Below, piece by piece: positions 1 to 64,000 of a stretch of DNA of 64,000 nt; the first letter of the stretch is position 1; each line of letters opens with the position of its first letter. The notes below the pieces were generated by a model, which saw nothing but the letters and a program-made list of their open reading frames with translations, did not search any database and had not been told where the DNA came from. The DNA comes from a virus, in the IMG/VR virus record IMGVR_UViG_3300027759_000074, positions 14,364 through 78,363 of that record; one strand, written 5' to 3'. The position numbers and the translations under genes are program-made.

Positions 1-237
1 GGTACGCCAGAAGAACGTCAAGAATATAGAGAGAAAAACCAAGAGTTACTTCGCGTTAAATCCGCGGTTAACAATATGAATAACCAATTAACTAAGATTA
101 GAGAAGCTGAGAAAAGAATTTACAATAACCGTTCAATGTCCGGTGAAGAAAAAAGAATTAAACTTGAAGAGATCCGTCAACGCCAAGAAAGAATATTAGC
201 TAACGTAGAGAAACTAAGATTACGCGCAGGGTTCTAA
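1..237 (+). CDS. Partial CDS: C-terminus of a large internal virion/ejection protein, diverged homologue of 58752..63773
   Basis: Frame 1 is open to TAA at 235-237. It reads GTPEERQEYREKNQELLRVKSAVNNMN...LRLRAGF and aligns with GHQSEAFEYAMENKEMMSVKSQVSALN...LRVQAGL. Confidence 0.8.
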   Translation, partial: GTPEERQEYREKNQELLRVKSAVNNMNNQLTKIREAEKRIYNNRSMSGEEKRIKLEEIRQRQERILANVEKLRLRAGF

Positions 238-434
238 CCTATCCTCCAAGCCCTAACTCCTAGGCAACCATCTTTCGTAGTAACATAAACTTTAACTCTT
301 ACTCGTGCTCGCTTAGCGCCGGACTCAATGGCATAGATAAGAGGCGAGGGCTTCAATGTTGGTATAAAAAAACTCTCGCCTAATTCCATTACTTCAAACG
401 GAAAGATCCATTCGGGTTCATCATGCAGGTTCAG
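234..434 (-). CDS. Small conserved hypothetical protein, probable CTG start (track gives TTG at 449)
   Basis: Homologue at 63770..63970 has the same length from CTG. SD GGAGGAG lies 6 nt upstream of the CTG. Confidence 0.75.
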   Translation of the reverse strand: MNLHDEPEWIFPFEVMELGESFFIPTLKPSPLIYAIESGAKRARVRVKVYVTTKDGCLGVRAWRIG

Positions 435-3261
435 ATACAACTCCTCCAATAATATCTTTTGGGATTGAGTTAAGATTTAACTTATAGACTCTTGTTGCTG
501 ACTTACCAATATCTCTCCAGCCTGCGTTCATACGCTTTCTAATATCTCGTCCTGCATCGATCTCAATGTTAGATAACTTCATTTGATATAAGAACTCTTT
601 AGAACTAACTGACATTTCATTAAGATACTTTTCAAACTCTGTCTTAGATATATACATTGCATTACCTTCTACTTCAACGCGGATAACTAAAGCTGATCTA
701 GGTTCCATCACTGCCTTCCCATCTTTCATAATAAGAATACCTGTTTGGTTCTTATTGATATAGTCTGACAATACTGACTCATAGTCGACTGCGTTAACCT
801 TGACCACGTTATCTCGAATAGCAATCATTTCTCCTACTATGCGTCGATAGACCCGATCCAAGTCAAAATTAGTAATGCCCGCGTTATTCGTAATTTCACC
901 CGCAGTCATCGTAGCAGAGACTAAGTTCTCGTAGAATCGATAAGCCGTATCCCGACCAAAGTCTTCATTAAACTTAATACCCCACTTAGTAATCATGTCT
1001 TGTAGAGCATGTTCACCTACCTTGTAGACTTCTTGAATAAACATAGGGCCTGCCCAACCATAATTAAATCTAAACTTGTCAAATATCTCACGACCAAGTG
1101 AAGCGTCGTCTTTAAATGCGTCAGGTTTACGTACAGATAACTCAATTAAACGCGCTACCTCACCATTAGGATCTTTCTTTAACCCTGTTAGCTTGTCGTA
1201 TAATGAGTGATTGGATGTAAACATAGCAATCATCGAAGCTGACATCTCATGATCTCGTTCCGCATTGACTGATGCTTGCATACGGATTTTAGATTTACCC
1301 TGTGAGATTTTATGGATAAGCTGTGATAAGTCTTTAGGTAGGATATTGCCAACTTCGTCCAAACCAAATGGAAGATTATGTAATCCCAAATATCGACCTG
1401 TCATACCATTAGCCGTAGCTTCGAGTACTGATAAATCTTTAGGGTTACCCCATACAGATAAAGCTGAATATAAAGCTCCAGTCTTAGCTGCACCTGATTC
1501 CCCTGTTAAACAAATTGTCACGCCGGAGGTTGATGTATAATCCATGAGAACTGAGCCGAACCCAGCTAACATAGTAAAAGCATGAAGTTCTAGACTTGGC
1601 AGATTAAGTTTATTAGCTGCCACTTTCCATTCTTCGTACGTACCATGTTTGGATAAATGTTTTGCGATGCCTCGGCAAAGAGGAGACGTAGGAGAAGGTT
1701 TTGTTTTCCCGTCCCTAGTAATTTCATCTTCACCGATAACAAAGGATTCTCTGTTTGGAGTCCACCCCATCTGCATCCTCATTACGTCTGCAGCGCCTTT
1801 GTTCATTAGGTATTGACCCCATTTAATAATATATTGCAATAGATGCCCCACTTCCTTATTTCCTGGACTAAATAATATGCCATTACTTGCTATGATCTCT
1901 TTAAACTTTTCTACTGCATATACATGCTTCAATGGCAATAGGAACTTTCTTTCGGGATCATTAGGTAATAGCGCCTTCATTTCTAAACACTCTCCGTCAG
2001 CGATACTAAAAATACGTCTAACTGGATATATGTCATATAGAGATACTGTGATTGGGATACTTCGTGTAACTTCCCCATGCTCATTTGTTTCTTGTTGCAT
2101 ATAATAAATACCGCCATTTTTACCATATACATAAGGTGAAAGTTCTTCAGGTAAAGATTTTAACATAGATACTACAGTGCCTGTTTTAGCGTCGAACTGA
2201 TGTACAACAGGGTTATCTGATGCGGGAGTTATATTAAATACTTTACCTAATGCTAACGGATTTGTAATTTTGCCTCGATGCGGACAGCCTTCGCAGCCAC
2301 CAGGATTGACTGAGTTAAATGTCTCGCATGAATGAGGCATGTTTTGTGTAGCTTGAGCTTTTCTCTCTGCTGCGTTCTTATCATAACCCGGATGACCTTC
2401 TGATATTGCTCGAATAGCGTCTTCTCTATCATTACAATGTTGGGCTATGGATAACCCTGAATACCAAATAGGCTCCGTTAAAGTTGCTACATTTTCTAGA
2501 ATATATTTAAGTTGATTACATCCTTTACCATCTAAACTCTCAACGGCAATCTTCTGAAAGTTAGACTCGAAGTTATCGAGCTTAAGCATTTTCTTTTGAT
2601 CTTCTGATAAACCTTTAGGTACTGATTGTAGTATAGACTCTAATGACTGGGTAATTTCACCTAAGAAATCTTTAAACTCATCAAAGGTGTACACAGGTAA
2701 TTCGTCATGTCTATAGATAAAGGTTCTACTTGGAGGGTCTGATTTATGATTGAACGTATCAGGACTACGTAGAATACGAGCCGCGTCTGCTGTCACTACT
2801 GGATCAATCTTTAAGCCATGACTAATACAGAAGTCTTTAAACTTCTCTGCATAAGGTTTCCATTCAGTCGTATCGATGTCTCGGTCAAAGAACCAATAGG
2901 CATGGATGCCCCCACCTGAATCTACTATTACAGGATCAGGTAATTCTGACTCTAATACAAACTTATCTAAATCATCTAATGCTTCTTTTTTAGATTGGTA
3001 ATCTTTAGTTTCACCTACATCTAGATCTATAAAGAATGACCTAGCATAAATAGCTTCATCTGCCTTACGGCTATAGCCCTTAAATGAGCTCATAGCTACA
3101 AATATGTTCGTCTTGTCGTCTCGTTTTGTTTCAATTGTTTCTGCTAAATCATCAATGGACTCTACGAATTTGTGTCTAGTCCTCTTGGTTATTGGGTCTA
3201 TATCTGCTATACAATAAACCCCTTTAGTAGGCAATGCTTTCGTATAAAATTCTCTTATCAT
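421..3261 (-). CDS. Primase-helicase (AEP/RepB'-like primase, Cys-rich linker, DUF927/Cch-like P-loop helicase)
   Basis: Primase motifs FFIDLD, DSGGGIHAYW and RILRSPDTFNHK; Cys cluster HSC..CEGC; Walker A-like GESGAAKT and Walker B-like FGLDE. Confidence 0.85.
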   Translation of the reverse strand: MIREFYTKALPTKGVYCIADIDPITKRTRHKFVESIDDLAETIETKRDDKTNIFVAMSSFKGYSRKADEAIYARSFFIDLDVGETKDYQSKKEALDDLDKFVLESELPDPVIVDSGGGIHAYWFFDRDIDTTEWKPYAEKFKDFCISHGLKIDPVVTADAARILRSPDTFNHKSDPPSRTFIYRHDELPVYTFDEFKDFLGEITQSLESILQSVPKGLSEDQKKMLKLDNFESNFQKIAVESLDGKGCNQLKYILENVATLTEPIWYSGLSIAQHCNDREDAIRAISEGHPGYDKNAAERKAQATQNMPHSCETFNSVNPGGCEGCPHRGKITNPLALGKVFNITPASDNPVVHQFDAKTGTVVSMLKSLPEELSPYVYGKNGGIYYMQQETNEHGEVTRSIPITVSLYDIYPVRRIFSIADGECLEMKALLPNDPERKFLLPLKHVYAVEKFKEIIASNGILFSPGNKEVGHLLQYIIKWGQYLMNKGAADVMRMQMGWTPNRESFVIGEDEITRDGKTKPSPTSPLCRGIAKHLSKHGTYEEWKVAANKLNLPSLELHAFTMLAGFGSVLMDYTSTSGVTICLTGESGAAKTGALYSALSVWGNPKDLSVLEATANGMTGRYLGLHNLPFGLDEVGNILPKDLSQLIHKISQGKSKIRMQASVNAERDHEMSASMIAMFTSNHSLYDKLTGLKKDPNGEVARLIELSVRKPDAFKDDASLGREIFDKFRFNYGWAGPMFIQEVYKVGEHALQDMITKWGIKFNEDFGRDTAYRFYENLVSATMTAGEITNNAGITNFDLDRVYRRIVGEMIAIRDNVVKVNAVDYESVLSDYINKNQTGILIMKDGKAVMEPRSALVIRVEVEGNAMYISKTEFEKYLNEMSVSSKEFLYQMKLSNIEIDAGRDIRKRMNAGWRDIGKSATRVYKLNLNSIPKDIIGGVVSEPA

Positions 3262-3338
3262 TTTGCTTTCCTAAATTTTTAGTCAAAGTTATCCCGCTGC
3301 ATCAATATGCATTTTTTTCGATCTCTTTCGGGATACTG

Positions 3339-3581
3339 TTATTGTACTACTTTTTTCTCTAATTCTTTAATCAGTATCTTTATTTTCTCTAAATTCCTAT
3401 TTCGTATAGCGCCGCCTCTAAACCATGTATAAACTGTCAGTCTAGATACATTACATTTTTCGGCAACTTCAATAGGGGGTACGTCCGCCTTAACACATAA
3501 CTTGGCTAGTTTAACCCCTATCAAATTGTCGTTAAGCTTGTTTAATTCAAGCCTAAATTTCTCGCTATACATTATTGCCAT
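3339..3581 (-). CDS. HTH DNA-binding protein
   Basis: EVAEKCNVSRLTVYTWFRG fits a Cro/XRE-like helix-turn-helix. Confidence 0.7.
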   Translation of the reverse strand: MAIMYSEKFRLELNKLNDNLIGVKLAKLCVKADVPPIEVAEKCNVSRLTVYTWFRGGAIRNRNLEKIKILIKELEKKVVQ

Positions 3582-4474
3582 TACGTTTTAGTCGACCACT
3601 TTTTTACAATATCATTAACGCTACTTACAGGTTTAGGTTGAGCTTGTGTTGTTTCTCTCAATACCGGTTCTGTTGAGTCAACGTCACTCTTTTGTGCTTC
3701 GGCAGGTTGTGCCTGAGCTGGAGCGGCTGTTGCTTGAACTGGTTGAGAAGGAGCTTCACCTTCTTCTGTTGATTGGAAAATGGTTAACTTAACTGCTTGT
3801 TCAGCAGCTTGACTCTTCGCTTGTCTTGCGATTACATCCATATCACCTGGATCAACTGCGGCTGCAGGAGAGAATAGTACCTTGGGTGTAGGAGACTTAG
3901 TATCAAATTGCATCTTAGTAACGACGCGGCTAGCACTTACATTGTTGCTTGCTAACATTTGTACATAAGGTCTGAAACCCCACTTACCACTATCTTCTTT
4001 TTGCCAACATGATGTTGAAGGTAATACGAGTTGCATAACATCGCCTGCAGGATCATTAGGTAATACAACGGCTAGACGCCATGATAGGCGGCATGATGAA
4101 CCCGCACCACTTTTAACGCTTTGTGGGCATGCATCACATGATTTTGCTTGCGGTGTTTTAACATCAGCGTCAGGTACTCGAGAGTCGCTAGACCAGCATG
4201 AAGGGCTAACTTTCTCATTCTCTTTATATGATGTTGCATAAAATGTTCTAGATGCGGCATGAGCCATCTTAACGATGATTACATTCATATGACGATCTTC
4301 GATGGCACTGACTTCTTTACCACCAACTATCTTACGAAAGACTCCACCACGAATTGATATACGCTTGGTCGCATTACCCAGTGCACCACCGGCAACGGCT
4401 AAGGTATCTTCATCTAACCCTGTCTGAATTAGGCTAGGACTGTTCTGCAATATTACTGATAATTCTGTATTCAT
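3581..4474 (-). CDS. Putative ssDNA-binding/annealing protein
   Basis: Lies in the replication module; beta-rich with Cys cluster CWSSD..CDACP..C and a low-complexity Q/P/A tail. Function inferred. Confidence 0.5.
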   Translation of the reverse strand: MNTELSVILQNSPSLIQTGLDEDTLAVAGGALGNATKRISIRGGVFRKIVGGKEVSAIEDRHMNVIIVKMAHAASRTFYATSYKENEKVSPSCWSSDSRVPDADVKTPQAKSCDACPQSVKSGAGSSCRLSWRLAVVLPNDPAGDVMQLVLPSTSCWQKEDSGKWGFRPYVQMLASNNVSASRVVTKMQFDTKSPTPKVLFSPAAAVDPGDMDVIARQAKSQAAEQAVKLTIFQSTEEGEAPSQPVQATAAPAQAQPAEAQKSDVDSTEPVLRETTQAQPKPVSSVNDIVKKWSTKT

Positions 4475-4491
4475 AACTGTATCTCCACTAA

Positions 4492-4899
4492 TTATTTACT
4501 GGTTGGTTTGCGTACTACAATGCCAAATTCTCGCATTGTGCTGATGCCGGGTGGCAGTCCTTCGTCTTCCTTACCATTAAAGAACTCTTTACAATTGCTT
4601 TGATGTAAGCGTTGTTGAAGTAACTCGATTGCGTTATTCTCGATAACGTACTGCTTAAAGTTATTCCAATCGCTACATACAAAGTTCTCTTTAAGAGACT
4701 TAATGATAGTGCCATTCCCCGTACGTATACTATCAGCATTTATATCATTGCAGGCACCTAACATCACCTGTTCTAACTGAAACATGTCCGCTTTTAACTG
4801 TGCGTCCTTTGCTTCGTATTCTCTTGCTATATTATCCCTTTCTGATCTTATAGTCAAATAAGTTTGTACTAATTCATCTAGTTGTGGTGCATCACTCAT
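4492..4899 (-). CDS. Conserved phage replication-module hypothetical protein
   Basis: N-terminal coiled coil, C-terminal LPPGI motif, SD AAGGAG. Confidence 0.6.
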   Translation of the reverse strand: MSDAPQLDELVQTYLTIRSERDNIAREYEAKDAQLKADMFQLEQVMLGACNDINADSIRTGNGTIIKSLKENFVCSDWNNFKQYVIENNAIELLQQRLHQSNCKEFFNGKEDEGLPPGISTMREFGIVVRKPTSK

Positions 4900-5045
4900 T
4901 TCTTTCTCCTTAATTTATCTTTCTCTAATTGATCCAACTCATATAGTACCTCAAATAATATAACTAGTATATAGCCAATCCAAAACCACATATTAGCATG
5001 GAAATTATATAAAAGGAACCCAGCCATAAAAGTATTTAATATCAC
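4896..5045 (-). CDS. Small membrane protein (49 aa, not in ORF track)
   Basis: GTG start; MILNTFMAGFLLYNFHANMWFWIGYILVILFEVLYELDQLEKDKLRRKK. Overlaps both neighbours by 4 nt (GTGA and ATGA), exactly filling the gap. Confidence 0.6.
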   Translation of the reverse strand: MILNTFMAGFLLYNFHANMWFWIGYILVILFEVLYELDQLEKDKLRRKK

Positions 5046-6607
5046 TCTCCAAGCTCCTCTCTATAAAGATCTACTAATTTAGTGTGCATATCTACCTTAC
5101 CTTGTAGCATCTTATACATCTTCTTTTCTACGTCTGATCCTTGTAGGTGTACTACAGTCATCTTATTCTTCTGTCCTACGCGATCCATACGGGCAACACA
5201 TTGTAAGTAAGTTTCAACGCTCATCACAGGAGACCAGAAGACTACCGTGTTTGCTCTAGTTAACGTCACTCCGTGAGACGCAGCTTGAGGCTGTATGACT
5301 AAGACTCTTGGATCTTCATCTGTTTGGAACCTACCTATAATACTGGCTCGCTTTGTCGCTGTAACATCCCCATTAATGATCTCATTTGTAACCCCCTCCC
5401 CATCTAAAAATCTTGCAACGACCTCGATGGTATGTCTATAGGGTACGAATATTATCACCTTATGTTCTGTTTCGTCAATGACCTCTTTCAACTCTTTAAG
5501 ACGCGGGCTAATATCAAACTCAATAACATCATGCTTGTCTGTATAGACAGCTCCGCCTGAAATCTGTAATAACTTATTAAGTCCTGCTGCAGCGTTGACT
5601 GCGGTCACTTGTGCTCCTGCTGCCTCGATCAACATCTGTTCTTTTAAAGCCTTGTAGTACTTCATAACTTGGGGAGTTAAAGGAACTTCGCGTGTCTGGT
5701 ACATGACTTCGGGTAAATCAAGACAATCATTTTTAGCAAAGCGTATCGCAGGGTTTAGCGCTTTAAAGACCTCGTGCCTTGAGTTAGGCTTGGGTATCCA
5801 TTTAAACTTAGTGACTTGGTGCATCACTAGATCTCGCCACGCCATAGCAAACTTCGGTATACGTTGTGGACAAACTAACTTAGCTAATCCATAAGCATCG
5901 ATGGGCGATTGAGATGCCGGCGTTCCAGTGAGCATCCATAAACGAGTTTCGGGTTTTAATATTTTAGCTAGCGTTTTCCACCTTGTTGTAGATGGGCTCT
6001 TATAAGCATTAGCTTCATCGACTACGATTAAATCAAATCCGCCATTAGCGATGACGTCTCGTACTACCCCTACACCATCATAGTTAATAATGATAATCTC
6101 GTAATCCCCGTTAATAATCTTAGCTCTTTTTTCTGCTGTTCCGTGAGCTACGGCTGAGGTTCTATGCATGCACGTATTAAAGACATCGCCTTGCCAAGCT
6201 GAATACATAATTGACAAAGGACATATAATAAGAATGCGTTTGATCTCGCCTTGATTCATTAAATAATCCGCTGCCCATAGTACTGACGAGGTTTTCCCTG
6301 TACCAGCTTCGTTAAAACAAAAGGCTCGACGATTGATTGAGAGGAATTCTGAGGTTATTCTTTGGTGATCGAAAGGTTTATACAGCCCAGGATAATGATA
6401 GTCCCGAGTGATAGGTGAAGGTAGATTGGTTCTGAATGATACGATTTGGTTAAGCTTAGTCATCTCATGTAAGCCCCAATAGACCATTACGTCTGCTAGG
6501 TTACCATTCCATTCAATAACTTCTGACTTTTCAATTGCGTCCGTAATATGTGGGACGATGTGTTCAGGTACTGTAATTCTTACTGCGGTATTTTCTATAA
6601 GTTCCAT
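5042..6607 (-). CDS. SNF2-family (SF2) DNA helicase
   Basis: EAGTGKT, VVDEA, LTGTP, ASHGVTLT and QCVARMDRVGQ motifs. Confidence 0.9.
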   Translation of the reverse strand: MELIENTAVRITVPEHIVPHITDAIEKSEVIEWNGNLADVMVYWGLHEMTKLNQIVSFRTNLPSPITRDYHYPGLYKPFDHQRITSEFLSINRRAFCFNEAGTGKTSSVLWAADYLMNQGEIKRILIICPLSIMYSAWQGDVFNTCMHRTSAVAHGTAEKRAKIINGDYEIIIINYDGVGVVRDVIANGGFDLIVVDEANAYKSPSTTRWKTLAKILKPETRLWMLTGTPASQSPIDAYGLAKLVCPQRIPKFAMAWRDLVMHQVTKFKWIPKPNSRHEVFKALNPAIRFAKNDCLDLPEVMYQTREVPLTPQVMKYYKALKEQMLIEAAGAQVTAVNAAAGLNKLLQISGGAVYTDKHDVIEFDISPRLKELKEVIDETEHKVIIFVPYRHTIEVVARFLDGEGVTNEIINGDVTATKRASIIGRFQTDEDPRVLVIQPQAASHGVTLTRANTVVFWSPVMSVETYLQCVARMDRVGQKNKMTVVHLQGSDVEKKMYKMLQGKVDMHTKLVDLYREELGE

Positions 6608-6651
6608 ACTATCCTTTTAACTAGGCATCCCCGATGCCTTTCTGTGTATTA

Positions 6652-6966
6652 CTATTTCTTCTTGCGTTCTCTACTACTAATCTCTGAAATTAGATTACCT
6701 TTCTTGTCTCTGTTAAACGATCTATTCTTGGCAGCGCTTTGTATGACTACGCCGTCTTTATTCGATCCTCCTTTATCTAGTGCTTTCTTGTGAGCTACGT
6801 CTTTACCTTCCCGTGCGTCAGCTTTACCATCTTTGTCTTTATCAGCCATCGTTTTATCTAGTAATCGACGAGCGCGTTGTCTTTCCATTCGGCGTTCATG
6901 TTCACCACGTTTCTTTTCTAGTTCATATTCATGATTATAAGGTCTCTTACCTTTTGCGTATGCCAT
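6652..6966 (-). CDS. Basic HNH-like protein
   Basis: DVAHKKALDKGGSN...NRSF resembles an HNH core. Confidence 0.55.
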   Translation of the reverse strand: MAYAKGKRPYNHEYELEKKRGEHERRMERQRARRLLDKTMADKDKDGKADAREGKDVAHKKALDKGGSNKDGVVIQSAAKNRSFNRDKKGNLISEISSRERKKK

Positions 6967-6974
6967 ATTTTCTC

Positions 6975-7631
6975 CTAAGATTTATTATATTCACAGCTCT
7001 TAACAGGGCAATATCTACAGAGCGGTGTTGGGTTAGCTTGCCATGTGTTATTATCATACGACATATCTAATCTTGCAAGCGATTGTCCAAAGTCATTCCA
7101 ATACTTATCTATCTTATCTCTTGTATACTCTTCTGTAATAAAGCTATTGTGCATCACAAAGAGAAGTCCAGCTTTGATCTTATTAATATTTGGAAAGTGG
7201 GCAAAGGTCATTAGCGCCATAAGTTTAAGTTGCTTAGAGTCCGGATACTTATTTGAACCAGTCTTATAGTCAACAATAAAAGCATAGTCATCATCAACAA
7301 TAAGTAAATCCACAATACCACGAACCCATCTATTAGGGTCATCAAAAGCACACGGGGTTTTATCTCTCCCCAAAGCCATTTCATACTCTGGATATTTATC
7401 CCCAGGGATCGCAATAAGTTCATCGACTACTCCTTTAAATCTTAAATAGTTTAATGCTAATTCTTTACCATCTTTTACATAGTCTTCTAATGCTTTATGT
7501 ACTTCTGTTCCATAGATCATTTTTTCACTAGGAATAACTTGATAGCTTTGTGCTACCCTAATTTCATAGTACTTTCTAGGGCACTTAAGATACTCACTTA
7601 AAGCTGAATAAGACCATGTGTATTGAGCCAT
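6975..7631 (-). CDS. PD-(D/E)XK exonuclease (RecB/Cas4-like)
   Basis: SYS..CPR, GTEVH, RGIVDL..IVDYKTG..QL and C-terminal CRYCPVKSC. Confidence 0.88.
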   Translation of the reverse strand: MAQYTWSYSALSEYLKCPRKYYEIRVAQSYQVIPSEKMIYGTEVHKALEDYVKDGKELALNYLRFKGVVDELIAIPGDKYPEYEMALGRDKTPCAFDDPNRWVRGIVDLLIVDDDYAFIVDYKTGSNKYPDSKQLKLMALMTFAHFPNINKIKAGLLFVMHNSFITEEYTRDKIDKYWNDFGQSLARLDMSYDNNTWQANPTPLCRYCPVKSCEYNKS

Positions 7632-7846
7632 TATTTTTTATCTACTTTCTGAACGTTCCCCGTCGATTTATTAAGTTCATACTCAGGTAATACTTCTTTT
7701 CCTATGGGTTTCATTTGATCCCATTCTTTATCTACAGGCAATTCTTTCTTCCTAAAAATCAAATCAAAGTTTTGTTCATACAGCTCATTGTTTGGTTTAC
7801 TCTGTAACAGATCTCCTGTTGATTCATTTCTTGCTGTTCTTTTCAT
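7631..7846 (-). CDS. Hypothetical protein
   Basis: ORF with SD GGAGG, coupled to neighbours. Confidence 0.6.
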   Translation of the reverse strand: MKRTARNESTGDLLQSKPNNELYEQNFDLIFRKKELPVDKEWDQMKPIGKEVLPEYELNKSTGNVQKVDKK

Positions 7847-8345
7847 AATTTTCCTCCACGTCTTTTAATAATCGATCAAATGTTAATTTATCTTTGTCTT
7901 GTAAAAATTCTACGCTAAACATATATCTTGGTTTTTGAAAATTAATTACCATGTGTTCATGTTGAGTATTATATAAGTAATATGTATTAGGTTTGTAATG
8001 TAGTTGCATAAAATTTCTACTCACTTCTTTTTTGTTTCTCGAAAATAAACTATGACTATATACACTTCCATTAGGTGTTAATAGCATATTAATTCCTACG
8101 CCCCGCCTAGTATCTACATGCCAATCGTAACAAGTATATGGATCTAATTTAATAACCCCACCTAAATACTCGTACCTATTTCCTAGCCATTTAAAGAACG
8201 GGTCTTGTTCTAATAGGTCGTATGGTAAAGGTTTACCCGCAAAATTATAATAAGGAAACCAAGCCTCATCATTTTTCGCATATTCTAAAATACTGTCTGC
8301 AATGTTAGACTCATGTTTAATTTCCATAAATGAGTATGCCATCAT
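7824..8345 (-). CDS. Cupin/2OG-Fe(II) oxygenase-like protein
   Basis: HxD..H triad (WHVD...QHEHMV, then R). Likely start at ATG 8345 overlapping the upstream stop. Confidence 0.6.
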   Translation of the reverse strand: MMAYSFMEIKHESNIADSILEYAKNDEAWFPYYNFAGKPLPYDLLEQDPFFKWLGNRYEYLGGVIKLDPYTCYDWHVDTRRGVGINMLLTPNGSVYSHSLFSRNKKEVSRNFMQLHYKPNTYYLYNTQHEHMVINFQKPRYMFSVEFLQDKDKLTFDRLLKDVEENYEKNSKK

Positions 8346-8806
8346 TTTTCTCCGTATATATAAATTATCCAATTTGCAAATCTAAGTAGTTGTTCAGGTG
8401 ATGCGCTGTTCTTCATTGTGTTAGCTTTGTGACTAAGCACCTGTATATTACCTTTAACATATCCTTTATCATTATCTATCCTATCTACCGACGGAGAATG
8501 TGGCGACGGCCCCGTTTTCATTCCCTCATTTGTGCCTACTAATATAGGTATACCAAGTGCGGGACATAGAATAGGTATATCAATATCTTGCCAATCTAAA
8601 TTAAACTCCGTTCCCATTCGTTTAGCTCTACTTTTTATATTAAGATGTAGACATCTTTCAGGGTTTGCATACCGCCATATTTTAAGTTTCTGTGTAGATT
8701 TTGCCTGATGTTTTTGTACATATGCTTTTATTTTGTCAGGGTTTTTTAATCTCCACGCTTTTTGGTACTCTTTATTATTTTTAGCAGTCGCCATAGCTTT
8801 CTCCAT
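8342..8806 (-). CDS. HNH-type (homing) endonuclease
   Basis: SVDRIDNDKGYVKGNIQVLSHKANTMK motif, basic N-terminus, overlaps the 3' end of the polymerase gene. Confidence 0.75.
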   Translation of the reverse strand: MEKAMATAKNNKEYQKAWRLKNPDKIKAYVQKHQAKSTQKLKIWRYANPERCLHLNIKSRAKRMGTEFNLDWQDIDIPILCPALGIPILVGTNEGMKTGPSPHSPSVDRIDNDKGYVKGNIQVLSHKANTMKNSASPEQLLRFANWIIYIYGEK

Positions 8807-10646
8807 AGTTAGCTTCGCATGCTACGGGTAATCCTTCTGCCCATTCAGGTGGTTTTGACATAACCCCCATAATAAAATCTTTAGCGTTATCTGCATCATC
8901 TTTTTTAGCTATACAAACTACGGCATCATGTACAGTTAAAACAGGTCGATACTTCTCATTAATAGTTATCATTTGCTCACCCACAATGATACGGGCTAGG
9001 GCTTGAATAACATTCTCTACTACTGAACCACCCCACACAGAGATAGTGCCACGTCTAGACTTATAAGTGAACCGACTCTTTGCTTCCGATGTATCATACG
9101 TCAGTCCGGGATATTGTATATAAAGCCCATTAGGTAATTTAATACCTCTCGATGTTACAAGTAATGCTTTATTCTTATCTAGATAGTAAGGTTCTTTTTG
9201 ATACGGCCATGAAGATATATCATGTAAGGCTTCGTCACATGTGCGCCAAAACTCAATCACTTTATTATTAACTTCGCGGTATACTCTTACTAACCTTTGG
9301 CATTCTAGGTCATCGAGCTCTGTATTCGCAGCGATCTTTAAAGTCTGTTGTAACTTCTGCCACCCTGTACCATACCCTAATCCAAGAATACAAGTTTTAC
9401 CTACAGCTCGTTCAGTCTTATCTTCCTTAGTAATAGGTCTATCATAAACTTTACTTGCAAACTCTGAATAAACATCTCGACCTTCTTTATACCATTGAAC
9501 GACATCATCTTGTCCAGCTATCCATGTAAGTACTCGAGCTTCAATTTGGGAAGAGTCACAGTTAATAACTACGTGACCACTTGGTGCTATGACTGCATTC
9601 TTTAAGGCTTTCTTTTTCTTATCTCGGCTTGGTAAGTTTTGGAAGTTAACTTTATCCGAGCCTGCCCATCGACCCGTATGTGCGCCGTAATACTTAAGAG
9701 GAATAGGCAGCTTGCCCTTATTGCGCGACCCAATTGCGATAAACCTTTCAATTCTACTCTCCTCTATGGTTGACTTAGTTCCTAATCTAACTGTACAAAG
9801 CTGTTGAATAAACGGATCTTCATGTTCCATCAAAGCTACGAACCCTTCATCTCCTTTAGCTAAAGCAAAGGTATCCTTACCTGTTGCAGGACTTATTTTA
9901 GTAGGTACAACTACCCCTAATTCTTGAAGTATCTCGGCAAATTGTTTATTAGATGCAAGCTTTGCCCTAACACATTCTTCTGTTTCGCATACAAGTTTAA
10001 CCATGAGGCCTTGTAATAGCTGTGACTTTTCTAACTTGACTTCTTCTAGTCGCTCGATCAATAGCCCATCATCAACTTCTAGGACAGGTATAGTATACAT
10101 ACGTAAGGTTAGATCAATGAGTTTTAATTCTTCTTGGGGGAACATCGGGGACAATACATGAAACAATTTATAGGTAAGTTCGACGTCGTTCTTACAATAT
10201 GAACCATAACGTTCTAGGTCATCATGGGCAAAATCTTCTCTACGTTTACCCTTGGCTTCTACTACCTCTGTACCTTTAGCGCCTAACTCATATCGTTCGA
10301 CAAGGGCGGCTAAGCTACCTCCCGCATCTACGCCATGAATGGCACGAGCCATACCAAGAGTATCAAAATATATGTGGGGGACAATGTTAAATACGAAAGA
10401 AAGGATTCCGCCATCGAATTGGGTATTGTGGCAGAGCAACATAGAATTGTCCCAATCATAGCTTTGTAACCTAGCTTTAATCTCATCATGAGTGCCTGTA
10501 TACCAATGAGTATCGCCGTCATCTATCTTTACTCCTACTCCGATAACCTCGAAGCGTGGGTCTCTAATATATTCTTCTGTTGTAAGTCCTGAGAGTGAGT
10601 AGCCTGTATCATAAAATGTTTCAAAATCAAGCGTTAGAAGTTGCAT
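8781..10646 (-). CDS. DNA polymerase family A with 3'-5' exonuclease
   Basis: ExoI DFET, ExoII HNTQFD, ExoIII YCKND; HTGRW; motif A DSSQIEAR, motif B GKTCILGLGYG, motif C TVHD. Confidence 0.95.
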   Translation of the reverse strand: MQLLTLDFETFYDTGYSLSGLTTEEYIRDPRFEVIGVGVKIDDGDTHWYTGTHDEIKARLQSYDWDNSMLLCHNTQFDGGILSFVFNIVPHIYFDTLGMARAIHGVDAGGSLAALVERYELGAKGTEVVEAKGKRREDFAHDDLERYGSYCKNDVELTYKLFHVLSPMFPQEELKLIDLTLRMYTIPVLEVDDGLLIERLEEVKLEKSQLLQGLMVKLVCETEECVRAKLASNKQFAEILQELGVVVPTKISPATGKDTFALAKGDEGFVALMEHEDPFIQQLCTVRLGTKSTIEESRIERFIAIGSRNKGKLPIPLKYYGAHTGRWAGSDKVNFQNLPSRDKKKKALKNAVIAPSGHVVINCDSSQIEARVLTWIAGQDDVVQWYKEGRDVYSEFASKVYDRPITKEDKTERAVGKTCILGLGYGTGWQKLQQTLKIAANTELDDLECQRLVRVYREVNNKVIEFWRTCDEALHDISSWPYQKEPYYLDKNKALLVTSRGIKLPNGLYIQYPGLTYDTSEAKSRFTYKSRRGTISVWGGSVVENVIQALARIIVGEQMITINEKYRPVLTVHDAVVCIAKKDDADNAKDFIMGVMSKPPEWAEGLPVACEANYGESYGDC

Positions 10647-10756
10647 ATTGTCCTTAAAATTGGTGGGTTACTTGCGGTTTATATAATTGCAAAAATACCA
10701 TTTTAAACATATAAATAAAGTGCTTTCACCCATTGCGTTTACTGCAAATTACTTAT

Positions 10757-10951
10757 TTACTTTGCGTGTCGTGCAAATTCATCTCGGCAGTCTGTTGAGC
10801 ACCACCTTCTTGTATCGGGAACGTCTTCACCACACCACGTACACTTGCCCGAAAGGTTCGGGGCCACTTTAGCTTCCGCTGCAGCGTTTTTAATTGCAAT
10901 ATCAGTGATGACTTCCATGTATTCATTGGCTCTGTCTATTTCGTCTGCCAT
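10757..10951 (-). CDS. TraR/DksA-like C4 zinc-finger protein
   Basis: N-terminal MADEIDRANE (DxxDxA) and CTWC...CSTDC. Confidence 0.65.
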   Translation of the reverse strand: MADEIDRANEYMEVITDIAIKNAAAEAKVAPNLSGKCTWCGEDVPDTRRWCSTDCRDEFARHAK

Positions 10952-11201
10952 ATTTTGTACCTAATTCTTTTCCCATAATTTGAAAATTTTGTGACCATTT
11001 ATTATTAGCGCTTCTCTTTTTGGGAAGTGTGACCTTACCCGCTTGTTCTAATCCAACTATTCTATCATAAGAGCTATTGATATTGTCTAGAAGTTTAGAC
11101 CTTGATATGTTAGGAAACTTTTCTATGCACTCATTAATTTTTACTACTAATTCTTCATCTGTTAATTTTTTGTATGCAGGTGTTACGCTCATATTAAACA
11201 T
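10923..11201 (-). CDS. Hypothetical protein
   Basis: ORF in a tightly packed minus-strand operon. Confidence 0.55.
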   Translation of the reverse strand: MFNMSVTPAYKKLTDEELVVKINECIEKFPNISRSKLLDNINSSYDRIVGLEQAGKVTLPKKRSANNKWSQNFQIMGKELGTKYGRRNRQSQ

Positions 11202-11371
11202 TCTCCGACTAATTCAAATAAATCCTCTTTAACTTGAGGTTCTTGTTCTAAGGTTATTATTGTAACATCTTTGTGTGTATCTCTATACCATTTAGCTTCA
11301 CGGCGTGACCATCTATACTTGCGGACGATCTCTCCGTCTTCAACTAAAGCGTGAGTAAAAGGTAAAGACAT
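11189..11371 (-). CDS. Hypothetical protein
   Basis: Strong SD AGGAGGAG. Confidence 0.6.
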   Translation of the reverse strand: MSLPFTHALVEDGEIVRKYRWSRREAKWYRDTHKDVTIITLEQEPQVKEDLFELVGECLI

Positions 11372-11422
11372 TTAATTACTCCTCCTATAAAACACAATGT
11401 TGTAAATACTATTATGCCGATT

Positions 11423-11431
11423 ATTATAGCA
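11423..11431 (-). promoter_or_regulatory. Extended -10 promoter (TGCTATAAT)
   Basis: Perfect TGnTATAAT in the intergenic gap upstream of 11371. Confidence 0.5.
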
Positions 11432-11438
11432 TCAAATT

Positions 11439-11654
11439 TCATTGTAGTGTAGGTTTCTCGACGGGTTCAAATGCTTGTAATGTTTCCATGAGGTCTTTGA
11501 AGTTTTCCTCTGAGCCACTAATCTCGTTAAACAAGTATAGCCTCGCATTGATGACAGCACTTAACTCTAACGGCGTTATATTATATCGTTCAACTTCGTT
11601 AATTAAAAAGTCATCTACTTTGTTACTCAATTCTGCTATCTCTAAGTCGTCCAT
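11439..11654 (-). CDS. Acidic hypothetical protein
   Basis: SD GGAGG; TAATG coupling. Confidence 0.6.
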   Translation of the reverse strand: MDDLEIAELSNKVDDFLINEVERYNITPLELSAVINARLYLFNEISGSEENFKDLMETLQAFEPVEKPTLQ

Positions 11655-11905
11655 TATAAGCCTCCTTCGGCTTCGGTTAATCGCTTACTATTATACTTTT
11701 TATTCTTTGATAAGCTGTGCGTATACTTTTGAAACTCTTTTTGTCCCATAAAATCTTCTAACACTAACTTGTATGCTTCGTTTAAATTAACTTCTTCATC
11801 AAATCCTAACGGCGCGTCTTTTAATAGAAGTTCATATTGTTCTTTTAATACTGCCACTATAATTGGTTCTGCTATTTCGTAATCAATGTCAAGCGTTATC
11901 TTCAT
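11654..11905 (-). CDS. Hypothetical protein
   Basis: SD GAGGAG; coupled ORF. Confidence 0.6.
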   Translation of the reverse strand: MKITLDIDYEIAEPIIVAVLKEQYELLLKDAPLGFDEEVNLNEAYKLVLEDFMGQKEFQKYTHSLSKNKKYNSKRLTEAEGGL

Positions 11906-12290
11906 CTTCTATCTCCTCATCTTTAGTTTTAAGATTTAATACTCGTCCGTCTTTTTTAATTCTATCTTTGAGCTTTTGTCTTAGTGAGTGTACATTCCAT
12001 TCAAGTAACCAACAGGATATATGAAGTATCGGACTATCTGACATAAACCAATCTAATGTATCAAGGGGGTATCCTTCTTTTAACTCAAAGTCAAGATCCT
12101 CTAACGCTTGGATAAATATTGCGGTAATGAGTCTACCCTCTGGCGTTCCGATTAACCCCGTTGAGTTTTGATCTAACGTTTTATCAATTGATGGTATAGC
12201 AATAACATTGTTATACTTACCTATGATGTTCATTTTAACCTCTAATAAAAAATGTGATTCTGAATTGTAACACGAGGTTTCATTTTCCAC
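11889..12290 (-). CDS. Hypothetical protein (start probably internal, MNIIGK)
   Basis: ORF track; SD GAGG before the internal ATG. Confidence 0.55.
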   Translation of the reverse strand: MENETSCYNSESHFLLEVKMNIIGKYNNVIAIPSIDKTLDQNSTGLIGTPEGRLITAIFIQALEDLDFELKEGYPLDTLDWFMSDSPILHISCWLLEWNVHSLRQKLKDRIKKDGRVLNLKTKDEEIEDEDNA

Positions 12291-12589
12291 CTAGGGTTTA
12301 CTGAAAAGTTATGGAAGTGGGTTGACCCTTTAGAATAGTCGGGCTCTAACTTATACATGACCCGCCATGCAAGTAAATAATATGGTTTGAGCTCGGCTTT
12401 CTGAGGGGGCTTTCGCTTGCCATACCAAGAAAACTGTGCTGGTCTCGCCATCTCTGAGCAAATACGCTCGGGTTTAAATTCTGCTCTACGCATCAATACG
12501 TAACCTACGGCGACCTGACCTTGATGGTTTTCGCCGCGGGCTTCCATAAAAATAGTTTGAGCTAAACAGGCTAACGCTTGATCTATCAT
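12242..12589 (-). CDS. SleB-like cell wall hydrolase (Hydrolase_2)
   Basis: CLAQTIFMEARGE, QFSW and HIFY motifs. Confidence 0.88.
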   Translation of the reverse strand: MIDQALACLAQTIFMEARGENHQGQVAVGYVLMRRAEFKPERICSEMARPAQFSWYGKRKPPQKAELKPYYLLAWRVMYKLEPDYSKGSTHFHNFSVNPRWKMKPRVTIQNHIFY

Positions 12590-12628
12590 CTAGACCTCCT
12601 TTTAAGCAACTGGCTTCAGTTATTTAAT

Positions 12629-12886
12629 TTATTTTGACTCGAGATAGTTCTTGAGTTCGTTGGCGTACCAAGCAATTTTGCCTGCGTCTTCAATGGGGTT
12701 ACCTTTGAGTCCGAGACGGCTTGAGTACTTGAGAAGATTTCCTTTGATATACCCACAATATTCTTCTGTGGATAGTTTTGCTTTAATAAAACTAATTGTT
12801 TCGATGCCACCCGTAGTATAGTGTGGCGGGCTATTTACCATATCAGGTGTACTTTTAATAGCTTCAAATTCTTCCGCTAATGTCAT
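12629..12886 (-). CDS. DUF3310-like phage protein
   Basis: DMVNSPPHY..GIETI..GN.LKY..R...K...ED..K..WY pattern. Confidence 0.8.
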   Translation of the reverse strand: MTLAEEFEAIKSTPDMVNSPPHYTTGGIETISFIKAKLSTEEYCGYIKGNLLKYSSRLGLKGNPIEDAGKIAWYANELKNYLESK

Positions 12887-13176
12887 ACTAACTCCTTTAT
12901 TGTTGTCAATAATGTGCTTATATTACTCTCATTTACCACGATTGTATATCCTCCAGCGGTTCTAATGCGTTTCATGTTGTTTTCTTGCAAAAAAGTGGGT
13001 ACATTCTTCCCCGATTTGCACTCAATACCTATAAACATACCACTATAACACGCGATAATGTCGGGTACTCCACTATGTCCATACCCTGTCATCATAGGAG
13101 AAAAGTGGTATGCTCCTAAGTCATCGAGTATCTTTTTAACTTGTTTCTTTACCTTACCTTCGGGTGTTGTTGCCAT
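12883..13176 (-). CDS. VRR-NUC nuclease (Holliday junction resolvase-like)
   Basis: TPEGKVKK, GVPDII, IECK and LQ motifs; start set at MATTPE. Confidence 0.85.
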   Translation of the reverse strand: MATTPEGKVKKQVKKILDDLGAYHFSPMMTGYGHSGVPDIIACYSGMFIGIECKSGKNVPTFLQENNMKRIRTAGGYTIVVNESNISTLLTTIKELV

Positions 13177-13291
13177 CGTTTGCCTTTTGTGTTTGCTCTG
13201 TTTGTTGTGGGGGTTCTGATTTAGGGCTTGGCATATATACACTTACCCATACCGCAACATATATAGCTGTTATCCATGCGATTGCATCCAT
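13154..13291 (-). CDS. Small membrane-anchored protein (45 aa, not in track)
   Basis: SD AAGGAG; MDAIAWITAIYVAVWVSVYMPSPKSEPPQQ... Confidence 0.45.
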   Translation of the reverse strand: MDAIAWITAIYVAVWVSVYMPSPKSEPPQQTEQTQKANDGNNTRR

Positions 13292-13301
13292 CTTCATCTC
13301 C

Positions 13302-13685
13302 TTAATCACCAAATTTTTTATAATAGACCTCGCCTTTTTTACGACGAGGTTGTTTGTCTTCGAGCTTGTGTTTAGTCACGCCCTTAATAACAAAGTCGGG
13401 CATCGGATGAAATAAATCTTGTAGAAAGCATCGCTCTATTTTGTAATAGTGCATACGTCCACTAATAATTTTACCCGATAACTGCCCCGATCTGTGCAAG
13501 AACGACATCAAGTTCGAGACACTCTTTAACTCAATGCCTAATTTATCTGATATATCTTTAGATGAATACTGTTCCTCATCTGTAAAGAACGCCAAAATAA
13601 TATCATATAGTTCAAATTGAGTTACGCTTTTCCCGTTGACTTGGTAATGCCTAACAATATCTGTCGCTCTCTTTTCTCTCATCAA
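13302..13685 (-). CDS. Winged-helix DNA-binding protein
   Basis: SSKDISDKLGIELKSVSNLMSFLHRSGQL followed by a beta wing. Confidence 0.6.
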   Translation of the reverse strand: MMREKRATDIVRHYQVNGKSVTQFELYDIILAFFTDEEQYSSKDISDKLGIELKSVSNLMSFLHRSGQLSGKIISGRMHYYKIERCFLQDLFHPMPDFVIKGVTKHKLEDKQPRRKKGEVYYKKFGD

Positions 13686-13969
13686 TGTCCTACCTTATCT
13701 AACTTAGTGAGCATATAAAGATCAGCCCAATGTAAGTCATCGTTAAGGTACTCGTCTCTATATGTAATGACGCTTGCATCATAAATACCCACAAGCTTTC
13801 GATAAACATTCTTATCTGTCGTGCCTAACTCATCACCTACTTTCTTTGCCATGAAGCTCTTACCACTATAATATAATTCGATGCGACTATCTTTGGTAGG
13901 GTTATTAGATTCAAATGCTTGATGTATCCTAGTACTAATGCGTTTAAAATCTTTATGTACATTATCCAT
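13682..13969 (-). CDS. Hypothetical protein
   Basis: SD AAGGAG. Confidence 0.6.
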   Translation of the reverse strand: MDNVHKDFKRISTRIHQAFESNNPTKDSRIELYYSGKSFMAKKVGDELGTTDKNVYRKLVGIYDASVITYRDEYLNDDLHWADLYMLTKLDKVGH

Positions 13970-13983
13970 TATATCTCCTTTAA

Positions 13984-14265
13984 TTAATCTTCACACGATC
14001 CACCGATACAAGCTCGGCTCGTGATCTCGTTTTCAAGTTCTTCCATAGCATCGCGTACAGCATACGACTCTGCATCTTCTTTAAGTCTCGCGTACGGGCT
14101 ATGATCTACTTCTTTTGACCATACTTTAATGATCATGCCTTTCTCTCTCATGTGCTCTGCAATCTGCGTTGAGATATAGTCGGTAGGTTCTACCCCCCAT
14201 GACTCGACAACTTTATACTCGTCATCATTTAATTTTAACTCTGCTACTATAATAAATTTAATCAT
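13984..14265 (-). CDS. Hypothetical protein (C-terminal CIGGSCED)
   Basis: SD GAGG; ORF track. Confidence 0.6.
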   Translation of the reverse strand: MIKFIIVAELKLNDDEYKVVESWGVEPTDYISTQIAEHMREKGMIIKVWSKEVDHSPYARLKEDAESYAVRDAMEELENEITSRACIGGSCED

Positions 14266-14274
14266 GTCCTCTCC

Positions 14275-14508
14275 TTAATGTATCCAAAAACTAATTAATA
14301 ATCCTACTACTACCCATACACCTGCTTCAATCGGATTAATACGTTTGATATGAACCCATGCGTCTGCACCTAGATGATCTTTTTTCTCAGGTATTGGAGT
14401 TCCTAATCTTTTACTAATTCTTTTCGCAGCTCTTTTTCTCATGCGTTGATAGTCGTGATTAATTTCGTTCAGCTTTCTATCAATACTTATGTTTTGTTTA
14501 AATGCCAT
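14275..14508 (-). CDS. Hypothetical protein with C-terminal TM helix
   Basis: AGVWVVVGLLISFWI; SD GGAG. Confidence 0.6.
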   Translation of the reverse strand: MAFKQNISIDRKLNEINHDYQRMRKRAAKRISKRLGTPIPEKKDHLGADAWVHIKRINPIEAGVWVVVGLLISFWIH

Positions 14509-14517
14509 ACTTATCTC

Positions 14518-14814
14518 CTAGTTTGTTGTATTAGTTTTAAGAATTGTTTCGCTAGTCTTATCTGTGCTCTGAGTTTCATTTGCGTTTGCTTTCTCCTGTT
14601 CAAATTTTCTTAATGATTCGATGTATTGATTAGTGGCAAAGTTTAAACCTCGTATTACACCAATCCTCATCGCTGTATAAAACATCTCTGCATCCTTTTC
14701 TTTTCGCTCTCGCTTATGTACGTCAACGTACTGATAGTATTCAGCTACGGCTACTTCGATAATGTCTTCTTCAAACTTTCGTTTCTTTTCTTCGTTCTTC
14801 TGATGTTGGGTCAT
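14518..14814 (-). CDS. Hypothetical protein
   Basis: SD GGAGG. Confidence 0.6.
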   Translation of the reverse strand: MTQHQKNEEKKRKFEEDIIEVAVAEYYQYVDVHKRERKEKDAEMFYTAMRIGVIRGLNFATNQYIESLRKFEQEKANANETQSTDKTSETILKTNTTN

Positions 14815-14978
14815 TCGTATATCCTCCCTACTCCTTCAAAAATTCCAACTAAATCGTTGGGTTTAAAATCGTTCTTGTTATATGAGAACGGCATCTTTTT
14901 TCCATTAGCGTGTTTAACATAGCCTGTCACTATGACTTGCTCCACGATAATCTGTTTCTGTTTCTCTTTAGTAGTCAT
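14811..14978 (-). CDS. Hypothetical protein (55 aa, not in track)
   Basis: MTTKEKQKQIIVEQVIVTGYVKHANGKKMPFSY...; ATGA overlap with the next gene; fills the gap. Confidence 0.5.
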   Translation of the reverse strand: MTTKEKQKQIIVEQVIVTGYVKHANGKKMPFSYNKNDFKPNDLVGIFEGVGRIYE

Positions 14979-15204
14979 GGCTTTTGTGTTCGTCCTCCCT
15001 TTGTTGTTTTAATAAGTATTCATCTGTTTGTGACATCGGCGCGTCGTAAACTTTGGGTGGCGTAGGTTTATGGTAGTCTTTAATTTCAAACCCTGTCATA
15101 AAATGGTTCTCACCACAACAACTCCCTTTCCACTCGGGTACGGCATCATAGCAATACACGCAATAAGTCACATCATCTTCTAAATCATCATAGTCATCAC
15201 TCAT
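14968..15204 (-). CDS. Small Cys/His zinc-binding hypothetical protein
   Basis: CVYC...CCGENH. Confidence 0.55.
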   Translation of the reverse strand: MSDDYDDLEDDVTYCVYCYDAVPEWKGSCCGENHFMTGFEIKDYHKPTPPKVYDAPMSQTDEYLLKQQREDEHKSHDY

Positions 15205-15407
15205 ACTGTTTCCTTGTCTTGTTTAACATCGCTTGATTGCTTACGCCATGCTTTAATTAACGCAAAGCGTTTAGCTTCGAGTTCTGTTCTAGGCGTCGCC
15301 CATTGGTAATAGTTATATTTAAAGTAGTCTTGTATCTTATCATTATTCGTTTTCATACACCACCCCGTCTGCATCATCAAAACGTTTGTCATCGCTTGGT
15401 TCATCAT
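15201..15407 (-). CDS. Hypothetical protein (start probably internal, MKTNN)
   Basis: ORF track; ATGA overlap. Confidence 0.45.
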   Translation of the reverse strand: MMNQAMTNVLMMQTGWCMKTNNDKIQDYFKYNYYQWATPRTELEAKRFALIKAWRKQSSDVKQDKETV

Positions 15408-15603
15408 AGTACGGCTCGATGTTTAATAGGTGACAGATGTCATTATAAGTAGCTACCCCACCGCTTGACATTCGTTGGCAGTCCCACCCTAAGTCTAAAA
15501 CTAAGTTCGTTAGCTTTTTGTCTAAGGCTTTGCTCTCATCTTTGAGCGTAGCGATTTTGTTTGTTGCATCGATGTATAGTTCGTTTAATTCGTCGTAAGT
15601 CAT
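15343..15603 (-). CDS. Acidic hypothetical protein
   Basis: SD AAGGAG. Confidence 0.6.
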   Translation of the reverse strand: MTYDELNELYIDATNKIATLKDESKALDKKLTNLVLDLGWDCQRMSSGGVATYNDICHLLNIEPYYDEPSDDKRFDDADGVVYENE

Positions 15604-15718
15604 GATGTCTCCTTATAGTCATCAACTTCAAATCTTAATAGCCGTGTACCTTCAAAAATTTCAACTATCTCAAAATCAAATCCCGCTTTAACTAATGCCT
15701 CATACAATTCTTCTGCTG

Positions 15719-15976
15719 TCATGCCACCACTCCTTTCAATGCTTGTCTAAGTTCTGCTTTTAACTCAGGTGACGTCGATGATAGTATGGGGGCTATCATA
15801 TACTTGATCGCTTTCTTAACGTCGTACTCAAACTCATGCCAGTCGCGGTCTATCGTATCATTAGTAAACTTTTTCTTTGTGTACCCTGTGCCGTCATGTA
15901 CCACAACGATTGACCACTTGCGACTACGTTGTAGTTCAAGGATAATGTTTCTGTTATGGTTTCTTAATACTCTCAT
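15719..15976 (-). CDS. Hypothetical protein
   Basis: SD AAGGAG; ATGA overlap. Confidence 0.6.
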   Translation of the reverse strand: MRVLRNHNRNIILELQRSRKWSIVVVHDGTGYTKKKFTNDTIDRDWHEFEYDVKKAIKYMIAPILSSTSPELKAELRQALKGVVA

Positions 15977-16158
15977 GCTAGTCTCCTTATAATCTCTGTG
16001 TTATCTTCGTCACAGCCCTCGTACGTTAAGTCAAGTATTGATGACGGGTTTTTCTCTAACGCTTTCTCGTATGCGTCGTCTTGATTATCAGCGTTCACTA
16101 CAACTTCGTGTGAATATAAAAATCTAAATGTATAAGTATTGTCTATCTTTGGTTTCAT
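15973..16158 (-). CDS. Hypothetical protein, first gene of the middle operon
   Basis: SD GAGGA; lies downstream of the promoter at 16206-16235. Confidence 0.6.
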   Translation of the reverse strand: MKPKIDNTYTFRFLYSHEVVVNADNQDDAYEKALEKNPSSILDLTYEGCDEDNTEIIRRLA

Positions 16159-16205
16159 ACAATCCTCGCGGTCTAAATAGTTAATAATGTTTATTACGAA
16201 TTATT

Positions 16206-16235
16206 ATTAGAGCATACTTTTTGGACTTTGTGTAA
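16206..16235 (-). promoter_or_regulatory. Promoter TTACAC-N18-TCTAAT
   Basis: Same architecture as 20501-20530 and 20873-20902. Confidence 0.45.
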
Positions 16236-16635
16236 ATTATTTTAATGTTTTTTATCATTTGTGAGACATTTTTTAAATCAAGCGACCCTCTTTGATAAGC
16301 AAAACTTATCAATCCTCACGTTAAAACTATAAAGTCTCGCGTCCTAATTATATAAACCCACTCCTATCGAGCCTACTATGCGTCTCATGGCGACCCCGTT
16401 TAAACCCCTCTCCCCAAAGTCTCGCGTTCTAACTAAGGCTCACGTCCTCTATAGCAACTGGTTTCAAAAAACTAAGGGTGGGCTTAGTTTTAGCGTGGGG
16501 GGTAGGGCGCAGCTTAAATTGAATTTGAATAACCATGTTATGAGTAGGGTTATTTATTTTGTGGTGTCCTGTGTGTCGGGTGTACCTTTCTTTTTTAGTG
16601 TGACTTGGTTGGGTTGTGGGCGTGAATAACGCCCA

Positions 16636-16661
16636 ATAAAAAGCCCCTAGAATATAGGGGC
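16636..16661 (-). terminator. Intrinsic terminator of the early operon
   Basis: Minus strand GCCCCTA-TATTC-TAGGGGC followed by TTTTTATT, 22 nt after the stop at 16684. Confidence 0.8.
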
Positions 16662-16683
16662 GTTAAGTTAAAACTTAGTCCCC

Positions 16684-17781
16684 TTAGGTGCGTTCGTGTC
16701 CGTGTTCTAGTTCGTGGTTGTAGTCGTCCCACTCATGCACGGGGTTAGGGTTTAAAGTGTTGTAGTAGGGTTCATTATAGGCGTTATATTCGGCGTCCAT
16801 TGAGTAAGCATACACGTCTAAAAGTTCGCTCACGGCGTCTGCTATGTCCTCGGGGTGCGCTGTCTTAATCCAATTTAATAAGCCCTTATAATCTTTTGAA
16901 TATAACTCATCAATGACGGGGCTTGACCCTATGCCGTAATAATCGTTAGCCCCCCACGTTGAGCCGTAGCCTTGTTTATATTCCACCTTGGTGTAGTCAC
17001 GTTCGTAAGGTAGGGTTATCTCGTCCCACTTGATCGCTAGTACCTTGTCCCGTAGTTTTAAAACGTGGTCGGTGTCTAGGGTTTCTTTGTTGCTGTGTTC
17101 TGATTGATAGCCTATCGATATGTTTAGGCACTCGCTCACTTGTTCCATGTATTGCGCCGTGTCTGTGTATAGCCCTGTGTCGTCTAGTTCGTACCCCATG
17201 CCGAGAAGCGAAGCGATAGCATTTGAGCAAGTATCACTTGACGCCCTCTCACCCATTTGGTGCGTAATTACTGACGTGGTGCCCCGTCTGTCAAAGGCTA
17301 TGGCGTGGGTAAATTGTTTTAAAAAATCTTGATAAAGTGTCGCCACTTGTTTTGACCCCCAACACCCCCGCTCCTCTCCTCTGTGGAATACATACACCCC
17401 GCCAATGTTAGCTTGTACCATTTCCAATAAAAGAAAAGCCCCTGCGCCGTCATCTGCTCCCAAACAATCGGACGCTTCACTTACAAACGCTGTCCCGAAG
17501 TCGTCACAAAATACGTCTTGTTTTATTGTGTCGGGGTTTGAGTTGTGCATGGTGTCAATATGACAGCTCCATAAAGTTGTATTCGCTGTGCTGTTCTCTT
17601 TTCTATTGTCTATATAGTAGGCTATGACCTCGCCCGTTTCGTTTTTAAGTTGTTGGACGTCCCCGCCTGATAGATAAGTTTCTATAAAATACGCTTCGCC
17701 TTTCGTGCCGTGTTGGCGTCTTATTGATAGTATTTCTAATAAGTTGTTTCTTAATATTTCGTTTTGTTTAGTTGTTTTCAT
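16684..17781 (-). CDS. M28/M20-like zinc metallo-exopeptidase
   Basis: CHIDT, LGADDGAG, GEERG, AFDR and EH ligand motifs. Start moved to ATG 17781 (SD AAGGGG). Confidence 0.82.
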   Translation of the reverse strand: MKTTKQNEILRNNLLEILSIRRQHGTKGEAYFIETYLSGGDVQQLKNETGEVIAYYIDNRKENSTANTTLWSCHIDTMHNSNPDTIKQDVFCDDFGTAFVSEASDCLGADDGAGAFLLLEMVQANIGGVYVFHRGEERGCWGSKQVATLYQDFLKQFTHAIAFDRRGTTSVITHQMGERASSDTCSNAIASLLGMGYELDDTGLYTDTAQYMEQVSECLNISIGYQSEHSNKETLDTDHVLKLRDKVLAIKWDEITLPYERDYTKVEYKQGYGSTWGANDYYGIGSSPVIDELYSKDYKGLLNWIKTAHPEDIADAVSELLDVYAYSMDAEYNAYNEPYYNTLNPNPVHEWDDYNHELEHGHERT

Positions 17782-19411
17782 CTGTTGCCCCTTGTGTAGT
17801 TGTTTCGTTGGTTTCGGTTTCTTCTTCTTCGTCAATCTCTGCTTGTAATTCGTCTGCGTCATCTTTATGGCATAACTTTCCGTTGCTTAGTTCGTGAATG
17901 TCATCTTCGTGGGCGTAGTTGTTGCCCTCGCTGTCCTCATAGTCCAATCGCTTAGCATAGCTTTCATGTATAAAGCCCATTGAAGTATGTACTAAATCAT
18001 CTATGTGGTAATACTCATCTGACGCTTCGCATGGGTATATGTCGTTTTCACTTAAATAATTGCTGTCGTAGTATTCATCACTCGCATAAATAGCATTATC
18101 GCTGTGGACGTAGTATTGATCGCCATTACGCCCATAAACGTAAGTATAATCATTACCCAAACAATTCTCACAAACATGGCGGTCTGTGTCCTCAACGTAT
18201 TCTATATCGTCCTCGTCCACGTTGTCCCCGCATTCGTCACAAGTCCATTCTTCAACGTTGGACGTCCACCCGTTTGTATTCGCTAGATCATATTCGCCGT
18301 CACCTATGACTAAATAAGTTTTCCCGTCTATGTTCTCGGGGTCTGCTGTTTGGCTTCCGCCGTTCCCGTAGTCAATATATGGGGTCATAAAAACGTCATC
18401 TTCATTGGGGTGTGGTACACCTAGCAATAAACACCCGTTAAGGTTTGTCTGCTTTTCATAACCTAGATTTTTTAATGTATCCAACATGAAACGCCCCTCT
18501 GCGTGTCCGTTTGGGTCGGGGTAAACTCTGATATATCCCTTTGATGCGTCCCCCGTGTCGTCATAGTTGTTTTGAGTTCTAACTATTGCACGGGCTATGA
18601 CTGCGCCACCTTCCAACATATAAGCCAATTTTAAAACGCTCTTTTCGTGGGCGTACACTTGCACCGCTTTTGAGTTGGTCATACATGAATTAAATCTCTC
18701 GCCCTGTCCGTAGATATTCACCCACCCCGTGCCGTCTGTGCTTTCAATAAAGCGTACTTCCCACCCCGCTTGTGCTTGTACCCGTGCGGTGTGTGCTTCT
18801 GTAATGCTTTTAATTTCTAGGTCTGTGAGTTGTATTTCTTCTTTAAACTGCGTTAGATATTTTCCTAGTTTGGTTCTAACTTCCCGCCCCTGTCTAAAAT
18901 GATCTAAGTTCGGATAGTAAGCAATTAACATAGGGGACATGAGCGAATAATGGACGTTATGAAGTGAGTGCAAGTTGTTAAGTTTTGATAGTTTGTCGGT
19001 GTCATTCATGCCATACTTAACCCAATCTAGTTTTTCCCATTCACCCGTTTTGAATTTCTGTCTTATATCTAATACACGGGGCTCTATTCTTTTAAGTATC
19101 TCGTCCCGTATGTGATGCGTTAAATAATTAATATAGTTTATGACACTTTCGGGGGACGCCTTCCTAGCGTCTTTTACTTTCGCCCGTTCTATTGCGAGTG
19201 AGTGCCCGTTTAATTTAAATTCTTTAGCCGTTGCCTTGTGACTAAAATTAATACGGGGCTCTTTTGTTTTTGCTTTTAGTTGGTCTTGCATAAAGTTTTT
19301 TATATCATATCGGGCGTACCCGTCTTTGATTAGTCCGCTAAACGTGACAAGGTGCGGGGGTATCGGTCTTACTAGGTTTCTAACTGCGTTGAGTTGGTGT
19401 GTGTTTAACAT
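17768..19411 (-). CDS. Large early protein with SCM motif and acidic Zn-ribbon-like C-terminal repeats
   Basis: FNSCM, ARAIV, IRVY, PYID; then CDECGD..VCENC and a D/E/Y-rich tail. Confidence 0.6.
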   Translation of the reverse strand: MLNTHQLNAVRNLVRPIPPHLVTFSGLIKDGYARYDIKNFMQDQLKAKTKEPRINFSHKATAKEFKLNGHSLAIERAKVKDARKASPESVINYINYLTHHIRDEILKRIEPRVLDIRQKFKTGEWEKLDWVKYGMNDTDKLSKLNNLHSLHNVHYSLMSPMLIAYYPNLDHFRQGREVRTKLGKYLTQFKEEIQLTDLEIKSITEAHTARVQAQAGWEVRFIESTDGTGWVNIYGQGERFNSCMTNSKAVQVYAHEKSVLKLAYMLEGGAVIARAIVRTQNNYDDTGDASKGYIRVYPDPNGHAEGRFMLDTLKNLGYEKQTNLNGCLLLGVPHPNEDDVFMTPYIDYGNGGSQTADPENIDGKTYLVIGDGEYDLANTNGWTSNVEEWTCDECGDNVDEDDIEYVEDTDRHVCENCLGNDYTYVYGRNGDQYYVHSDNAIYASDEYYDSNYLSENDIYPCEASDEYYHIDDLVHTSMGFIHESYAKRLDYEDSEGNNYAHEDDIHELSNGKLCHKDDADELQAEIDEEEETETNETTTQGATDENN

Positions 19412-19412
19412 A

Positions 19413-19508
19413 TTAGAAGCCCCCCATGATTAAAGTTAAAAAGCACCAAAAAGAAAATAAACACCATATCAAAAAGAAGCCATACCCGATTAATTTTAAC
19501 TTGCTCAT
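19413..19508 (-). CDS. Micro membrane protein (31 aa, not in track)
   Basis: MSKLKLIGYGFFLIWCLFSFWCFLTLIMGGF; ATGA overlap and G-rich SD. Confidence 0.5.
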   Translation of the reverse strand: MSKLKLIGYGFFLIWCLFSFWCFLTLIMGGF

Positions 19509-19666
19509 AGATAACCCCCCATTAATAACGCTAACACCATGCACCCGAAAAGAGTTCCCGCAATAATACCAAGCCCGATCATAAAGCCGTCAATGTCTTG
19601 TTGGCGTTTCATTTGTCTTATACGTCCTAGTTCTTCGTATCTTTTTTCTAGTCTAGTTAGTCTCAT
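19505..19666 (-). CDS. Small membrane protein (53 aa, not in track)
   Basis: MRLTRLEKRYEELGRIRQMKRQQDIDGFMIGLGIIAGTLFGCMVLALLMGGYL. Confidence 0.55.
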   Translation of the reverse strand: MRLTRLEKRYEELGRIRQMKRQQDIDGFMIGLGIIAGTLFGCMVLALLMGGYL

Positions 19667-20045
19667 TTTGATTTTCTTCCTCGTTTTGTTCTCGTGTGAT
19701 GAGTTCGTTTAATGCTTGGTTGATTTGAGTTGATGCGATTAAGTCTAAAAGGGTTGGGGGTTGTTTGTCCCCGTGTTTAATTGCGTGTTCGGCTCTTAGG
19801 TTGTTTTCAAGTTCCCTTGCGTAGTTTTCTGTTTGTTTCATATCGTGGGGCGTTGCGTTGTAGAAGTATTTAACACCGATTTGATGCCCGTTTATTGTAA
19901 TGCTTCCGCCGTTGGCTTCGTCAAAAAAGGTTTTGCCTTGTGGTGTTTGTGTCACTTCATAACTTTTGGTTGGTCTTATCTCGTTGCGTAGTGCTTCGAT
20001 CATGTCAAAGCGTTGTGCTTCTGTTGATAGGTTTGAGTTTTCCAT
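19653..20045 (-). CDS. Early hypothetical protein
   Basis: SD AAGGA. Confidence 0.6.
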   Translation of the reverse strand: MENSNLSTEAQRFDMIEALRNEIRPTKSYEVTQTPQGKTFFDEANGGSITINGHQIGVKYFYNATPHDMKQTENYARELENNLRAEHAIKHGDKQPPTLLDLIASTQINQALNELITREQNEEENQNETN

Positions 20046-20057
20046 GGTTTGTTTTCC

Positions 20058-20426
20058 TTAGTTGGTTTGAAATTTTTGTTGTTGTGCTTTTATTACTCTA
20101 AACAATGTCGGCTTGATGTCATCTGGATTTAATACGATTGAAGCGTTATCGTACTGCTCCCAATAAGTCCCGAAGCGTTGCGCCCATTCATTTAGTGTTG
20201 GGTGTATGGGTTCGGTCGGTCTAAACTCGCCGTAAGTGTCATAAACAAATAGATCGGCGTTCAACATATCTTCACTAGATATAAATAAAAGTCCGTCACG
20301 TTCAAAGGCGTTGGGCTTGGCATAATCTTCCGTGAAATCTTTTGTTTCTTTGTCCCATTTAAAATACTTAATAGAGGGTAGTAGATCAATGAGTTCTTGT
20401 GCGGTTGCGTGTGGTTGCTTAGTCAT
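20058..20426 (-). CDS. Early hypothetical protein
   Basis: SD AAAGG; downstream of the promoter at 20501-20530. Confidence 0.6.
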   Translation of the reverse strand: MTKQPHATAQELIDLLPSIKYFKWDKETKDFTEDYAKPNAFERDGLLFISSEDMLNADLFVYDTYGEFRPTEPIHPTLNEWAQRFGTYWEQYDNASIVLNPDDIKPTLFRVIKAQQQKFQTN

Positions 20427-20500
20427 AATGTGCCTTTCGTTAAGTTGCTTAAAATTTAATCAGTTGTTAAGTGGTGCTTTTTTCTGTGTTGCTGTGCGTG

Positions 20501-20530
20501 ATTATAATTCGGCGTTTTCTGTTTGTGTAA
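20501..20530 (-). promoter_or_regulatory. Early promoter TTACAC-N18-TATAAT
   Basis: Perfect -10, AT-rich UP-like region, AGCAACACA downstream. Confidence 0.6.
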
Positions 20531-20617
20531 TTTATTTTATGTTCGTTGGGTTAAATAAGAAAAGGGCTAAGCATAAACCATGCCAAGCCCCCCAAATATA
20601 ACCTTGCTCCCGTGTGC

Positions 20618-20830
20618 CTAGTTTGCGACAGCTTGGGACGCCGTTTTATATAGTTTTAAGCCCAATAGCCCGATAACCAAAAAGAAAAGCGATAAGCCCC
20701 AATTTTCCCCGTGATGTATAGCTAAACAAAAACCCGATATAAAAAGGCTCAAGGTTGGAATGAGTGCTAAGTAGATGTTAAAAAGTTTTAATGCTGTTTT
20801 GCTTGGTTTGTTTGCTGTTGATGTGTTCAT
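20618..20830 (-). CDS. Two-TM early membrane protein
   Basis: Two hydrophobic segments; SD AAGGGA. Confidence 0.55.
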   Translation of the reverse strand: MNTSTANKPSKTALKLFNIYLALIPTLSLFISGFCLAIHHGENWGLSLFFLVIGLLGLKLYKTASQAVAN

Positions 20831-20872
20831 GTTTAATTTCCCTTTGTTGTTTAAGTTTTATTGTGTTGCTAT

Positions 20873-20902
20873 CTGATAAACGTTTAATTTTTCCGAATGT
20901 AA
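20873..20902 (-). promoter_or_regulatory. Early promoter TTACAT-N18-TATCAG
   Basis: Same spacing as the other two; followed by AGCAACACA. Confidence 0.4.
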
Positions 20903-20943
20903 GGCTTTTCTGTGTTTATTTTGTTTTATTTTGTTTTATTTTG

Positions 20944-21305
20944 TTAAGTGCTTGATTTTAAACGTGTGTCCATGTGTCCACTTCATAAACTATACTCATT
21001 ATGCTTGGTCACAGGCTTTGTGGACTAAGTTGGTGTTCGTAAGTCTTTGTTTTATATATATAATATATTATTTATTATTATTATTAGTTGTCTTGTGCCC
21101 ATGTGCCCACTACTTATGCAGAGTGAAGACTGCGGGGTTTTTACACTTGCGAGGTGACACGAAGCCCTACCAAGTTTTCCAAGTTTACCCCCCGCCCCCT
21201 ATGTTTAAACGTGGACACAACGGACACAAACGTTATTAATCAAAGACTTAGCTTAAATTAGTGGACACAAGAATGGACACCAAGTCGCACCAAGTGGACA
21301 CAAGG
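20944..21305. repeat. Inverted GTGGACAC iteron-like arms with IHF-consensus sites around an AT-rich core; candidate replication origin
   Basis: 20944-20981 is an imperfect reverse complement of 21211-21251. WATCAANNNNTTR matches at 20945-20957 (minus) and 21238-21250 (plus). AT-only tract at about 21050-21086. Confidence 0.65.
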
Positions 21306-21330
21306 TCAAACGGGGTTAGGTCGGGGCTTA

Positions 21331-21428
21331 CTTAGTGGACGCAGTTGGACTTAGTTGGACGAAGTGACGCAGAAAAGGACGCAGTTGGACAAAATTGGAC
21401 TTGGTTTTGACTTGGTGGACTTAGCGAC
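21331..21428 (+). repeat. 10-bp phased GGAC tandem repeat
   Basis: GGAC ends at 21340, 21350, 21360, 21380, 21390, 21400 and 21420; unit approximately nnAGTTGGAC. Confidence 0.8.
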
Positions 21429-21634
21429 CCCACCCGTACCCGACCACCCCAAATTTAGTTGGGACTCCGTGGACTCTGTTTACACTTGAATTCGCACAAA
21501 TAGTAGGCAAAAAGTTCAAAATCTATAGGAAACACCCCCCGTCACTCAAATAAAGGGCATTCTAAAAAAATTTTTATAAAAAAATTCTGAAATATCAGGG
21601 AGTTAACTGCAAAAAGTGCATGAAACTTTAATAA

Positions 21635-21964
21635 CTACGCGGAAAAAGAAGATCCACAACCACATGTACTAGTTGCAGCGGGGTTTTTTATTTCAAAACC
21701 TGATGTCATTAAAGAAGTATTGTAACTTATAACCGATCCAGTTAGGTATTGCATACTATGTGCGTCTACAAGAAGGGATACTTCGTCCTGAACCACTATA
21801 AAGTCATCTTCGTTTTGAGTGTCGTCAAAAGTAAAACCGTATTGAAACCCAGAACAACCACCACCGGATACATAGATTCGTAGTTTAAGTCCTTTGACTT
21901 CTTCATCTGCTAACAGATCTTTTATTTTTACTATTGCAGAGCTTTCTAGGGTTATTGGATTCAA
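21635..21964 (-). CDS. erpA: A-type Fe-S cluster carrier/insertion protein (ErpA/IscA/HesB)
   Basis: LRIYVSGGGCSGFQYGFTFD and NPAATSTCGCGSSFS signatures. Confidence 0.93.
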   Translation of the reverse strand: MNPITLESSAIVKIKDLLADEEVKGLKLRIYVSGGGCSGFQYGFTFDDTQNEDDFIVVQDEVSLLVDAHSMQYLTGSVISYNTSLMTSGFEIKNPAATSTCGCGSSFSA

Positions 21965-22305
21965 ATTGCTTTAGGATCGAAGTTGTAGAGCTCGGAGTAA
22001 ACGTCTTTAATCTTAAGAAACTTCTCGCCGTGCTGATCAAAGTCATCGTCGCCCTTATAATAGAGGTGTAAATGTATCATTTCATGAAGCAATGTCTGAA
22101 AAATGGTTATAAAGTGACCACAAGACCCAGAACTTATTTCAATAGCCATGTCCACTTCGTCAAAACATCCATAAATGCCAGGGTTCTTAATGACACGAAA
22201 GGTAACTTTGTTAGATTTAGGCATCTTTAATTTATTAAAAGGGGGTAGTTGACAAGCCATGTTATATAGTATCTCAAGGTTTTTCTTAGTCAACGTAGTT
22301 TTCAA
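21961..22305 (-). CDS. SprT-like zinc metalloprotease
   Basis: TLLHEMIH followed by HGEKF. Confidence 0.75.
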   Translation of the reverse strand: MKTTLTKKNLEILYNMACQLPPFNKLKMPKSNKVTFRVIKNPGIYGCFDEVDMAIEISSGSCGHFITIFQTLLHEMIHLHLYYKGDDDFDQHGEKFLKIKDVYSELYNFDPKAI

Positions 22306-22709
22306 AAGGTAAACTCCTTGTAGATCATAATTCGATTAGGTTCTACTCTAACTGGGCTCTTACTAGGCTGTTCTTTGGGTAGTCTTGGTTCAAACAAAGC
22401 AGGGTTATAAAATTCAGTAGACTTAGATTGAGGGAAGTACACCTTAACAGCTTTGAACCTATCTATGATATCCATAGTCCAACAACCTTCGTGATTAGCT
22501 TGACCCAGTTTAATAACGTAAGCTGCATAAGGATAGCCCTTCAAACCCATCTTTGTATACTCACAAGGTTCTCTAGTCAATACAACTTCACCCGATGGGG
22601 TCTTTACAAAGAATTCTTTTATCTCGTCAGCACGAGCATCTTCAATAGGCCACATAGCAACCCACCAAAGTAGAATCCCTGCAACACCAATTGTAAATAA
22701 ATCTTTCAT
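22302..22709 (-). CDS. Exported hypothetical protein
   Basis: Hydrophobic N-terminus ending ARA-D (signal peptidase-like site); Cys pair. Confidence 0.6.
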   Translation of the reverse strand: MKDLFTIGVAGILLWWVAMWPIEDARADEIKEFFVKTPSGEVVLTREPCEYTKMGLKGYPYAAYVIKLGQANHEGCWTMDIIDRFKAVKVYFPQSKSTEFYNPALFEPRLPKEQPSKSPVRVEPNRIMIYKEFTF

Positions 22710-22729
22710 ATGACTATTATACTAAAGAC

Positions 22730-22758
22730 TTGCAAAAATCTTTGAAACACTATATATT
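22730..22758 (+). promoter_or_regulatory. Sigma70-like promoter for the packaging operon
   Basis: TTGCAA-N17-TATATT upstream of 22803. Confidence 0.55.
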
Positions 22759-22802
22759 ACAGGAATAGCTGCAAATAATTTCTAGGGTGTAATCAGCGAC
22801 AC

Positions 22803-23423
22803 ATGTCAAATGAAATATCGAAACAATCAGACGTTAATGAGGACGAGCATTTCCATGCGGTTCTTATACCTACCATAGAGAACGACGTCCCAATCCCTAA
22901 GAATTCAAAAGAAGCTCTACCTGAAATGACTATTAATGAAGAGTTAAACATCAGGGCAGAAACTATAAAAGCAGTAGCAGATATAAAAGGTGAAGACATA
23001 AAGCCCACGTACTCTAATATAAAAGACGCAGAAGACCTAGCAAAAGAAATGATGAAGAACCCTCTACTTAAACCTGAGTTTGATAAGTATCCAAATGAAA
23101 CGATGGCGTTCTTAGCTGGCTTAGTGGGACAGACTCAATGTATGTTAACAGAGCAGTTAGCGGATTTTAAATTGTATGTATTAAATAGACTTGTTGAGAT
23201 CGTAGAAAAAACTGATAACCCAAAAGAAAAAATAGCAGCGCTAAGATCTATAGGTGAGATTGATGGCGTCGATGCGTTTAAGAAAAAGACAGAAGTTACG
23301 CATAAAGTTGAGTCGATGGAAGAAGTTGAAAAAGAATTACTAAGTATGTTAGCTGAGTTAAAAGAGAAAGGCTTAGTTAAAGAAAAAGAAGTGATCGATG
23401 CGGAAGTTGTAAAAGATGAGTGA
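22803..23423 (+). CDS. Probable terminase small subunit
   Basis: Helical protein overlapping the start of terL; positional inference. Confidence 0.55.
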   Translation: MSNEISKQSDVNEDEHFHAVLIPTIENDVPIPKNSKEALPEMTINEELNIRAETIKAVADIKGEDIKPTYSNIKDAEDLAKEMMKNPLLKPEFDKYPNETMAFLAGLVGQTQCMLTEQLADFKLYVLNRLVEIVEKTDNPKEKIAALRSIGEIDGVDAFKKKTEVTHKVESMEEVEKELLSMLAELKEKGLVKEKEVIDAEVVKDE

Positions 23424-24951
23424 GGAAAAGTTAACGCCTGAAAAAGTAGCGTTACTAGAAGCAAACTTCTCTGAGTTAACAGATGCACAAAAAGTTAAAG
23501 CACTTAATGCACTACGTATATATAAGAAGCATGCAGTACAAGAACATGGGGCAGAACATTTTTTAGACTTTATTCAGCATGTATACCCTGGTTACATTAT
23601 AGGAGACCATCATAGAAAACTTGCAAAAATATTTGAAGACATTGCTAACGGAAAGAAAAAAAGAGTTATTGTCAACATTGCGCCTCGCCATGGTAAATCG
23701 GAACTTATCTCCTATCTTGCGCCAGCATGGTTCCTTGGTAAATTTCCTCACAAGAAAATTATTATGGCGTCTCACACAGCTGATCTGGCGGTTAACTTTG
23801 GCCGTCGTGTGCGTAACTTGGTGGGCAGTGACGCGTATAAAGACATTTTTCCGAAAGTAGAGTTACAAGCTGATAGCAAATCCGCATCTCGTTGGGGTAC
23901 TAATTTTAACGGCGAGTACTTTGCTATCGGTGTTGGGGGTGCTCTGGCTGGTCGCGGCGCTGATTTGTTTATCATTGACGATCCTCACTCAGAACAGGAT
24001 GCGAAGACAGGACGTTCGGATATTTTTCTTCCGGCTTGGGAGTGGTTTCAGTCTGGTCCTATTCAGCGTCTTATGCCAGGTGGAGCTATTATTGTAGTCA
24101 TGACTCGGTGGAGTAAGCTGGACTTAACGGGACAAATCGTTAACCAGATGGTAAAGCAAGAAGGCGTAGATGAATGGGAGCTAGTTGAGTTTCCCGCAAT
24201 CATTGAAAATAAAGCCGGAGAGGAAGCGTCGCTTTGGCCTGAGTTTTGGCCGCTTGAAGAATTACAGGCAAAGAAAGCCGCACTAGATATTAGGTATTGG
24301 AACGCTCAGTATTTACAAAATCCAGTGTCAGAAGAAGGTGCACTAATTAAAAGAGAGTGGTGGAAGATGTGGGAGAAAGAAGACCCTCCACATTGTGAGT
24401 TTACTATTATGTCGTTAGACGCGGCACAAGAGGCAAATACTAGAGCCGACTACAATGCGTTGACTACGTGGGGAGTATTTTTCAACGAAGAAACCAACAA
24501 TTATAATATAATACTATTAAATTCAATTAAGAAGCGACTAGAGTTTCCAGAGCTTAAAGAGCTAGTACTTGAAGAGTACAAAGATTGGGAACCTGACGCA
24601 TTTATAGTAGAAAAGAAATCTAACGGCGCTGCACTCTATCAAGAGATGAGAAGAACAGGTGTGCCACTTGGTGAGTTCACACCAGGCAAAGGACAAGATA
24701 AAATTTCTAGGGTTAACGCAGTATCTGACTTATTTAGAAGTGGTGTGGTTTGGGCTCCTGATAGACGATGGGCTCACGAGGTTATCGAAGAATGTAATGA
24801 CTTCCCAGCAGGAGCTAATGACGACTTAGTGGACTCAACAACCATGGCACTTATGAGGTTCAGACAAGGCGGGTTTATTAGATTACCTAATGATGAGCCT
24901 GAAGAGATACAAGGATTTAGAAGTTCTAGAAATAGGTTGTACGCAGTGTAA
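23416..24951 (+). CDS. terL: Terminase large subunit
   Basis: APRHGKS Walker A, IIDDP Walker B, MTRW, SLDAA and NDDLVDS nuclease motifs. Confidence 0.95.
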   Translation: MSEEKLTPEKVALLEANFSELTDAQKVKALNALRIYKKHAVQEHGAEHFLDFIQHVYPGYIIGDHHRKLAKIFEDIANGKKKRVIVNIAPRHGKSELISYLAPAWFLGKFPHKKIIMASHTADLAVNFGRRVRNLVGSDAYKDIFPKVELQADSKSASRWGTNFNGEYFAIGVGGALAGRGADLFIIDDPHSEQDAKTGRSDIFLPAWEWFQSGPIQRLMPGGAIIVVMTRWSKLDLTGQIVNQMVKQEGVDEWELVEFPAIIENKAGEEASLWPEFWPLEELQAKKAALDIRYWNAQYLQNPVSEEGALIKREWWKMWEKEDPPHCEFTIMSLDAAQEANTRADYNALTTWGVFFNEETNNYNIILLNSIKKRLEFPELKELVLEEYKDWEPDAFIVEKKSNGAALYQEMRRTGVPLGEFTPGKGQDKISRVNAVSDLFRSGVVWAPDRRWAHEVIEECNDFPAGANDDLVDSTTMALMRFRQGGFIRLPNDEPEEIQGFRSSRNRLYAV

Positions 24952-25112
24952 TGTTTGTTTACAAGATTAAAAGGTTATTTGGTGGAAGAAGACGCTACGT
25001 AAAGACAAGGGTGTCAGATAAGAATAAAAGAAGAAACCAACAAATTAAAAGTTTAAGAAGAGTTTGGTTTTGGCACGAAGATAGATGGAATCAAAGACAC
25101 GGAATTAACTAA
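24951..25112 (+). CDS. Small basic protein (53 aa, not in track)
   Basis: TAATG coupling to terL; MFVYKIKRLFGGRRRYVKTRV...; fills the gap to the portal gene. Confidence 0.5.
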   Translation: MFVYKIKRLFGGRRRYVKTRVSDKNKRRNQQIKSLRRVWFWHEDRWNQRHGIN

Positions 25113-25121
25113 GGATAAAAA

Positions 25122-27674
25122 ATGGCAGACAATATTGATAAAGGGTTATACCAAACTCCACTAGGTTTAGACAAAGAACCAACTATGGCAGATGCAGCGC
25201 TTGCTATTGAGATTGAAAATCCAGACAGCGTGACATTAGATGATGGCAGTATGGAGATTACGCTTGAGCCTGGTAAAGAATATGAAGATGAGTTTAATGA
25301 TAACTTAGCTGAAGAACTAGATGAAGGCACTTTAACAGAATTAGCTGGCGATTTAATAGGCGATTTCCAAACAGATATAGAATCAAGAAAAGATTGGCTC
25401 AACACTTATGTTGAAGGTCTAGAATTATTAGGTCTTAAAGTAGAAGACCGAACCGAACCGTGGCCCGGTGCTTGCAATGTATACCATCCCTTAATGACTG
25501 AAGCCCTTGTGAAATTCCAAGCGGAAACTATGATGGAAACTTTCCCTGCAGCTGGCCCAGTAAAAACAGTAATCATAGGTAAACAAACAATAGAAAAAGA
25601 ACAAGCAGCTGAACGGGTTCGCGATGACATGAACTATCAGTTGACTGAAAAAATGCCAGAGTATAGACCTGAACATGAGCGCATGTTATGGGGACTTGGG
25701 CTTGCAGGTAACGCATTTAAAAAAGTTTATTATGATCCGTCATTAAATCGTCAAGTATCTATGTATGTCACTGCAGAAGATATTGTAGTTCCGTATGGCG
25801 CGTCTAACTTAGAAACATGTGAGCGTATTACTCATGTGATGCGAAAAACTAAAAATGAATTAAGAAAACTCATGGTAGCTGGATTCTACAAAGATGTAGA
25901 TTTAGGTGAACCCTCTCACACAGTTGACGAAGCCGAGAAAAAGATTGCAGAAAAGATGGGCTTCAATGCGTCTGAAGATGACCGATACAAAATTCTTGAA
26001 ATGCATGTTAATTTAGATTTAGAAAATGGTGATGACGAAGATGGTATTGCACTACCTTATGTTGTTACTATTGAACAAGGTACAAGCACAATCTTAGCCA
26101 TTCGTCGTAATTGGAACCCCGATGATAAGTTAAAATTAAAACGTCAACACTTTGTACACTACGGTTATATACCAGGCTTTGGTTTCTATTGTTTTGGTTT
26201 AATTCATTTGATAGGTGCCTTTGCAAAATCCGGTACTATGATCTTACGTCAACTTGTTGATGCAGGTACTTTATCAAATTTACCAGGGGGATTAAAATCT
26301 CGCGGTCTTAGAATTAAAGGTGATGATACTCCAATTGCCCCAGGCGAGTTCCGTGACGTTGATGTACCATCAGGTGCTATCCGTGACAATATCTTACCTC
26401 TTCCATATAAAGAACCTTCACAAGTATTAAATAGTTTGATGAATCAAATCATCGACGAAGGCCGTGCGTTTGCTAATGCAGATGGATTAAAAGTTTCTGA
26501 TATGTCAGCTAATGCTCCAGTAGGTACAACGTTAGCTATTTTAGAAAGAACTCTTAAAGTAATGTCAGCTGTACAAGCTCGTATTTACTACGCGATGAAA
26601 CAAGAGTTTAAACTTCTTAAAGGCATTATTAGAGATTACACTCCTGATGAATATAATTATGAACCTGAAGTAGGTGATAGACGCGCTAAACAATCTGACT
26701 ACGATAACTGTGATGTTATTCCTGTATCAGATCCAAATGCATCAACGATGTCTCAAAAGGTTGTACAGTATCAAGCTGTAATGCAGATGGCGCAAGCTAA
26801 TCCACAGATCTATGATTTACCTGAGCTTAATAAACAAATGCTAGAAGTATTAGGCATTAAAAATATTAACAAGCTTATTCCAAGTGTCGAAGACTTTAAA
26901 CCAAAAGATCCTGTATCTGAAAATATGGCAATTCTTAATGGTAAACCTGTTAAAGCATTTATTTATCAAGACCATCAAGCACATATGACGGTTCATCAAT
27001 CAGCCATGCAAGATCCTAAGATAATGGAAATGATAGGACAAAATCCACAAGCACAATCAATTCAGGCAGCTATGATGGCACATATTAATGAGCACGTAGC
27101 ATTTGAATATAGAAAACATATTGAAGAACAACTTGGTGTACCTTTACCTGGTATGGATGAAGTATTACCAGAAGACGTAGAAACAGAAATTTCTAAACTT
27201 ATGGCCCAAGCTGCACAACAATTATTAGCTAAAGATCAAGCCGAAGCTCAACAACAACAAGCTGAACAACAGCAACAAGATCCGCTCATTCAAATGCAAC
27301 AACAAGAATTAGCTATCAAACAACAAGAATCACAAGCAAAAACGCAAAAAATGATGGCAGATACTCAATTAGATCAACAAAAACTTGAAGCTACTCAAGC
27401 GTTAGAGCAACAAAAACTTGAATTAGAAAAAGCTAAACTTGAGTTAGAAAAAGCCAAAATGGACTCACAAGAAAGAGTTGCAGGGGCTCATCTAGGGTTT
27501 AAATCTGTAATAGATAAACAAAAAATGGAAGCAGAAGACCAACGCACTCAAGCACAACAAGCAGCAGAGGGCATGAGGATTGGGTTAGATGCAACTAAAT
27601 CAGAGTTAGATCGCGAACACGCGATTGAGTTAGCGCACATTAATAAAAAGGAACAAAAACAACCCAAGGAGTAA
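25122..27674 (+). CDS. Portal protein (P22-like, long C-terminal coiled coil)
   Basis: Follows terL; GNAFKKVYYD and FYCFGL motifs; Q-rich barrel-like tail. Confidence 0.88.
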   Translation: MADNIDKGLYQTPLGLDKEPTMADAALAIEIENPDSVTLDDGSMEITLEPGKEYEDEFNDNLAEELDEGTLTELAGDLIGDFQTDIESRKDWLNTYVEGLELLGLKVEDRTEPWPGACNVYHPLMTEALVKFQAETMMETFPAAGPVKTVIIGKQTIEKEQAAERVRDDMNYQLTEKMPEYRPEHERMLWGLGLAGNAFKKVYYDPSLNRQVSMYVTAEDIVVPYGASNLETCERITHVMRKTKNELRKLMVAGFYKDVDLGEPSHTVDEAEKKIAEKMGFNASEDDRYKILEMHVNLDLENGDDEDGIALPYVVTIEQGTSTILAIRRNWNPDDKLKLKRQHFVHYGYIPGFGFYCFGLIHLIGAFAKSGTMILRQLVDAGTLSNLPGGLKSRGLRIKGDDTPIAPGEFRDVDVPSGAIRDNILPLPYKEPSQVLNSLMNQIIDEGRAFANADGLKVSDMSANAPVGTTLAILERTLKVMSAVQARIYYAMKQEFKLLKGIIRDYTPDEYNYEPEVGDRRAKQSDYDNCDVIPVSDPNASTMSQKVVQYQAVMQMAQANPQIYDLPELNKQMLEVLGIKNINKLIPSVEDFKPKDPVSENMAILNGKPVKAFIYQDHQAHMTVHQSAMQDPKIMEMIGQNPQAQSIQAAMMAHINEHVAFEYRKHIEEQLGVPLPGMDEVLPEDVETEISKLMAQAAQQLLAKDQAEAQQQQAEQQQQDPLIQMQQQELAIKQQESQAKTQKMMADTQLDQQKLEATQALEQQKLELEKAKLELEKAKMDSQERVAGAHLGFKSVIDKQKMEAEDQRTQAQQAAEGMRIGLDATKSELDREHAIELAHINKKEQKQPKE

Positions 27675-27677
27675 CAT

Positions 27678-27872
27678 ATGGACCAAACGCTAGAGCTATT
27701 ATTGTCTCGAATAGATGATCAGCGCAAAACAGTATTAATAAATTTAGGAGACGGAGCCGCAAAAGATTTTGCTTCGTACCAAAATATGACAGGGTATATT
27801 CGAGGTCTATCCGTCGCAGAAAGTATCATAAAAGACCTTGCACAAAGAATGGAGACGTTTGAAGATGAGTGA
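27678..27872 (+). CDS. Small conserved head-module protein
   Basis: SD AAGGAG; Y...G.I.GL pattern. Confidence 0.65.
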   Translation: MDQTLELLLSRIDDQRKTVLINLGDGAAKDFASYQNMTGYIRGLSVAESIIKDLAQRMETFEDE

Positions 27873-28311
27873 ACAAATACTCACAATAAATAAGAATTTG
27901 GTAGATGCAAATGGTCGACCGATTGTTGTTCCAAAGATAGACGATGTAAATGCAGAAGACATACCGATTGAAGAACGTGGTTTACAGTTGCCTGAGCCTA
28001 AAGGATACAAGATACTTTGTGCAATTCCTGACGCCGCAGAAACTTATCAAGGGGGTATTGTAAAAGCAGATTCAACTAGAACTGTAGAAGAACATTCAAC
28101 TGTAGTTTTATTTGTAGTAAGAGTAGGTGATTTAGCTTATAAAGACGAGGCTAGATTTCCTACAGGTCCATGGTGTAAAGAGGGTGATTTTGTTTTGACA
28201 CGTGCATACGCAGGTACAAGATTTAAAATCCACGGAAGAGAATTCCGCATTATTAACGACGATACAGTCGAGGGGGTTGTTGAAGATCCTCGTGGCTATA
28301 CTCGCGCATAA
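27865..28311 (+). CDS. groES: GroES/Cpn10-like co-chaperonin
   Basis: PKGYKIL, GGIV mobile-loop-like segment, VVRVG, KEGDFV..YAG and RIINDDTVEGVV. Confidence 0.82.
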   Translation: MSEQILTINKNLVDANGRPIVVPKIDDVNAEDIPIEERGLQLPEPKGYKILCAIPDAAETYQGGIVKADSTRTVEEHSTVVLFVVRVGDLAYKDEARFPTGPWCKEGDFVLTRAYAGTRFKIHGREFRIINDDTVEGVVEDPRGYTRA

Positions 28312-28321
28312 GGAGAACTAA

Positions 28322-29359
28322 ATGGCTGAGAACAAAGAAACCGAGATAATCTTTGAATATCCCGATGACAATGAAATTTCAGGTAATAAACTACCTGATG
28401 AAAAAGAAGTCAACGTAGAGACAAAACAAGTTGAGTCTAAAGAAAACGAAACAAAAGTAGACGCTAAGGTTGATGATTTTGACCTTGAGATAGAAGATGA
28501 TACACCTGCACAAGATAGAAATCGAGAGCCTTTACCTAAAGAGGTAGTAGAGGAATTAGAAAACGATAATCTTGATGACTATTCTGAAAGAGTTAAACAG
28601 CGTTTATCTCAGATGAAAAAAGTTTGGCATGATGAAAGACGCGCTAAAGAACAGGCTGATAGAGAACGAGAAGAAGCAATTCGATTTGCTCAACAAATTT
28701 CTCATGAAAATAATAAACTAAAAACTACACTAAGTAACGGAGAAGAAGACTACGTAAAAACAGTCTACTCTGCAGTAGAACAACAGTTTAGTATGGCCCA
28801 AAGAGATTATCGCGACGCATATGAATCTGGTGACACTGATAAAATTTTAAATGCTCAAACTAGAATGAATGACGCACAACTTAGGCTGTCTCAAATTCAA
28901 AATTATACGCCTCAATTTAGAAATACTTTACAAGAGCCTGAAAATAATGTATATATACCACAATCACAGCCTCAAGTACCAAAACCTGATAATCGAGCCT
29001 TAAAATGGCAAGAAAAGAATGATTGGTTCGGTTCTGATGAGGAAATGACAAGCCTTGCATTAGGCTTACATGAGAAATTAGTTAGGAGTGGTATAAACCC
29101 CACATCTGACGAATATTATCGTCGTATCGATGGTACGATGCAGAAACGATTCCCAGAATACTTTGGGGATGCAACGCTGGACGAGGTTCAACCCGCCCAA
29201 CGCACAAAACCTTCGACTGTAGTTGCCCCGGCAACGCGTAGCACCGCGCCAAAAAAAGTGCGTCTGACGAAGACACAAGTAGCGTTAGCCAAGAAATTTG
29301 GTCTAACACCGGAGCAATATGCAAGAGAAACTTTAAAATTGGAGAGAACAAATGGATAA
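28322..29359 (+). CDS. Probable capsid scaffolding protein
   Basis: Acidic N-terminus, coiled coil, C-terminal LTKTQVALAKKFGLTPEQYA; upstream of the capsid genes. Confidence 0.7.
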   Translation: MAENKETEIIFEYPDDNEISGNKLPDEKEVNVETKQVESKENETKVDAKVDDFDLEIEDDTPAQDRNREPLPKEVVEELENDNLDDYSERVKQRLSQMKKVWHDERRAKEQADREREEAIRFAQQISHENNKLKTTLSNGEEDYVKTVYSAVEQQFSMAQRDYRDAYESGDTDKILNAQTRMNDAQLRLSQIQNYTPQFRNTLQEPENNVYIPQSQPQVPKPDNRALKWQEKNDWFGSDEEMTSLALGLHEKLVRSGINPTSDEYYRRIDGTMQKRFPEYFGDATLDEVQPAQRTKPSTVVAPATRSTAPKKVRLTKTQVALAKKFGLTPEQYARETLKLERTNG

Positions 29360-29798
29360 AAGAATAGATCGTGAAGTAGATACAAGAGATGATTTTACTC
29401 GTGGAGAAAGCTGGAAACCCGCCTCACTCCTACCTGAATTTAAAAAGGTACCAGGCTGGGCATATCGATGGATCAGAACAAGTGTCATGAACGAAGCAGA
29501 CAATCTAAATGTATCCTCTAAAATGCGTGAAGGTTGGGAACCCGTTAAATTAGCGGACCATCCTGAAATGAAACTAATGGTTGACCAAGCATCTCGCTTT
29601 AAAGACGGGATTGAAATTGGTGGACTATTATTATGCAAGATCCCAGAAGAGTTTGTTGCACAACGTAAGGCTCATTATGCTACACAAGCAAAACAACAAG
29701 CCGATGCAGTTGACAACAGCTTTATGAAACAAAGTGATGCTCGTATGCCTCTCTTCGCAGAGTCAAAATCTACGACATCTTTTGGTAAAGGTAAATAA
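29352..29798 (+). CDS. Conserved head-module protein
   Basis: YRWIR, EGWEPV and GGLLLCKIP motifs; position. Confidence 0.6.
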   Translation: MDKRIDREVDTRDDFTRGESWKPASLLPEFKKVPGWAYRWIRTSVMNEADNLNVSSKMREGWEPVKLADHPEMKLMVDQASRFKDGIEIGGLLLCKIPEEFVAQRKAHYATQAKQQADAVDNSFMKQSDARMPLFAESKSTTSFGKGK

Positions 29799-29819
29799 TA
29801 TAAATATAAGGAGATTACT

Positions 29820-30419
29820 ATGTCATATCCAACAGTAACCGCTCCATACGGACTTAGACCAATTAACCGTTTCGACGGCATGCCATATGCAGGTGCTACT
29901 AATCAGTACCCTGTAACATCTGGTCAAGCTGTTTTTAACGGTCAAGTAGTTGCATTCGTAAATGGCGGTACAGTATCACCAGTAGCATCTCACACAGCTA
30001 GTACTTATGCTGTAGGTGTTGTAATGGGTGTTCAATACACAAACTCAACGGGTCAAACAGTGCAAGCTCAATATGCACCTTCATCAGGCGTAACAGATGT
30101 TATTGCTTATGTTGTAAATGATCCTGCTGCAGAGTTTAAAGTAGCAGTTACAGGTAATAATCAAACGATTACTCCAGTAGCAGGCACTGTTTTAAACACA
30201 AACGTTTTATTAGTAGTAGGTACAGGAGACACAGCAACAGGTAATATTAATTCATCTATTGATGGTTCTTCTGCTAACAGTACTGCTACATCAATATTTA
30301 GAGTTACTGCTCTTATTCCAGAAACTATCGATCCAACAACTGGTTATTACACAGAAGTTGTCGTTAAATTTAACGGAACATGGCATCAACAATTATCAAC
30401 AACCGGTACTACAACTTAA
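29820..30419 (+). CDS. Capsid decoration/minor capsid protein
   Basis: Beta-rich with APYGLRP; directly upstream of the major capsid gene. Confidence 0.6.
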   Translation: MSYPTVTAPYGLRPINRFDGMPYAGATNQYPVTSGQAVFNGQVVAFVNGGTVSPVASHTASTYAVGVVMGVQYTNSTGQTVQAQYAPSSGVTDVIAYVVNDPAAEFKVAVTGNNQTITPVAGTVLNTNVLLVVGTGDTATGNINSSIDGSSANSTATSIFRVTALIPETIDPTTGYYTEVVVKFNGTWHQQLSTTGTTT

Positions 30420-30431
30420 GGAGAATAAAAC

Positions 30432-31349
30432 ATGGCTATTTCACGCGCACAGCTCCTTAAGGAGCTCTTACCAGGACTAAATGCACTATTTGGTCTAGAG
30501 TATAAACGTTACGGCGAAGAACATAAAGAAGTTTATGAAACAGAGACTTCAGAGCGTTCATTCGAAGAAGAAACAAAACTTTCAGGTTTCTCAGCAGCAC
30601 CAGTCAAAAACGAAGGCACTGCAATCGCTTATGACAATGCTCAAGAAGCTTGGACAGCTCGATACAATCATCAAACTATTGCTCTTGGCTTCAGCTTAAC
30701 TGAAGAAGCTGTAGAAGATAACTTGTATGATACATTATCAGCACGTTACACAAAGGCTTTAGCTCGCGCTATGGCTTACACAAAACAAGTTAAGGCTGCT
30801 GCAGTTCTTAATAATGGTTTCAATACTTCCGGTGCTTATGACGGTGGTGATGGTGTATCATTATTTAACACGGCTCATCCTCTTGTTTCAGGCGGTACAA
30901 ACAGCAACACTCAATCAACTCCAACAGACTTGAACGAAACAGCACTAGAAAACGCTGTTATTCAAATCGCTGCATGGACTGATGAACGTGGTCTTTTGAT
31001 TGCTGCTCAACCACGTAAGTTAGTAGTTCCACCAGGTAATCAATTCGTTGCAACTCGCTTGCTCGAAACTGAATTACGTGTTGGCACAACAGACAACGAC
31101 ATCAACGCTATTAAGAATAATGGTTCAATCCCAGAAGGTTACACAATTAACCACTTCTTAACAGATCCTGATGCGTATTTCTTAACAACTGATGTACCTA
31201 ACGGCATGAAACACTTTGTGCGTACTCCGTTATCTACTTCTATGGATGGCGATTTTGACACAGGCAATGTTAGATACAAAGCTCGTGAGCGTTATTCATT
31301 CGGTTGGTCAGATCCTCTCGGTATGTGGGGTTCACCAGGTTCTGCTTAA
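30432..31349 (+). CDS. Major capsid protein
   Basis: HK97-fold-like sequence (PRKLVVPP, YKARERYSFGWSDP); biased codon use; followed by a terminator. Confidence 0.9.
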   Translation: MAISRAQLLKELLPGLNALFGLEYKRYGEEHKEVYETETSERSFEEETKLSGFSAAPVKNEGTAIAYDNAQEAWTARYNHQTIALGFSLTEEAVEDNLYDTLSARYTKALARAMAYTKQVKAAAVLNNGFNTSGAYDGGDGVSLFNTAHPLVSGGTNSNTQSTPTDLNETALENAVIQIAAWTDERGLLIAAQPRKLVVPPGNQFVATRLLETELRVGTTDNDINAIKNNGSIPEGYTINHFLTDPDAYFLTTDVPNGMKHFVRTPLSTSMDGDFDTGNVRYKARERYSFGWSDPLGMWGSPGSA

Positions 31350-31379
31350 TAGCGACTTGGTTCACAATGTACTAGGATT

Positions 31380-31405
31380 AACCCTGCTTCGGCGGGGTTT
31401 TTCTT
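31380..31405 (+). terminator. Intrinsic terminator after the major capsid gene
   Basis: AACCCTGC-TTCG-GCGGGGTT followed by TTTCTT. Confidence 0.88.
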
Positions 31406-31460
31406 TATGAGCCGCTCATGGTTTTCTTTACAACGGTTTAAATTGCAAAAAGAGCATAAT

Positions 31461-31514
31461 ATGCATAACAAAGTAGTTTGTGTATAACAAATGCAAGACA
31501 AAGTACTTTGTGTA
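31461..31514. promoter_or_regulatory. Tandem operator-like palindromes upstream of pqqA
   Basis: ATGCATAACAAAGTAGTTTGTGTA and ATGCAAGACAAAGTACTTTGTGTA, 30 bp apart. The second contains the perfect palindrome ACAAAGTACTTTGT. Confidence 0.55.
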
Positions 31515-31555
31515 GTAAAAAACAAGAAATATTATATACAAACTAGGAGAATATT

Positions 31556-31627
31556 ATGTGGACAACACCAGCTGCAACAGAAATGAGATTTGGCTTTGAA
31601 GTAACTATGTACGTAATGAATAAGTAA
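31556..31627 (+). CDS. pqqA: Pyrroloquinoline quinone precursor peptide PqqA (23 aa, not in track)
   Basis: MWTTPAATEMRFGFEVTMYVMNK with the ExxxY core; SD AGGAG. Confidence 0.95.
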   Translation: MWTTPAATEMRFGFEVTMYVMNK

Positions 31628-31656
31628 TGGTTTTTGTAACAGATTGCTATTAAACT

Positions 31657-31677
31657 AAGGGGCTTCGGCCCCTTTTT
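31657..31677 (+). terminator. Intrinsic terminator after pqqA
   Basis: GGGGC-TTCG-GCCCC followed by TTTTT. Confidence 0.9.
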
Positions 31678-31713
31678 ACTTGTGTAAAATCTATATTGTG
31701 GTATTATTGCAGT

Positions 31714-31790
31714 ATCCGGGCATATCCGGTTTATTAGACTGTCCCGGCAGATGCATACACAACTAATAAACTTAACTTTGTATGAAGGAA
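31714..31790 (+). ncRNA. Candidate cis-regulatory leader RNA with chained pseudoknots
   Basis: Three interleaved perfect helices (see finding), preceded by extended -10 TGGTATTAT at 31699-31707. Confidence 0.5.
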
Positions 31791-31797
31791 AATTATT

Positions 31798-32229
31798 ATG
31801 GCTATATCTACAGCTTCAGGCCCATGGCGCTCGCTTACGGGTTTTATCGTTCCAATCACTTACGTTTATGCAACTGACATTGTTGGTGGCGAATATCAAA
31901 TTCAAGATGCAGGCGCTAGAGTTTTAGTTCTATCACCAGCCGATGGTGGTCCAGCTTCAGCAGTTGACTTTATTCTTCCTAACGTTGTAACAAATGATGG
32001 TAATGCATGGGTAGGTCCTCAATCTGCTCAACCAGAACTTAATGGCGTTCAAGGCTCAATTACTAACTACGGCGCAGTTGCTCACGTACTAAAAGGTACT
32101 GGCACACAACCTGTATCGGGTAACGTTGCTGGTGTAACAGTTGCTGCTGGATCTATTGTTCAATGGGGTGGTAACGGTAATCCGAATGCTCCTTGGATCG
32201 CAATTAACAACGCTATCTTAGCTTCCTAA
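31798..32229 (+). CDS. Virion structural protein
   Basis: Beta/Gly-rich; N-terminal TASGP; late module. Confidence 0.6.
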   Translation: MAISTASGPWRSLTGFIVPITYVYATDIVGGEYQIQDAGARVLVLSPADGGPASAVDFILPNVVTNDGNAWVGPQSAQPELNGVQGSITNYGAVAHVLKGTGTQPVSGNVAGVTVAAGSIVQWGGNGNPNAPWIAINNAILAS

Positions 32230-32279
32230 TTAAACTCTGGGGGCGCTTAGCCCCCTTCTAAAACTTAAGGAGATTAATT

Positions 32280-32564
32280 ATGATGCAAACAGACATATTA
32301 GCCACACATTTAAATGCTGATGGAGTAGTAGCTGCGTATCCTGTACGTGTTAAAGGATATCAAATTAAACCTGGTGGTACTGCAGGACAAATTGATTTTT
32401 ACGATAACGCATCAGCAGCTTCAGGCACTATTAGACTATCACTAGACATTACAACAAACACTGTAGTTGTTTCTACAATACTTCCAGGTGAAGGCATTAG
32501 ATTTAATAATGGTGTTTATGTAGATTTACCCGCCAGCGCAGGTATAACAGTATTCTATGGCTAA
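32280..32564 (+). CDS. Small beta-rich virion protein
   Basis: LPGEGIRFNNGVYV...TVFYG; SD AAGGAG. Confidence 0.6.
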   Translation: MMQTDILATHLNADGVVAAYPVRVKGYQIKPGGTAGQIDFYDNASAASGTIRLSLDITTNTVVVSTILPGEGIRFNNGVYVDLPASAGITVFYG

Positions 32565-32820
32565 CAAGAAAAAAGGTCCTAGCTTAGCAGTTGGACGTGG
32601 TGAGAAACTTCCTGTATCGAAAGGTGCAGGTCTTACCGCTAAAGGACGTGCAAAGTATAACGCAGCTACAGGCTCAAACCTCAAGGCTCCTCAGCCACAA
32701 GGTGGCGCTCGTAAGAAGTCGTTTTGTGCTAGGATGTCTGGTATGCCCGGTCCTATGAAAGATGAAAAAGGTAGACCTACTAGGAAAGCCGCATCACTAA
32801 AAAGGTGGAATTGTAAATGA
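32557..32820 (+). CDS. Basic phage protein (DUF6321-like)
   Basis: GLTAKGR..YN, RKKSFCARM and SLKRWNC. Confidence 0.65.
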   Translation: MANKKKGPSLAVGRGEKLPVSKGAGLTAKGRAKYNAATGSNLKAPQPQGGARKKSFCARMSGMPGPMKDEKGRPTRKAASLKRWNCK

Positions 32821-33035
32821 GTGCAGAACGCGAATTAGCAGAACATGGTGTTGAAATTAAACACATTCAATCAGACGTGGATACTATTATGGAAGACATG
32901 GATCAATTAAAAAAACGTCTTGATAGTATTGAAAAAACATTAGAAGAAATCAAAGGCGGATGGAAAGTATTTATCGCTATTGCCACTATCGGATCTATGT
33001 TTATTAGTTGGCTTGTTAACCACTGGTTAAAATAA
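32817..33035 (+). CDS. Coiled-coil plus single TM protein
   Basis: Heptad region followed by GGWKVFIAIATIGSMFISWLV. Confidence 0.6.
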   Translation: MSAERELAEHGVEIKHIQSDVDTIMEDMDQLKKRLDSIEKTLEEIKGGWKVFIAIATIGSMFISWLVNHWLK

Positions 33036-33250
33036 TGAGAGCTTTTATTGAAAGAGTATTTAAGTCTAAAAAACTTAAAACAGAAAAGAAAGACACAGAG
33101 GCAATAGTAGAGTCTATTATTGAAGAAGTAAAAGAAGTTATTATTAAAGAATTAAAACAAGGAGAAGTAGTTACTTACTCAAAACCTAAACACTTCCCCG
33201 ATTGCAATTGTTTTAAATGTGAAAGATGGAAACAACAAAATGCCAAGTAA
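33035..33250 (+). CDS. Hypothetical protein with HxxxCxCxxC motif
   Basis: HFPDCNCFKC. Confidence 0.55.
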   Translation: MRAFIERVFKSKKLKTEKKDTEAIVESIIEEVKEVIIKELKQGEVVTYSKPKHFPDCNCFKCERWKQQNAK

Positions 33251-33626
33251 ATCTAAAGCACAACGTAATCTAATGGCAGCCGCAGCTCATAATCCTGCGT
33301 TTGCTAAAAAGGTAGGGGTTCCTGTGGCAGTTGCGCAGGAGTTTAATAAAGCCGATAAAGGCAAAAAATTTGGGAGTGGTGGTATGGCTAAATCAGATAT
33401 GAAAGAAGATACAAAAATGGACAAAGCTCAAGACAAAGCTATGATCAAAAAAGCATTCAAGCAACACGATATGCAAGAACACAAAGGCGGCAAAGGTACT
33501 AAGCTAGCACTTAAAAAAGGTGGTATGACTAAAGGCTGTGGTTACGCTTCTGGTGGTAAAGTATCTCAACTAGCAAAAGCTAATGGGATTGCTAAAAAAG
33601 GTAAATCAAGAGGCACACTTATTTAA
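33240..33626 (+). CDS. Basic low-complexity protein with three xxGG motifs and C-terminal tag
   Basis: MPSKSKAQ start; FGSGG, LKKGG and YASGG; ends KANGIAKKGKSRGTLI. Confidence 0.65.
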   Translation: MPSKSKAQRNLMAAAAHNPAFAKKVGVPVAVAQEFNKADKGKKFGSGGMAKSDMKEDTKMDKAQDKAMIKKAFKQHDMQEHKGGKGTKLALKKGGMTKGCGYASGGKVSQLAKANGIAKKGKSRGTLI

Positions 33627-33635
33627 GGATATATC

Positions 33636-34085
33636 ATGGCTACTAAAGAAGATTATTTAACGGGGTATGAAACAGGAATAAAAAAGGCAAAAACTAATGA
33701 GCCTGGACTACCTGACAGATATCGTAAATCTACGCTAGATAAAGTTTTAGCAGTCGGCGACAAATTTAATATATTTGAAAATCCTGAAGCTAAAAACATA
33801 AGATTAAAAAGAGAAGCTGACGATAAATATTTAGATTCTTCGATGGGCAAAGGTGAAGCTCAAGGACGTGCAGAATTTGATAAAGCATTAAAATTAGAAA
33901 TGGACAGGTCAAAAAAGAATCCACCTGAAACTATTCCTATGACAGAAAAAGATGCAAAAATCATTAATTCTAAAGAATTTAAAAAAGCTAATGAGAGAAC
34001 TACAGATATGAAAAAAGGTGGCTCAGTTTCTTCAGCTTCTAAAAGAGCAGATGGTTGCGCTGTTCGCGGTAAAACAAGAGCATAA
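33636..34085 (+). CDS. Hypothetical protein with C-terminal tag
   Basis: Ends MKKGGSVSSASKRADGCAVRGKTRA. Confidence 0.65.
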   Translation: MATKEDYLTGYETGIKKAKTNEPGLPDRYRKSTLDKVLAVGDKFNIFENPEAKNIRLKREADDKYLDSSMGKGEAQGRAEFDKALKLEMDRSKKNPPETIPMTEKDAKIINSKEFKKANERTTDMKKGGSVSSASKRADGCAVRGKTRA

Positions 34086-34094
34086 GGAAACCCT

Positions 34095-35171
34095 ATGGGT
34101 GGTATATTTAAAGCCGCTGCCAATATAGTAAGTGCCCCAGCGAATATTATTAATTCTATTCCTGTTGTAGGACCTATTGCAGGACCTGCTTTTAATATTG
34201 CTACAGGTAATTATTTAGGGGCTGCCGGACAAATAGCGGGTAATGCTGCTATGGGAAGTTACGGGGGCGGCGGAGGTAGTAGCGGTGGCGGAGGAGCAGC
34301 TAATGGAGGTATTCCAGCTTATGGATCTACTGACGCTTCAGGCAATGCAATTCCAGCTACTCCTGGTTTTAACTATGGTGCTAACACCTATACTTACGGC
34401 AATCAACCGTATGATGCTTCTAAGTACTTTGTATCAGGTAATAAAGGCGTATACAACGTTCTTCCCGAGTTAGGTAATATGTATAGCCCAGAAGCTCAAG
34501 GTGCGCAAGGCACATCAAGCTTTAATGCATACCAAAATATATACGGCAAAATGGCTGGTGATGAATTAGCTCAAGCTAACTTACAAAAATCATTTAATCC
34601 TGGCATGTTGTCAGTAGCACCAGTTAATAATACTTATACACCTATTAGTGATTTTAACCCGGCTACTACTCCATACGCAGGAGCTCAGGCAAATTTACCT
34701 GATTATTTAAAACAAGATATTCAATCTGCATACGGTGAATATCAACCACAAGCGCAAACAAGTGGGTCAAGTTATTTACCGATTCAGTATGCTGATTTTG
34801 GTTTTGGTAGTGGGGACCAAGCTTATAAATTAGCTCAATACGCAGCTCAAAATAAGAACCCTTTCTTCCAAGCTTATGCAGAGCCAACAAATACAGCAGC
34901 ACCGCAGATGGCTAACCCATTTGCTTTTGCTAGACCGCCAGAGGCACCAGCGCCTGCACCAAGTCCTTACCAACCTGTAGAAGGCGGAGCACGAAGAGGA
35001 CCTGCTGAACGAGGTATGGTACCAGCAACAACTGCATCATTAGGTACATTTAGACCTGTAGAAGCAAGTACAGCAACACCAACATCAACAGTTACAACGG
35101 GTAGACCTGAAGATTATAAACCTGTTAATATTAGAACTGGCGGATTAGCTAGTTTAAGGAGAAAAGCATGA
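34095..35171 (+). CDS. Gly/Ala/Pro-rich protein, possible internal virion protein
   Basis: Amphipathic N-terminus; ends IRTGGLASLRRKA. Confidence 0.6.
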   Translation: MGGIFKAAANIVSAPANIINSIPVVGPIAGPAFNIATGNYLGAAGQIAGNAAMGSYGGGGGSSGGGGAANGGIPAYGSTDASGNAIPATPGFNYGANTYTYGNQPYDASKYFVSGNKGVYNVLPELGNMYSPEAQGAQGTSSFNAYQNIYGKMAGDELAQANLQKSFNPGMLSVAPVNNTYTPISDFNPATTPYAGAQANLPDYLKQDIQSAYGEYQPQAQTSGSSYLPIQYADFGFGSGDQAYKLAQYAAQNKNPFFQAYAEPTNTAAPQMANPFAFARPPEAPAPAPSPYQPVEGGARRGPAERGMVPATTASLGTFRPVEASTATPTSTVTTGRPEDYKPVNIRTGGLASLRRKA

Positions 35172-35428
35172 GACCTTCAAGAGGCATGGGCGCTATAAAG
35201 AAAACTAAAATACCTAGTGCTGTAGAAAATAAAATGCCTAAAGGAGTAGTTAAAGCTAGACGAGATAATACAGACTTTACTCAGTTTAAAGAAGGTGGAC
35301 CTGTAGGACTTTATGCAAATATGAATGCTAGAAAAAAAGCAGGTACTTCACGAAGTAAATCAAAGTCTACAATAACACCTAAAGCATATGCAAATATGAA
35401 AGCTGGATTTCCAAAAGGTAAAAAATAA
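35168..35428 (+). CDS. Small basic protein with FKEGG motif
   Basis: SRGMGAIKKTK, FKEGG and GLYANMNARKKAG. Confidence 0.6.
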   Translation: MRPSRGMGAIKKTKIPSAVENKMPKGVVKARRDNTDFTQFKEGGPVGLYANMNARKKAGTSRSKSKSTITPKAYANMKAGFPKGKK

Positions 35429-36372
35429 TGGTAGATAAAACCACAGGACAGACAAGTTTTAATTTAGATTTAAATAATCTAGTAGAAGACGCATTTGAAA
35501 GATGTGGTCAAGAACTTCGTACGGGCTATGATTTAAGAACTGCAAGACGTAGTTTAAACTTACTTACTATTGAGTGGGCTAATCGTGGTATTAACCTATG
35601 GACTGTAGAACCAGGTCAAATTGCATTAAATCAAAATCAAATTATGTATGCTTTACCCTCTGATACGATTGATTTACTTGATATGGTAACACGTACAGGT
35701 ACAGGACAAAATCAACAAGATATTAATATTAACCGCATTTCAGAATCAACATATATAACAATCCCTAATAAGAATGCAACAGGTCGTCCTATTCAAGTTT
35801 GGATTAATAGACAAAGTGGTCAAGAAAACCCTACTAATTTATTATTAGCTGAAACTCTAACTGCTACTGCATCAACAGCTGCTAACCCACAAACAATTAC
35901 TTTAAGTTCAACTGTTGGTTTAGCTCAGTTTGGCTTTATTAAAATAGGTGAAGAAACGATTCAATATGGGGGTATCAGTGGTAATGATTTAACAACATGT
36001 ATACGAGCCGTTAATAACACTGCATTAGCTCCTCATGCGATAGGGGATAGAATCTCTGTACAAAATTTACCTACTGTTAATGTTTGGGTAGCTCCAGACC
36101 AAAGTGATTTCTATACTTTTGTATATTACAGACTAAGACGTATTCAAGACGCAGGCAATGGTGTTAACGTAGAAGATATACCGTTTAGATTTATTCCCGC
36201 TATGGTTGCAGGATTAGCTTCTTATTTATCTATAAAATTACCTAATGTAGATCCTATGAGAATCCAGATGTTAAAACAAGATTATGAACAAGCATTCCAA
36301 TTAGCAGCTGAAGAAGATAGAGAAAAAGCTCCAGTAAGATGGGTACCACGCGAACAGTTTTTTAGGGGCTAA
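35428..36372 (+). CDS. Head-tail connector/adaptor-like protein
   Basis: Helical N- and C-termini (ARRSLNLL..EWANRG; PFRF.PAMVAGLA) around a beta insert. Confidence 0.6.
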   Translation: MVDKTTGQTSFNLDLNNLVEDAFERCGQELRTGYDLRTARRSLNLLTIEWANRGINLWTVEPGQIALNQNQIMYALPSDTIDLLDMVTRTGTGQNQQDININRISESTYITIPNKNATGRPIQVWINRQSGQENPTNLLLAETLTATASTAANPQTITLSSTVGLAQFGFIKIGEETIQYGGISGNDLTTCIRAVNNTALAPHAIGDRISVQNLPTVNVWVAPDQSDFYTFVYYRLRRIQDAGNGVNVEDIPFRFIPAMVAGLASYLSIKLPNVDPMRIQMLKQDYEQAFQLAAEEDREKAPVRWVPREQFFRG

Positions 36373-36765
36373 GTGATGGCTGATGTAGCTGAAATTTTAA
36401 AAAGACTTAATCTAGATGCTGGTGGGGTAAAGTCAGATGATGTTACTTCTGTAGGCGGTAGGTTAGGATATGTACATCCTATTGATGATACATCAAGTCT
36501 AGAAGTAGGCGCTTCCGGTCATTATGCAAAAGGTAAAGGATGGAAAGATTCTAATATTGATAGAGGCGATGTTACATATTCTAAAGAATTTGAAAATAAA
36601 CATAAGTTAAGAGCTAGTTTAGGTGGCGGCGCCAAAGGTATCGATGAAGTTAAAGCAACATATGAAATTCCTTTTAAAAAAGGTGGCAAAGTTAAAGCTA
36701 AGGCACCTAAAGTACGTGGACACGGCATAGAGAAAAAAGGTAAGACAAAAGGCAGGTTCGTTTAA
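36373..36765 (+). CDS. Beta-barrel-like domain plus C-terminal tag
   Basis: Alternating strands ending ATYEIPF, then KKGGKV...RGHGIEKKGKTKGRFV. Confidence 0.6.
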   Translation: MMADVAEILKRLNLDAGGVKSDDVTSVGGRLGYVHPIDDTSSLEVGASGHYAKGKGWKDSNIDRGDVTYSKEFENKHKLRASLGGGAKGIDEVKATYEIPFKKGGKVKAKAPKVRGHGIEKKGKTKGRFV

Positions 36766-37196
36766 TGCCAACCAATTTTGCAAGCGCCAAGAACTCGATT
36801 GCGCAGTGTGATCGCTGCGGGTTTAGATACAAACTAAAAGAGTTAAAACGCTTAGTTATTAAGACAAAAAATGTTAATATATTGGTATGCCATGAATGTT
36901 GGGAACCGGATCAGCCACAATTACAACTTGGTATGTACCCAGTGCAAGATCCACAAGCAGTACGTAATCCAAGACCTGATAGTCCTGGTTATTATCAAGC
37001 AGGTTTAAATGGATTACAAACATTAGAACAAACGGGTCCTTCAACCTCTGAAACAGGCGTGCCTACAATGGGTAGCAGAATTATTCAATGGGGTTGGAAT
37101 CCTGTAGGCGGTTCGAGATTAAACGATGCTGGATTAACGCCTAATGATCTAGTGGGAATAGGTAATGTAGGCACAGTAACAGTATCAACAACATAA
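36765..37196 (+). CDS. Zn-ribbon virion-module protein
   Basis: CDRCG...CHECWEPDQPQL and DPQAVRNPRPD. Confidence 0.65.
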   Translation: MPTNFASAKNSIAQCDRCGFRYKLKELKRLVIKTKNVNILVCHECWEPDQPQLQLGMYPVQDPQAVRNPRPDSPGYYQAGLNGLQTLEQTGPSTSETGVPTMGSRIIQWGWNPVGGSRLNDAGLTPNDLVGIGNVGTVTVSTT

Positions 37197-37207
37197 GGAG
37201 AAATAAC

Positions 37208-37402
37208 ATGACATTCAGAAAAGCAGCGGATGGTATTACTAAACAAGGTAAAACTAAAGGTCGTAACTTAGGTGACGACGGCGCTACAGTAGCTATTCAA
37301 AACGGTCCAAAAGAATCAGGCAGCAAAGGTGGTAAAACTAATGCTGATATGAAGAAAATGGGTCGTGGTATGGCTAAAGTTGCAGCACAAAAAAAGGGGT
37401 AA
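37208..37402 (+). CDS. Small basic protein with N-terminal tag
   Basis: KAADGITKQGKTKG; SD AAGGAG. Confidence 0.6.
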   Translation: MTFRKAADGITKQGKTKGRNLGDDGATVAIQNGPKESGSKGGKTNADMKKMGRGMAKVAAQKKG

Positions 37403-37406
37403 TAAA

Positions 37407-37751
37407 ATGGCTAAAAATGACTTTCCAAAACCAACACCAGCGGAATCATATCCACTAGGTCACGCTAAAGAAAACAAAGATGCAAGTGCCTATACAGGAT
37501 TTAAATACCCATCAGGCGGTACTGGCAGCGATATTGGTATCTATAAACAACCAATGCCTAACCCAAATAGTACTGATATACATTTCAGTCAAGATCCTAA
37601 TAAATTAAGATCACAACAAATTAGTAAGCAAACAGGTGTCCAACGTGTAAGCGTAGGTGATCCTACTCGCCCTGCTAAGACTGAAGGTATTACTATTCGT
37701 GGTTGCGGCGCAGCTACTAAAGGTACTAAAGCTAGAGGTCCGATGGCGTAA
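37407..37751 (+). CDS. Hypothetical protein with C-terminal tag
   Basis: Start MAKNDF; ends IRGCGAATKGTKARGPMA. Confidence 0.6.
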   Translation: MAKNDFPKPTPAESYPLGHAKENKDASAYTGFKYPSGGTGSDIGIYKQPMPNPNSTDIHFSQDPNKLRSQQISKQTGVQRVSVGDPTRPAKTEGITIRGCGAATKGTKARGPMA

Positions 37752-38386
37752 TGAACTACACGCAGCTAGTTGATGAAATACAAAGTTATGTAGAAAATAC
37801 GTTTCAGACAACGGATATAGACACGTTTATAACCCAAGCCGAACAACGTATTTATAACTCAGTGCAACTTCCTGCGCTTAGAAAGAACGTAACAGGCTCG
37901 CTTACTACAGGTAATAAATATTTAGCTATGCCTAGTGATTGGCTTGCTACATTTAGTTTGGCAGTGATTAATGCAGATAATGAATACTTATATCTTTTAA
38001 ACAAAGATGTAAACTTTATTAGGCAGTCTTACCCAGATACAGATTCTGATTATTATGGTGAACCTGCATATTATGCGGTATTTGATAGTACTACATTTAT
38101 TGTAGGACCTACTCCAGATGCTTCGTATGCTGCGGAACTTCATTATTTTTATTATCCAGAGTCCATCACTACTGCTGGCACATCTTGGTTAGGCGATAAC
38201 TTTAGTTCTACATTGTTATATGGCTCATTATTAGAAGCTTATACCTACATGAAGGGCGAACAAGACATTATTAATCAATACCAAAAACGATATGATGAAG
38301 CTATGATTCTATTGAAACAACTAGCTGACGGCAAAGATAGACAAGATGCTTATCGTTCAGGTCAAGTAAGGTACCCAGTTAGATGA
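37751..38386 (+). CDS. Head-tail adaptor-like protein
   Basis: MNYTQL..I, FITQAEQRI, GPTPD..Y and LLYGSLLEAY pattern. Confidence 0.7.
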   Translation: MNYTQLVDEIQSYVENTFQTTDIDTFITQAEQRIYNSVQLPALRKNVTGSLTTGNKYLAMPSDWLATFSLAVINADNEYLYLLNKDVNFIRQSYPDTDSDYYGEPAYYAVFDSTTFIVGPTPDASYAAELHYFYYPESITTAGTSWLGDNFSSTLLYGSLLEAYTYMKGEQDIINQYQKRYDEAMILLKQLADGKDRQDAYRSGQVRYPVR

Positions 38387-38808
38387 TCTTAGGACAAGCA
38401 CTGACCACAACCTTTAAGGTAAACTTATTAAAAGGTTTAGAGAATTTTTACACGGGGTCACCTTATACATATAAAATAGCCTTGTATAATGCGGTAGCTA
38501 CTTTAAATAGCGAAACAACGGCATATACAACGCAAGACGAAATTACAGGTACTGGCTATATAGCGGGGGGTAAAGTTTTAGCTCCTACCGTAGGTAGTGA
38601 TCCTAGTAATAACACGGCTTATGTTACGTTTGCTAATGTAACTTGGAGCCCTGCAAGCTTTACGACTGCTGGCGCTTTAATATATAATAGCACTACAAAT
38701 GCATCAGTCGCAGTACTAAATTTTGGTGGTCAAAAAACAGCCACTACAACATTTACAATAGAATTCCCTTCAGCAACTTCAACCACTGCTGTAATACGAA
38801 TTAACTAA
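38383..38808 (+). CDS. Tail/fibre-attachment structural protein
   Basis: KIALY, GYIAGG and GALIYN motifs. Confidence 0.6.
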   Translation: MILGQALTTTFKVNLLKGLENFYTGSPYTYKIALYNAVATLNSETTAYTTQDEITGTGYIAGGKVLAPTVGSDPSNNTAYVTFANVTWSPASFTTAGALIYNSTTNASVAVLNFGGQKTATTTFTIEFPSATSTTAVIRIN

Positions 38809-38818
38809 AGGAGTAATT

Positions 38819-39415
38819 ATGAGCAACATAGACAAATTTGGAATGGGCGACTCAGTTGATGCGTCTGTGACAAGAAATGCTGGATCAAATGATGAGTTTG
38901 GTCTAAACGGCGTCTATACATTTACATGCTACGATCAAGACGGCAATGTTAAATGGGAAGACGCATTTGAAAATTTAACAACAAACGTAGGTCGTCAAAG
39001 CTTACTAAATTCTTATTTTGCTAACACAGGTGGCGGCGCAGTTGTTATGGGTCTTATGACTAATAATGCTGTACCAGCATCTATTCCAGCTTATACAGAT
39101 ACACAAGCATCTCATGCTGGTTGGTTTGAAGCAGGTTCTGCAAATGCACCTACATACTCTGGTACAAGAAAAACACCAGCGTTTAGTACTGCAACAAATG
39201 CTAACCCATCAGTATTAACTACATCAGCAGCGGTAGTATTCTCAATGACTGGTTCTGGTACTGTAACAGGTGCATTTATTAATATTGGTGGTTCATCAGC
39301 GATTGATAACACAACAGGTACATTGTTCTCTGCAGGTAACTTTACAGCAGGTTCTAAAACTGTAACATCAGGCGACACAATTAACGTAACATATACTTTA
39401 TCAGCTTCGGGCTAA
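38819..39415 (+). CDS. Tail/fibre-attachment structural protein
   Basis: NLTTNVG, Y...R and SGDTINVTYTL pattern. Confidence 0.6.
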   Translation: MSNIDKFGMGDSVDASVTRNAGSNDEFGLNGVYTFTCYDQDGNVKWEDAFENLTTNVGRQSLLNSYFANTGGGAVVMGLMTNNAVPASIPAYTDTQASHAGWFEAGSANAPTYSGTRKTPAFSTATNANPSVLTTSAAVVFSMTGSGTVTGAFINIGGSSAIDNTTGTLFSAGNFTAGSKTVTSGDTINVTYTLSASG

Positions 39416-39425
39416 GGAGTCTTAA

Positions 39426-41273
39426 ATGGCTCTAGTGGTCTATGATCGAGTCCAGGAAACGACGACTACATCAGGTACGGGTTCTGTAACCTTACTTGGT
39501 GCAGTCAGCGGGTTCCAATCGTTTGCTGTTGTTGGAAATAGCAATACTACCTATTACACTATTACAGATGGTGCTCAATGGGAAGTAGGTATTGGTACAT
39601 ATTCAACTTCAGGTCCTACGTTAGCACGTACTACAGTATTATCTAATTCAAATGGTAATACATCGCCTATTACTTTATCAGGCGGAACAGCTCAAGTCTT
39701 TGTTACTTATACTGCTGAAAAATCAGTCAATCTAGATGCTTCTGGTAATGTTACTCCTTTAGGTACCATTGCGTCTGGCACTTGGCAAGGAACTACGGTT
39801 GGAGTTTCTTACGGCGGTACGGGTGTAACAGCTTCTTCTGGTGGTAGTAGCGTAGTATTAAGAGATGCTAATCAAAACACTTCACTTAATAATATCTTTA
39901 GAAATATAACGTCTACAGTATCAGCAGGTGGAACAACACTACTTACAGCGGCTTCATCATTTTCACAAGTTTTAACAGGTTCTACAACTCAAACCTTTCG
40001 GCTCCCTGATGCTACTACATTAGTTAATGGCGCTAGTTTCCAGTTTAATAATAACTCTACAGGTAACATGACTATTGTAGATTATGGTTCCAATGCAATT
40101 GCTACTGTAGATAATGGTGGCGCTGCACAAATATTTTTAACATCAACTAGTACTGCTAATGGTGTTTGGGATACGCATGGATTTATTCCTGAAAGTATTG
40201 AGTGGGGTACAAATGCTTTATATTTAGCGTCTACTGTAATTACAGGCGGTACTTGGAACGGTGGCACAATTGGTACAGGTTATGGTGGTACAGGATTAAC
40301 TAGCTTTACTTCTGGTGGCGCTTTATATGCAACATCTACATCGTCTTTAACTAGCGGTACTTTACCTGTTACAGCAGGTGGTACAGCAGCTAGTACGTTT
40401 ACAGCTAATGGTATTTTATATGGTAATGGCACTTCTGCATTAGGTGTAACAGGAGCTGGTACTACAGGACAAGTTCTTTTAGCTAATACAAGTGGCGCTC
40501 CAACATGGGGTTCAGTACCATCCACAGGCGCAGTTACAACATTCCAAACTTCACTTAACGGATTAACACCAAGTACAGCTACAGCAGGTGCTGTAACATT
40601 AGCAGGGACTTTAGGTCCTACATCAGGTGGTACAGGACTATCTGCTTATACTACCGGTGATATTATTTATGCCTCAGCTACAAACACATTAGCGGCATTA
40701 GCAGATGTAGCAACAGGTAATGCTTTAATTTCAGGCGGTGTTACTACAGCACCTTCATGGGGTAAGATTGGTTTAACTACACATGTATCAGGTACACTTC
40801 CAGTAGCTAATGGTGGTACAGGTTCTACATCATTTACTGCATATGGTGTTTTAACTGGCGGTACAACTTCTACAGGCGCTGTTCAATCAGTAGCTGCGAT
40901 AGGCACAAGTGGTCAAGTATTAACATCTAATGGTGCAGGTGCATTACCTACATTCCAAACAGTAAGTGCCGGTCTCACTGTAACTAATGATACTTCTACT
41001 GCTACAGCGTTATACCCAACATTTACAAGTGCTACATCAGGTTCTATATCAGGTATCAGCGTTACAAGTAGTAAGTTTACTTTTGTGCCAACTACTGGTT
41101 CTTTAACAGCGCCACAAACTGTGGCATCAAATGGTCTAGTTGTAAATAGTAATACAGTAAGCGCAAGTTATAGTATTCCAAGTGGATCAAGCGCTACAAG
41201 TACAGGTCCTATGACTATAAGTAGTGGAGTTGCTGTGACTGTACCTACTGGATCTAGGTGGGTAGTGTTATAA
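39426..41273 (+). CDS. Tail fibre protein (Ser/Thr/Gly-rich)
   Basis: DRVQETTTTSGTG N-terminus; repeated LPV..GGTG and GQVL..NG..PTW units; C-terminal GP.TI.SG..VTVP...RWV.L. Confidence 0.75.
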   Translation: MALVVYDRVQETTTTSGTGSVTLLGAVSGFQSFAVVGNSNTTYYTITDGAQWEVGIGTYSTSGPTLARTTVLSNSNGNTSPITLSGGTAQVFVTYTAEKSVNLDASGNVTPLGTIASGTWQGTTVGVSYGGTGVTASSGGSSVVLRDANQNTSLNNIFRNITSTVSAGGTTLLTAASSFSQVLTGSTTQTFRLPDATTLVNGASFQFNNNSTGNMTIVDYGSNAIATVDNGGAAQIFLTSTSTANGVWDTHGFIPESIEWGTNALYLASTVITGGTWNGGTIGTGYGGTGLTSFTSGGALYATSTSSLTSGTLPVTAGGTAASTFTANGILYGNGTSALGVTGAGTTGQVLLANTSGAPTWGSVPSTGAVTTFQTSLNGLTPSTATAGAVTLAGTLGPTSGGTGLSAYTTGDIIYASATNTLAALADVATGNALISGGVTTAPSWGKIGLTTHVSGTLPVANGGTGSTSFTAYGVLTGGTTSTGAVQSVAAIGTSGQVLTSNGAGALPTFQTVSAGLTVTNDTSTATALYPTFTSATSGSISGISVTSSKFTFVPTTGSLTAPQTVASNGLVVNSNTVSASYSIPSGSSATSTGPMTISSGVAVTVPTGSRWVVL

Positions 41274-41274
41274 C

Positions 41275-42213
41275 ATGTTTGGGCTATCGACCTTTGCCCA
41301 AGCTCCGTTCGCTTCATTAGGTGGTACAAAATATGATGTAGCTACGGATGAGAGCTTTAGCTTAAGTGATGTGTATGCTATATCAAAAATAGATTATGCT
41401 GGGATAGTTGATGACACTATTGCATTAACTGATGATGTACCAAACCAATTTAATTACTATTTAAATACTGATGAAACATTTGATTTAGCAGACGACTATA
41501 CAGGTAATTTAGATTCAAGCGCTGCTAACGATGAAAGTTTAGCACTTACTACAGAAGAATTAGGTGCATGGAATACAAGTGCATCACTTGCTGAAACATT
41601 TAGTATAAGCGAAGCAGTATCTTCAATCGTTACATTTTTAGCAGACCGCGAAGAAGCTGCTACGTTAACTACAACTGAAAATGCTGGAGCTACATTTGTA
41701 GGCTTAGACGAAGAACTTGTTTATTTAACTACGACCGAAGAAGGACAAGTAGAGTTTGCTGGTTTAACTGAAGAAACAGTTACCTTAACAGATACAGAAG
41801 CAGCACAAGCTGACTTCGTAGGCGCAGTTGATGAAAGTACGACTTTAGCTGACGAATATATTGGTAATGCAGATTACTTTGATTCAATAACTGAAGCGTT
41901 TGCTTTATCTGATGAATATGTAGGTGGCTTTGGTTTCTACGCTGATGTAGATGAAACAGTAGACCTAACAGATGTTTATAGTGGTATTCGCATGGTCTAC
42001 GCAACAGTAACTGATACAACAGGATTTACAGATACATATGTAGCGGTAGGCAATTTTAACCCAACAGTAGCTGAACTAATAACTATCATGGATATGGTTT
42101 GCGTTGCGGGTTGGTTTGTAATAGATGATTCTCAAACAGCTAGCTGGGTTGATGTTAATACTGCTCAAACCGCAAATTGGGGCTCAATACCTACTACTGT
42201 ACCATGTGTTTAA
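41275..42213 (+). CDS. Highly acidic 20-aa repeat fibre/shaft protein
   Basis: MFGLSTFAQAPFA leader; about 13 repeats of 20 aa. Confidence 0.65.
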   Translation: MFGLSTFAQAPFASLGGTKYDVATDESFSLSDVYAISKIDYAGIVDDTIALTDDVPNQFNYYLNTDETFDLADDYTGNLDSSAANDESLALTTEELGAWNTSASLAETFSISEAVSSIVTFLADREEAATLTTTENAGATFVGLDEELVYLTTTEEGQVEFAGLTEETVTLTDTEAAQADFVGAVDESTTLADEYIGNADYFDSITEAFALSDEYVGGFGFYADVDETVDLTDVYSGIRMVYATVTDTTGFTDTYVAVGNFNPTVAELITIMDMVCVAGWFVIDDSQTASWVDVNTAQTANWGSIPTTVPCV

Positions 42214-42245
42214 TGTATAATACAGAAATATAAAAAGGATTTTTT

Positions 42246-43211
42246 ATGGCAAGTACCTATAGTGATTTAAAGATAGAACTTATTGGAACGGGTGAGCAAT
42301 CAGGTACCTGGGGCACCACTACGAATACCAATTTAAGTACGGCATTAAGTGAAGCTATTACAGGTTCTGCTGATGTTGCCTTCTCAAGTGCCGATGTAAC
42401 CCTAACACTTACTAATACTAATGGAGCTCAAACTGCTCGTAACTTAAGACTTAATCTCACAGGTACTTCAGGTGGTGCTCGTAACCTTATCTTAGGTTCA
42501 GGCTGTCAAATTGAGAAATTCTACCTAATTAACAATGGTTTAGCAGACGCTGTTACAGTAAAAAATACATCAGGTACAGGTACTGCAGTCCCTGCTGGTA
42601 CAGCAATGTTAGTCTTTAATAACGGCACTAACGTTGTTAATCCTCTTACTTATGTTACAGGCACTATTGTTACAAGTTCAGCTACAATCACAGGCGGTAC
42701 GATTAATAATACAGCCATCGGTGGAAGTACTGCAGCAGCAGGTGCGTTTACTACATTAGCAGCTTCTGGTACTTTAGGTGTCGCAGGAAATACAACTTTA
42801 TCTGCTGACTTAGCCGTTAATGGAAACACTACACTTGGTAATGCTTCATCTGATACAATAACACTTAATGCTAACACAGCAAACGTACCTAACAACTTAA
42901 ACTTTAATGGTACAGGTAGTATTACGTTACCTAATGGTACAACAGGAGAAAGACCAACCCCAGTTACAGGTATGGTTCGTTATAATAGTACTGAAGGTAC
43001 TTTTGAAGGATACTCAAATGGTGCTTGGGGTGCAATTGGTGGTGGTGCTACAGGCGGTGGTGGTGACCAAGTATTCTACGAAAACGAATTAACAGTAACA
43101 GCAGATTACACTTTAACAACAGCAAGAAACGCAATGTCTACAGGACCCATAACAATCGATTCAGGTATTACCGTGACAGTTCCAACAGATCAGCGTTGGG
43201 TCATATTATAG
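42246..43211 (+). CDS. Tail fibre/baseplate-like protein
   Basis: GEQSGTWGTTTNTNL and LPNGTTGERP..GMVRYNS; C-terminus shared with 39426..41273. Confidence 0.7.
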   Translation: MASTYSDLKIELIGTGEQSGTWGTTTNTNLSTALSEAITGSADVAFSSADVTLTLTNTNGAQTARNLRLNLTGTSGGARNLILGSGCQIEKFYLINNGLADAVTVKNTSGTGTAVPAGTAMLVFNNGTNVVNPLTYVTGTIVTSSATITGGTINNTAIGGSTAAAGAFTTLAASGTLGVAGNTTLSADLAVNGNTTLGNASSDTITLNANTANVPNNLNFNGTGSITLPNGTTGERPTPVTGMVRYNSTEGTFEGYSNGAWGAIGGGATGGGGDQVFYENELTVTADYTLTTARNAMSTGPITIDSGITVTVPTDQRWVIL

Positions 43212-43220
43212 GAGAAGTAA

Positions 43221-44075
43221 ATGGCACAAATTATTCTAGATTCTAATAATAACTTAATACAAGGTGACTTTGATAACGCCACGTTAAACAATCGTACTAA
43301 GTTACAAACCACAACAACTAATGCCACGACTAACGTGTACATAGCTCCTAACGGCTCATCTACATCTGCCGGTGTTTCAGTCGCTAATAACTCAAGTCTT
43401 ACTAATGCATCTAAGATTGTCATGGCTACAAACGGCACAACAGATACACAAATTATTTCTGGTATAAATGGGTCTGGTACTTATTTACCTTTGAGTTTTT
43501 ATACGAACAATGCTTTGGCGATGCAAATTGATACGGCTAATAATGTGTTGGTAGGAACTACAACAGCTAATGCAAGAATAACATCACAATCGTCAAATAA
43601 CAACGCATCTTCATTTGCGTTATGGTGTATGAACAGTTCATCAACACAACTTTTAAAAGTGCGAGATGACGGTTTGATTGAAACTGGAACAGCTACAAAC
43701 TCTCCATATAACTATACAACTGGTTCAGCGGCTAATACATTTATAAATTCCAGCGGACAATTTCAACGTTCAACATCGTCATTAAAATATAAACAAAATG
43801 TACAAGATGCAACACACGGTTTAAGTGATGTATTAAAACTTCGCCCTGTTACGTTTACAAGTAAAAATGATGAATCAGGCACAATATTTGGTGGTTTAAT
43901 TGCAGAAGAAGTTCACGAAGCTGGATTAACTGAATTTGTGCAATATTCAGAAGACGGTAGTCCAGATGCTTTGGCTTATGCAAATATGGTTTCACTTTTA
44001 ACAAAAGCCATACAAGAACAACAAACCATTATCAACGAATTAAAATCAAGAATAGAAGCTTTGGAGAGTAAATAA
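43221..44075 (+). CDS. Tail fibre with S74 intramolecular chaperone domain
   Basis: TSSLKYKQNV, LRPVTF, GLIAEEV and terminal coiled coil. Confidence 0.85.
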   Translation: MAQIILDSNNNLIQGDFDNATLNNRTKLQTTTTNATTNVYIAPNGSSTSAGVSVANNSSLTNASKIVMATNGTTDTQIISGINGSGTYLPLSFYTNNALAMQIDTANNVLVGTTTANARITSQSSNNNASSFALWCMNSSSTQLLKVRDDGLIETGTATNSPYNYTTGSAANTFINSSGQFQRSTSSLKYKQNVQDATHGLSDVLKLRPVTFTSKNDESGTIFGGLIAEEVHEAGLTEFVQYSEDGSPDALAYANMVSLLTKAIQEQQTIINELKSRIEALESK

Positions 44076-45367
44076 TGTCCTCACTCATTTTAGGCGGAGA
44101 TACCTCAGGAACCATAACGTTAACAGTGCCAGCTACCGCTGGTACAAATACTATAACGCTTCCAGCGTCTACCGGTACTGCGATTACTACAGCGTCAACA
44201 TCAGGTGTACCTAATACAATCAACTGGACAACAGTACAAACAACGAGTGTAAGCCCAGCGGTAGCAGGTACAGGTTACCCAATGAACACAACAAGCGGTG
44301 CTCTCACCGTGACATTACCAGCAAGCCCAACTGCAGGTAACTTAATTTCTATAGTAGACTACGCAGGAACAGCGGCTACAAATAATATAACGATCAATCC
44401 AAACGGCTTAAAAATAAATGGCGGTACTGCTAATGCTTTAATTTCAGTAAATCGTGAAGCTATTAATTTAGTTTATGTAGATAGTACTCAAGGCTGGTTA
44501 GCTTATGCTGATGTTTATTCTACAACTTCTCCTTTACCTCAACCTTATACAGCTTCTTATTTAGTAGTAGCTGGCGGTGGCGGTGGTGGTTCAAGAGTTG
44601 GTGGAGGTGGAGGTGCTGGGGGTGTAGTATCAGGAACAATAACCTTAAATCCCAATACTGTTTATACTGCTGTGGTAGGTGGAGGTGCAGCAGGTCAGGC
44701 TCAAACACCAGCAGGGAATAAAGGATCAAGCGGATCTAATTCTACATTCCCAGGGGTTACTACTGCTTTAGGCGGAGGTGGTGGTACAGGATTTAATCAA
44801 GGAGCAGCTGTATCAGGAGGTTCTGGTGGCGGTGGTGGTTCAGGTGAAAATGGTTCTACACCAGCACCAGGTGCAGCAGGTACTCCAGGTCAAGGTAATG
44901 GCGGAGGTACTGGTGCAGGTCCATTATGGGCTGCCGGTGGTGGCGGTGGAGCTGGCGCTGTTGGAGGAAACGGAACATCTGGTACAATTGGTGGTGCAGG
45001 TGGTGCAGGGCTAGCTTCCTCTATTACAGGATCCTCAGTAATATATGGTGGCGGCGGCGGAGCTAATGCTGATTCTGCTGGCGGTTTAGGAGGTCCAGGA
45101 ACACCAGGAGTTTCTGGTGGTAACGGCTCACCAGGACCAAGTACACCTCTTGCGGCTGCTAATAATGGAGTTGTTAATACTGGCGGTGGCGGTGGTGGTA
45201 TAGGCACAACTGGACCTAGTACAAGTTCAGGTGGTTCAGGCGTAGTCATACTTTCTGTTCCCACAGCTAATTATTCTGGTACGACAACAGGTTCACCTAC
45301 AATTACAACATCAGGTGCAAACACAATTATTAAATATACATCTGGTTCAGGAACTTACACAGCATAA
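44075..45367 (+). CDS. Gly-rich fibre protein, paralogue 1
   Basis: YLVVAGGG, poly-Gly body, SGVVILSVPT C-terminus. Confidence 0.75.
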   Translation: MSSLILGGDTSGTITLTVPATAGTNTITLPASTGTAITTASTSGVPNTINWTTVQTTSVSPAVAGTGYPMNTTSGALTVTLPASPTAGNLISIVDYAGTAATNNITINPNGLKINGGTANALISVNREAINLVYVDSTQGWLAYADVYSTTSPLPQPYTASYLVVAGGGGGGSRVGGGGGAGGVVSGTITLNPNTVYTAVVGGGAAGQAQTPAGNKGSSGSNSTFPGVTTALGGGGGTGFNQGAAVSGGSGGGGGSGENGSTPAPGAAGTPGQGNGGGTGAGPLWAAGGGGGAGAVGGNGTSGTIGGAGGAGLASSITGSSVIYGGGGGANADSAGGLGGPGTPGVSGGNGSPGPSTPLAAANNGVVNTGGGGGGIGTTGPSTSSGGSGVVILSVPTANYSGTTTGSPTITTSGANTIIKYTSGSGTYTA

Positions 45368-46650
45368 TGGCTTCTTTCATTGTTTACGGTGACGCGTCAG
45401 GTCAGGTTACAGTTAAAGCTCCTGCTGTTGCAGGGACAAACACAATCACGTTCCCAGCTGAAACAGGTACACTTTATACATCAGCGTCAACATCGTACCT
45501 AAATGGTCAAATCGCATGGGACACAACAGTCAAAACAGCAGGGTTCACAGCGGTAGCCTATGGCGGTTATTTTTGTAATACAGCAAATGCAGCGTTTACA
45601 GTAACCCTACCCGCAACACCTTCTCGTGGTCAGTTTGTAGTCATTGTTGACTATGCAGGAACAAGTGCGACTAATAATATAACTGTAAGCCCTAACGGCG
45701 GAAAAATAAATGGACTAACAGGTAATGCGAGTATGAATACAAATAGACAAGGCATTACATTTACCTATATCGATTCAACACAAGGTTGGTTATCTACAAG
45801 CAACGTTTATGGTGGTAATCCTCCTTTTACAAGAGCTTATACTGCTTCTTATTTAGTTGTAGCTGGTGGCGCATCGGGAGGAACAGCAGCTTCTGGACTA
45901 TGGGAAACTGGAGGTGGTGGTGGAGCTGGAGGTTATATAACAGGAACTACATCTTTAAATATTGGAACTGTTTATACAGCTGTAGTAGGTGGCGGTGGAT
46001 CAGCGGTTTCTAGTAGTTCTAGTGGTAACAATGGTAGCAGCAGTCAATTTGATACAGTCTCCGCAACAGGCGGCGGCGGCGGCGGTGGTGGTAATGCCAC
46101 ACCTCGGATTGCAAAATCAGGAGGGTCAGGCGGCGGCGGGTCTGGATATGATTTTAGAGATGGAGGAGCAGGAACACCTGGACAAGGTTTTGCTGGAGGA
46201 AGTGGATATGCAGATGGTGGTGGTGGAAATGCTGGTGGCGGTGGCGGCGGTGGATCTAGTGCTGTAGGTAATAATGCTACAAATGCAAATGGAGCAACAG
46301 GCGGTGCTGGAACAGCATCTTCTATAACTGGAGCTTCAGTAACTTATGCTGGCGGAGGGGGCGGTGCAGGGGGTAACAACTCAGGATCAGGTGGTGCTGG
46401 AGGCTCAGGTGGCGGCGGTGCAGGTGCCGTAGGTGGAACAGCTACTTCAGGTACTGCTAATACAGGAGGTGGTGGCGGAGGTAATTCAAGATCAGGAACT
46501 AGCGGCGCTGGTGGATCAGGCGTTGTTATTATAAGCGTTCCCACTGCATCATATTCAGGTACAACTACAGGAAGCCCTACAATAACTACATCAGGAAGTA
46601 ATACTATAATTAAATGGACTACCGCAGGTAGTGGAACTTACACAGCATAG
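45367..46650 (+). CDS. Gly-rich fibre protein, paralogue 2
   Basis: Same architecture as paralogue 1. Confidence 0.75.
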   Translation: MASFIVYGDASGQVTVKAPAVAGTNTITFPAETGTLYTSASTSYLNGQIAWDTTVKTAGFTAVAYGGYFCNTANAAFTVTLPATPSRGQFVVIVDYAGTSATNNITVSPNGGKINGLTGNASMNTNRQGITFTYIDSTQGWLSTSNVYGGNPPFTRAYTASYLVVAGGASGGTAASGLWETGGGGGAGGYITGTTSLNIGTVYTAVVGGGGSAVSSSSSGNNGSSSQFDTVSATGGGGGGGGNATPRIAKSGGSGGGGSGYDFRDGGAGTPGQGFAGGSGYADGGGGNAGGGGGGGSSAVGNNATNANGATGGAGTASSITGASVTYAGGGGGAGGNNSGSGGAGGSGGGGAGAVGGTATSGTANTGGGGGGNSRSGTSGAGGSGVVIISVPTASYSGTTTGSPTITTSGSNTIIKWTTAGSGTYTA

Positions 46651-46658
46651 GATATAAT

Positions 46659-46949
46659 ATGGCTAAAATGACTATAGAAGAACTTATAAAAGAATTTAGT
46701 AACGAACAAGGTTTTCAATTTGGTATTGACATTGTGATGAAGTCATTAAGACCAGGTGCACTTTACGGCTTATCAGCCTCTGGAGGTACTTTTGAAATCG
46801 TATCGTGGGATGAATCAAACACAGAACCAGCGCCGTCATCACAAGAAATACGAGATGAATATATTCGTCACCAAACCATTAAAGAATTTATAGAGTTTAT
46901 GGAACAAGCAAAGCTAAATAAAAAATCAAGAGTTAGGAAAACTGCTTAA
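46659..46949 (+). CDS. Small fibre-associated protein (XkdW-like/chaperone)
   Basis: SLRPGA...W...P.PSSQEI pattern; position within the fibre array. Confidence 0.55.
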   Translation: MAKMTIEELIKEFSNEQGFQFGIDIVMKSLRPGALYGLSASGGTFEIVSWDESNTEPAPSSQEIRDEYIRHQTIKEFIEFMEQAKLNKKSRVRKTA

Positions 46950-48067
46950 TGGCTATTGTAATAGACTCGCTTAAAGGTATTACCCAAGCTGGCTGGACTA
47001 CAGCAGGTCGCCCTGCCACACCTAGTGCTGGACAAGTAGGCTTTAATACATCGTTAAATGCGTTTGAACAATATAATGGTACAGGCTGGGCTACAATCTC
47101 ATCATGGACAACAGCAAATAGACCTGTCACACCCGTAGCTGGATTTAGTGGATTTAACACTACACTTTTAGCTTTTGAATTTTACAATGGAAGTACTTGG
47201 ATTGGAGTTGATTCTAGTATCCTTGCTCCTGTTACTGCTAGTTATTTAGTTGTAGCCGGTGGTGCTGCTGGTGGATCAGGTGACTCAGCAACTAGTGGCG
47301 CATTTAGATCTGGCGGCGGCGGTGGCGCGGGAGGATATTTAACTGGTACTACATCTTTAACTATAGGAGTTGTTTATACAGCTGTAGTAGGTGGCGGCGG
47401 TGCTGCAGGAACAACTGGTGGAAATGGAAACGTAGGAACAGCCTCTACAATTAGTGGATCAGGTTTTACTACAATAACAGCATCTGGCGGTGGATACGGC
47501 GGTGGATATGCAAATGCTGGAGGATCTGGTGGGTCTGGCGGCGGTGGTGGAGGTAATAATCAATCGGGAGCAGCTGGAACCCCGGGACAAGGAAATTCGG
47601 GTAGTAATGGGGCTAATCCAGGCGGAGGAGCTGGTGGAGGTGGTGGAGGTGGATCTGCATCTGCTGGAGTAACCCCTGGTACTGTTGGTAACGGAGGTAA
47701 TGCCACTGCTAACTCTATTACAGGAACCCCTGCTTTTTATGCTGGTGGTGGTGGTGGTGGCGCGGGAGCAGCTCCTAGTACTCCAGGTTTAGGCGGTCCA
47801 GGTACTCCAGGTGTTTCAGGCGGTAATGGACCAGGCAATGCTGACGGAACTGCTGGAATTGCAAATACAGGTGGCGGTGGAGGAGGCGGATGTACTTACT
47901 TCCCTGCATTAAAAGTTGGAGGTGCCGGCGGTTCTGGTGTAGTTATTCTTTCAGTACCAACATCCAAATATACAGGCACTACTACAGGCAGCCCAACAGT
48001 AACAACTAGTGGAGCAAATACGATTATTAAATGGACCACTGCTGGTTCAGGAACTTACACAGCTTAA
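46949..48067 (+). CDS. Gly-rich fibre protein, paralogue 3
   Basis: Duplicated WTTA.RP..P..G..GFNT N-terminal unit plus Gly-rich domain. Confidence 0.75.
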   Translation: MAIVIDSLKGITQAGWTTAGRPATPSAGQVGFNTSLNAFEQYNGTGWATISSWTTANRPVTPVAGFSGFNTTLLAFEFYNGSTWIGVDSSILAPVTASYLVVAGGAAGGSGDSATSGAFRSGGGGGAGGYLTGTTSLTIGVVYTAVVGGGGAAGTTGGNGNVGTASTISGSGFTTITASGGGYGGGYANAGGSGGSGGGGGGNNQSGAAGTPGQGNSGSNGANPGGGAGGGGGGGSASAGVTPGTVGNGGNATANSITGTPAFYAGGGGGGAGAAPSTPGLGGPGTPGVSGGNGPGNADGTAGIANTGGGGGGGCTYFPALKVGGAGGSGVVILSVPTSKYTGTTTGSPTVTTSGANTIIKWTTAGSGTYTA

Positions 48068-48076
48068 GGTTAATAA

Positions 48077-49108
48077 ATGCCAATAATATTAAATGGAACA
48101 AACGGTATAACTAATGCATCATGGACAACTGCAACTCGTCCAACTTCACCTGCAACAGGTCAAACAGGGTGGAATACTACACTTAATTCTTACGAAACAT
48201 ATAATGGTACTGCATGGTCACCGACAGGATCATGGACGACTGCAACAAGACCTTCTAGTCCAGCTTCTGGATACTCAGGATATAATTCAACAACTAGTGG
48301 ATTTGAATTTTATAATGGAAGTACTTGGATCACTATTACTAATTCAAAGCTCACATACTCCGCGTCTTATTTAATAGTTGCTGGTGGTGGTGGTGGTGCT
48401 AAAGATTTAGGTGGCGGTGGCGGTGCTGGTGGTTTATTGGCTGGAACAACTTCTATATCTCCTGGAACTGTTTATACAGCTGTAGTGGGTGCTGGTGGAG
48501 CAGGGGGAACATCAGGAGGGGGAACAGCTGGATCGCAATCAACATTTACTGGTATTACAACCGCGGTAGGTGGCGGTAATGGAGGCTCTGGAAATGGTGG
48601 TTCTGGGGGTGGTGTTAGAGGAACAGGTCCTGCAGGGTCAGGTACTCCTGGGCAAGGAAATAATGGTGCCAATTCAACTGTAAATGAAGCTGGAGGTGGT
48701 GGTGGCGGAGCTGGAGCGGCTGGAACACAAGCTTCACCTTCACAAAATGGAAATGGTGGAAATGGCTCAGCTTCAAGTATTACTGGAACCCCAGCTACTT
48801 ACGCAGGGGGAGGCGGGGGAGGCGGTGGGTATCCTTCTAGTTCATCACCAGGAAGTGGAACAGGTGGTACCGGTGGTGGCGCAAACGGAGGAAATCCTGG
48901 TCAGAGCAGTCCTGCAAATACTGGAGGTGGAGGTGGTGGTGGAACAGTATCTTCTAATGGCGGTGCTGGTGGTTCTGGTGTAGTTATACTTTCTGTTCCC
49001 ACAGCTAATTACTCTGGCACAACAACAGGTTCACCTACAATTACTACATCAGGTTCTAATACGATTATTAAGTGGACCACTGCGGGTTCAGGTACATATA
49101 CGGGATAG
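48077..49108 (+). CDS. Gly-rich fibre protein, paralogue 4
   Basis: Same architecture as paralogue 3. Confidence 0.75.
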   Translation: MPIILNGTNGITNASWTTATRPTSPATGQTGWNTTLNSYETYNGTAWSPTGSWTTATRPSSPASGYSGYNSTTSGFEFYNGSTWITITNSKLTYSASYLIVAGGGGGAKDLGGGGGAGGLLAGTTSISPGTVYTAVVGAGGAGGTSGGGTAGSQSTFTGITTAVGGGNGGSGNGGSGGGVRGTGPAGSGTPGQGNNGANSTVNEAGGGGGGAGAAGTQASPSQNGNGGNGSASSITGTPATYAGGGGGGGGYPSSSSPGSGTGGTGGGANGGNPGQSSPANTGGGGGGGTVSSNGGAGGSGVVILSVPTANYSGTTTGSPTITTSGSNTIIKWTTAGSGTYTG

Positions 49109-49119
49109 GGATTATATAA

Positions 49120-50226
49120 ATGTCAATAGTATTTAATGGAACTTCAGGAATTAACAATGTAACTTGGACAACTACAAGTCGTCCAACTTCACCTGCAACA
49201 GGTCAAACTGGCTATAACACAGCCCTTAATTCTTACGAAACATATAATGGCACTGCCTGGACAACTACAGGATCATGGACAACTGCAAACAGACCTGCGA
49301 GCCCTTCACAAGGTTATTCAGGTTATAATACATCATTAAATGCATTTGAATTTTATAATGGTACCTCATGGATAAGTATAAATTCTAATTACTCTAGTTA
49401 TACCGCCTCTTATTTAGTAGTAGCTGCTGGTGCAGGTGGTGGTGGATCACATGGCGGTGGCGGTGGTGGTGCGGGAGGATTTTTAACAGGTACACAGACG
49501 CTAACTTCAGGCACTTCATATAGCATAACAGTAGGCGGGGGCGGTGCTGGTGCTGGTCCAGTAGGAGGATCTGCAGGGGCTAATGGTAGCAACTCCGTCT
49601 TTAGTGCTATTACAGCTACAGGTGGCGGAGGTGGAGGCTCAGAAGGTTATGCCTCAAATCCTGGAGGTTCTGGGGGCGGAGGTAGCGGACAACCAAATGG
49701 TAATCCAGGTGGCAATGCCGGTAGCGCTGGAACTCCTGGTCAGGGTAACACTGGTGCAGCAGGTAACAGTGGTGGTGGTGGCTATGGTTCAGGTGGGGGT
49801 GGTGGCGGTGCAAGTGCTGCTGGCACTGCTGGAGTACCTGGTGACCCTAGTAATGGCGGTGCTGGGGGTAATGGTACTGCATCATCAATTACTGGTACTC
49901 CTGCAACTTATGCTGGCGGTGGAGGTGGAGGTTCATGGAACGCAACAGGTGGAACTGGAGGCTCTGGAGGAGGCGCTAATGGAGCAAATGGTCCACAGGG
50001 TACAGCACCATCAGCAACAGCTAATACTGGCGGTGGCGGTGGCGGTTCTCGCGCAAATGGAAGTCCTAGTAGAGGCGGAGGCGCAGGGGGTTCAGGTGTA
50101 GTTATTCTATCCGTACCAACTGCAAACTATACTGGTACAACTACAGGTTCGCCAACAGTGACAACATCAGGAAGTAATACTATAATTACGTTTGCTACCA
50201 CAGGTTCAGGTACATACACAGCTTAA
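49120..50226 (+). CDS. Gly-rich fibre protein, paralogue 5
   Basis: Same architecture as paralogue 3. Confidence 0.75.
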   Translation: MSIVFNGTSGINNVTWTTTSRPTSPATGQTGYNTALNSYETYNGTAWTTTGSWTTANRPASPSQGYSGYNTSLNAFEFYNGTSWISINSNYSSYTASYLVVAAGAGGGGSHGGGGGGAGGFLTGTQTLTSGTSYSITVGGGGAGAGPVGGSAGANGSNSVFSAITATGGGGGGSEGYASNPGGSGGGGSGQPNGNPGGNAGSAGTPGQGNTGAAGNSGGGGYGSGGGGGGASAAGTAGVPGDPSNGGAGGNGTASSITGTPATYAGGGGGGSWNATGGTGGSGGGANGANGPQGTAPSATANTGGGGGGSRANGSPSRGGGAGGSGVVILSVPTANYTGTTTGSPTVTTSGSNTIITFATTGSGTYTA

Positions 50227-50250
50227 CAATTTTTTAACAAGGAGAAACAA

Positions 50251-50604
50251 ATGTCACATTTTGCAAAAGTAACAGACGGTAAGGTAACGCAAGTTATCGT
50301 TGCTGAAAAAGAATTCTTTGATACCTACGTAGATTCTACACCAGGTGAATGGATTCAAACATCGTACAACACTCAAGGCGGCGTTCACAAATTAGGTGGT
50401 ACACCATTACGTGGTAACTACGCTGGTATTGGTTATACTTATGACCGTACTAACGACGTTTTTTATCCTGCACAACCATTTCCTAGCTGGAAAATCTCAG
50501 CACCTAATTGGACTTGGGAAGCTCCTGTAGCAATGCCTACAGATGACAAACGTTATACATGGGATGAAGCAACAACATCTTGGGTTGAAGCACCAGCTCT
50601 ATAA
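50251..50604 (+). CDS. Fibre-associated protein (possible tip or assembly chaperone)
   Basis: MSHFAKV, WIQTSYN, RGNYAGIGYTYD and Y.WDE...W. Confidence 0.65.
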   Translation: MSHFAKVTDGKVTQVIVAEKEFFDTYVDSTPGEWIQTSYNTQGGVHKLGGTPLRGNYAGIGYTYDRTNDVFYPAQPFPSWKISAPNWTWEAPVAMPTDDKRYTWDEATTSWVEAPAL

Positions 50605-50617
50605 TTAGGGGTACACC

Positions 50618-50890
50618 ATGAATATGGAAAAAATAACGAGCATGTTATTCCCAGTGATAGTCTCGGCTATTGCTTGGTTACTTACTTCAATGACTACTAT
50701 TCAGGCAGACTTAATTACTATTAAATCTAAAATGCCTAATCTTATTACAGAACAAGGTGTACCTACTGATAGCCCTATATCAGCTGAAGCTAGAGCAAGA
50801 CTTAAAGAAGAACTTAAAGGTCAAATAGCAGAACTATCTATTCGTATTAGGTTATTAGAAGAACATGAAAAATCAAAAGGATTTAAATAA
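50618..50890 (+). CDS. TM plus coiled-coil protein of the lysis region
   Basis: N-terminal hydrophobic helix. Confidence 0.55.
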   Translation: MNMEKITSMLFPVIVSAIAWLLTSMTTIQADLITIKSKMPNLITEQGVPTDSPISAEARARLKEELKGQIAELSIRIRLLEEHEKSKGFK

Positions 50891-51375
50891 TGTTTAGCAT
50901 CCTCTCATCCATACTAGGTTTTGCTACTGCAGGTTTACCTAGCATACTAGGGTTCTTTCAACAAAAAGGAGACCAATCACATGAACGTGAAATGGCTAAG
51001 TTGCAAAATGAACAAGCTCTACTTATGGCTCAAAAAGGTTTTCAATCTCAAGAAAAAATAGCAGCTATTGAATTGGAGGGTACTTATGCAGAAACATTCG
51101 CACAAGAACGTCAAGCACTATATGAACACGATGCAAAACTGGTTCACGATGCAGCACCCTGGGTTAGAACTCTTAACGCAAGTGTCCGCCCTATTGTTGC
51201 TTTCACTTTTGTAGCATTACTTTTATTTGTAGATATTGGTGGCTTTATTTGGGCTATTAAATCTGCAGGCTTTAGTCGTGAGTCTATGGACATTATATTT
51301 TCTGATGATGAGATGGCTATTGTAGGTTCTATTATTGGTTTCTACTTTGGTGCTAGGACTTGGGAAAAGAAATAA
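50890..51375 (+). CDS. Probable holin (3TM, GTA-holin-like)
   Basis: SVRPIVAF and IIGFYFGAR; immediately precedes the lysozyme gene. Confidence 0.7.
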   Translation: MFSILSSILGFATAGLPSILGFFQQKGDQSHEREMAKLQNEQALLMAQKGFQSQEKIAAIELEGTYAETFAQERQALYEHDAKLVHDAAPWVRTLNASVRPIVAFTFVALLLFVDIGGFIWAIKSAGFSRESMDIIFSDDEMAIVGSIIGFYFGARTWEKK

Positions 51376-51825
51376 GTGAATGTATCAAAAGCTGGCATCG
51401 CTCTTATCAAACATCACGAGGGTGTGCGTAGTCGTCCCTATCGTTGTCCTGCAAACTTGTGGACTGTTGGTGTTGGTCATCTTATCGGGGATGGCAAATT
51501 GTTGCCTGATTCTTGGAACAGAACTTTTACGGAAGTTGAAATAGATGGACTTCTTAAATCCGACTTACGTCGCTTCGAGCTGGGAATATCTAAGATGTTA
51601 CCTAACGTGCCTCTTAGACAATGTGAATTTGATTGCCTTGTATCTTTTGCCTTTAACCTTGGCTTGGGTACATTTCAGCGATCAACACTCCGTCAAGCGC
51701 TTCTACGCGGCGATAAAAAGACGGCTATGGAATCGTTAGTTAAATATTGTCGCGCAGGTGGTAAAATACTCAAAGGTCTACAAACTCGTAGGCTAGATGA
51801 GAAAGCACTCTTTGAAAGTAAATAA
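51376..51825 (+). CDS. Endolysin, GH24 lysozyme
   Basis: LIKHHEG..YRCPA..WTVGVGH, FDCLVSFAFNLG and GL..RR..E. Confidence 0.92.
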   Translation: MNVSKAGIALIKHHEGVRSRPYRCPANLWTVGVGHLIGDGKLLPDSWNRTFTEVEIDGLLKSDLRRFELGISKMLPNVPLRQCEFDCLVSFAFNLGLGTFQRSTLRQALLRGDKKTAMESLVKYCRAGGKILKGLQTRRLDEKALFESK

Positions 51826-53786
51826 TGCCATTAAGTAAACTAGTCTTTAAACCAGGAGTTAACCGAGATCAAACTGATTATGCCTCAGAAGGCGGTTGGT
51901 ATGAGATGGATAAAGTTCGCTTCCGTTCAGGCTTTCCTGAAAAGCTTGGTGGCTGGACTGTAAAGACTTTTGAATCTTATGTAGGATCTGCTCGCAGTTT
52001 ATTTACATGGACTACTTATGATGGTAGCCGTTTGGTAGCAGTAGGTACTAATGAAAAAATATATATTAATTCTGGTACTGAACTCTACGATATTACTCCG
52101 TTAAGAGTTACATACACTCATTCAACAAGTCCTTCAAGTGACGATTGTTTTGCAACAACAGCGGGTTCTAACTTAGTTGAAATCTTAAATATTACTACCG
52201 GTATTGACGACGGTGAATGGGTTACATTTAGTGGTGTCACTAATCCTATAGGCGGTGTACCCGCAGCAGACTTTAATAACGAATTCCAAATAACTTTAAT
52301 AGGTGGAACTCCATTTATTACTGTAGCTACAACTGCATCATCTACTGCCGTATCATCAGGTAATACAAACATTACCGCTGAGTTCCAAATTAATATTGGT
52401 TATGCTAACACGACTTTAGGTTATGGTTGGGGTGCAGGGGGTTGGTCTCGTGGTGCTTGGGGTTCAGGTTCTACTATCCCTATTAACTTCTTTGCTAGAC
52501 AAGAATTCTTTGATAACTTTAATGAAGATTTAGTATTTAACATTATTGGTTCTGATCTTTATTACTGGGCTTACGATCCTTCATTTACAACTCGCGCTGT
52601 TTTACTAAGTTCTATCGGAGGCGCTGTTGCCGTTCCTCAACAAGTTACTTATTCTTTATTTGCGTCATCAGGTCACTACGTGGCACTTGGTTGTACTAAT
52701 TATGATGCAGCGGGTTCAGGTCCAGATTACTTAGGTACTTATGATGCACTACTTATTCGTTGGGCTAACGTGGATGCAACTATTGGTCCAGAACCTGAAA
52801 ACTGGAAACCTGAAGTCACTAATACCGCTGGGTTCTTAAGAATACAATCAGGCTCACGTATTATTTCTGCAATTAATTCAAGACAAGAGATGTTAATCTT
52901 TACTGATACATCTGTAACTTCTATGCAGTTCTTAGGTACGGCTGAAGTATTTGGCTTACAAGAGTTATCACATAACATATCGATTGCAGGTCCTAATGCT
53001 GTGACAGGTATTAACAACGTCGTTTACTGGATGGGACGAGATAAGTTCTATACATACTCTGGTCGTGTTGATACATTACCTTGTACTATACGTCAGTACA
53101 TATTTGCCGACATTAATAATCAGCAACAACAAATATTCTTTGCAGGTACTAATAACCAGTTTAATGAAATCATTTGGTTCTATTGTTCAGCAGCATCTAA
53201 TGAGATTGATCGATATGTTATTTATAACTATTCAGAAAGTATTTGGTATTATGGTGATTTAAGTAGAACCGCTTGGATTGATTCAGGTGACTTCACTAAT
53301 CCTCTTGCTGTAGCTCATGATCTAATTGGCGATGGCTGGGTATACAATCATGAAACAGGTGTAGATGATGGTCAACCTTTAGGGGCTCCTCCATTACCAA
53401 TAGCCGCTCATATTCAGTCTGCCACTGTGGATATTGATGACGGTGATAAATATATGTTAGTACGTCGTATTATTCCAGACATTAACTTTTCACAATCTCA
53501 ACAAACTAATCCTGTCACAGGGGCTATTAATACTATTCAAGCTACAATTACTGTAGGCGTTCAAAACTTCCCAGGTGCTGCATCAGCTACTACAAATGCA
53601 TCGGGTGTTACAACCGCTCGTAACATAGTCACTTCAACAGCCACAGTGGATCAATATACAAACCAAGTATTTGTAAGATGTCGTGGTCGTCAGATGAGCT
53701 TTAGAATTGAATCAAACGATGTGGGAACTCAGTGGCAACTTGGTATGCCTAGAGTTGATGCGCGTCCAGACGGAATGAGGAACTAA
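51825..53786 (+). CDS. Tail nozzle/DNA-stabilisation protein (P22 gp10-like)
   Basis: Beta-propeller-like; YWMGRDKFY, EIIWFY and RGRQMSFRIES. Confidence 0.7.
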   Translation: MPLSKLVFKPGVNRDQTDYASEGGWYEMDKVRFRSGFPEKLGGWTVKTFESYVGSARSLFTWTTYDGSRLVAVGTNEKIYINSGTELYDITPLRVTYTHSTSPSSDDCFATTAGSNLVEILNITTGIDDGEWVTFSGVTNPIGGVPAADFNNEFQITLIGGTPFITVATTASSTAVSSGNTNITAEFQINIGYANTTLGYGWGAGGWSRGAWGSGSTIPINFFARQEFFDNFNEDLVFNIIGSDLYYWAYDPSFTTRAVLLSSIGGAVAVPQQVTYSLFASSGHYVALGCTNYDAAGSGPDYLGTYDALLIRWANVDATIGPEPENWKPEVTNTAGFLRIQSGSRIISAINSRQEMLIFTDTSVTSMQFLGTAEVFGLQELSHNISIAGPNAVTGINNVVYWMGRDKFYTYSGRVDTLPCTIRQYIFADINNQQQQIFFAGTNNQFNEIIWFYCSAASNEIDRYVIYNYSESIWYYGDLSRTAWIDSGDFTNPLAVAHDLIGDGWVYNHETGVDDGQPLGAPPLPIAAHIQSATVDIDDGDKYMLVRRIIPDINFSQSQQTNPVTGAINTIQATITVGVQNFPGAASATTNASGVTTARNIVTSTATVDQYTNQVFVRCRGRQMSFRIESNDVGTQWQLGMPRVDARPDGMRN

Positions 53787-53787
53787 T

Positions 53788-53973
53788 ATGGCAAATTATA
53801 TTACCACTGTAAAAGCACCTGCGTTAGCGTTAACCCCTACACAGTTTTCTCAAATACACTTTGACTTATATAATGCTCAACTTCGTGTTTACTTTAATAC
53901 AGTCGATGCAGCTAATGCACAAACACAACAAGCAGTTAACAGTCTTAATACTATGATTTGGTTAGGATTATAA
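53788..53973 (+). CDS. Small tail protein
   Basis: QLRVYFN helix; position after the nozzle gene. Confidence 0.55.
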   Translation: MANYITTVKAPALALTPTQFSQIHFDLYNAQLRVYFNTVDAANAQTQQAVNSLNTMIWLGL

Positions 53974-54309
53974 ATGGCATATCAAAATATAACAGGCATA
54001 CAATTAGGTCAAGCTGAAATTACAACGGGGTATACTACTATTTATACTACGCCTGCAACTTCAAGAACCTATGTCAAAGACATTAATATATGTAATACCA
54101 CCGGAATATCTTGCACTGTAACTGTTTGTTTAGTACCTAGCTTAGATTCAGCAGGACCAGAAAATGCGTTAATATATAACTTAACACTCTTTGGTAGTGA
54201 CTTATATAGATGGCAAGGTGTTCAAATTATGAATGCTGGAGATACCATACAAGTTAAAGCTTCTGCAACCGGTGCTACAATTACCATTTCTGGTGGTGAA
54301 GCTGTATAA
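53974..54309 (+). CDS. Small beta-sandwich tail protein
   Basis: IYTTPA..INICN..GDTIQV. Confidence 0.6.
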   Translation: MAYQNITGIQLGQAEITTGYTTIYTTPATSRTYVKDINICNTTGISCTVTVCLVPSLDSAGPENALIYNLTLFGSDLYRWQGVQIMNAGDTIQVKASATGATITISGGEAV

Positions 54310-54347
54310 ATCATGTTAATATTACACTATCTTAAAAAGGACTTTTT

Positions 54348-55784
54348 ATGGCAACACATCAACTAGCTAAAGGCTTAGCTTCCCTAGGTAGACATGGCGA
54401 CTCTATGCTTATGCATGTTAGCCCCTCTGAAGTAGCGGGTTTACAGCGATTAGGTAAAATGACAGGTCATAAACTACATACTAATCCTCATACAGGTATG
54501 CCTGAAGCTTTTGATTTTGGTGACTTTTTATCTAATTTATTACCCACTGCTGTAGCTATTGCGTTAGCTCCTGAAACAGGTGGCGCTTCTTTAACTACTC
54601 TTCCTGAAACTATGGCTGCTAATGTGGCAACGACTGCGGCAACAAATGCTGCGACTAATATAGCAATGGCTCCGATTATTGGCGGTATGGCAACGGGTGC
54701 TGCGGTAGCAGGTGCTAAAGGTCAAGATCCTTTAATGGGCGGTTTGATGGGTGGCATAAGTGGTTATGGTGCACAGGGTTTATCTAAAGCATTTAATAAT
54801 ATGGCGGGTATGACCCCAACAGCTGATATGGGTACTACTGCATTAAAAGATTCTGCAGGTAATGTAGTAGAGCAAATTAAATCAGCCGGTATGGATGCAA
54901 TTCCACAAGGCGCTTCTACTGAGTTATACTCTGCTCCAGGCGTAGTAGGAGACGTAGTACGAACAGGTGTTCCAAATCAAGCATTAGCTGCAAATTCTGG
55001 TGTATCTAATTTATTAGGTAGCGCAGGTACGAATTTAGGTAACGTAGCATCAGGTTTAGGTGATTTTGCTAAAAACCCTTTTGATACTTATAATAAGTTT
55101 ACATCCCCTGCTGTAGGTGGATCTGGTATGCAATTAGCAACTACTTTTGGTCTTCCAGCTTTATCTGCTATGCAACCTGAACCGTTCGACATGGCTGCGG
55201 AAGAAGAAAAACGTAAGGCAGAAGAAAACAAATACAGAGATCCAATTACAGGCAAACTTAATTTATTACAAGCATCTCCTGGTTTAAGACTTGCTACAGG
55301 TGGTACTATAGGTTCAAATCAAAGCACTATAGCTTCAGGGGGTTTACAAGATTTGTATGGGTCTAATGATAATACAACTGGCGCAGCATTAAGTAAAGAC
55401 GGTTATGGTATTGGTAGACTAGCTAATTTAGCAGCACAGGGTTCTATTGCAAAAGCACAAGATACATTCTATGCTGCTGGTGGTCCAATTGCTTTCGCAG
55501 ATGGTGGAATATTTGAATTAGAAGCAGCTAAGGGTGGTTATTTAGATGGTGCTGGCGATGGTATGAGTGATTCAATTCCTGGTACAATAGAAGGAAAACA
55601 ACCTGCTCGTTTAGCGGACGGTGAATTTGTAATTCCTGCAGATGTGGTAAGTCATTTAGGTAATGGTTCTTCTAAAGCAGGCTCGCAAAGACTATATTCA
55701 ATGCTAGATAAAGTAAGAAAAGCAAGAACGGGTCATACTAAACAAGGTAAAGAAATCAACCCTAATAAATACATGCCTGCATGA
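54348..55784 (+). CDS. Internal virion/ejection protein with multiple xxGG motifs
   Basis: GRHGDSML..NPHTGMPE N-terminal domain, Gly/Ala membrane-like segments, GDGMSDSIP..LADGEFVIPAD C-terminal domain. Confidence 0.65.
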   Translation: MATHQLAKGLASLGRHGDSMLMHVSPSEVAGLQRLGKMTGHKLHTNPHTGMPEAFDFGDFLSNLLPTAVAIALAPETGGASLTTLPETMAANVATTAATNAATNIAMAPIIGGMATGAAVAGAKGQDPLMGGLMGGISGYGAQGLSKAFNNMAGMTPTADMGTTALKDSAGNVVEQIKSAGMDAIPQGASTELYSAPGVVGDVVRTGVPNQALAANSGVSNLLGSAGTNLGNVASGLGDFAKNPFDTYNKFTSPAVGGSGMQLATTFGLPALSAMQPEPFDMAAEEEKRKAEENKYRDPITGKLNLLQASPGLRLATGGTIGSNQSTIASGGLQDLYGSNDNTTGAALSKDGYGIGRLANLAAQGSIAKAQDTFYAAGGPIAFADGGIFELEAAKGGYLDGAGDGMSDSIPGTIEGKQPARLADGEFVIPADVVSHLGNGSSKAGSQRLYSMLDKVRKARTGHTKQGKEINPNKYMPA

Positions 55785-56191
55785 AACAACTACACATAGT
55801 TAATCCCGACTATATGTATCAAATATGGGATAAGATAGAACCGTTTTTTGATAGAGCTATGCTAGCTGGTACAGACGATTACAATGTTGACCAGTTAAAA
55901 ATGTTGCTCGTTGAAGGTAAACAAGTTTTATTTGTGGTTGTTGAAAATGAACAGATTATTGGCGCGTTAGCAGTAGAGCTTATTAATTACCCAAATCATA
56001 GAGTAGCATATACATCAGCGATAGGTGGTAAAGATTTATTTGATGAAGATACTACTAAGCAATATGAAGATTGGGCTAGATCTCAAGGCGCAACTAAAAT
56101 TAGAGCATTTGCAAAAGATGCACAAGCAAGATTATATAAAATGAAAATGGGATTTGACATTGTAACGCACGTCGTGGAGAAAAAAATATGA
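55781..56191 (+). CDS. GNAT-like protein of the ejection module
   Basis: WARSQGATKIR..ARLYKMKMGF; position comparable to T7 gp13. Confidence 0.55.
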   Translation: MKQLHIVNPDYMYQIWDKIEPFFDRAMLAGTDDYNVDQLKMLLVEGKQVLFVVVENEQIIGALAVELINYPNHRVAYTSAIGGKDLFDEDTTKQYEDWARSQGATKIRAFAKDAQARLYKMKMGFDIVTHVVEKKI

Positions 56192-57282
56192 TTAATATGT
56201 TTAACTGGGTAGATAAATTAGTAGGCTACTTCACACTTAATTTTGGCGGTGGAGGTGGAGGTTCACAAACTTCTACAGGTACTACTTATACTTCTAATAT
56301 TCCTGAATACGCTAAGCCGTTCTATGAACAGGCTATGGTTGAGTCAGCTAAGAATGTATTTAATACAGATGCATCAGGCGCTGTTACAGGTGTTAAAGGA
56401 ATGCCTACTTATACAGGCGAAAGAGTTGCGGGATTTACTCCAGGTCAAGTTGGCGTTCAAAGTGAAATTGCAGGTCTTACACAACCAGGCGGTTTTGCAA
56501 CTGCTAATACTGGTTTAGGTATGGGTTCAGGTTTAGGTTATGGAACAGCAGGAGCTGGCTTATCAAAAGCATTGGGTTATACGCCTACTTCAGTTTATGG
56601 AGGTACTTTTACTCCTGGTATGGCATCTTATTATGGTGATCCGTATCAACAAAATGTTACAGATATTGCGTTAAGAGAAGGTCGTCGTCAAGGTGACATC
56701 GCTAAATCAGAAGGTGCATTAGGTGCTATTAAGCGTGGTACATTCGGTGGCGCTAGAAATACTTTAATGCAAGCCGAACAAGAAAGAAACTTACAACAAA
56801 ATTTAGCCGACATTCAAGCTAAAGGAAGTCAAGCTGGATTTCAATCTGCTCAACAACAGTTTAATGCAGATGCTGCAAGGCAATTACAAGCACAACAAGC
56901 TAATCAACAAGCGCAACAAGGTGCAGCACAGCTTGCAGGTCAAACAGGTCTTGGTGGACTTACTGCAGGTCTTGAAGCTTCACATCAACAAGCAGTTACA
57001 GCAGCAGCGCAACAAACATCTAATCTTGAAAGACTTAAAACACAGGCTGCAAGCGAAGGTGAGAAACAAGCACTACAACAAAAAATTGATGATCTTCAAT
57101 ATCAAACAGCAATGGAACAACGCGACTGGGAAAAGAAACAACTCGAGTTTTACAATGCTATGTTACACGGTACAGCTGGTTTGGCACAAACACAAGTCAA
57201 CTATGCTCCTCAACCTTCCGGTATATCACAACTTGGTGGAATTGGTTTAGGCGCGCTTGGTCTCTCTAAAGCTTTAGGATAA
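56188..57282 (+). CDS. DNA ejection/transfer protein
   Basis: GGGGGGSQTS, DPYQQNV, GTFGGAR, Q/A-rich coiled coil and Gly-zipper C-terminus. Confidence 0.7.
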   Translation: MINMFNWVDKLVGYFTLNFGGGGGGSQTSTGTTYTSNIPEYAKPFYEQAMVESAKNVFNTDASGAVTGVKGMPTYTGERVAGFTPGQVGVQSEIAGLTQPGGFATANTGLGMGSGLGYGTAGAGLSKALGYTPTSVYGGTFTPGMASYYGDPYQQNVTDIALREGRRQGDIAKSEGALGAIKRGTFGGARNTLMQAEQERNLQQNLADIQAKGSQAGFQSAQQQFNADAARQLQAQQANQQAQQGAAQLAGQTGLGGLTAGLEASHQQAVTAAAQQTSNLERLKTQAASEGEKQALQQKIDDLQYQTAMEQRDWEKKQLEFYNAMLHGTAGLAQTQVNYAPQPSGISQLGGIGLGALGLSKALG

Positions 57283-57291
57283 GGATAAAGT

Positions 57292-58749
57292 ATGAATCTT
57301 TTAAAAATACAAGATATGCTTAAAGGTGCCCCTGACCATGCGTTGGTAGGCTATGTTCAAAATCCTAGTGGTCAAGTACCTACTTATTTAGCATTGAGTG
57401 AATTGCAACGTAGAAAAGAAATGCGTGCTTCGTATCAAGCAAATAAACCAGAAGAAAAATCAGTTGCAGAAGATTTAGTTCAAGAATCTGAACCACAACC
57501 AGGTATTGCTGCTTTACCAGAAGGTCAACCTATGCAACAAGCTATGGCTCCACAACCTGAAATGCCTGTGCAACAAATGGCACAAGGTGGACTAGCTGAT
57601 TTAAGTATGGATAATCAAATGTTCAATGAAGAGAATTATGCAACAGGTGGTATCGTTGCGTTTGCTGGTAATGGACCAGAAGGTTCTTATGTTAATCCGT
57701 CCCTTTATGAAGAGCCTGAAGAAAATTTATCTTGGTGGGAAAAACAAAAACGCGCCATTGCTAAAGAAAAAGCTAGACGTGGACAAATTGCAGTTGAAGA
57801 AAATGTAAGGCGTAGAGACTTATTTGGTCCTAAAGGCGGATATATTCCGGAAGTAAGCCCAATGCTAACTGATAAAGAAGTTGCAATCGCTAATGCTAAT
57901 CCTCCTGTTCCCGGAGTAGATAATACAGTTAGGGCATCAGATCTTCCGGCTGCTTCTAAAAGTCAAGTAGGTTATGCTCCTCCCAAATTAAATATTCCTG
58001 AAGCGCTTACTATAGATAAAGCTATGGAAGACCGCAAGAGAGCTATGGAATTAGCTGGTGTACCTACAGATTTTTATGAGAAACAAGCTGAACTTAATAA
58101 AACAGATAGAGAAGCATTAAAAGCGGATAGAGAACAAGCTGGCTGGATGGCATTAGCCCGAGCAGGTTTTGGTGCAGCTGCTGGTAAATCTCCATTTGCT
58201 TTACAAAATCTTGCTGAAGGTGCCGTTCAAGGTGCTGAACAATATGGTAAAGATGTTAAAGATATTAAAGCAGAACAAAGACTTCTTAAACAAGCGGATC
58301 AAAAACTTGCTGAAGCTCAGTACCTACAACAACGTGGTGACGCTGAAGGCGCAATGAAAAAGATTAGCGAACGAGAAGCTCTTATGCAAGACTATAAAAA
58401 ATTGGAATATTCAGGTAACATTCAACTTCAAGCTGCTAATATCGCTGCATCCAAACCTACTGATATGGGCATGTTGCTTAATGAAGCTAGAAAAGATACT
58501 AAATATTATACTAAGAAAGATGGTAAAGCTGTGTTTGATCTTTCTAAAGCGCTCGATGATATTAAAGGATACGGAAATAAAGTTGATATCGCTACATTAA
58601 AAACTCTTAGTGACGAGCTTAAAACTACATTTGATCCTACTAAGAGGGCAGAAATTCAAGCTAAGATTGACTCAATTATGTCTGGTAGTAGTGATGCTTC
58701 AATAAATTCAGCAATTCCATCCGGCGTTAAGGTAACAAGAACTCAATAA
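57292..58749 (+). CDS. DNA ejection protein
   Basis: Helical; MAQGG and YATGG motifs; position. Confidence 0.6.
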   Translation: MNLLKIQDMLKGAPDHALVGYVQNPSGQVPTYLALSELQRRKEMRASYQANKPEEKSVAEDLVQESEPQPGIAALPEGQPMQQAMAPQPEMPVQQMAQGGLADLSMDNQMFNEENYATGGIVAFAGNGPEGSYVNPSLYEEPEENLSWWEKQKRAIAKEKARRGQIAVEENVRRRDLFGPKGGYIPEVSPMLTDKEVAIANANPPVPGVDNTVRASDLPAASKSQVGYAPPKLNIPEALTIDKAMEDRKRAMELAGVPTDFYEKQAELNKTDREALKADREQAGWMALARAGFGAAAGKSPFALQNLAEGAVQGAEQYGKDVKDIKAEQRLLKQADQKLAEAQYLQQRGDAEGAMKKISEREALMQDYKKLEYSGNIQLQAANIAASKPTDMGMLLNEARKDTKYYTKKDGKAVFDLSKALDDIKGYGNKVDIATLKTLSDELKTTFDPTKRAEIQAKIDSIMSGSSDASINSAIPSGVKVTRTQ

Positions 58750-58751
58750 AA

Positions 58752-61700
58752 ATGCCTTCATATAAAATAGATATTCCGGGTCAAGGTTCGTTTAACATTG
58801 ACTCTCCCTCGGAATTAACTGATACCCAAGTATACCAAGCTGTCCAACAACAGTTACAAATAGAAGCTCAACCCCAAACTGCGGGTATAGGTGAAGCTTT
58901 AAAAGGCGGAACTAAACGCCTAGTAGAGTCTATACGTACAGGTATAGAAGCTCCGTTTATTGGTGGTGAAGAAGCAGCTCAAAAAGGTATTGCTCGTCAA
59001 GAAGCTATTAAAGAAAAACCTGCTGCAAGTCTAGATGAAATTAAACGCATCTACGAACAAAAAGGTTTACTCCCTGCCGCAAAAGAAGCTATCTCACAAC
59101 TCCCTGCGGGCATAGCAGAACAAGCCCCATTCATTGGTACTATGTTAGGCGGTGCTAGATTAGGTGCTATGGTAGGCGGTGTGCCAGGTGCATTAATTGG
59201 TGCTGCAGTGTCTCCATTCCTTTCAGCTGCTGGATCTAATATTGAACGTCAAGCACAAGAAGATATTAAAGCAGGGCGTCCTATTGATGTTAGTCGAGCT
59301 AAAGCATATGCTGCGGCATTGCCTCAAGCAGCTCTTGATGTAGGTGCTATGGAATTAGGGTTAGGTAAAGCTTTAGGTATTAGCAAGATGGGTACTGAAG
59401 CTGCAGAAAAAATGGCAACGGAATCATTAAAAAAATCTATTGCTATAGGTATTGGTAAAACTGCATTAGCTGAAGTTCCTACAGAAGTTATCCAACAAAT
59501 GTTAGAGAGATCCCAAGCTGGACTTTCTTTAACTACTCCCGACGCATTAAAAGAATATAAAGACACAGCATATCAAGCAGTATTATTATCTCCGTTAGGA
59601 GGTGCTGCACGTATTGCAGAACGAGGAGAAGCCAAACAAAAAGTAGAGGCATTGGCTAATCTAGGTGCAGATCAACAACGAGCTTATGAAGAATCAATTA
59701 GAGCTGAACAAGTTGCTAAGCTTAAAAATGACATTGAAGAAATGCAAAGACAAAAAGCAATTCAAGATGCTATTCTTCCACCAGAACAATATAAATTATT
59801 GGCTGCTCCTAAACAAGAGCCTATTGTAGCTACATCAACAGAAGCTTTAGGTACAGAAAAACAAATAGAAGAATATTTAAAAACTGTCCCTGAAGAACAA
59901 CAAGTATCAGAACGTGCAAGGCTTATGGGCATGGCAGCGCAGCCTATTCAATCAATTATTTCTAATAAAACATTACAAGATTTAGGTATTGGTAAATCAG
60001 CTATAATTAGAAAGAATGGAATATTACAAAATTTAGATTTAACTATTCCAGAAAAAGCTCAAGAAGCTGTAAATATTTTAACTGCTTATAAAGATACAAC
60101 AGGCGTTAATAAGAATACTAAAGCTAAAGTAGAAGAATATATTGCTAACATTCCTAATTTAATAGAGGCAGCTAAAAATGAAAGATTGGTCACCGAAGGA
60201 TCTAGAGATAATCTTCAAGTATCTGGACAACCCGTATCAGGAGAAGTTTCCTCTACAGCTCAAGGAGAGCTCGGAAATGGAGTTACTGACCTTGCAGACG
60301 TTACTGGAAGACTTGAAGGACGAACAGAGGCACAGCCCGCTGCACTAGCACCTGAAACTACTGAAGTAATGAAATCCGCAGAAGAGCTTGCACCTACTAC
60401 GGAAGAAGTTGCTCCTACAGAAACAATATCTCCTACTGCAACTGGAGAAACACAACTAGCTAAAGACGAAGTAACTACTACATCAGAAACTCCAGAAACA
60501 ATTCTAGCTGCTCTCAAAGAACGTTTCGGTAATAATATTAATAAAGCTATAGAAAGAAAAGAAGTCAAGCTTATTACGAGTGATGAGGTACCAACAGATA
60601 TAGCGCCTGATGCAGTGGCTTATTATAATAAGGGTATTGCTCATTTAATCACCGATAGACTATCTAAAGAAGAAGCTCCTCGTAAGATACTACACGAAGT
60701 AGGTGTTCACTATGGTCTTGAAGGCATGGCGGGCAAGAATTTATATCGAGATATTCTACGTACTATTAATAGACTTAAAGATACAGATAAAGATGTAAGA
60801 GCTGCTCACGAGCATGTTAATAATAAATATAAAGAGTTAACTCAAGGTAGTCAGCCGCATCTAGAAGAAGTACTTGCGCGTCTTGGAGAGTCCGCACCTA
60901 ATCATAATCTATGGCGTCGTATTGTTGCTGCTGTTAAAGACTTCTTATTTAAAAAAGGTTTATGGAATGTTAACCGCATGGATGTTAGAGATATTCATGA
61001 TTTAATTAATCGGTCTACTGCAAGATCATTAGCGGGTAAAATTAAACCAGCTAAAACTACAGAAGTTAAATATGCTAAAGAAGAAGCTCAAGAAGTATCT
61101 CCTGAATATCAAGGCACTAGTATATTTGCTCCGCCAAAAGAAAAAGAAGGCGGTAATTTTAAAGAGCATGTAGAAGATTTTAAAAACTTTAAATTTGATA
61201 AAGATACAAGAGAAGACTTATTCTTAAAAGGTAGAATTAAAGTTGCTTATTCAGGTGCAGGCGTACAAAGCAAATTAATGGATGACTTTAATGGTGCAGT
61301 AAATAACGCGTTGAAGGGTGTTCGTGCTGACGTATTAATGAGCCAAGCTTTAAATAGTAATATTTTAGGGTCTGAATCAGCTAAAACAGGATATGTAGAT
61401 TTTGATGATCTTAATATAGCGCGTGTTGTAGCTAACGAAAATAATCTAGCTAACATTAATGAAGAGATTGCTAAACTAGCAGAGCGACTCGGTCCTGAAA
61501 ATGCTAAACATGTAACTCAGGCTTACTTATTAGGACTACGTTATCAATATGAATTAGATGAAAATAATAGACTTGAGACACAAGCTAAAAAAGAAGAATC
61601 AGAAGGTAAGAAAGCAACAGCTGCCAAGACAAGAGAAGGTAAAACTAAAATAACAGAAGAGCAGCAAGCAGCAATTCCAGAAGCATTAAGCTATGGGGAG

Positions 61701-63773
61701 AAGTATTCTGAAGTAAAACGCGTTGCGGAAATGTATAAAGTTTTCAATGATAACGATACTAACATGCTAGAAAAAGCAGGTATCTATTCTAAAGATCAAG
61801 CAGAACGCTACAGAAAAACAAGAGGCTACGTACCCCTATTTAGATTAATGGATGAAATGGAAAGATCTAATCCTGGCGCACGTCAATTCTTTAGAGGCTT
61901 TGCAGATGTAGGTCGTGAGTATGCATTTGAAGGTTCTGAAAGACAAGTACTAGATGTATTTGATAATATGTTAACGCGTCATATGTGGGCGGTTAATGCT
62001 GCTGTTAGAAATAAAGCTAATCAACAAGTTGCTAAACAGCTTGCAGTAAGAAATGAAAACAATAAGGTAGAACTTCATGAATATATTAATCCTGAAAAAA
62101 TTGATAGAATGGCTCCGGTCTTTGTCAATGGTCGACGTAAGTTTGTTGAGTATACAGATCCTAATTTTGCTATTGCTATACATGGGGCTGAGCCCGCGCT
62201 AGGTCCTATCCTAGGTATGTTTGGTACAGCAAGTAGAGCACTTCGTATCGGTGTAACTTCATTACCTCCGTTCCAAGTTTATCAAGTATTTAATGATGCA
62301 ACTCGTGCAGCTATGTTATCAGGTGTTAAGAGCCCATTTAAACTTATGGCTAGAGTCATCGGAAGCTTCGGCACAATTCTTAAAGACCAAACGAATGACC
62401 CTATCTCAATTGAAATGAGACGATTAGGTATTAGTGGTGGCTATGGTCACACAGCGTTAGAAGTCTCTGACAAGATGCGCCGCGATCTAAATTTAAAAAC
62501 AAATACAATAATGAAACAAGCTCTAGATAAAGCAGAGAAATTTGCAGCTGCATCTGATATGGCACAACGTAGAGCTATTTATATTCAAACTTTATTAGAA
62601 TCAGGCGGTACTCAAAACCCTGACGGCTCTATATCAGGCGGCAATAAAGTATTAGCTATGCATCGGGCTATGGATATTATTAACTGGCAGAAGCATGGAA
62701 CGTCCGGCAAACTAAGAATTTTATCCCAAGTTGTTCCGTTTATGAATGCATACATTCAAGGCATGGATGTTTTAATCGGTGCTATGCGCGGAGAAGCAAT
62801 TAGTGGGCAGGCTAAAAAAGAAGCTAAAGCTCTATTCGTACAAACAGCTATTAAGATTGCGGCTCTGTCTATGGTATATGCAATGTTAATTGCGGACGAT
62901 GATGAGTATCAAAAGCTTGATGATAGAACTAAAGTAAGATCCTTTATTATCCCAGGTGCAGGTATTAAGATTCCTGTGTCTGCTGAAGTTGCGCTATTAA
63001 CAAAAGCAATTCCAGAACTTATGTATCAGTATGTTACTCGTGAGGGTACAGCAAGTCCAATGGATGCTACTAAATTACGTAATGAAATTGGCGTAGCTTT
63101 TCTTGATGGGTTATTAGGTCCTAATTTATTACCTCAAGTTGCACGTCCTACATTAGAAGCTATAACTAATTATAATTTCTTAACAGGTAATCCTCTTGTA
63201 GGTAGAGGCTTAGATAAGTTAAGAACCTCTGATCAGTTTACAGAAAATACTTCTGAACTTGCTAAACTTATTGGTAAGTCCGGACTTATCTCGCCGTTAA
63301 AAATAGATCATTTAATGAAGGGGTATGGAGGCACTGCAGTTTCAGGTGTACTTTATGGCACTGATGCAATAGCTAATGTGTTCTACGAAGATAAATTACC
63401 TACAACTCCATTGCATAAAGTTCCAAGTATTGGTTCATTCTTCTATAACCCTAATGGTAAAGACCAACTCAATGATTACTATGACCTTAAGGATAGAGTA
63501 GAAGAGGTAGTAACTACATACAATCGACTAGTGAAGTTTGGACATCAAAGTGAAGCATTTGAATACGCAATGGAAAATAAAGAGATGATGTCTGTTAAGT
63601 CTCAAGTTAGTGCGCTTAATACTAGCATGACTAAACTACGTGACTTCCGTAAAGCAGTTATTAATAGCAACATGGATTCCGGTGCTAAGCGTGACCAGCT
63701 AGATAAGATTGACCTTCAAATTAACGCTATGGTTAAAAACATAGGAATGCTAAGGGTTCAAGCAGGACTTTAA
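58752..63773 (+). CDS. Large internal virion/ejection protein (polyvalent-like; HExxxH; LPD38-like C-terminus)
   Basis: 1673 aa; Gly/Ala TM-like region, LHEVGVHYG, VPFMNAYIQG and NYNFLTGNPLV. Confidence 0.7.
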   Translation: MPSYKIDIPGQGSFNIDSPSELTDTQVYQAVQQQLQIEAQPQTAGIGEALKGGTKRLVESIRTGIEAPFIGGEEAAQKGIARQEAIKEKPAASLDEIKRIYEQKGLLPAAKEAISQLPAGIAEQAPFIGTMLGGARLGAMVGGVPGALIGAAVSPFLSAAGSNIERQAQEDIKAGRPIDVSRAKAYAAALPQAALDVGAMELGLGKALGISKMGTEAAEKMATESLKKSIAIGIGKTALAEVPTEVIQQMLERSQAGLSLTTPDALKEYKDTAYQAVLLSPLGGAARIAERGEAKQKVEALANLGADQQRAYEESIRAEQVAKLKNDIEEMQRQKAIQDAILPPEQYKLLAAPKQEPIVATSTEALGTEKQIEEYLKTVPEEQQVSERARLMGMAAQPIQSIISNKTLQDLGIGKSAIIRKNGILQNLDLTIPEKAQEAVNILTAYKDTTGVNKNTKAKVEEYIANIPNLIEAAKNERLVTEGSRDNLQVSGQPVSGEVSSTAQGELGNGVTDLADVTGRLEGRTEAQPAALAPETTEVMKSAEELAPTTEEVAPTETISPTATGETQLAKDEVTTTSETPETILAALKERFGNNINKAIERKEVKLITSDEVPTDIAPDAVAYYNKGIAHLITDRLSKEEAPRKILHEVGVHYGLEGMAGKNLYRDILRTINRLKDTDKDVRAAHEHVNNKYKELTQGSQPHLEEVLARLGESAPNHNLWRRIVAAVKDFLFKKGLWNVNRMDVRDIHDLINRSTARSLAGKIKPAKTTEVKYAKEEAQEVSPEYQGTSIFAPPKEKEGGNFKEHVEDFKNFKFDKDTREDLFLKGRIKVAYSGAGVQSKLMDDFNGAVNNALKGVRADVLMSQALNSNILGSESAKTGYVDFDDLNIARVVANENNLANINEEIAKLAERLGPENAKHVTQAYLLGLRYQYELDENNRLETQAKKEESEGKKATAAKTREGKTKITEEQQAAIPEALSYGEKYSEVKRVAEMYKVFNDNDTNMLEKAGIYSKDQAERYRKTRGYVPLFRLMDEMERSNPGARQFFRGFADVGREYAFEGSERQVLDVFDNMLTRHMWAVNAAVRNKANQQVAKQLAVRNENNKVELHEYINPEKIDRMAPVFVNGRRKFVEYTDPNFAIAIHGAEPALGPILGMFGTASRALRIGVTSLPPFQVYQVFNDATRAAMLSGVKSPFKLMARVIGSFGTILKDQTNDPISIEMRRLGISGGYGHTALEVSDKMRRDLNLKTNTIMKQALDKAEKFAAASDMAQRRAIYIQTLLESGGTQNPDGSISGGNKVLAMHRAMDIINWQKHGTSGKLRILSQVVPFMNAYIQGMDVLIGAMRGEAISGQAKKEAKALFVQTAIKIAALSMVYAMLIADDDEYQKLDDRTKVRSFIIPGAGIKIPVSAEVALLTKAIPELMYQYVTREGTASPMDATKLRNEIGVAFLDGLLGPNLLPQVARPTLEAITNYNFLTGNPLVGRGLDKLRTSDQFTENTSELAKLIGKSGLISPLKIDHLMKGYGGTAVSGVLYGTDAIANVFYEDKLPTTPLHKVPSIGSFFYNPNGKDQLNDYYDLKDRVEEVVTTYNRLVKFGHQSEAFEYAMENKEMMSVKSQVSALNTSMTKLRDFRKAVINSNMDSGAKRDQLDKIDLQINAMVKNIGMLRVQAGL

Positions 63774-63970
63774 GCAATACGCCAAGCTCTAACCCCAAGA
63801 CATTCGTCTTTCACAGTCACAAAAGCTTTTACTTTTACTCCCGCTCGTTTAGCACCCGATTCTAATGCGTAGATCATAGGTGCAGGCTTTAAGGTGGGGA
63901 CAAAGAAACTATCCCCTACACTCATTGCATCAAACGGAAATATCCACTCAGGTTCAGTAAGGTGACTCAG
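63770..63970 (-). CDS. Diverged second copy of 234..434 (not in track; CTG start)
   Basis: LSHLTEPEWIFPFDAMSVGDSFFVPTLKPAPMIYALESGAKRAGVKVKAFVTVKDECLGVRAWRIA; 46/66 identical to copy 1 by manual alignment. Confidence 0.8.
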   Translation of the reverse strand: MSHLTEPEWIFPFDAMSVGDSFFVPTLKPAPMIYALESGAKRAGVKVKAFVTVKDECLGVRAWRIA

Positions 63971-64000
63971 AATCTAATCCTTTTACATCATTTGGAATTG
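63954..64000 (-). CDS. Partial CDS: C-terminus of a second primase-helicase
   Basis: IPNDVKGLDSESPY* versus IPKDIIGGVVSEPA* in the same relative position. Confidence 0.55.
   Translation of the reverse strand, partial: IPNDVKGLDSESPY

What the first reader, a model, noticed from the sequence alone, without database searches (positions are those of the whole stretch)
16513..21400. Early block purged of restriction-type motifs, with extreme strand polarity (CAG versus CTG)
Seen (manual count): in 16513-20460 the plus strand has one CAG (17564) against about 40 CTG. AGAC appears absent while GTCT is common. CCGG, GGCC, CCNGG, GGNCC, GANTC, GCNGC and CGCG were not found up to about 21.4 kb, yet GATC, GCGC and AGCT remain. 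Genes on the same strand at 0.4-10.6 kb have abundant CAG, so this is not a coding-strand effect. Established: Type III enzymes (EcoP15I CAGCAG, EcoP1I AGACC, StyLTI CAGAG) need head-to-head sites, and T7 escapes by polarising them. Inference: this is the first-entering DNA, exposed before an anti-restriction or modification function acts. Alternative: avoidance of CUG in early mRNA by a sequence-specific RNase.
Basis: partly seen in the sequence, partly recalled or inferred. Interest (0 to 1): 0.78.

Follow-up and report, generated by a model that had tools for sequence, protein, structure and literature searches.

The report
Word-purged immediate-early operon of a phage
The first operon of a freshwater phage's early arm has lost one trinucleotide (CTG) from its sense strand and about a dozen restriction-type words, which looks like selection by host nucleases; no known enzyme explains the one-strand loss of a 3-letter word.

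Summary
In 16513-20460 the + strand has 1 CAG against 42 CTG. The genes lie on the minus strand, so their sense strand lacks CTG in all three frames. I observed 1 CTG; synonymous-codon shuffles give 16.9 and genome codon usage gives 29.3 (z -5.1 and -6.3). The depletion is graded: about 95% in the block, 35-55% in the next 6 kb, about 22% in the replication genes and near 0% in the late genes. GTTC and GTCT are also absent from the sense strand, and CGCG, GGCC, CCGG, GANTC, ACNGT, CCNGG and GGNCC from both. Nine 4-mers are missing unexpectedly here, against 0-3 in 12 control blocks.

The block is one operon, with a sigma-70-like promoter and an intrinsic terminator, just downstream of an iteron-like, AT-rich array. 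Thirty-eight related loci carry lineage-specific word signatures in the orthologous gene, as defence-driven selection would give.

Restriction-type purging of an early region is well supported. "First-entering DNA" could not be tested because no termini were found. Type III enzymes cannot explain a 3-nt word. DnaG priming and RNA structure are disfavoured. Whether CTG is read on DNA or RNA stays open. This is a new variant of a known kind.

The parts
16511..20460 (-). Zone with a single sense-strand CTG (that is, one + strand CAG, at 17564). It also lacks sense-strand GTTC and GTCT, and lacks CGCG, GGCC, CCGG, GANTC, ACNGT, CCNGG and GGNCC on both strands.
20501..20529 (-). Sigma-70-like early promoter, TACACA-17-TATAAT (10 of 12 matches), about 70 nt upstream of the first ORF. 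One CTG (20461-20463) lies in the predicted 5' leader.
   Evidence: An equivalent TTGACA promoter sits at the same place in relative L011.
20058..20426 (-). First ORF of the operon: 122 aa, pI 4.7, no known family.
19653..20045 (-). Second ORF: 130 aa, pI 4.85, no known family.
19413..19666 (-). Two short overlapping hydrophobic ORFs (53 aa and 43 aa). Coding status not verified.
17768..19411 (-). 547-aa early protein. The N-terminal part is helical, the middle domain has weak GNAT-fold similarity, and the C-terminal half is very acidic with CxxC zinc-ribbon-like motifs. More than 130 metagenomic homologues were found. It contains 0 CTG against 8 expected.
16684..17862 (-). 392-aa M28-like peptidase (phrog_4191, PF04389). 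It overlaps the preceding gene by 95 nt and holds the only sense-strand CTG of the block.
16643..16661 (-). Intrinsic-terminator-like hairpin (7 pairs, 5 of them G-C) followed by a T run, 23 nt after the peptidase stop codon.
20900..21480 (.). Non-coding array: TTGGAC repeats phased at 10 bp (21337-21420), GTGGACACAA three times (21210-21304), paired TGTG(T/C)CCA motifs, and an AT-rich run (about 21040-21095). It looks like iterons with an unwinding element, or possibly a packaging site. It marks the upstream limit of most site-free gaps.
10650..16510 (-). Small-ORF early region with partial sense-strand CTG depletion (16 against 24.2 / 36.7). CCGG, GGCC, CCNGG and GGNCC are absent here too.
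21635..22709 (-). Three minus-strand genes upstream of the array: an ErpA/IscA-like Fe-S protein, a SprT-like protein and an unknown. They are not CTG-depleted (12 against 13.5) and carry the first restriction-type sites.

Best explanation
The block is the promoter-proximal, immediate-early operon of the leftward early arm of a podovirus-like freshwater phage (unit length probably about 64 kb). It starts just downstream of an iteron-like, AT-rich array.

Selection acting through synonymous codon choice has removed from it a lineage-specific set of short words that host nucleases read. Palindromic 4-5-mers of Type II restriction type are removed from both strands. The words CTG, GTTC and GTCT, none of which contains A, are removed from the sense strand only.

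The purge is strongest here and fades with distance along the early arm. The likely reason is that this is the part of the genome most exposed to host defences before the phage's own early proteins act. That means first expressed and, by inference, first inside the cell.

Shown: the purge, its codon-independence, its regional gradient, the operon anatomy, and lineage-specific signatures in relatives.

Inferred: that host nucleases are the selective agent, that entry is staged, and which molecule (DNA or RNA) is read for CTG.
For: Size of the purge:
- CTG 1 against 16.9 / 29.3 expected; GTTC 0 against 6.4 / 8.5; GTCT 0 against 4.5 / 6.3.
- CGCG 0 against 9.0, GGCC 0 against 5.6, CCGG 0 against 4.1, GANTC 0 against 4.8, ACNGT 0 against 5.5, GGNCC 0 against 5.2, AGCT 3 against 9.6.
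- Nine 4-mers with 3 or more copies expected are absent (summed expectation 51). Twelve control blocks of similar size have 0-3 such words (summed expectation 12.8 or less).

Location of the purge:
- 8-9 of 32 palindromic words have their longest gap in the window here; the median over positions is 2.
- GAAC, AGAC, GTWAC, GGATG and CATCC also have their longest gaps here.
- The right-hand limits of the gaps cluster at 21.1-22.2 kb.
- GATC, GCGC, ACGT, CATG, GTAC and CTAG are at expectation, so the purge is word-specific and not a general avoidance of palindromes.
- The CTG depletion is graded across temporal or positional classes.

Anatomy: promoter and terminator bracket the block.

Relatives:
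- CCGG is 0 in all 34 distinct orthologues, against a summed expectation of 57.
- GATC, GGCC, CGCG, GTAC, TCGA and ACGT are each absent in some lineages and normal or enriched in others.
- Sense-strand CTG depletion recurs in about 10 of 34 orthologues. It covers a roughly 10-kb early arm in L015, L011, L009 and L034.

Precedent: phages lacking a Type I motif only in the first-injected region escape restriction, as reported in the abstract of PMC12455610.
Against: - No genome termini could be mapped, so first entry is unproven.
- The neighbouring array with an AT-rich run is typical of an origin and need not mark a DNA end.
- No restriction enzyme is known to read a 3-bp word.
- No recognisable anti-restriction gene or methyltransferase was found in the early arm.
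- The host, and therefore its restriction-modification repertoire, is unknown here.
- In this phage the 1.1-kb non-coding stretch upstream of the promoter is free of palindromic sites but not CTG-polarised (8 CAG against 11 CTG on the + strand). One cause may therefore not cover both signals.
- Some palindromes are enriched in the same gene in relatives. Simple avoidance does not predict that.
Confidence: 0.5

Rival explanations
1. RNA-level reading of CTG. The immediate-early mRNA is kept free of CUG because a single-strand endoribonuclease cuts at CUG while this transcript must function. The enzyme could be a MazF-like host toxin or abortive-infection RNase, or a phage host-shutoff RNase. 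Later transcripts are protected because the enzyme has by then been neutralised. The palindrome purge would be a separate, DNA-level effect.
For: - The word is 3 nt long, strictly strand-specific, always on the sense strand, and absent in all three frames. That matches frame-independent mRNA interferases with 3-7-nt specificities that differ between bacterial lineages (PMC7781912, title and abstract; titles listed).
- In this phage the CTG-free zone (16511-20460) matches the predicted transcription unit, from a start site near 20494 to the terminator at 16643-16661. The palindrome-free zone runs about 1 kb further upstream.
- Other lineages deplete different sense-strand 3-mers, CTC and TCT in L012, L014 and L035.
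Against: - No CUG-specific, frame-independent RNase turned up in the literature search. The only mention was YoeB cutting the in-frame CUG codon.
- In the group-2 relatives the CTG-poor zone includes 600-900 nt of repeat array upstream of the strong early promoter, which is probably untranscribed. That region holds 1 CTG against 13 CAG across L011, L015, L009 and L034, which are related and so not independent.
- One CTG sits in the predicted 5' leader.
- The GAAC and AGAC polar gaps cross the terminator and non-coding DNA.
Confidence: 0.25
2. Orientation-dependent DNA enzymes (Type III or Type ISP restriction-modification) need head-to-head sites. The leading DNA escapes by keeping CAG-, AGAC- and GAAC-containing sites in one orientation until an anti-restriction function is made.
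For: - Three asymmetric words are purged in one orientation only, alongside palindromes purged on both strands.
- The polar gaps for GAAC (14886-21790) and AGAC (16264-21127) include non-coding DNA.
- T7 shows complete polarity of the EcoP15I word, 36 against 0.
- The gradient fits protection that only matters while little DNA is inside the cell.
Against: - Type III and ISP sites are 5-7 bp. One or a few such enzymes would remove only a small fraction of the 17-30 expected CTGs, not all of them.
- Surviving CTGs in the partly depleted regions show no common extended context.
- The replication and late genes carry both orientations, so head-to-head pairs exist once about 10 kb or more has entered.
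- Neither first entry nor a host Type III system has been shown.
Confidence: 0.15
3. Replication-linked cause. With an origin at the iteron array, the sense strand is the lagging-strand template of the leftward fork. CTG, the preferred initiation trinucleotide of proteobacterial DnaG, would be avoided to prevent priming by host primase.
For: [quoted passage not shown]
- An iteron-like array with an AT-rich run lies next to the block.
- The cumulative GC-skew minimum lies at about 19-23 kb.
- The phage has its own primase-helicase.
Against: - The same paper shows that those DnaG enzymes also prime well on CTA. CTA is not depleted here (68 against 64.6), and it is the favoured CTN leucine codon in the block.
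- No benefit of an unprimable lagging-strand template is known.
- The effect is lineage-specific among relatives, whereas primase specificity is class-wide.
- This model does not explain the palindrome purge.
Confidence: 0.04
4. No selection on words. The pattern would be a by-product of unusual codon usage, amino-acid composition, recent horizontal transfer of the block, or selection for unstructured mRNA.
For: - The block is GC-richer (0.42-0.44 against 0.36-0.40) and uses more C-ending and fewer NCT codons than the rest of the genome.
- The abundance of AGAC largely reflects GAC codons in a very Asp-rich protein.
Against: - The depletion persists when the genes' own codons are only permuted among synonymous sites (z -5.1). 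It lies in codon junctions (0 of 36 and 1 of 30).
- Other NTG and CTN words are normal.
- The higher GC of the block is conserved in relatives whose proteins are only about 40% identical, so it does not look like recent transfer.
- Folding energies of the block's mRNAs do not differ from synonymous shuffles (z 0.4-0.8, the same as controls).
- Drulisvirus homologues show no depletion.
Confidence: 0.04

Closest known systems
Restriction-site avoidance confined to the first-injected region (Murciavirus / Autographiviridae against Type I Mme2I, PMC12455610; from my own memory, not checked here, the lack of EcoRI sites in the first-step-transfer DNA of T5)
   Same: Recognition words are missing from a contiguous early region while present elsewhere in the genome. 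The region is variable and carries early genes of unknown function.
   Different: Here about a dozen words are purged at once, in a phage of another type (HTVC023P-like terminase). Injection order is unknown. The strongest signal is a one-strand trinucleotide that no restriction-modification system is known to read.
T7 strand polarity of the EcoP15I site (all CAGCAG/CTGCTG sites in one orientation)
   Same: There is complete strand polarity of a CAG/CTG-based word. It was reproduced here as 36 against 0 in T7.
   Different: In T7 the word is a 6-mer, the polarity is genome-wide, and CTG overall is frequent on the coding strand (880 against 507). Here every CTG trinucleotide is missing, only in a 4-kb operon, and the rest of the genome has both orientations.
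Motif-free transcripts that resist mRNA interferases (ACA-less mRNAs and MazF; the engineered use is from my own memory, not checked here)
   Same: A 3-nt word is absent from the sense strand in all reading frames, achieved entirely through synonymous choices.
   Different: No CUG-specific interferase is known. A natural phage operon of this kind has not, to my knowledge, been described. The evidence on a DNA or RNA level is mixed.
Genome-wide palindrome avoidance in phages (for example PMC6286503)
   Same: GGCC is depleted throughout this genome (16 sites in 64 kb). GATC is absent from whole loci of some relatives.
   Different: The block adds region-specific losses (CGCG, GANTC, ACNGT, AGCT, TCGA) that are not seen in the late genes.

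Membership tests
Leading-region restriction-site avoidance | Recognition words are absent from one contiguous region but present elsewhere in the genome, beyond what composition or codon usage predicts. | tested here: met
Leading-region restriction-site avoidance | The region is the first DNA to enter the cell. | not testable with these tools
   Only low-coverage contigs of public runs were available and they gave no termini. The contig wraps into a diverged copy of itself.
Leading-region restriction-site avoidance | The host carries restriction-modification systems that read the avoided words. | not testable with these tools
   The host was not identified. No REBASE or methylome data were at hand.
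Leading-region restriction-site avoidance | The avoided word set differs between phage lineages (host-specific). | tested here: met
Type III evasion by site polarisation (T7 type) | Asymmetric sites are present in one orientation only. | tested here: met
   Within the block: CAG 1 against 42, AGAC 0 against 30, GAAC 0 against 27.
Type III evasion by site polarisation (T7 type) | The orientation is uniform over all DNA that the enzyme can see (the whole genome in T7). | tested here: not met
   The replication and late genes carry both orientations.
Type III evasion by site polarisation (T7 type) | The avoided word has the length of a Type III site (5-6 bp). | tested here: not met
   The whole trinucleotide is missing. 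Surviving CTGs share no extended context.
Interferase-resistant (motif-free) mRNA | The motif is absent from the sense strand in all three frames. | tested here: met
Interferase-resistant (motif-free) mRNA | The absence is confined to transcribed sequence. | tested here: inconclusive
   This holds in the window. It probably does not hold in the group-2 relatives.
Interferase-resistant (motif-free) mRNA | A cognate RNase with that specificity exists. | not testable with these tools
   The literature search found none for frame-independent CUG.
Avoidance of DnaG priming sites | All good initiation trinucleotides (CTG and CTA) are depleted on the template strand. | tested here: not met
   CTA is 68 against 64.6 expected. 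The specificity is taken from PMC2978363.

The most novel reading that the evidence does not exclude
The hosts of this phage group carry an undescribed defence that reads the bare trinucleotide CTG/CUG on a single strand. Alternatively the phage makes a shutoff enzyme with that specificity. The enzyme could be an RNA or ssDNA endonuclease or a frequent nickase. The immediate-early operon would then be a natural "CUG-less" message that stays functional while everything else is cut. Related lineages would have answered enzymes of other specificity by purging CTC and TCT instead.
Probability: 0.25. Interest if true: 0.8.

Novelty: new variant of a known kind. Interest (0 to 1): 0.62.

Why it matters
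Site avoidance is usually scored genome-wide and for palindromes. Here the signal is concentrated in one 4-kb operon. It combines about a dozen words, and its strongest component is a one-strand trinucleotide.

If defence-driven, the block is a readable record of the nuclease specificities that an uncultured freshwater host population imposes on its phages. The different signatures in 38 related loci would give a comparative map of those pressures.

It also argues that restriction-escape predictions should weight the early or leading region. It gives a concrete, cloneable test for a nuclease with 3-nt, single-strand specificity.

Tried and rejected
Terminus mapping: all 24 public runs holding the stretch are kept as contigs. 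Laying four of them gave short, low-depth pieces, with no ends and no usable polymorphism list.

Relatives were fetched with the search for related loci instead.

Host identification failed:
- A genome-contig scan with the ErpA-like protein found nothing.

No DNA match was found in cultured phages. A single-protein scan of viral contigs with the 547-aa protein also found nothing.

RNA-structure hypothesis: mean folding energy of the block's mRNAs equals that of synonymous shuffles. Rejected.

DnaG-priming hypothesis: CTA is not depleted. Disfavoured.

An extended motif around CTG: the contexts of surviving CTGs are diverse. The apparent lack of CTGG may reflect amino-acid content and CCWGG avoidance. 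No longer motif was supported.

Test with an inverted gene inside a depleted arm: the minus-strand ORFs in relatives look spurious, being shadows of real genes or repeat DNA. No test was possible.

Function of the block's proteins:
- Pfam and PHROGs gave only the M28-like peptidase.
- Foldseek gave weak GNAT hits for the 547-aa protein.
- The ESM Atlas gave no lead for the two small proteins.
- No anti-restriction family was found among the small ORFs.
- No phage RNA polymerase was detected.

Earlier notes of this scan held nothing on similar polarity elsewhere.

Full report
**What the window is.** The window is 64 kb of a single 78,363-bp phage contig (window = genome 14364-78363).
- Minus-strand genes from 0.4 to 20.4 kb encode a primase-helicase, an SNF2 helicase, a PD-(D/E)XK nuclease and a family A DNA polymerase. 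After these come about 20 small ORFs and then the block.
- From 22.8 kb onward the plus strand carries terminase, portal and virion genes.
- The large terminase is closest to those of HTVC023P/027P-type pelagiphages (about 50% identity).
- The first 14.8 kb of the contig is a 69-79% identical copy of its last 13 kb. The true unit length is therefore probably about 64 kb, like the 57-67-kb contigs of relatives.

**Check of the observation.**
- In 16513-20460 the + strand has CAG 1 against CTG 42 and AGAC 0 against GTCT 30.
- CCGG, GGCC, CCNGG, GGNCC, GANTC, GCNGC and CGCG are absent up to 21.4 kb. GATC and GCGC are present.
- The two longest CAG-free gaps of the window lie side by side here.
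- One correction: the genes of the block are on the minus strand. The real statement is that the sense strand lacks CTG, while sense-strand CAG is exactly as expected (41 against 39.8).

**Is it more than codon usage?** Yes.
- Permuting each gene's own codons among synonymous positions gives 16.9+-3.1 CTG. Redrawing codons from genome usage gives 29.3+-4.5. One CTG is observed (Poisson 8e-7 and 6e-12).
- The missing CTGs lie mainly in codon junctions. NCT codons are never followed by G (0 of 36, against 28% for other NCN codons). TGN codons are almost never preceded by a C-ending codon (1 of 30, against 28%).
- Every other NTG and CTN trinucleotide is normal, including CTA (68 against 64.6) and GTC (20 against 20.9).
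- On the same null, other words are absent from the sense strand or from both strands:

| Word | Observed | Expected |
|---|---|---|
| GTTC | 0 | 6.4 |
| GTCT | 0 | 4.5 |
| CGCG | 0 | 9.0 |
| GGCC | 0 | 5.6 |
| CCGG | 0 | 4.1 |
| GANTC | 0 | 4.8 |
| ACNGT | 0 | 5.5 |
| GGNCC | 0 | 5.2 |
| AGCT | 3 | 9.6 |

- Nine 4-mers with at least 3 copies expected are absent (summed expectation 51). Twelve control blocks of similar length have 0-3 such words.
- GATC, GCGC, ACGT, CATG, GTAC and CTAG are at expectation, so the purge is word-specific.

**Is it uniform across the genome?** No. Sense-strand CTG, observed against expected:

| Region | Observed | Expected |
|---|---|---|
| Block | 1 | 16.9 / 29.3 |
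| Small-ORF region | 16 | 24.2 / 36.7 |
| Replication genes | 77 | about 100 |
| Late genes | at expectation | |
| Three minus-strand genes upstream (21.6-22.7 kb) | 12 | 13.5 |

- For 8-9 of 32 palindromic words the longest site-free gap in the window lies over the block; the median over positions is 2. The same is true of GAAC, AGAC, GTWAC, GGATG and CATCC.
- The gaps share a right-hand limit at about 21.1-22.2 kb and have different left-hand limits between 9 and 18 kb.
The depletion does not vanish under a codon-aware null, and it is not uniform.

**Anatomy.**
- A sigma-70-like promoter (20529-20501, 10 of 12 matches) lies about 70 nt upstream of the first ORF.
- A strong terminator-like hairpin (16661-16643) follows the last gene. 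The block is thus one operon.
- Its genes are a 122-aa and a 130-aa acidic protein, two short hydrophobic ORFs, a 547-aa protein and an M28-like peptidase.
- The 547-aa protein shows weak GNAT-fold similarity and has a very acidic, zinc-ribbon-like C-terminal half.
- Upstream lies a non-coding array of 10-bp-phased TTGGAC repeats, further repeats and an AT-rich run.
- The pair of 547-aa protein and peptidase also sits in the early region of Drulisvirus podophages, where CTG is not depleted.

**Relatives.** A profile of the 547-aa protein retrieved 38 viral-contig loci with the same layout: terminase, divergent point, small genes, repeat array, early arm.
- CCGG is absent from all 34 distinct orthologues, against a summed expectation of 57.
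- Other words split the family into groups:
  - GATC is absent from whole loci in one group and enriched in the block in others.
  - GGCC and CGCG alternate between absent and abundant.
  - GTAC, TCGA and ACGT are each absent in some groups.
- Sense-strand CTG is depleted (z at or below -3) in about 10 of the 34 orthologues.
  - It is also low in the close relative L002/L003, with 7 CTG against 46 CAG in the block.
  - It stays low over about 10 kb of early arm in L015, L011, L009 and L034.
- Another group instead depletes CTC and TCT on the sense strand.
- Such labile, lineage-specific word sets in one orthologous gene are what changing host defences would produce. A property of the protein or of general mRNA biology would not.

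**Mechanism.**
- The palindromic losses are best read as avoidance of Type II-like restriction sites.
- Their restriction to the early arm makes sense only if this DNA is exposed before the rest. That was shown experimentally for a Type I system and the first-injected region of Murciavirus phages (PMC12455610). Here staged entry is inference, because no termini could be mapped.

For the CTG polarity I tested four ideas:
- Unstructured mRNA: rejected.
- DnaG priming: disfavoured, because those primases also use CTA (PMC2978363) and CTA is not depleted.
- Type III-style polarisation: T7's 36-against-0 bias was reproduced and three words are polar here. However, the word is only 3 nt, the surviving CTGs have no common longer context, and the rest of the genome has both orientations.
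- An RNA-level nuclease: this fits the 3-nt, sense-strand, all-frame pattern and the match to the transcription unit in this phage. But no such CUG enzyme is known. In the group-2 relatives the CTG-poor zone also covers the repeat array upstream of the promoter.

I therefore commit to defence-driven purging of the most exposed, immediate-early region as the overall explanation (0.5).

**Verdict.** This is a real, strong and statistically robust feature. It is a new variant of a known kind (regional restriction-word avoidance). It has an unexplained component, a one-strand trinucleotide void, that is worth an experiment.

Noticed in passing
genome 1-14783 against genome 65337-78319 (the latter = window 50974-63956): The first 14.8 kb of the contig is a 69-79% identical copy of its last 13 kb, which holds ejection and tail-type genes including the 1673/1813-aa protein. 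Either this is a tandem diverged duplication, or the assembly wrapped round into a co-occurring strain. The unit genome is then about 64 kb.
   Followed up: partly
window 21635-21964 (-): An ErpA/IscA-like Fe-S assembly gene (PF01521). Contigs in three metagenome runs skip it (joint 21583>21965), and its depth is far above that of its neighbours. It is probably a variable, host-derived auxiliary gene. It carries the first CCGG, CGCG, GCNGC, GTWAC, GAAC and ACNGT sites to the right of the purged zone.
   Followed up: partly
window 17768-19411 (-): The 547-aa early protein gave an AlphaFold model with mean pLDDT 80. Its middle domain gives weak GNAT-acetyltransferase fold hits. Its C-terminal 250 aa has 63 Asp+Glu against 10 Lys+Arg, with CxxC pairs. 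It is paired with an M28-like peptidase here and in Drulisvirus early regions.
   Followed up: partly
L004, L017, L021, L027, L028 (orthologues of the 547-aa gene and flanks): Some palindromes are enriched beyond the own-codon null in the same block in relatives: GATC 29 against 19 and 10 against 3 (12-19 per kb in L021 and L028), GGCC 10 against 4, TCGA 19 against 12, and CGCG 9-16 per kb in L015-type loci. This is unexplained. It may be a by-product of avoiding other words in an Asp-rich gene.
   Followed up: no
window 20900-21480; L011 6650-7200: A conserved position holds a repeat array plus an AT-rich run between the upstream small genes and the early promoter. The repeat units differ by lineage (TTGGAC / GTGGACACAA here, (A/C)GTTCA(C/T)G in group 2). 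It could be an origin or a packaging site.
   Followed up: partly
L012, L014, L035 early arms: Strong sense-strand depletion of CTC and TCT (for example TCT 36 against 75, and CTCT 0 against 13.7 with AGAG at 52) instead of CTG. GACG is also depleted (20 against 54 in L029).
   Followed up: no
whole window: GGCC is rare genome-wide (16 sites in 64 kb, with a 32-kb gap elsewhere). The sense-strand TC dinucleotide is low in the block (observed/expected 0.59).
   Followed up: no
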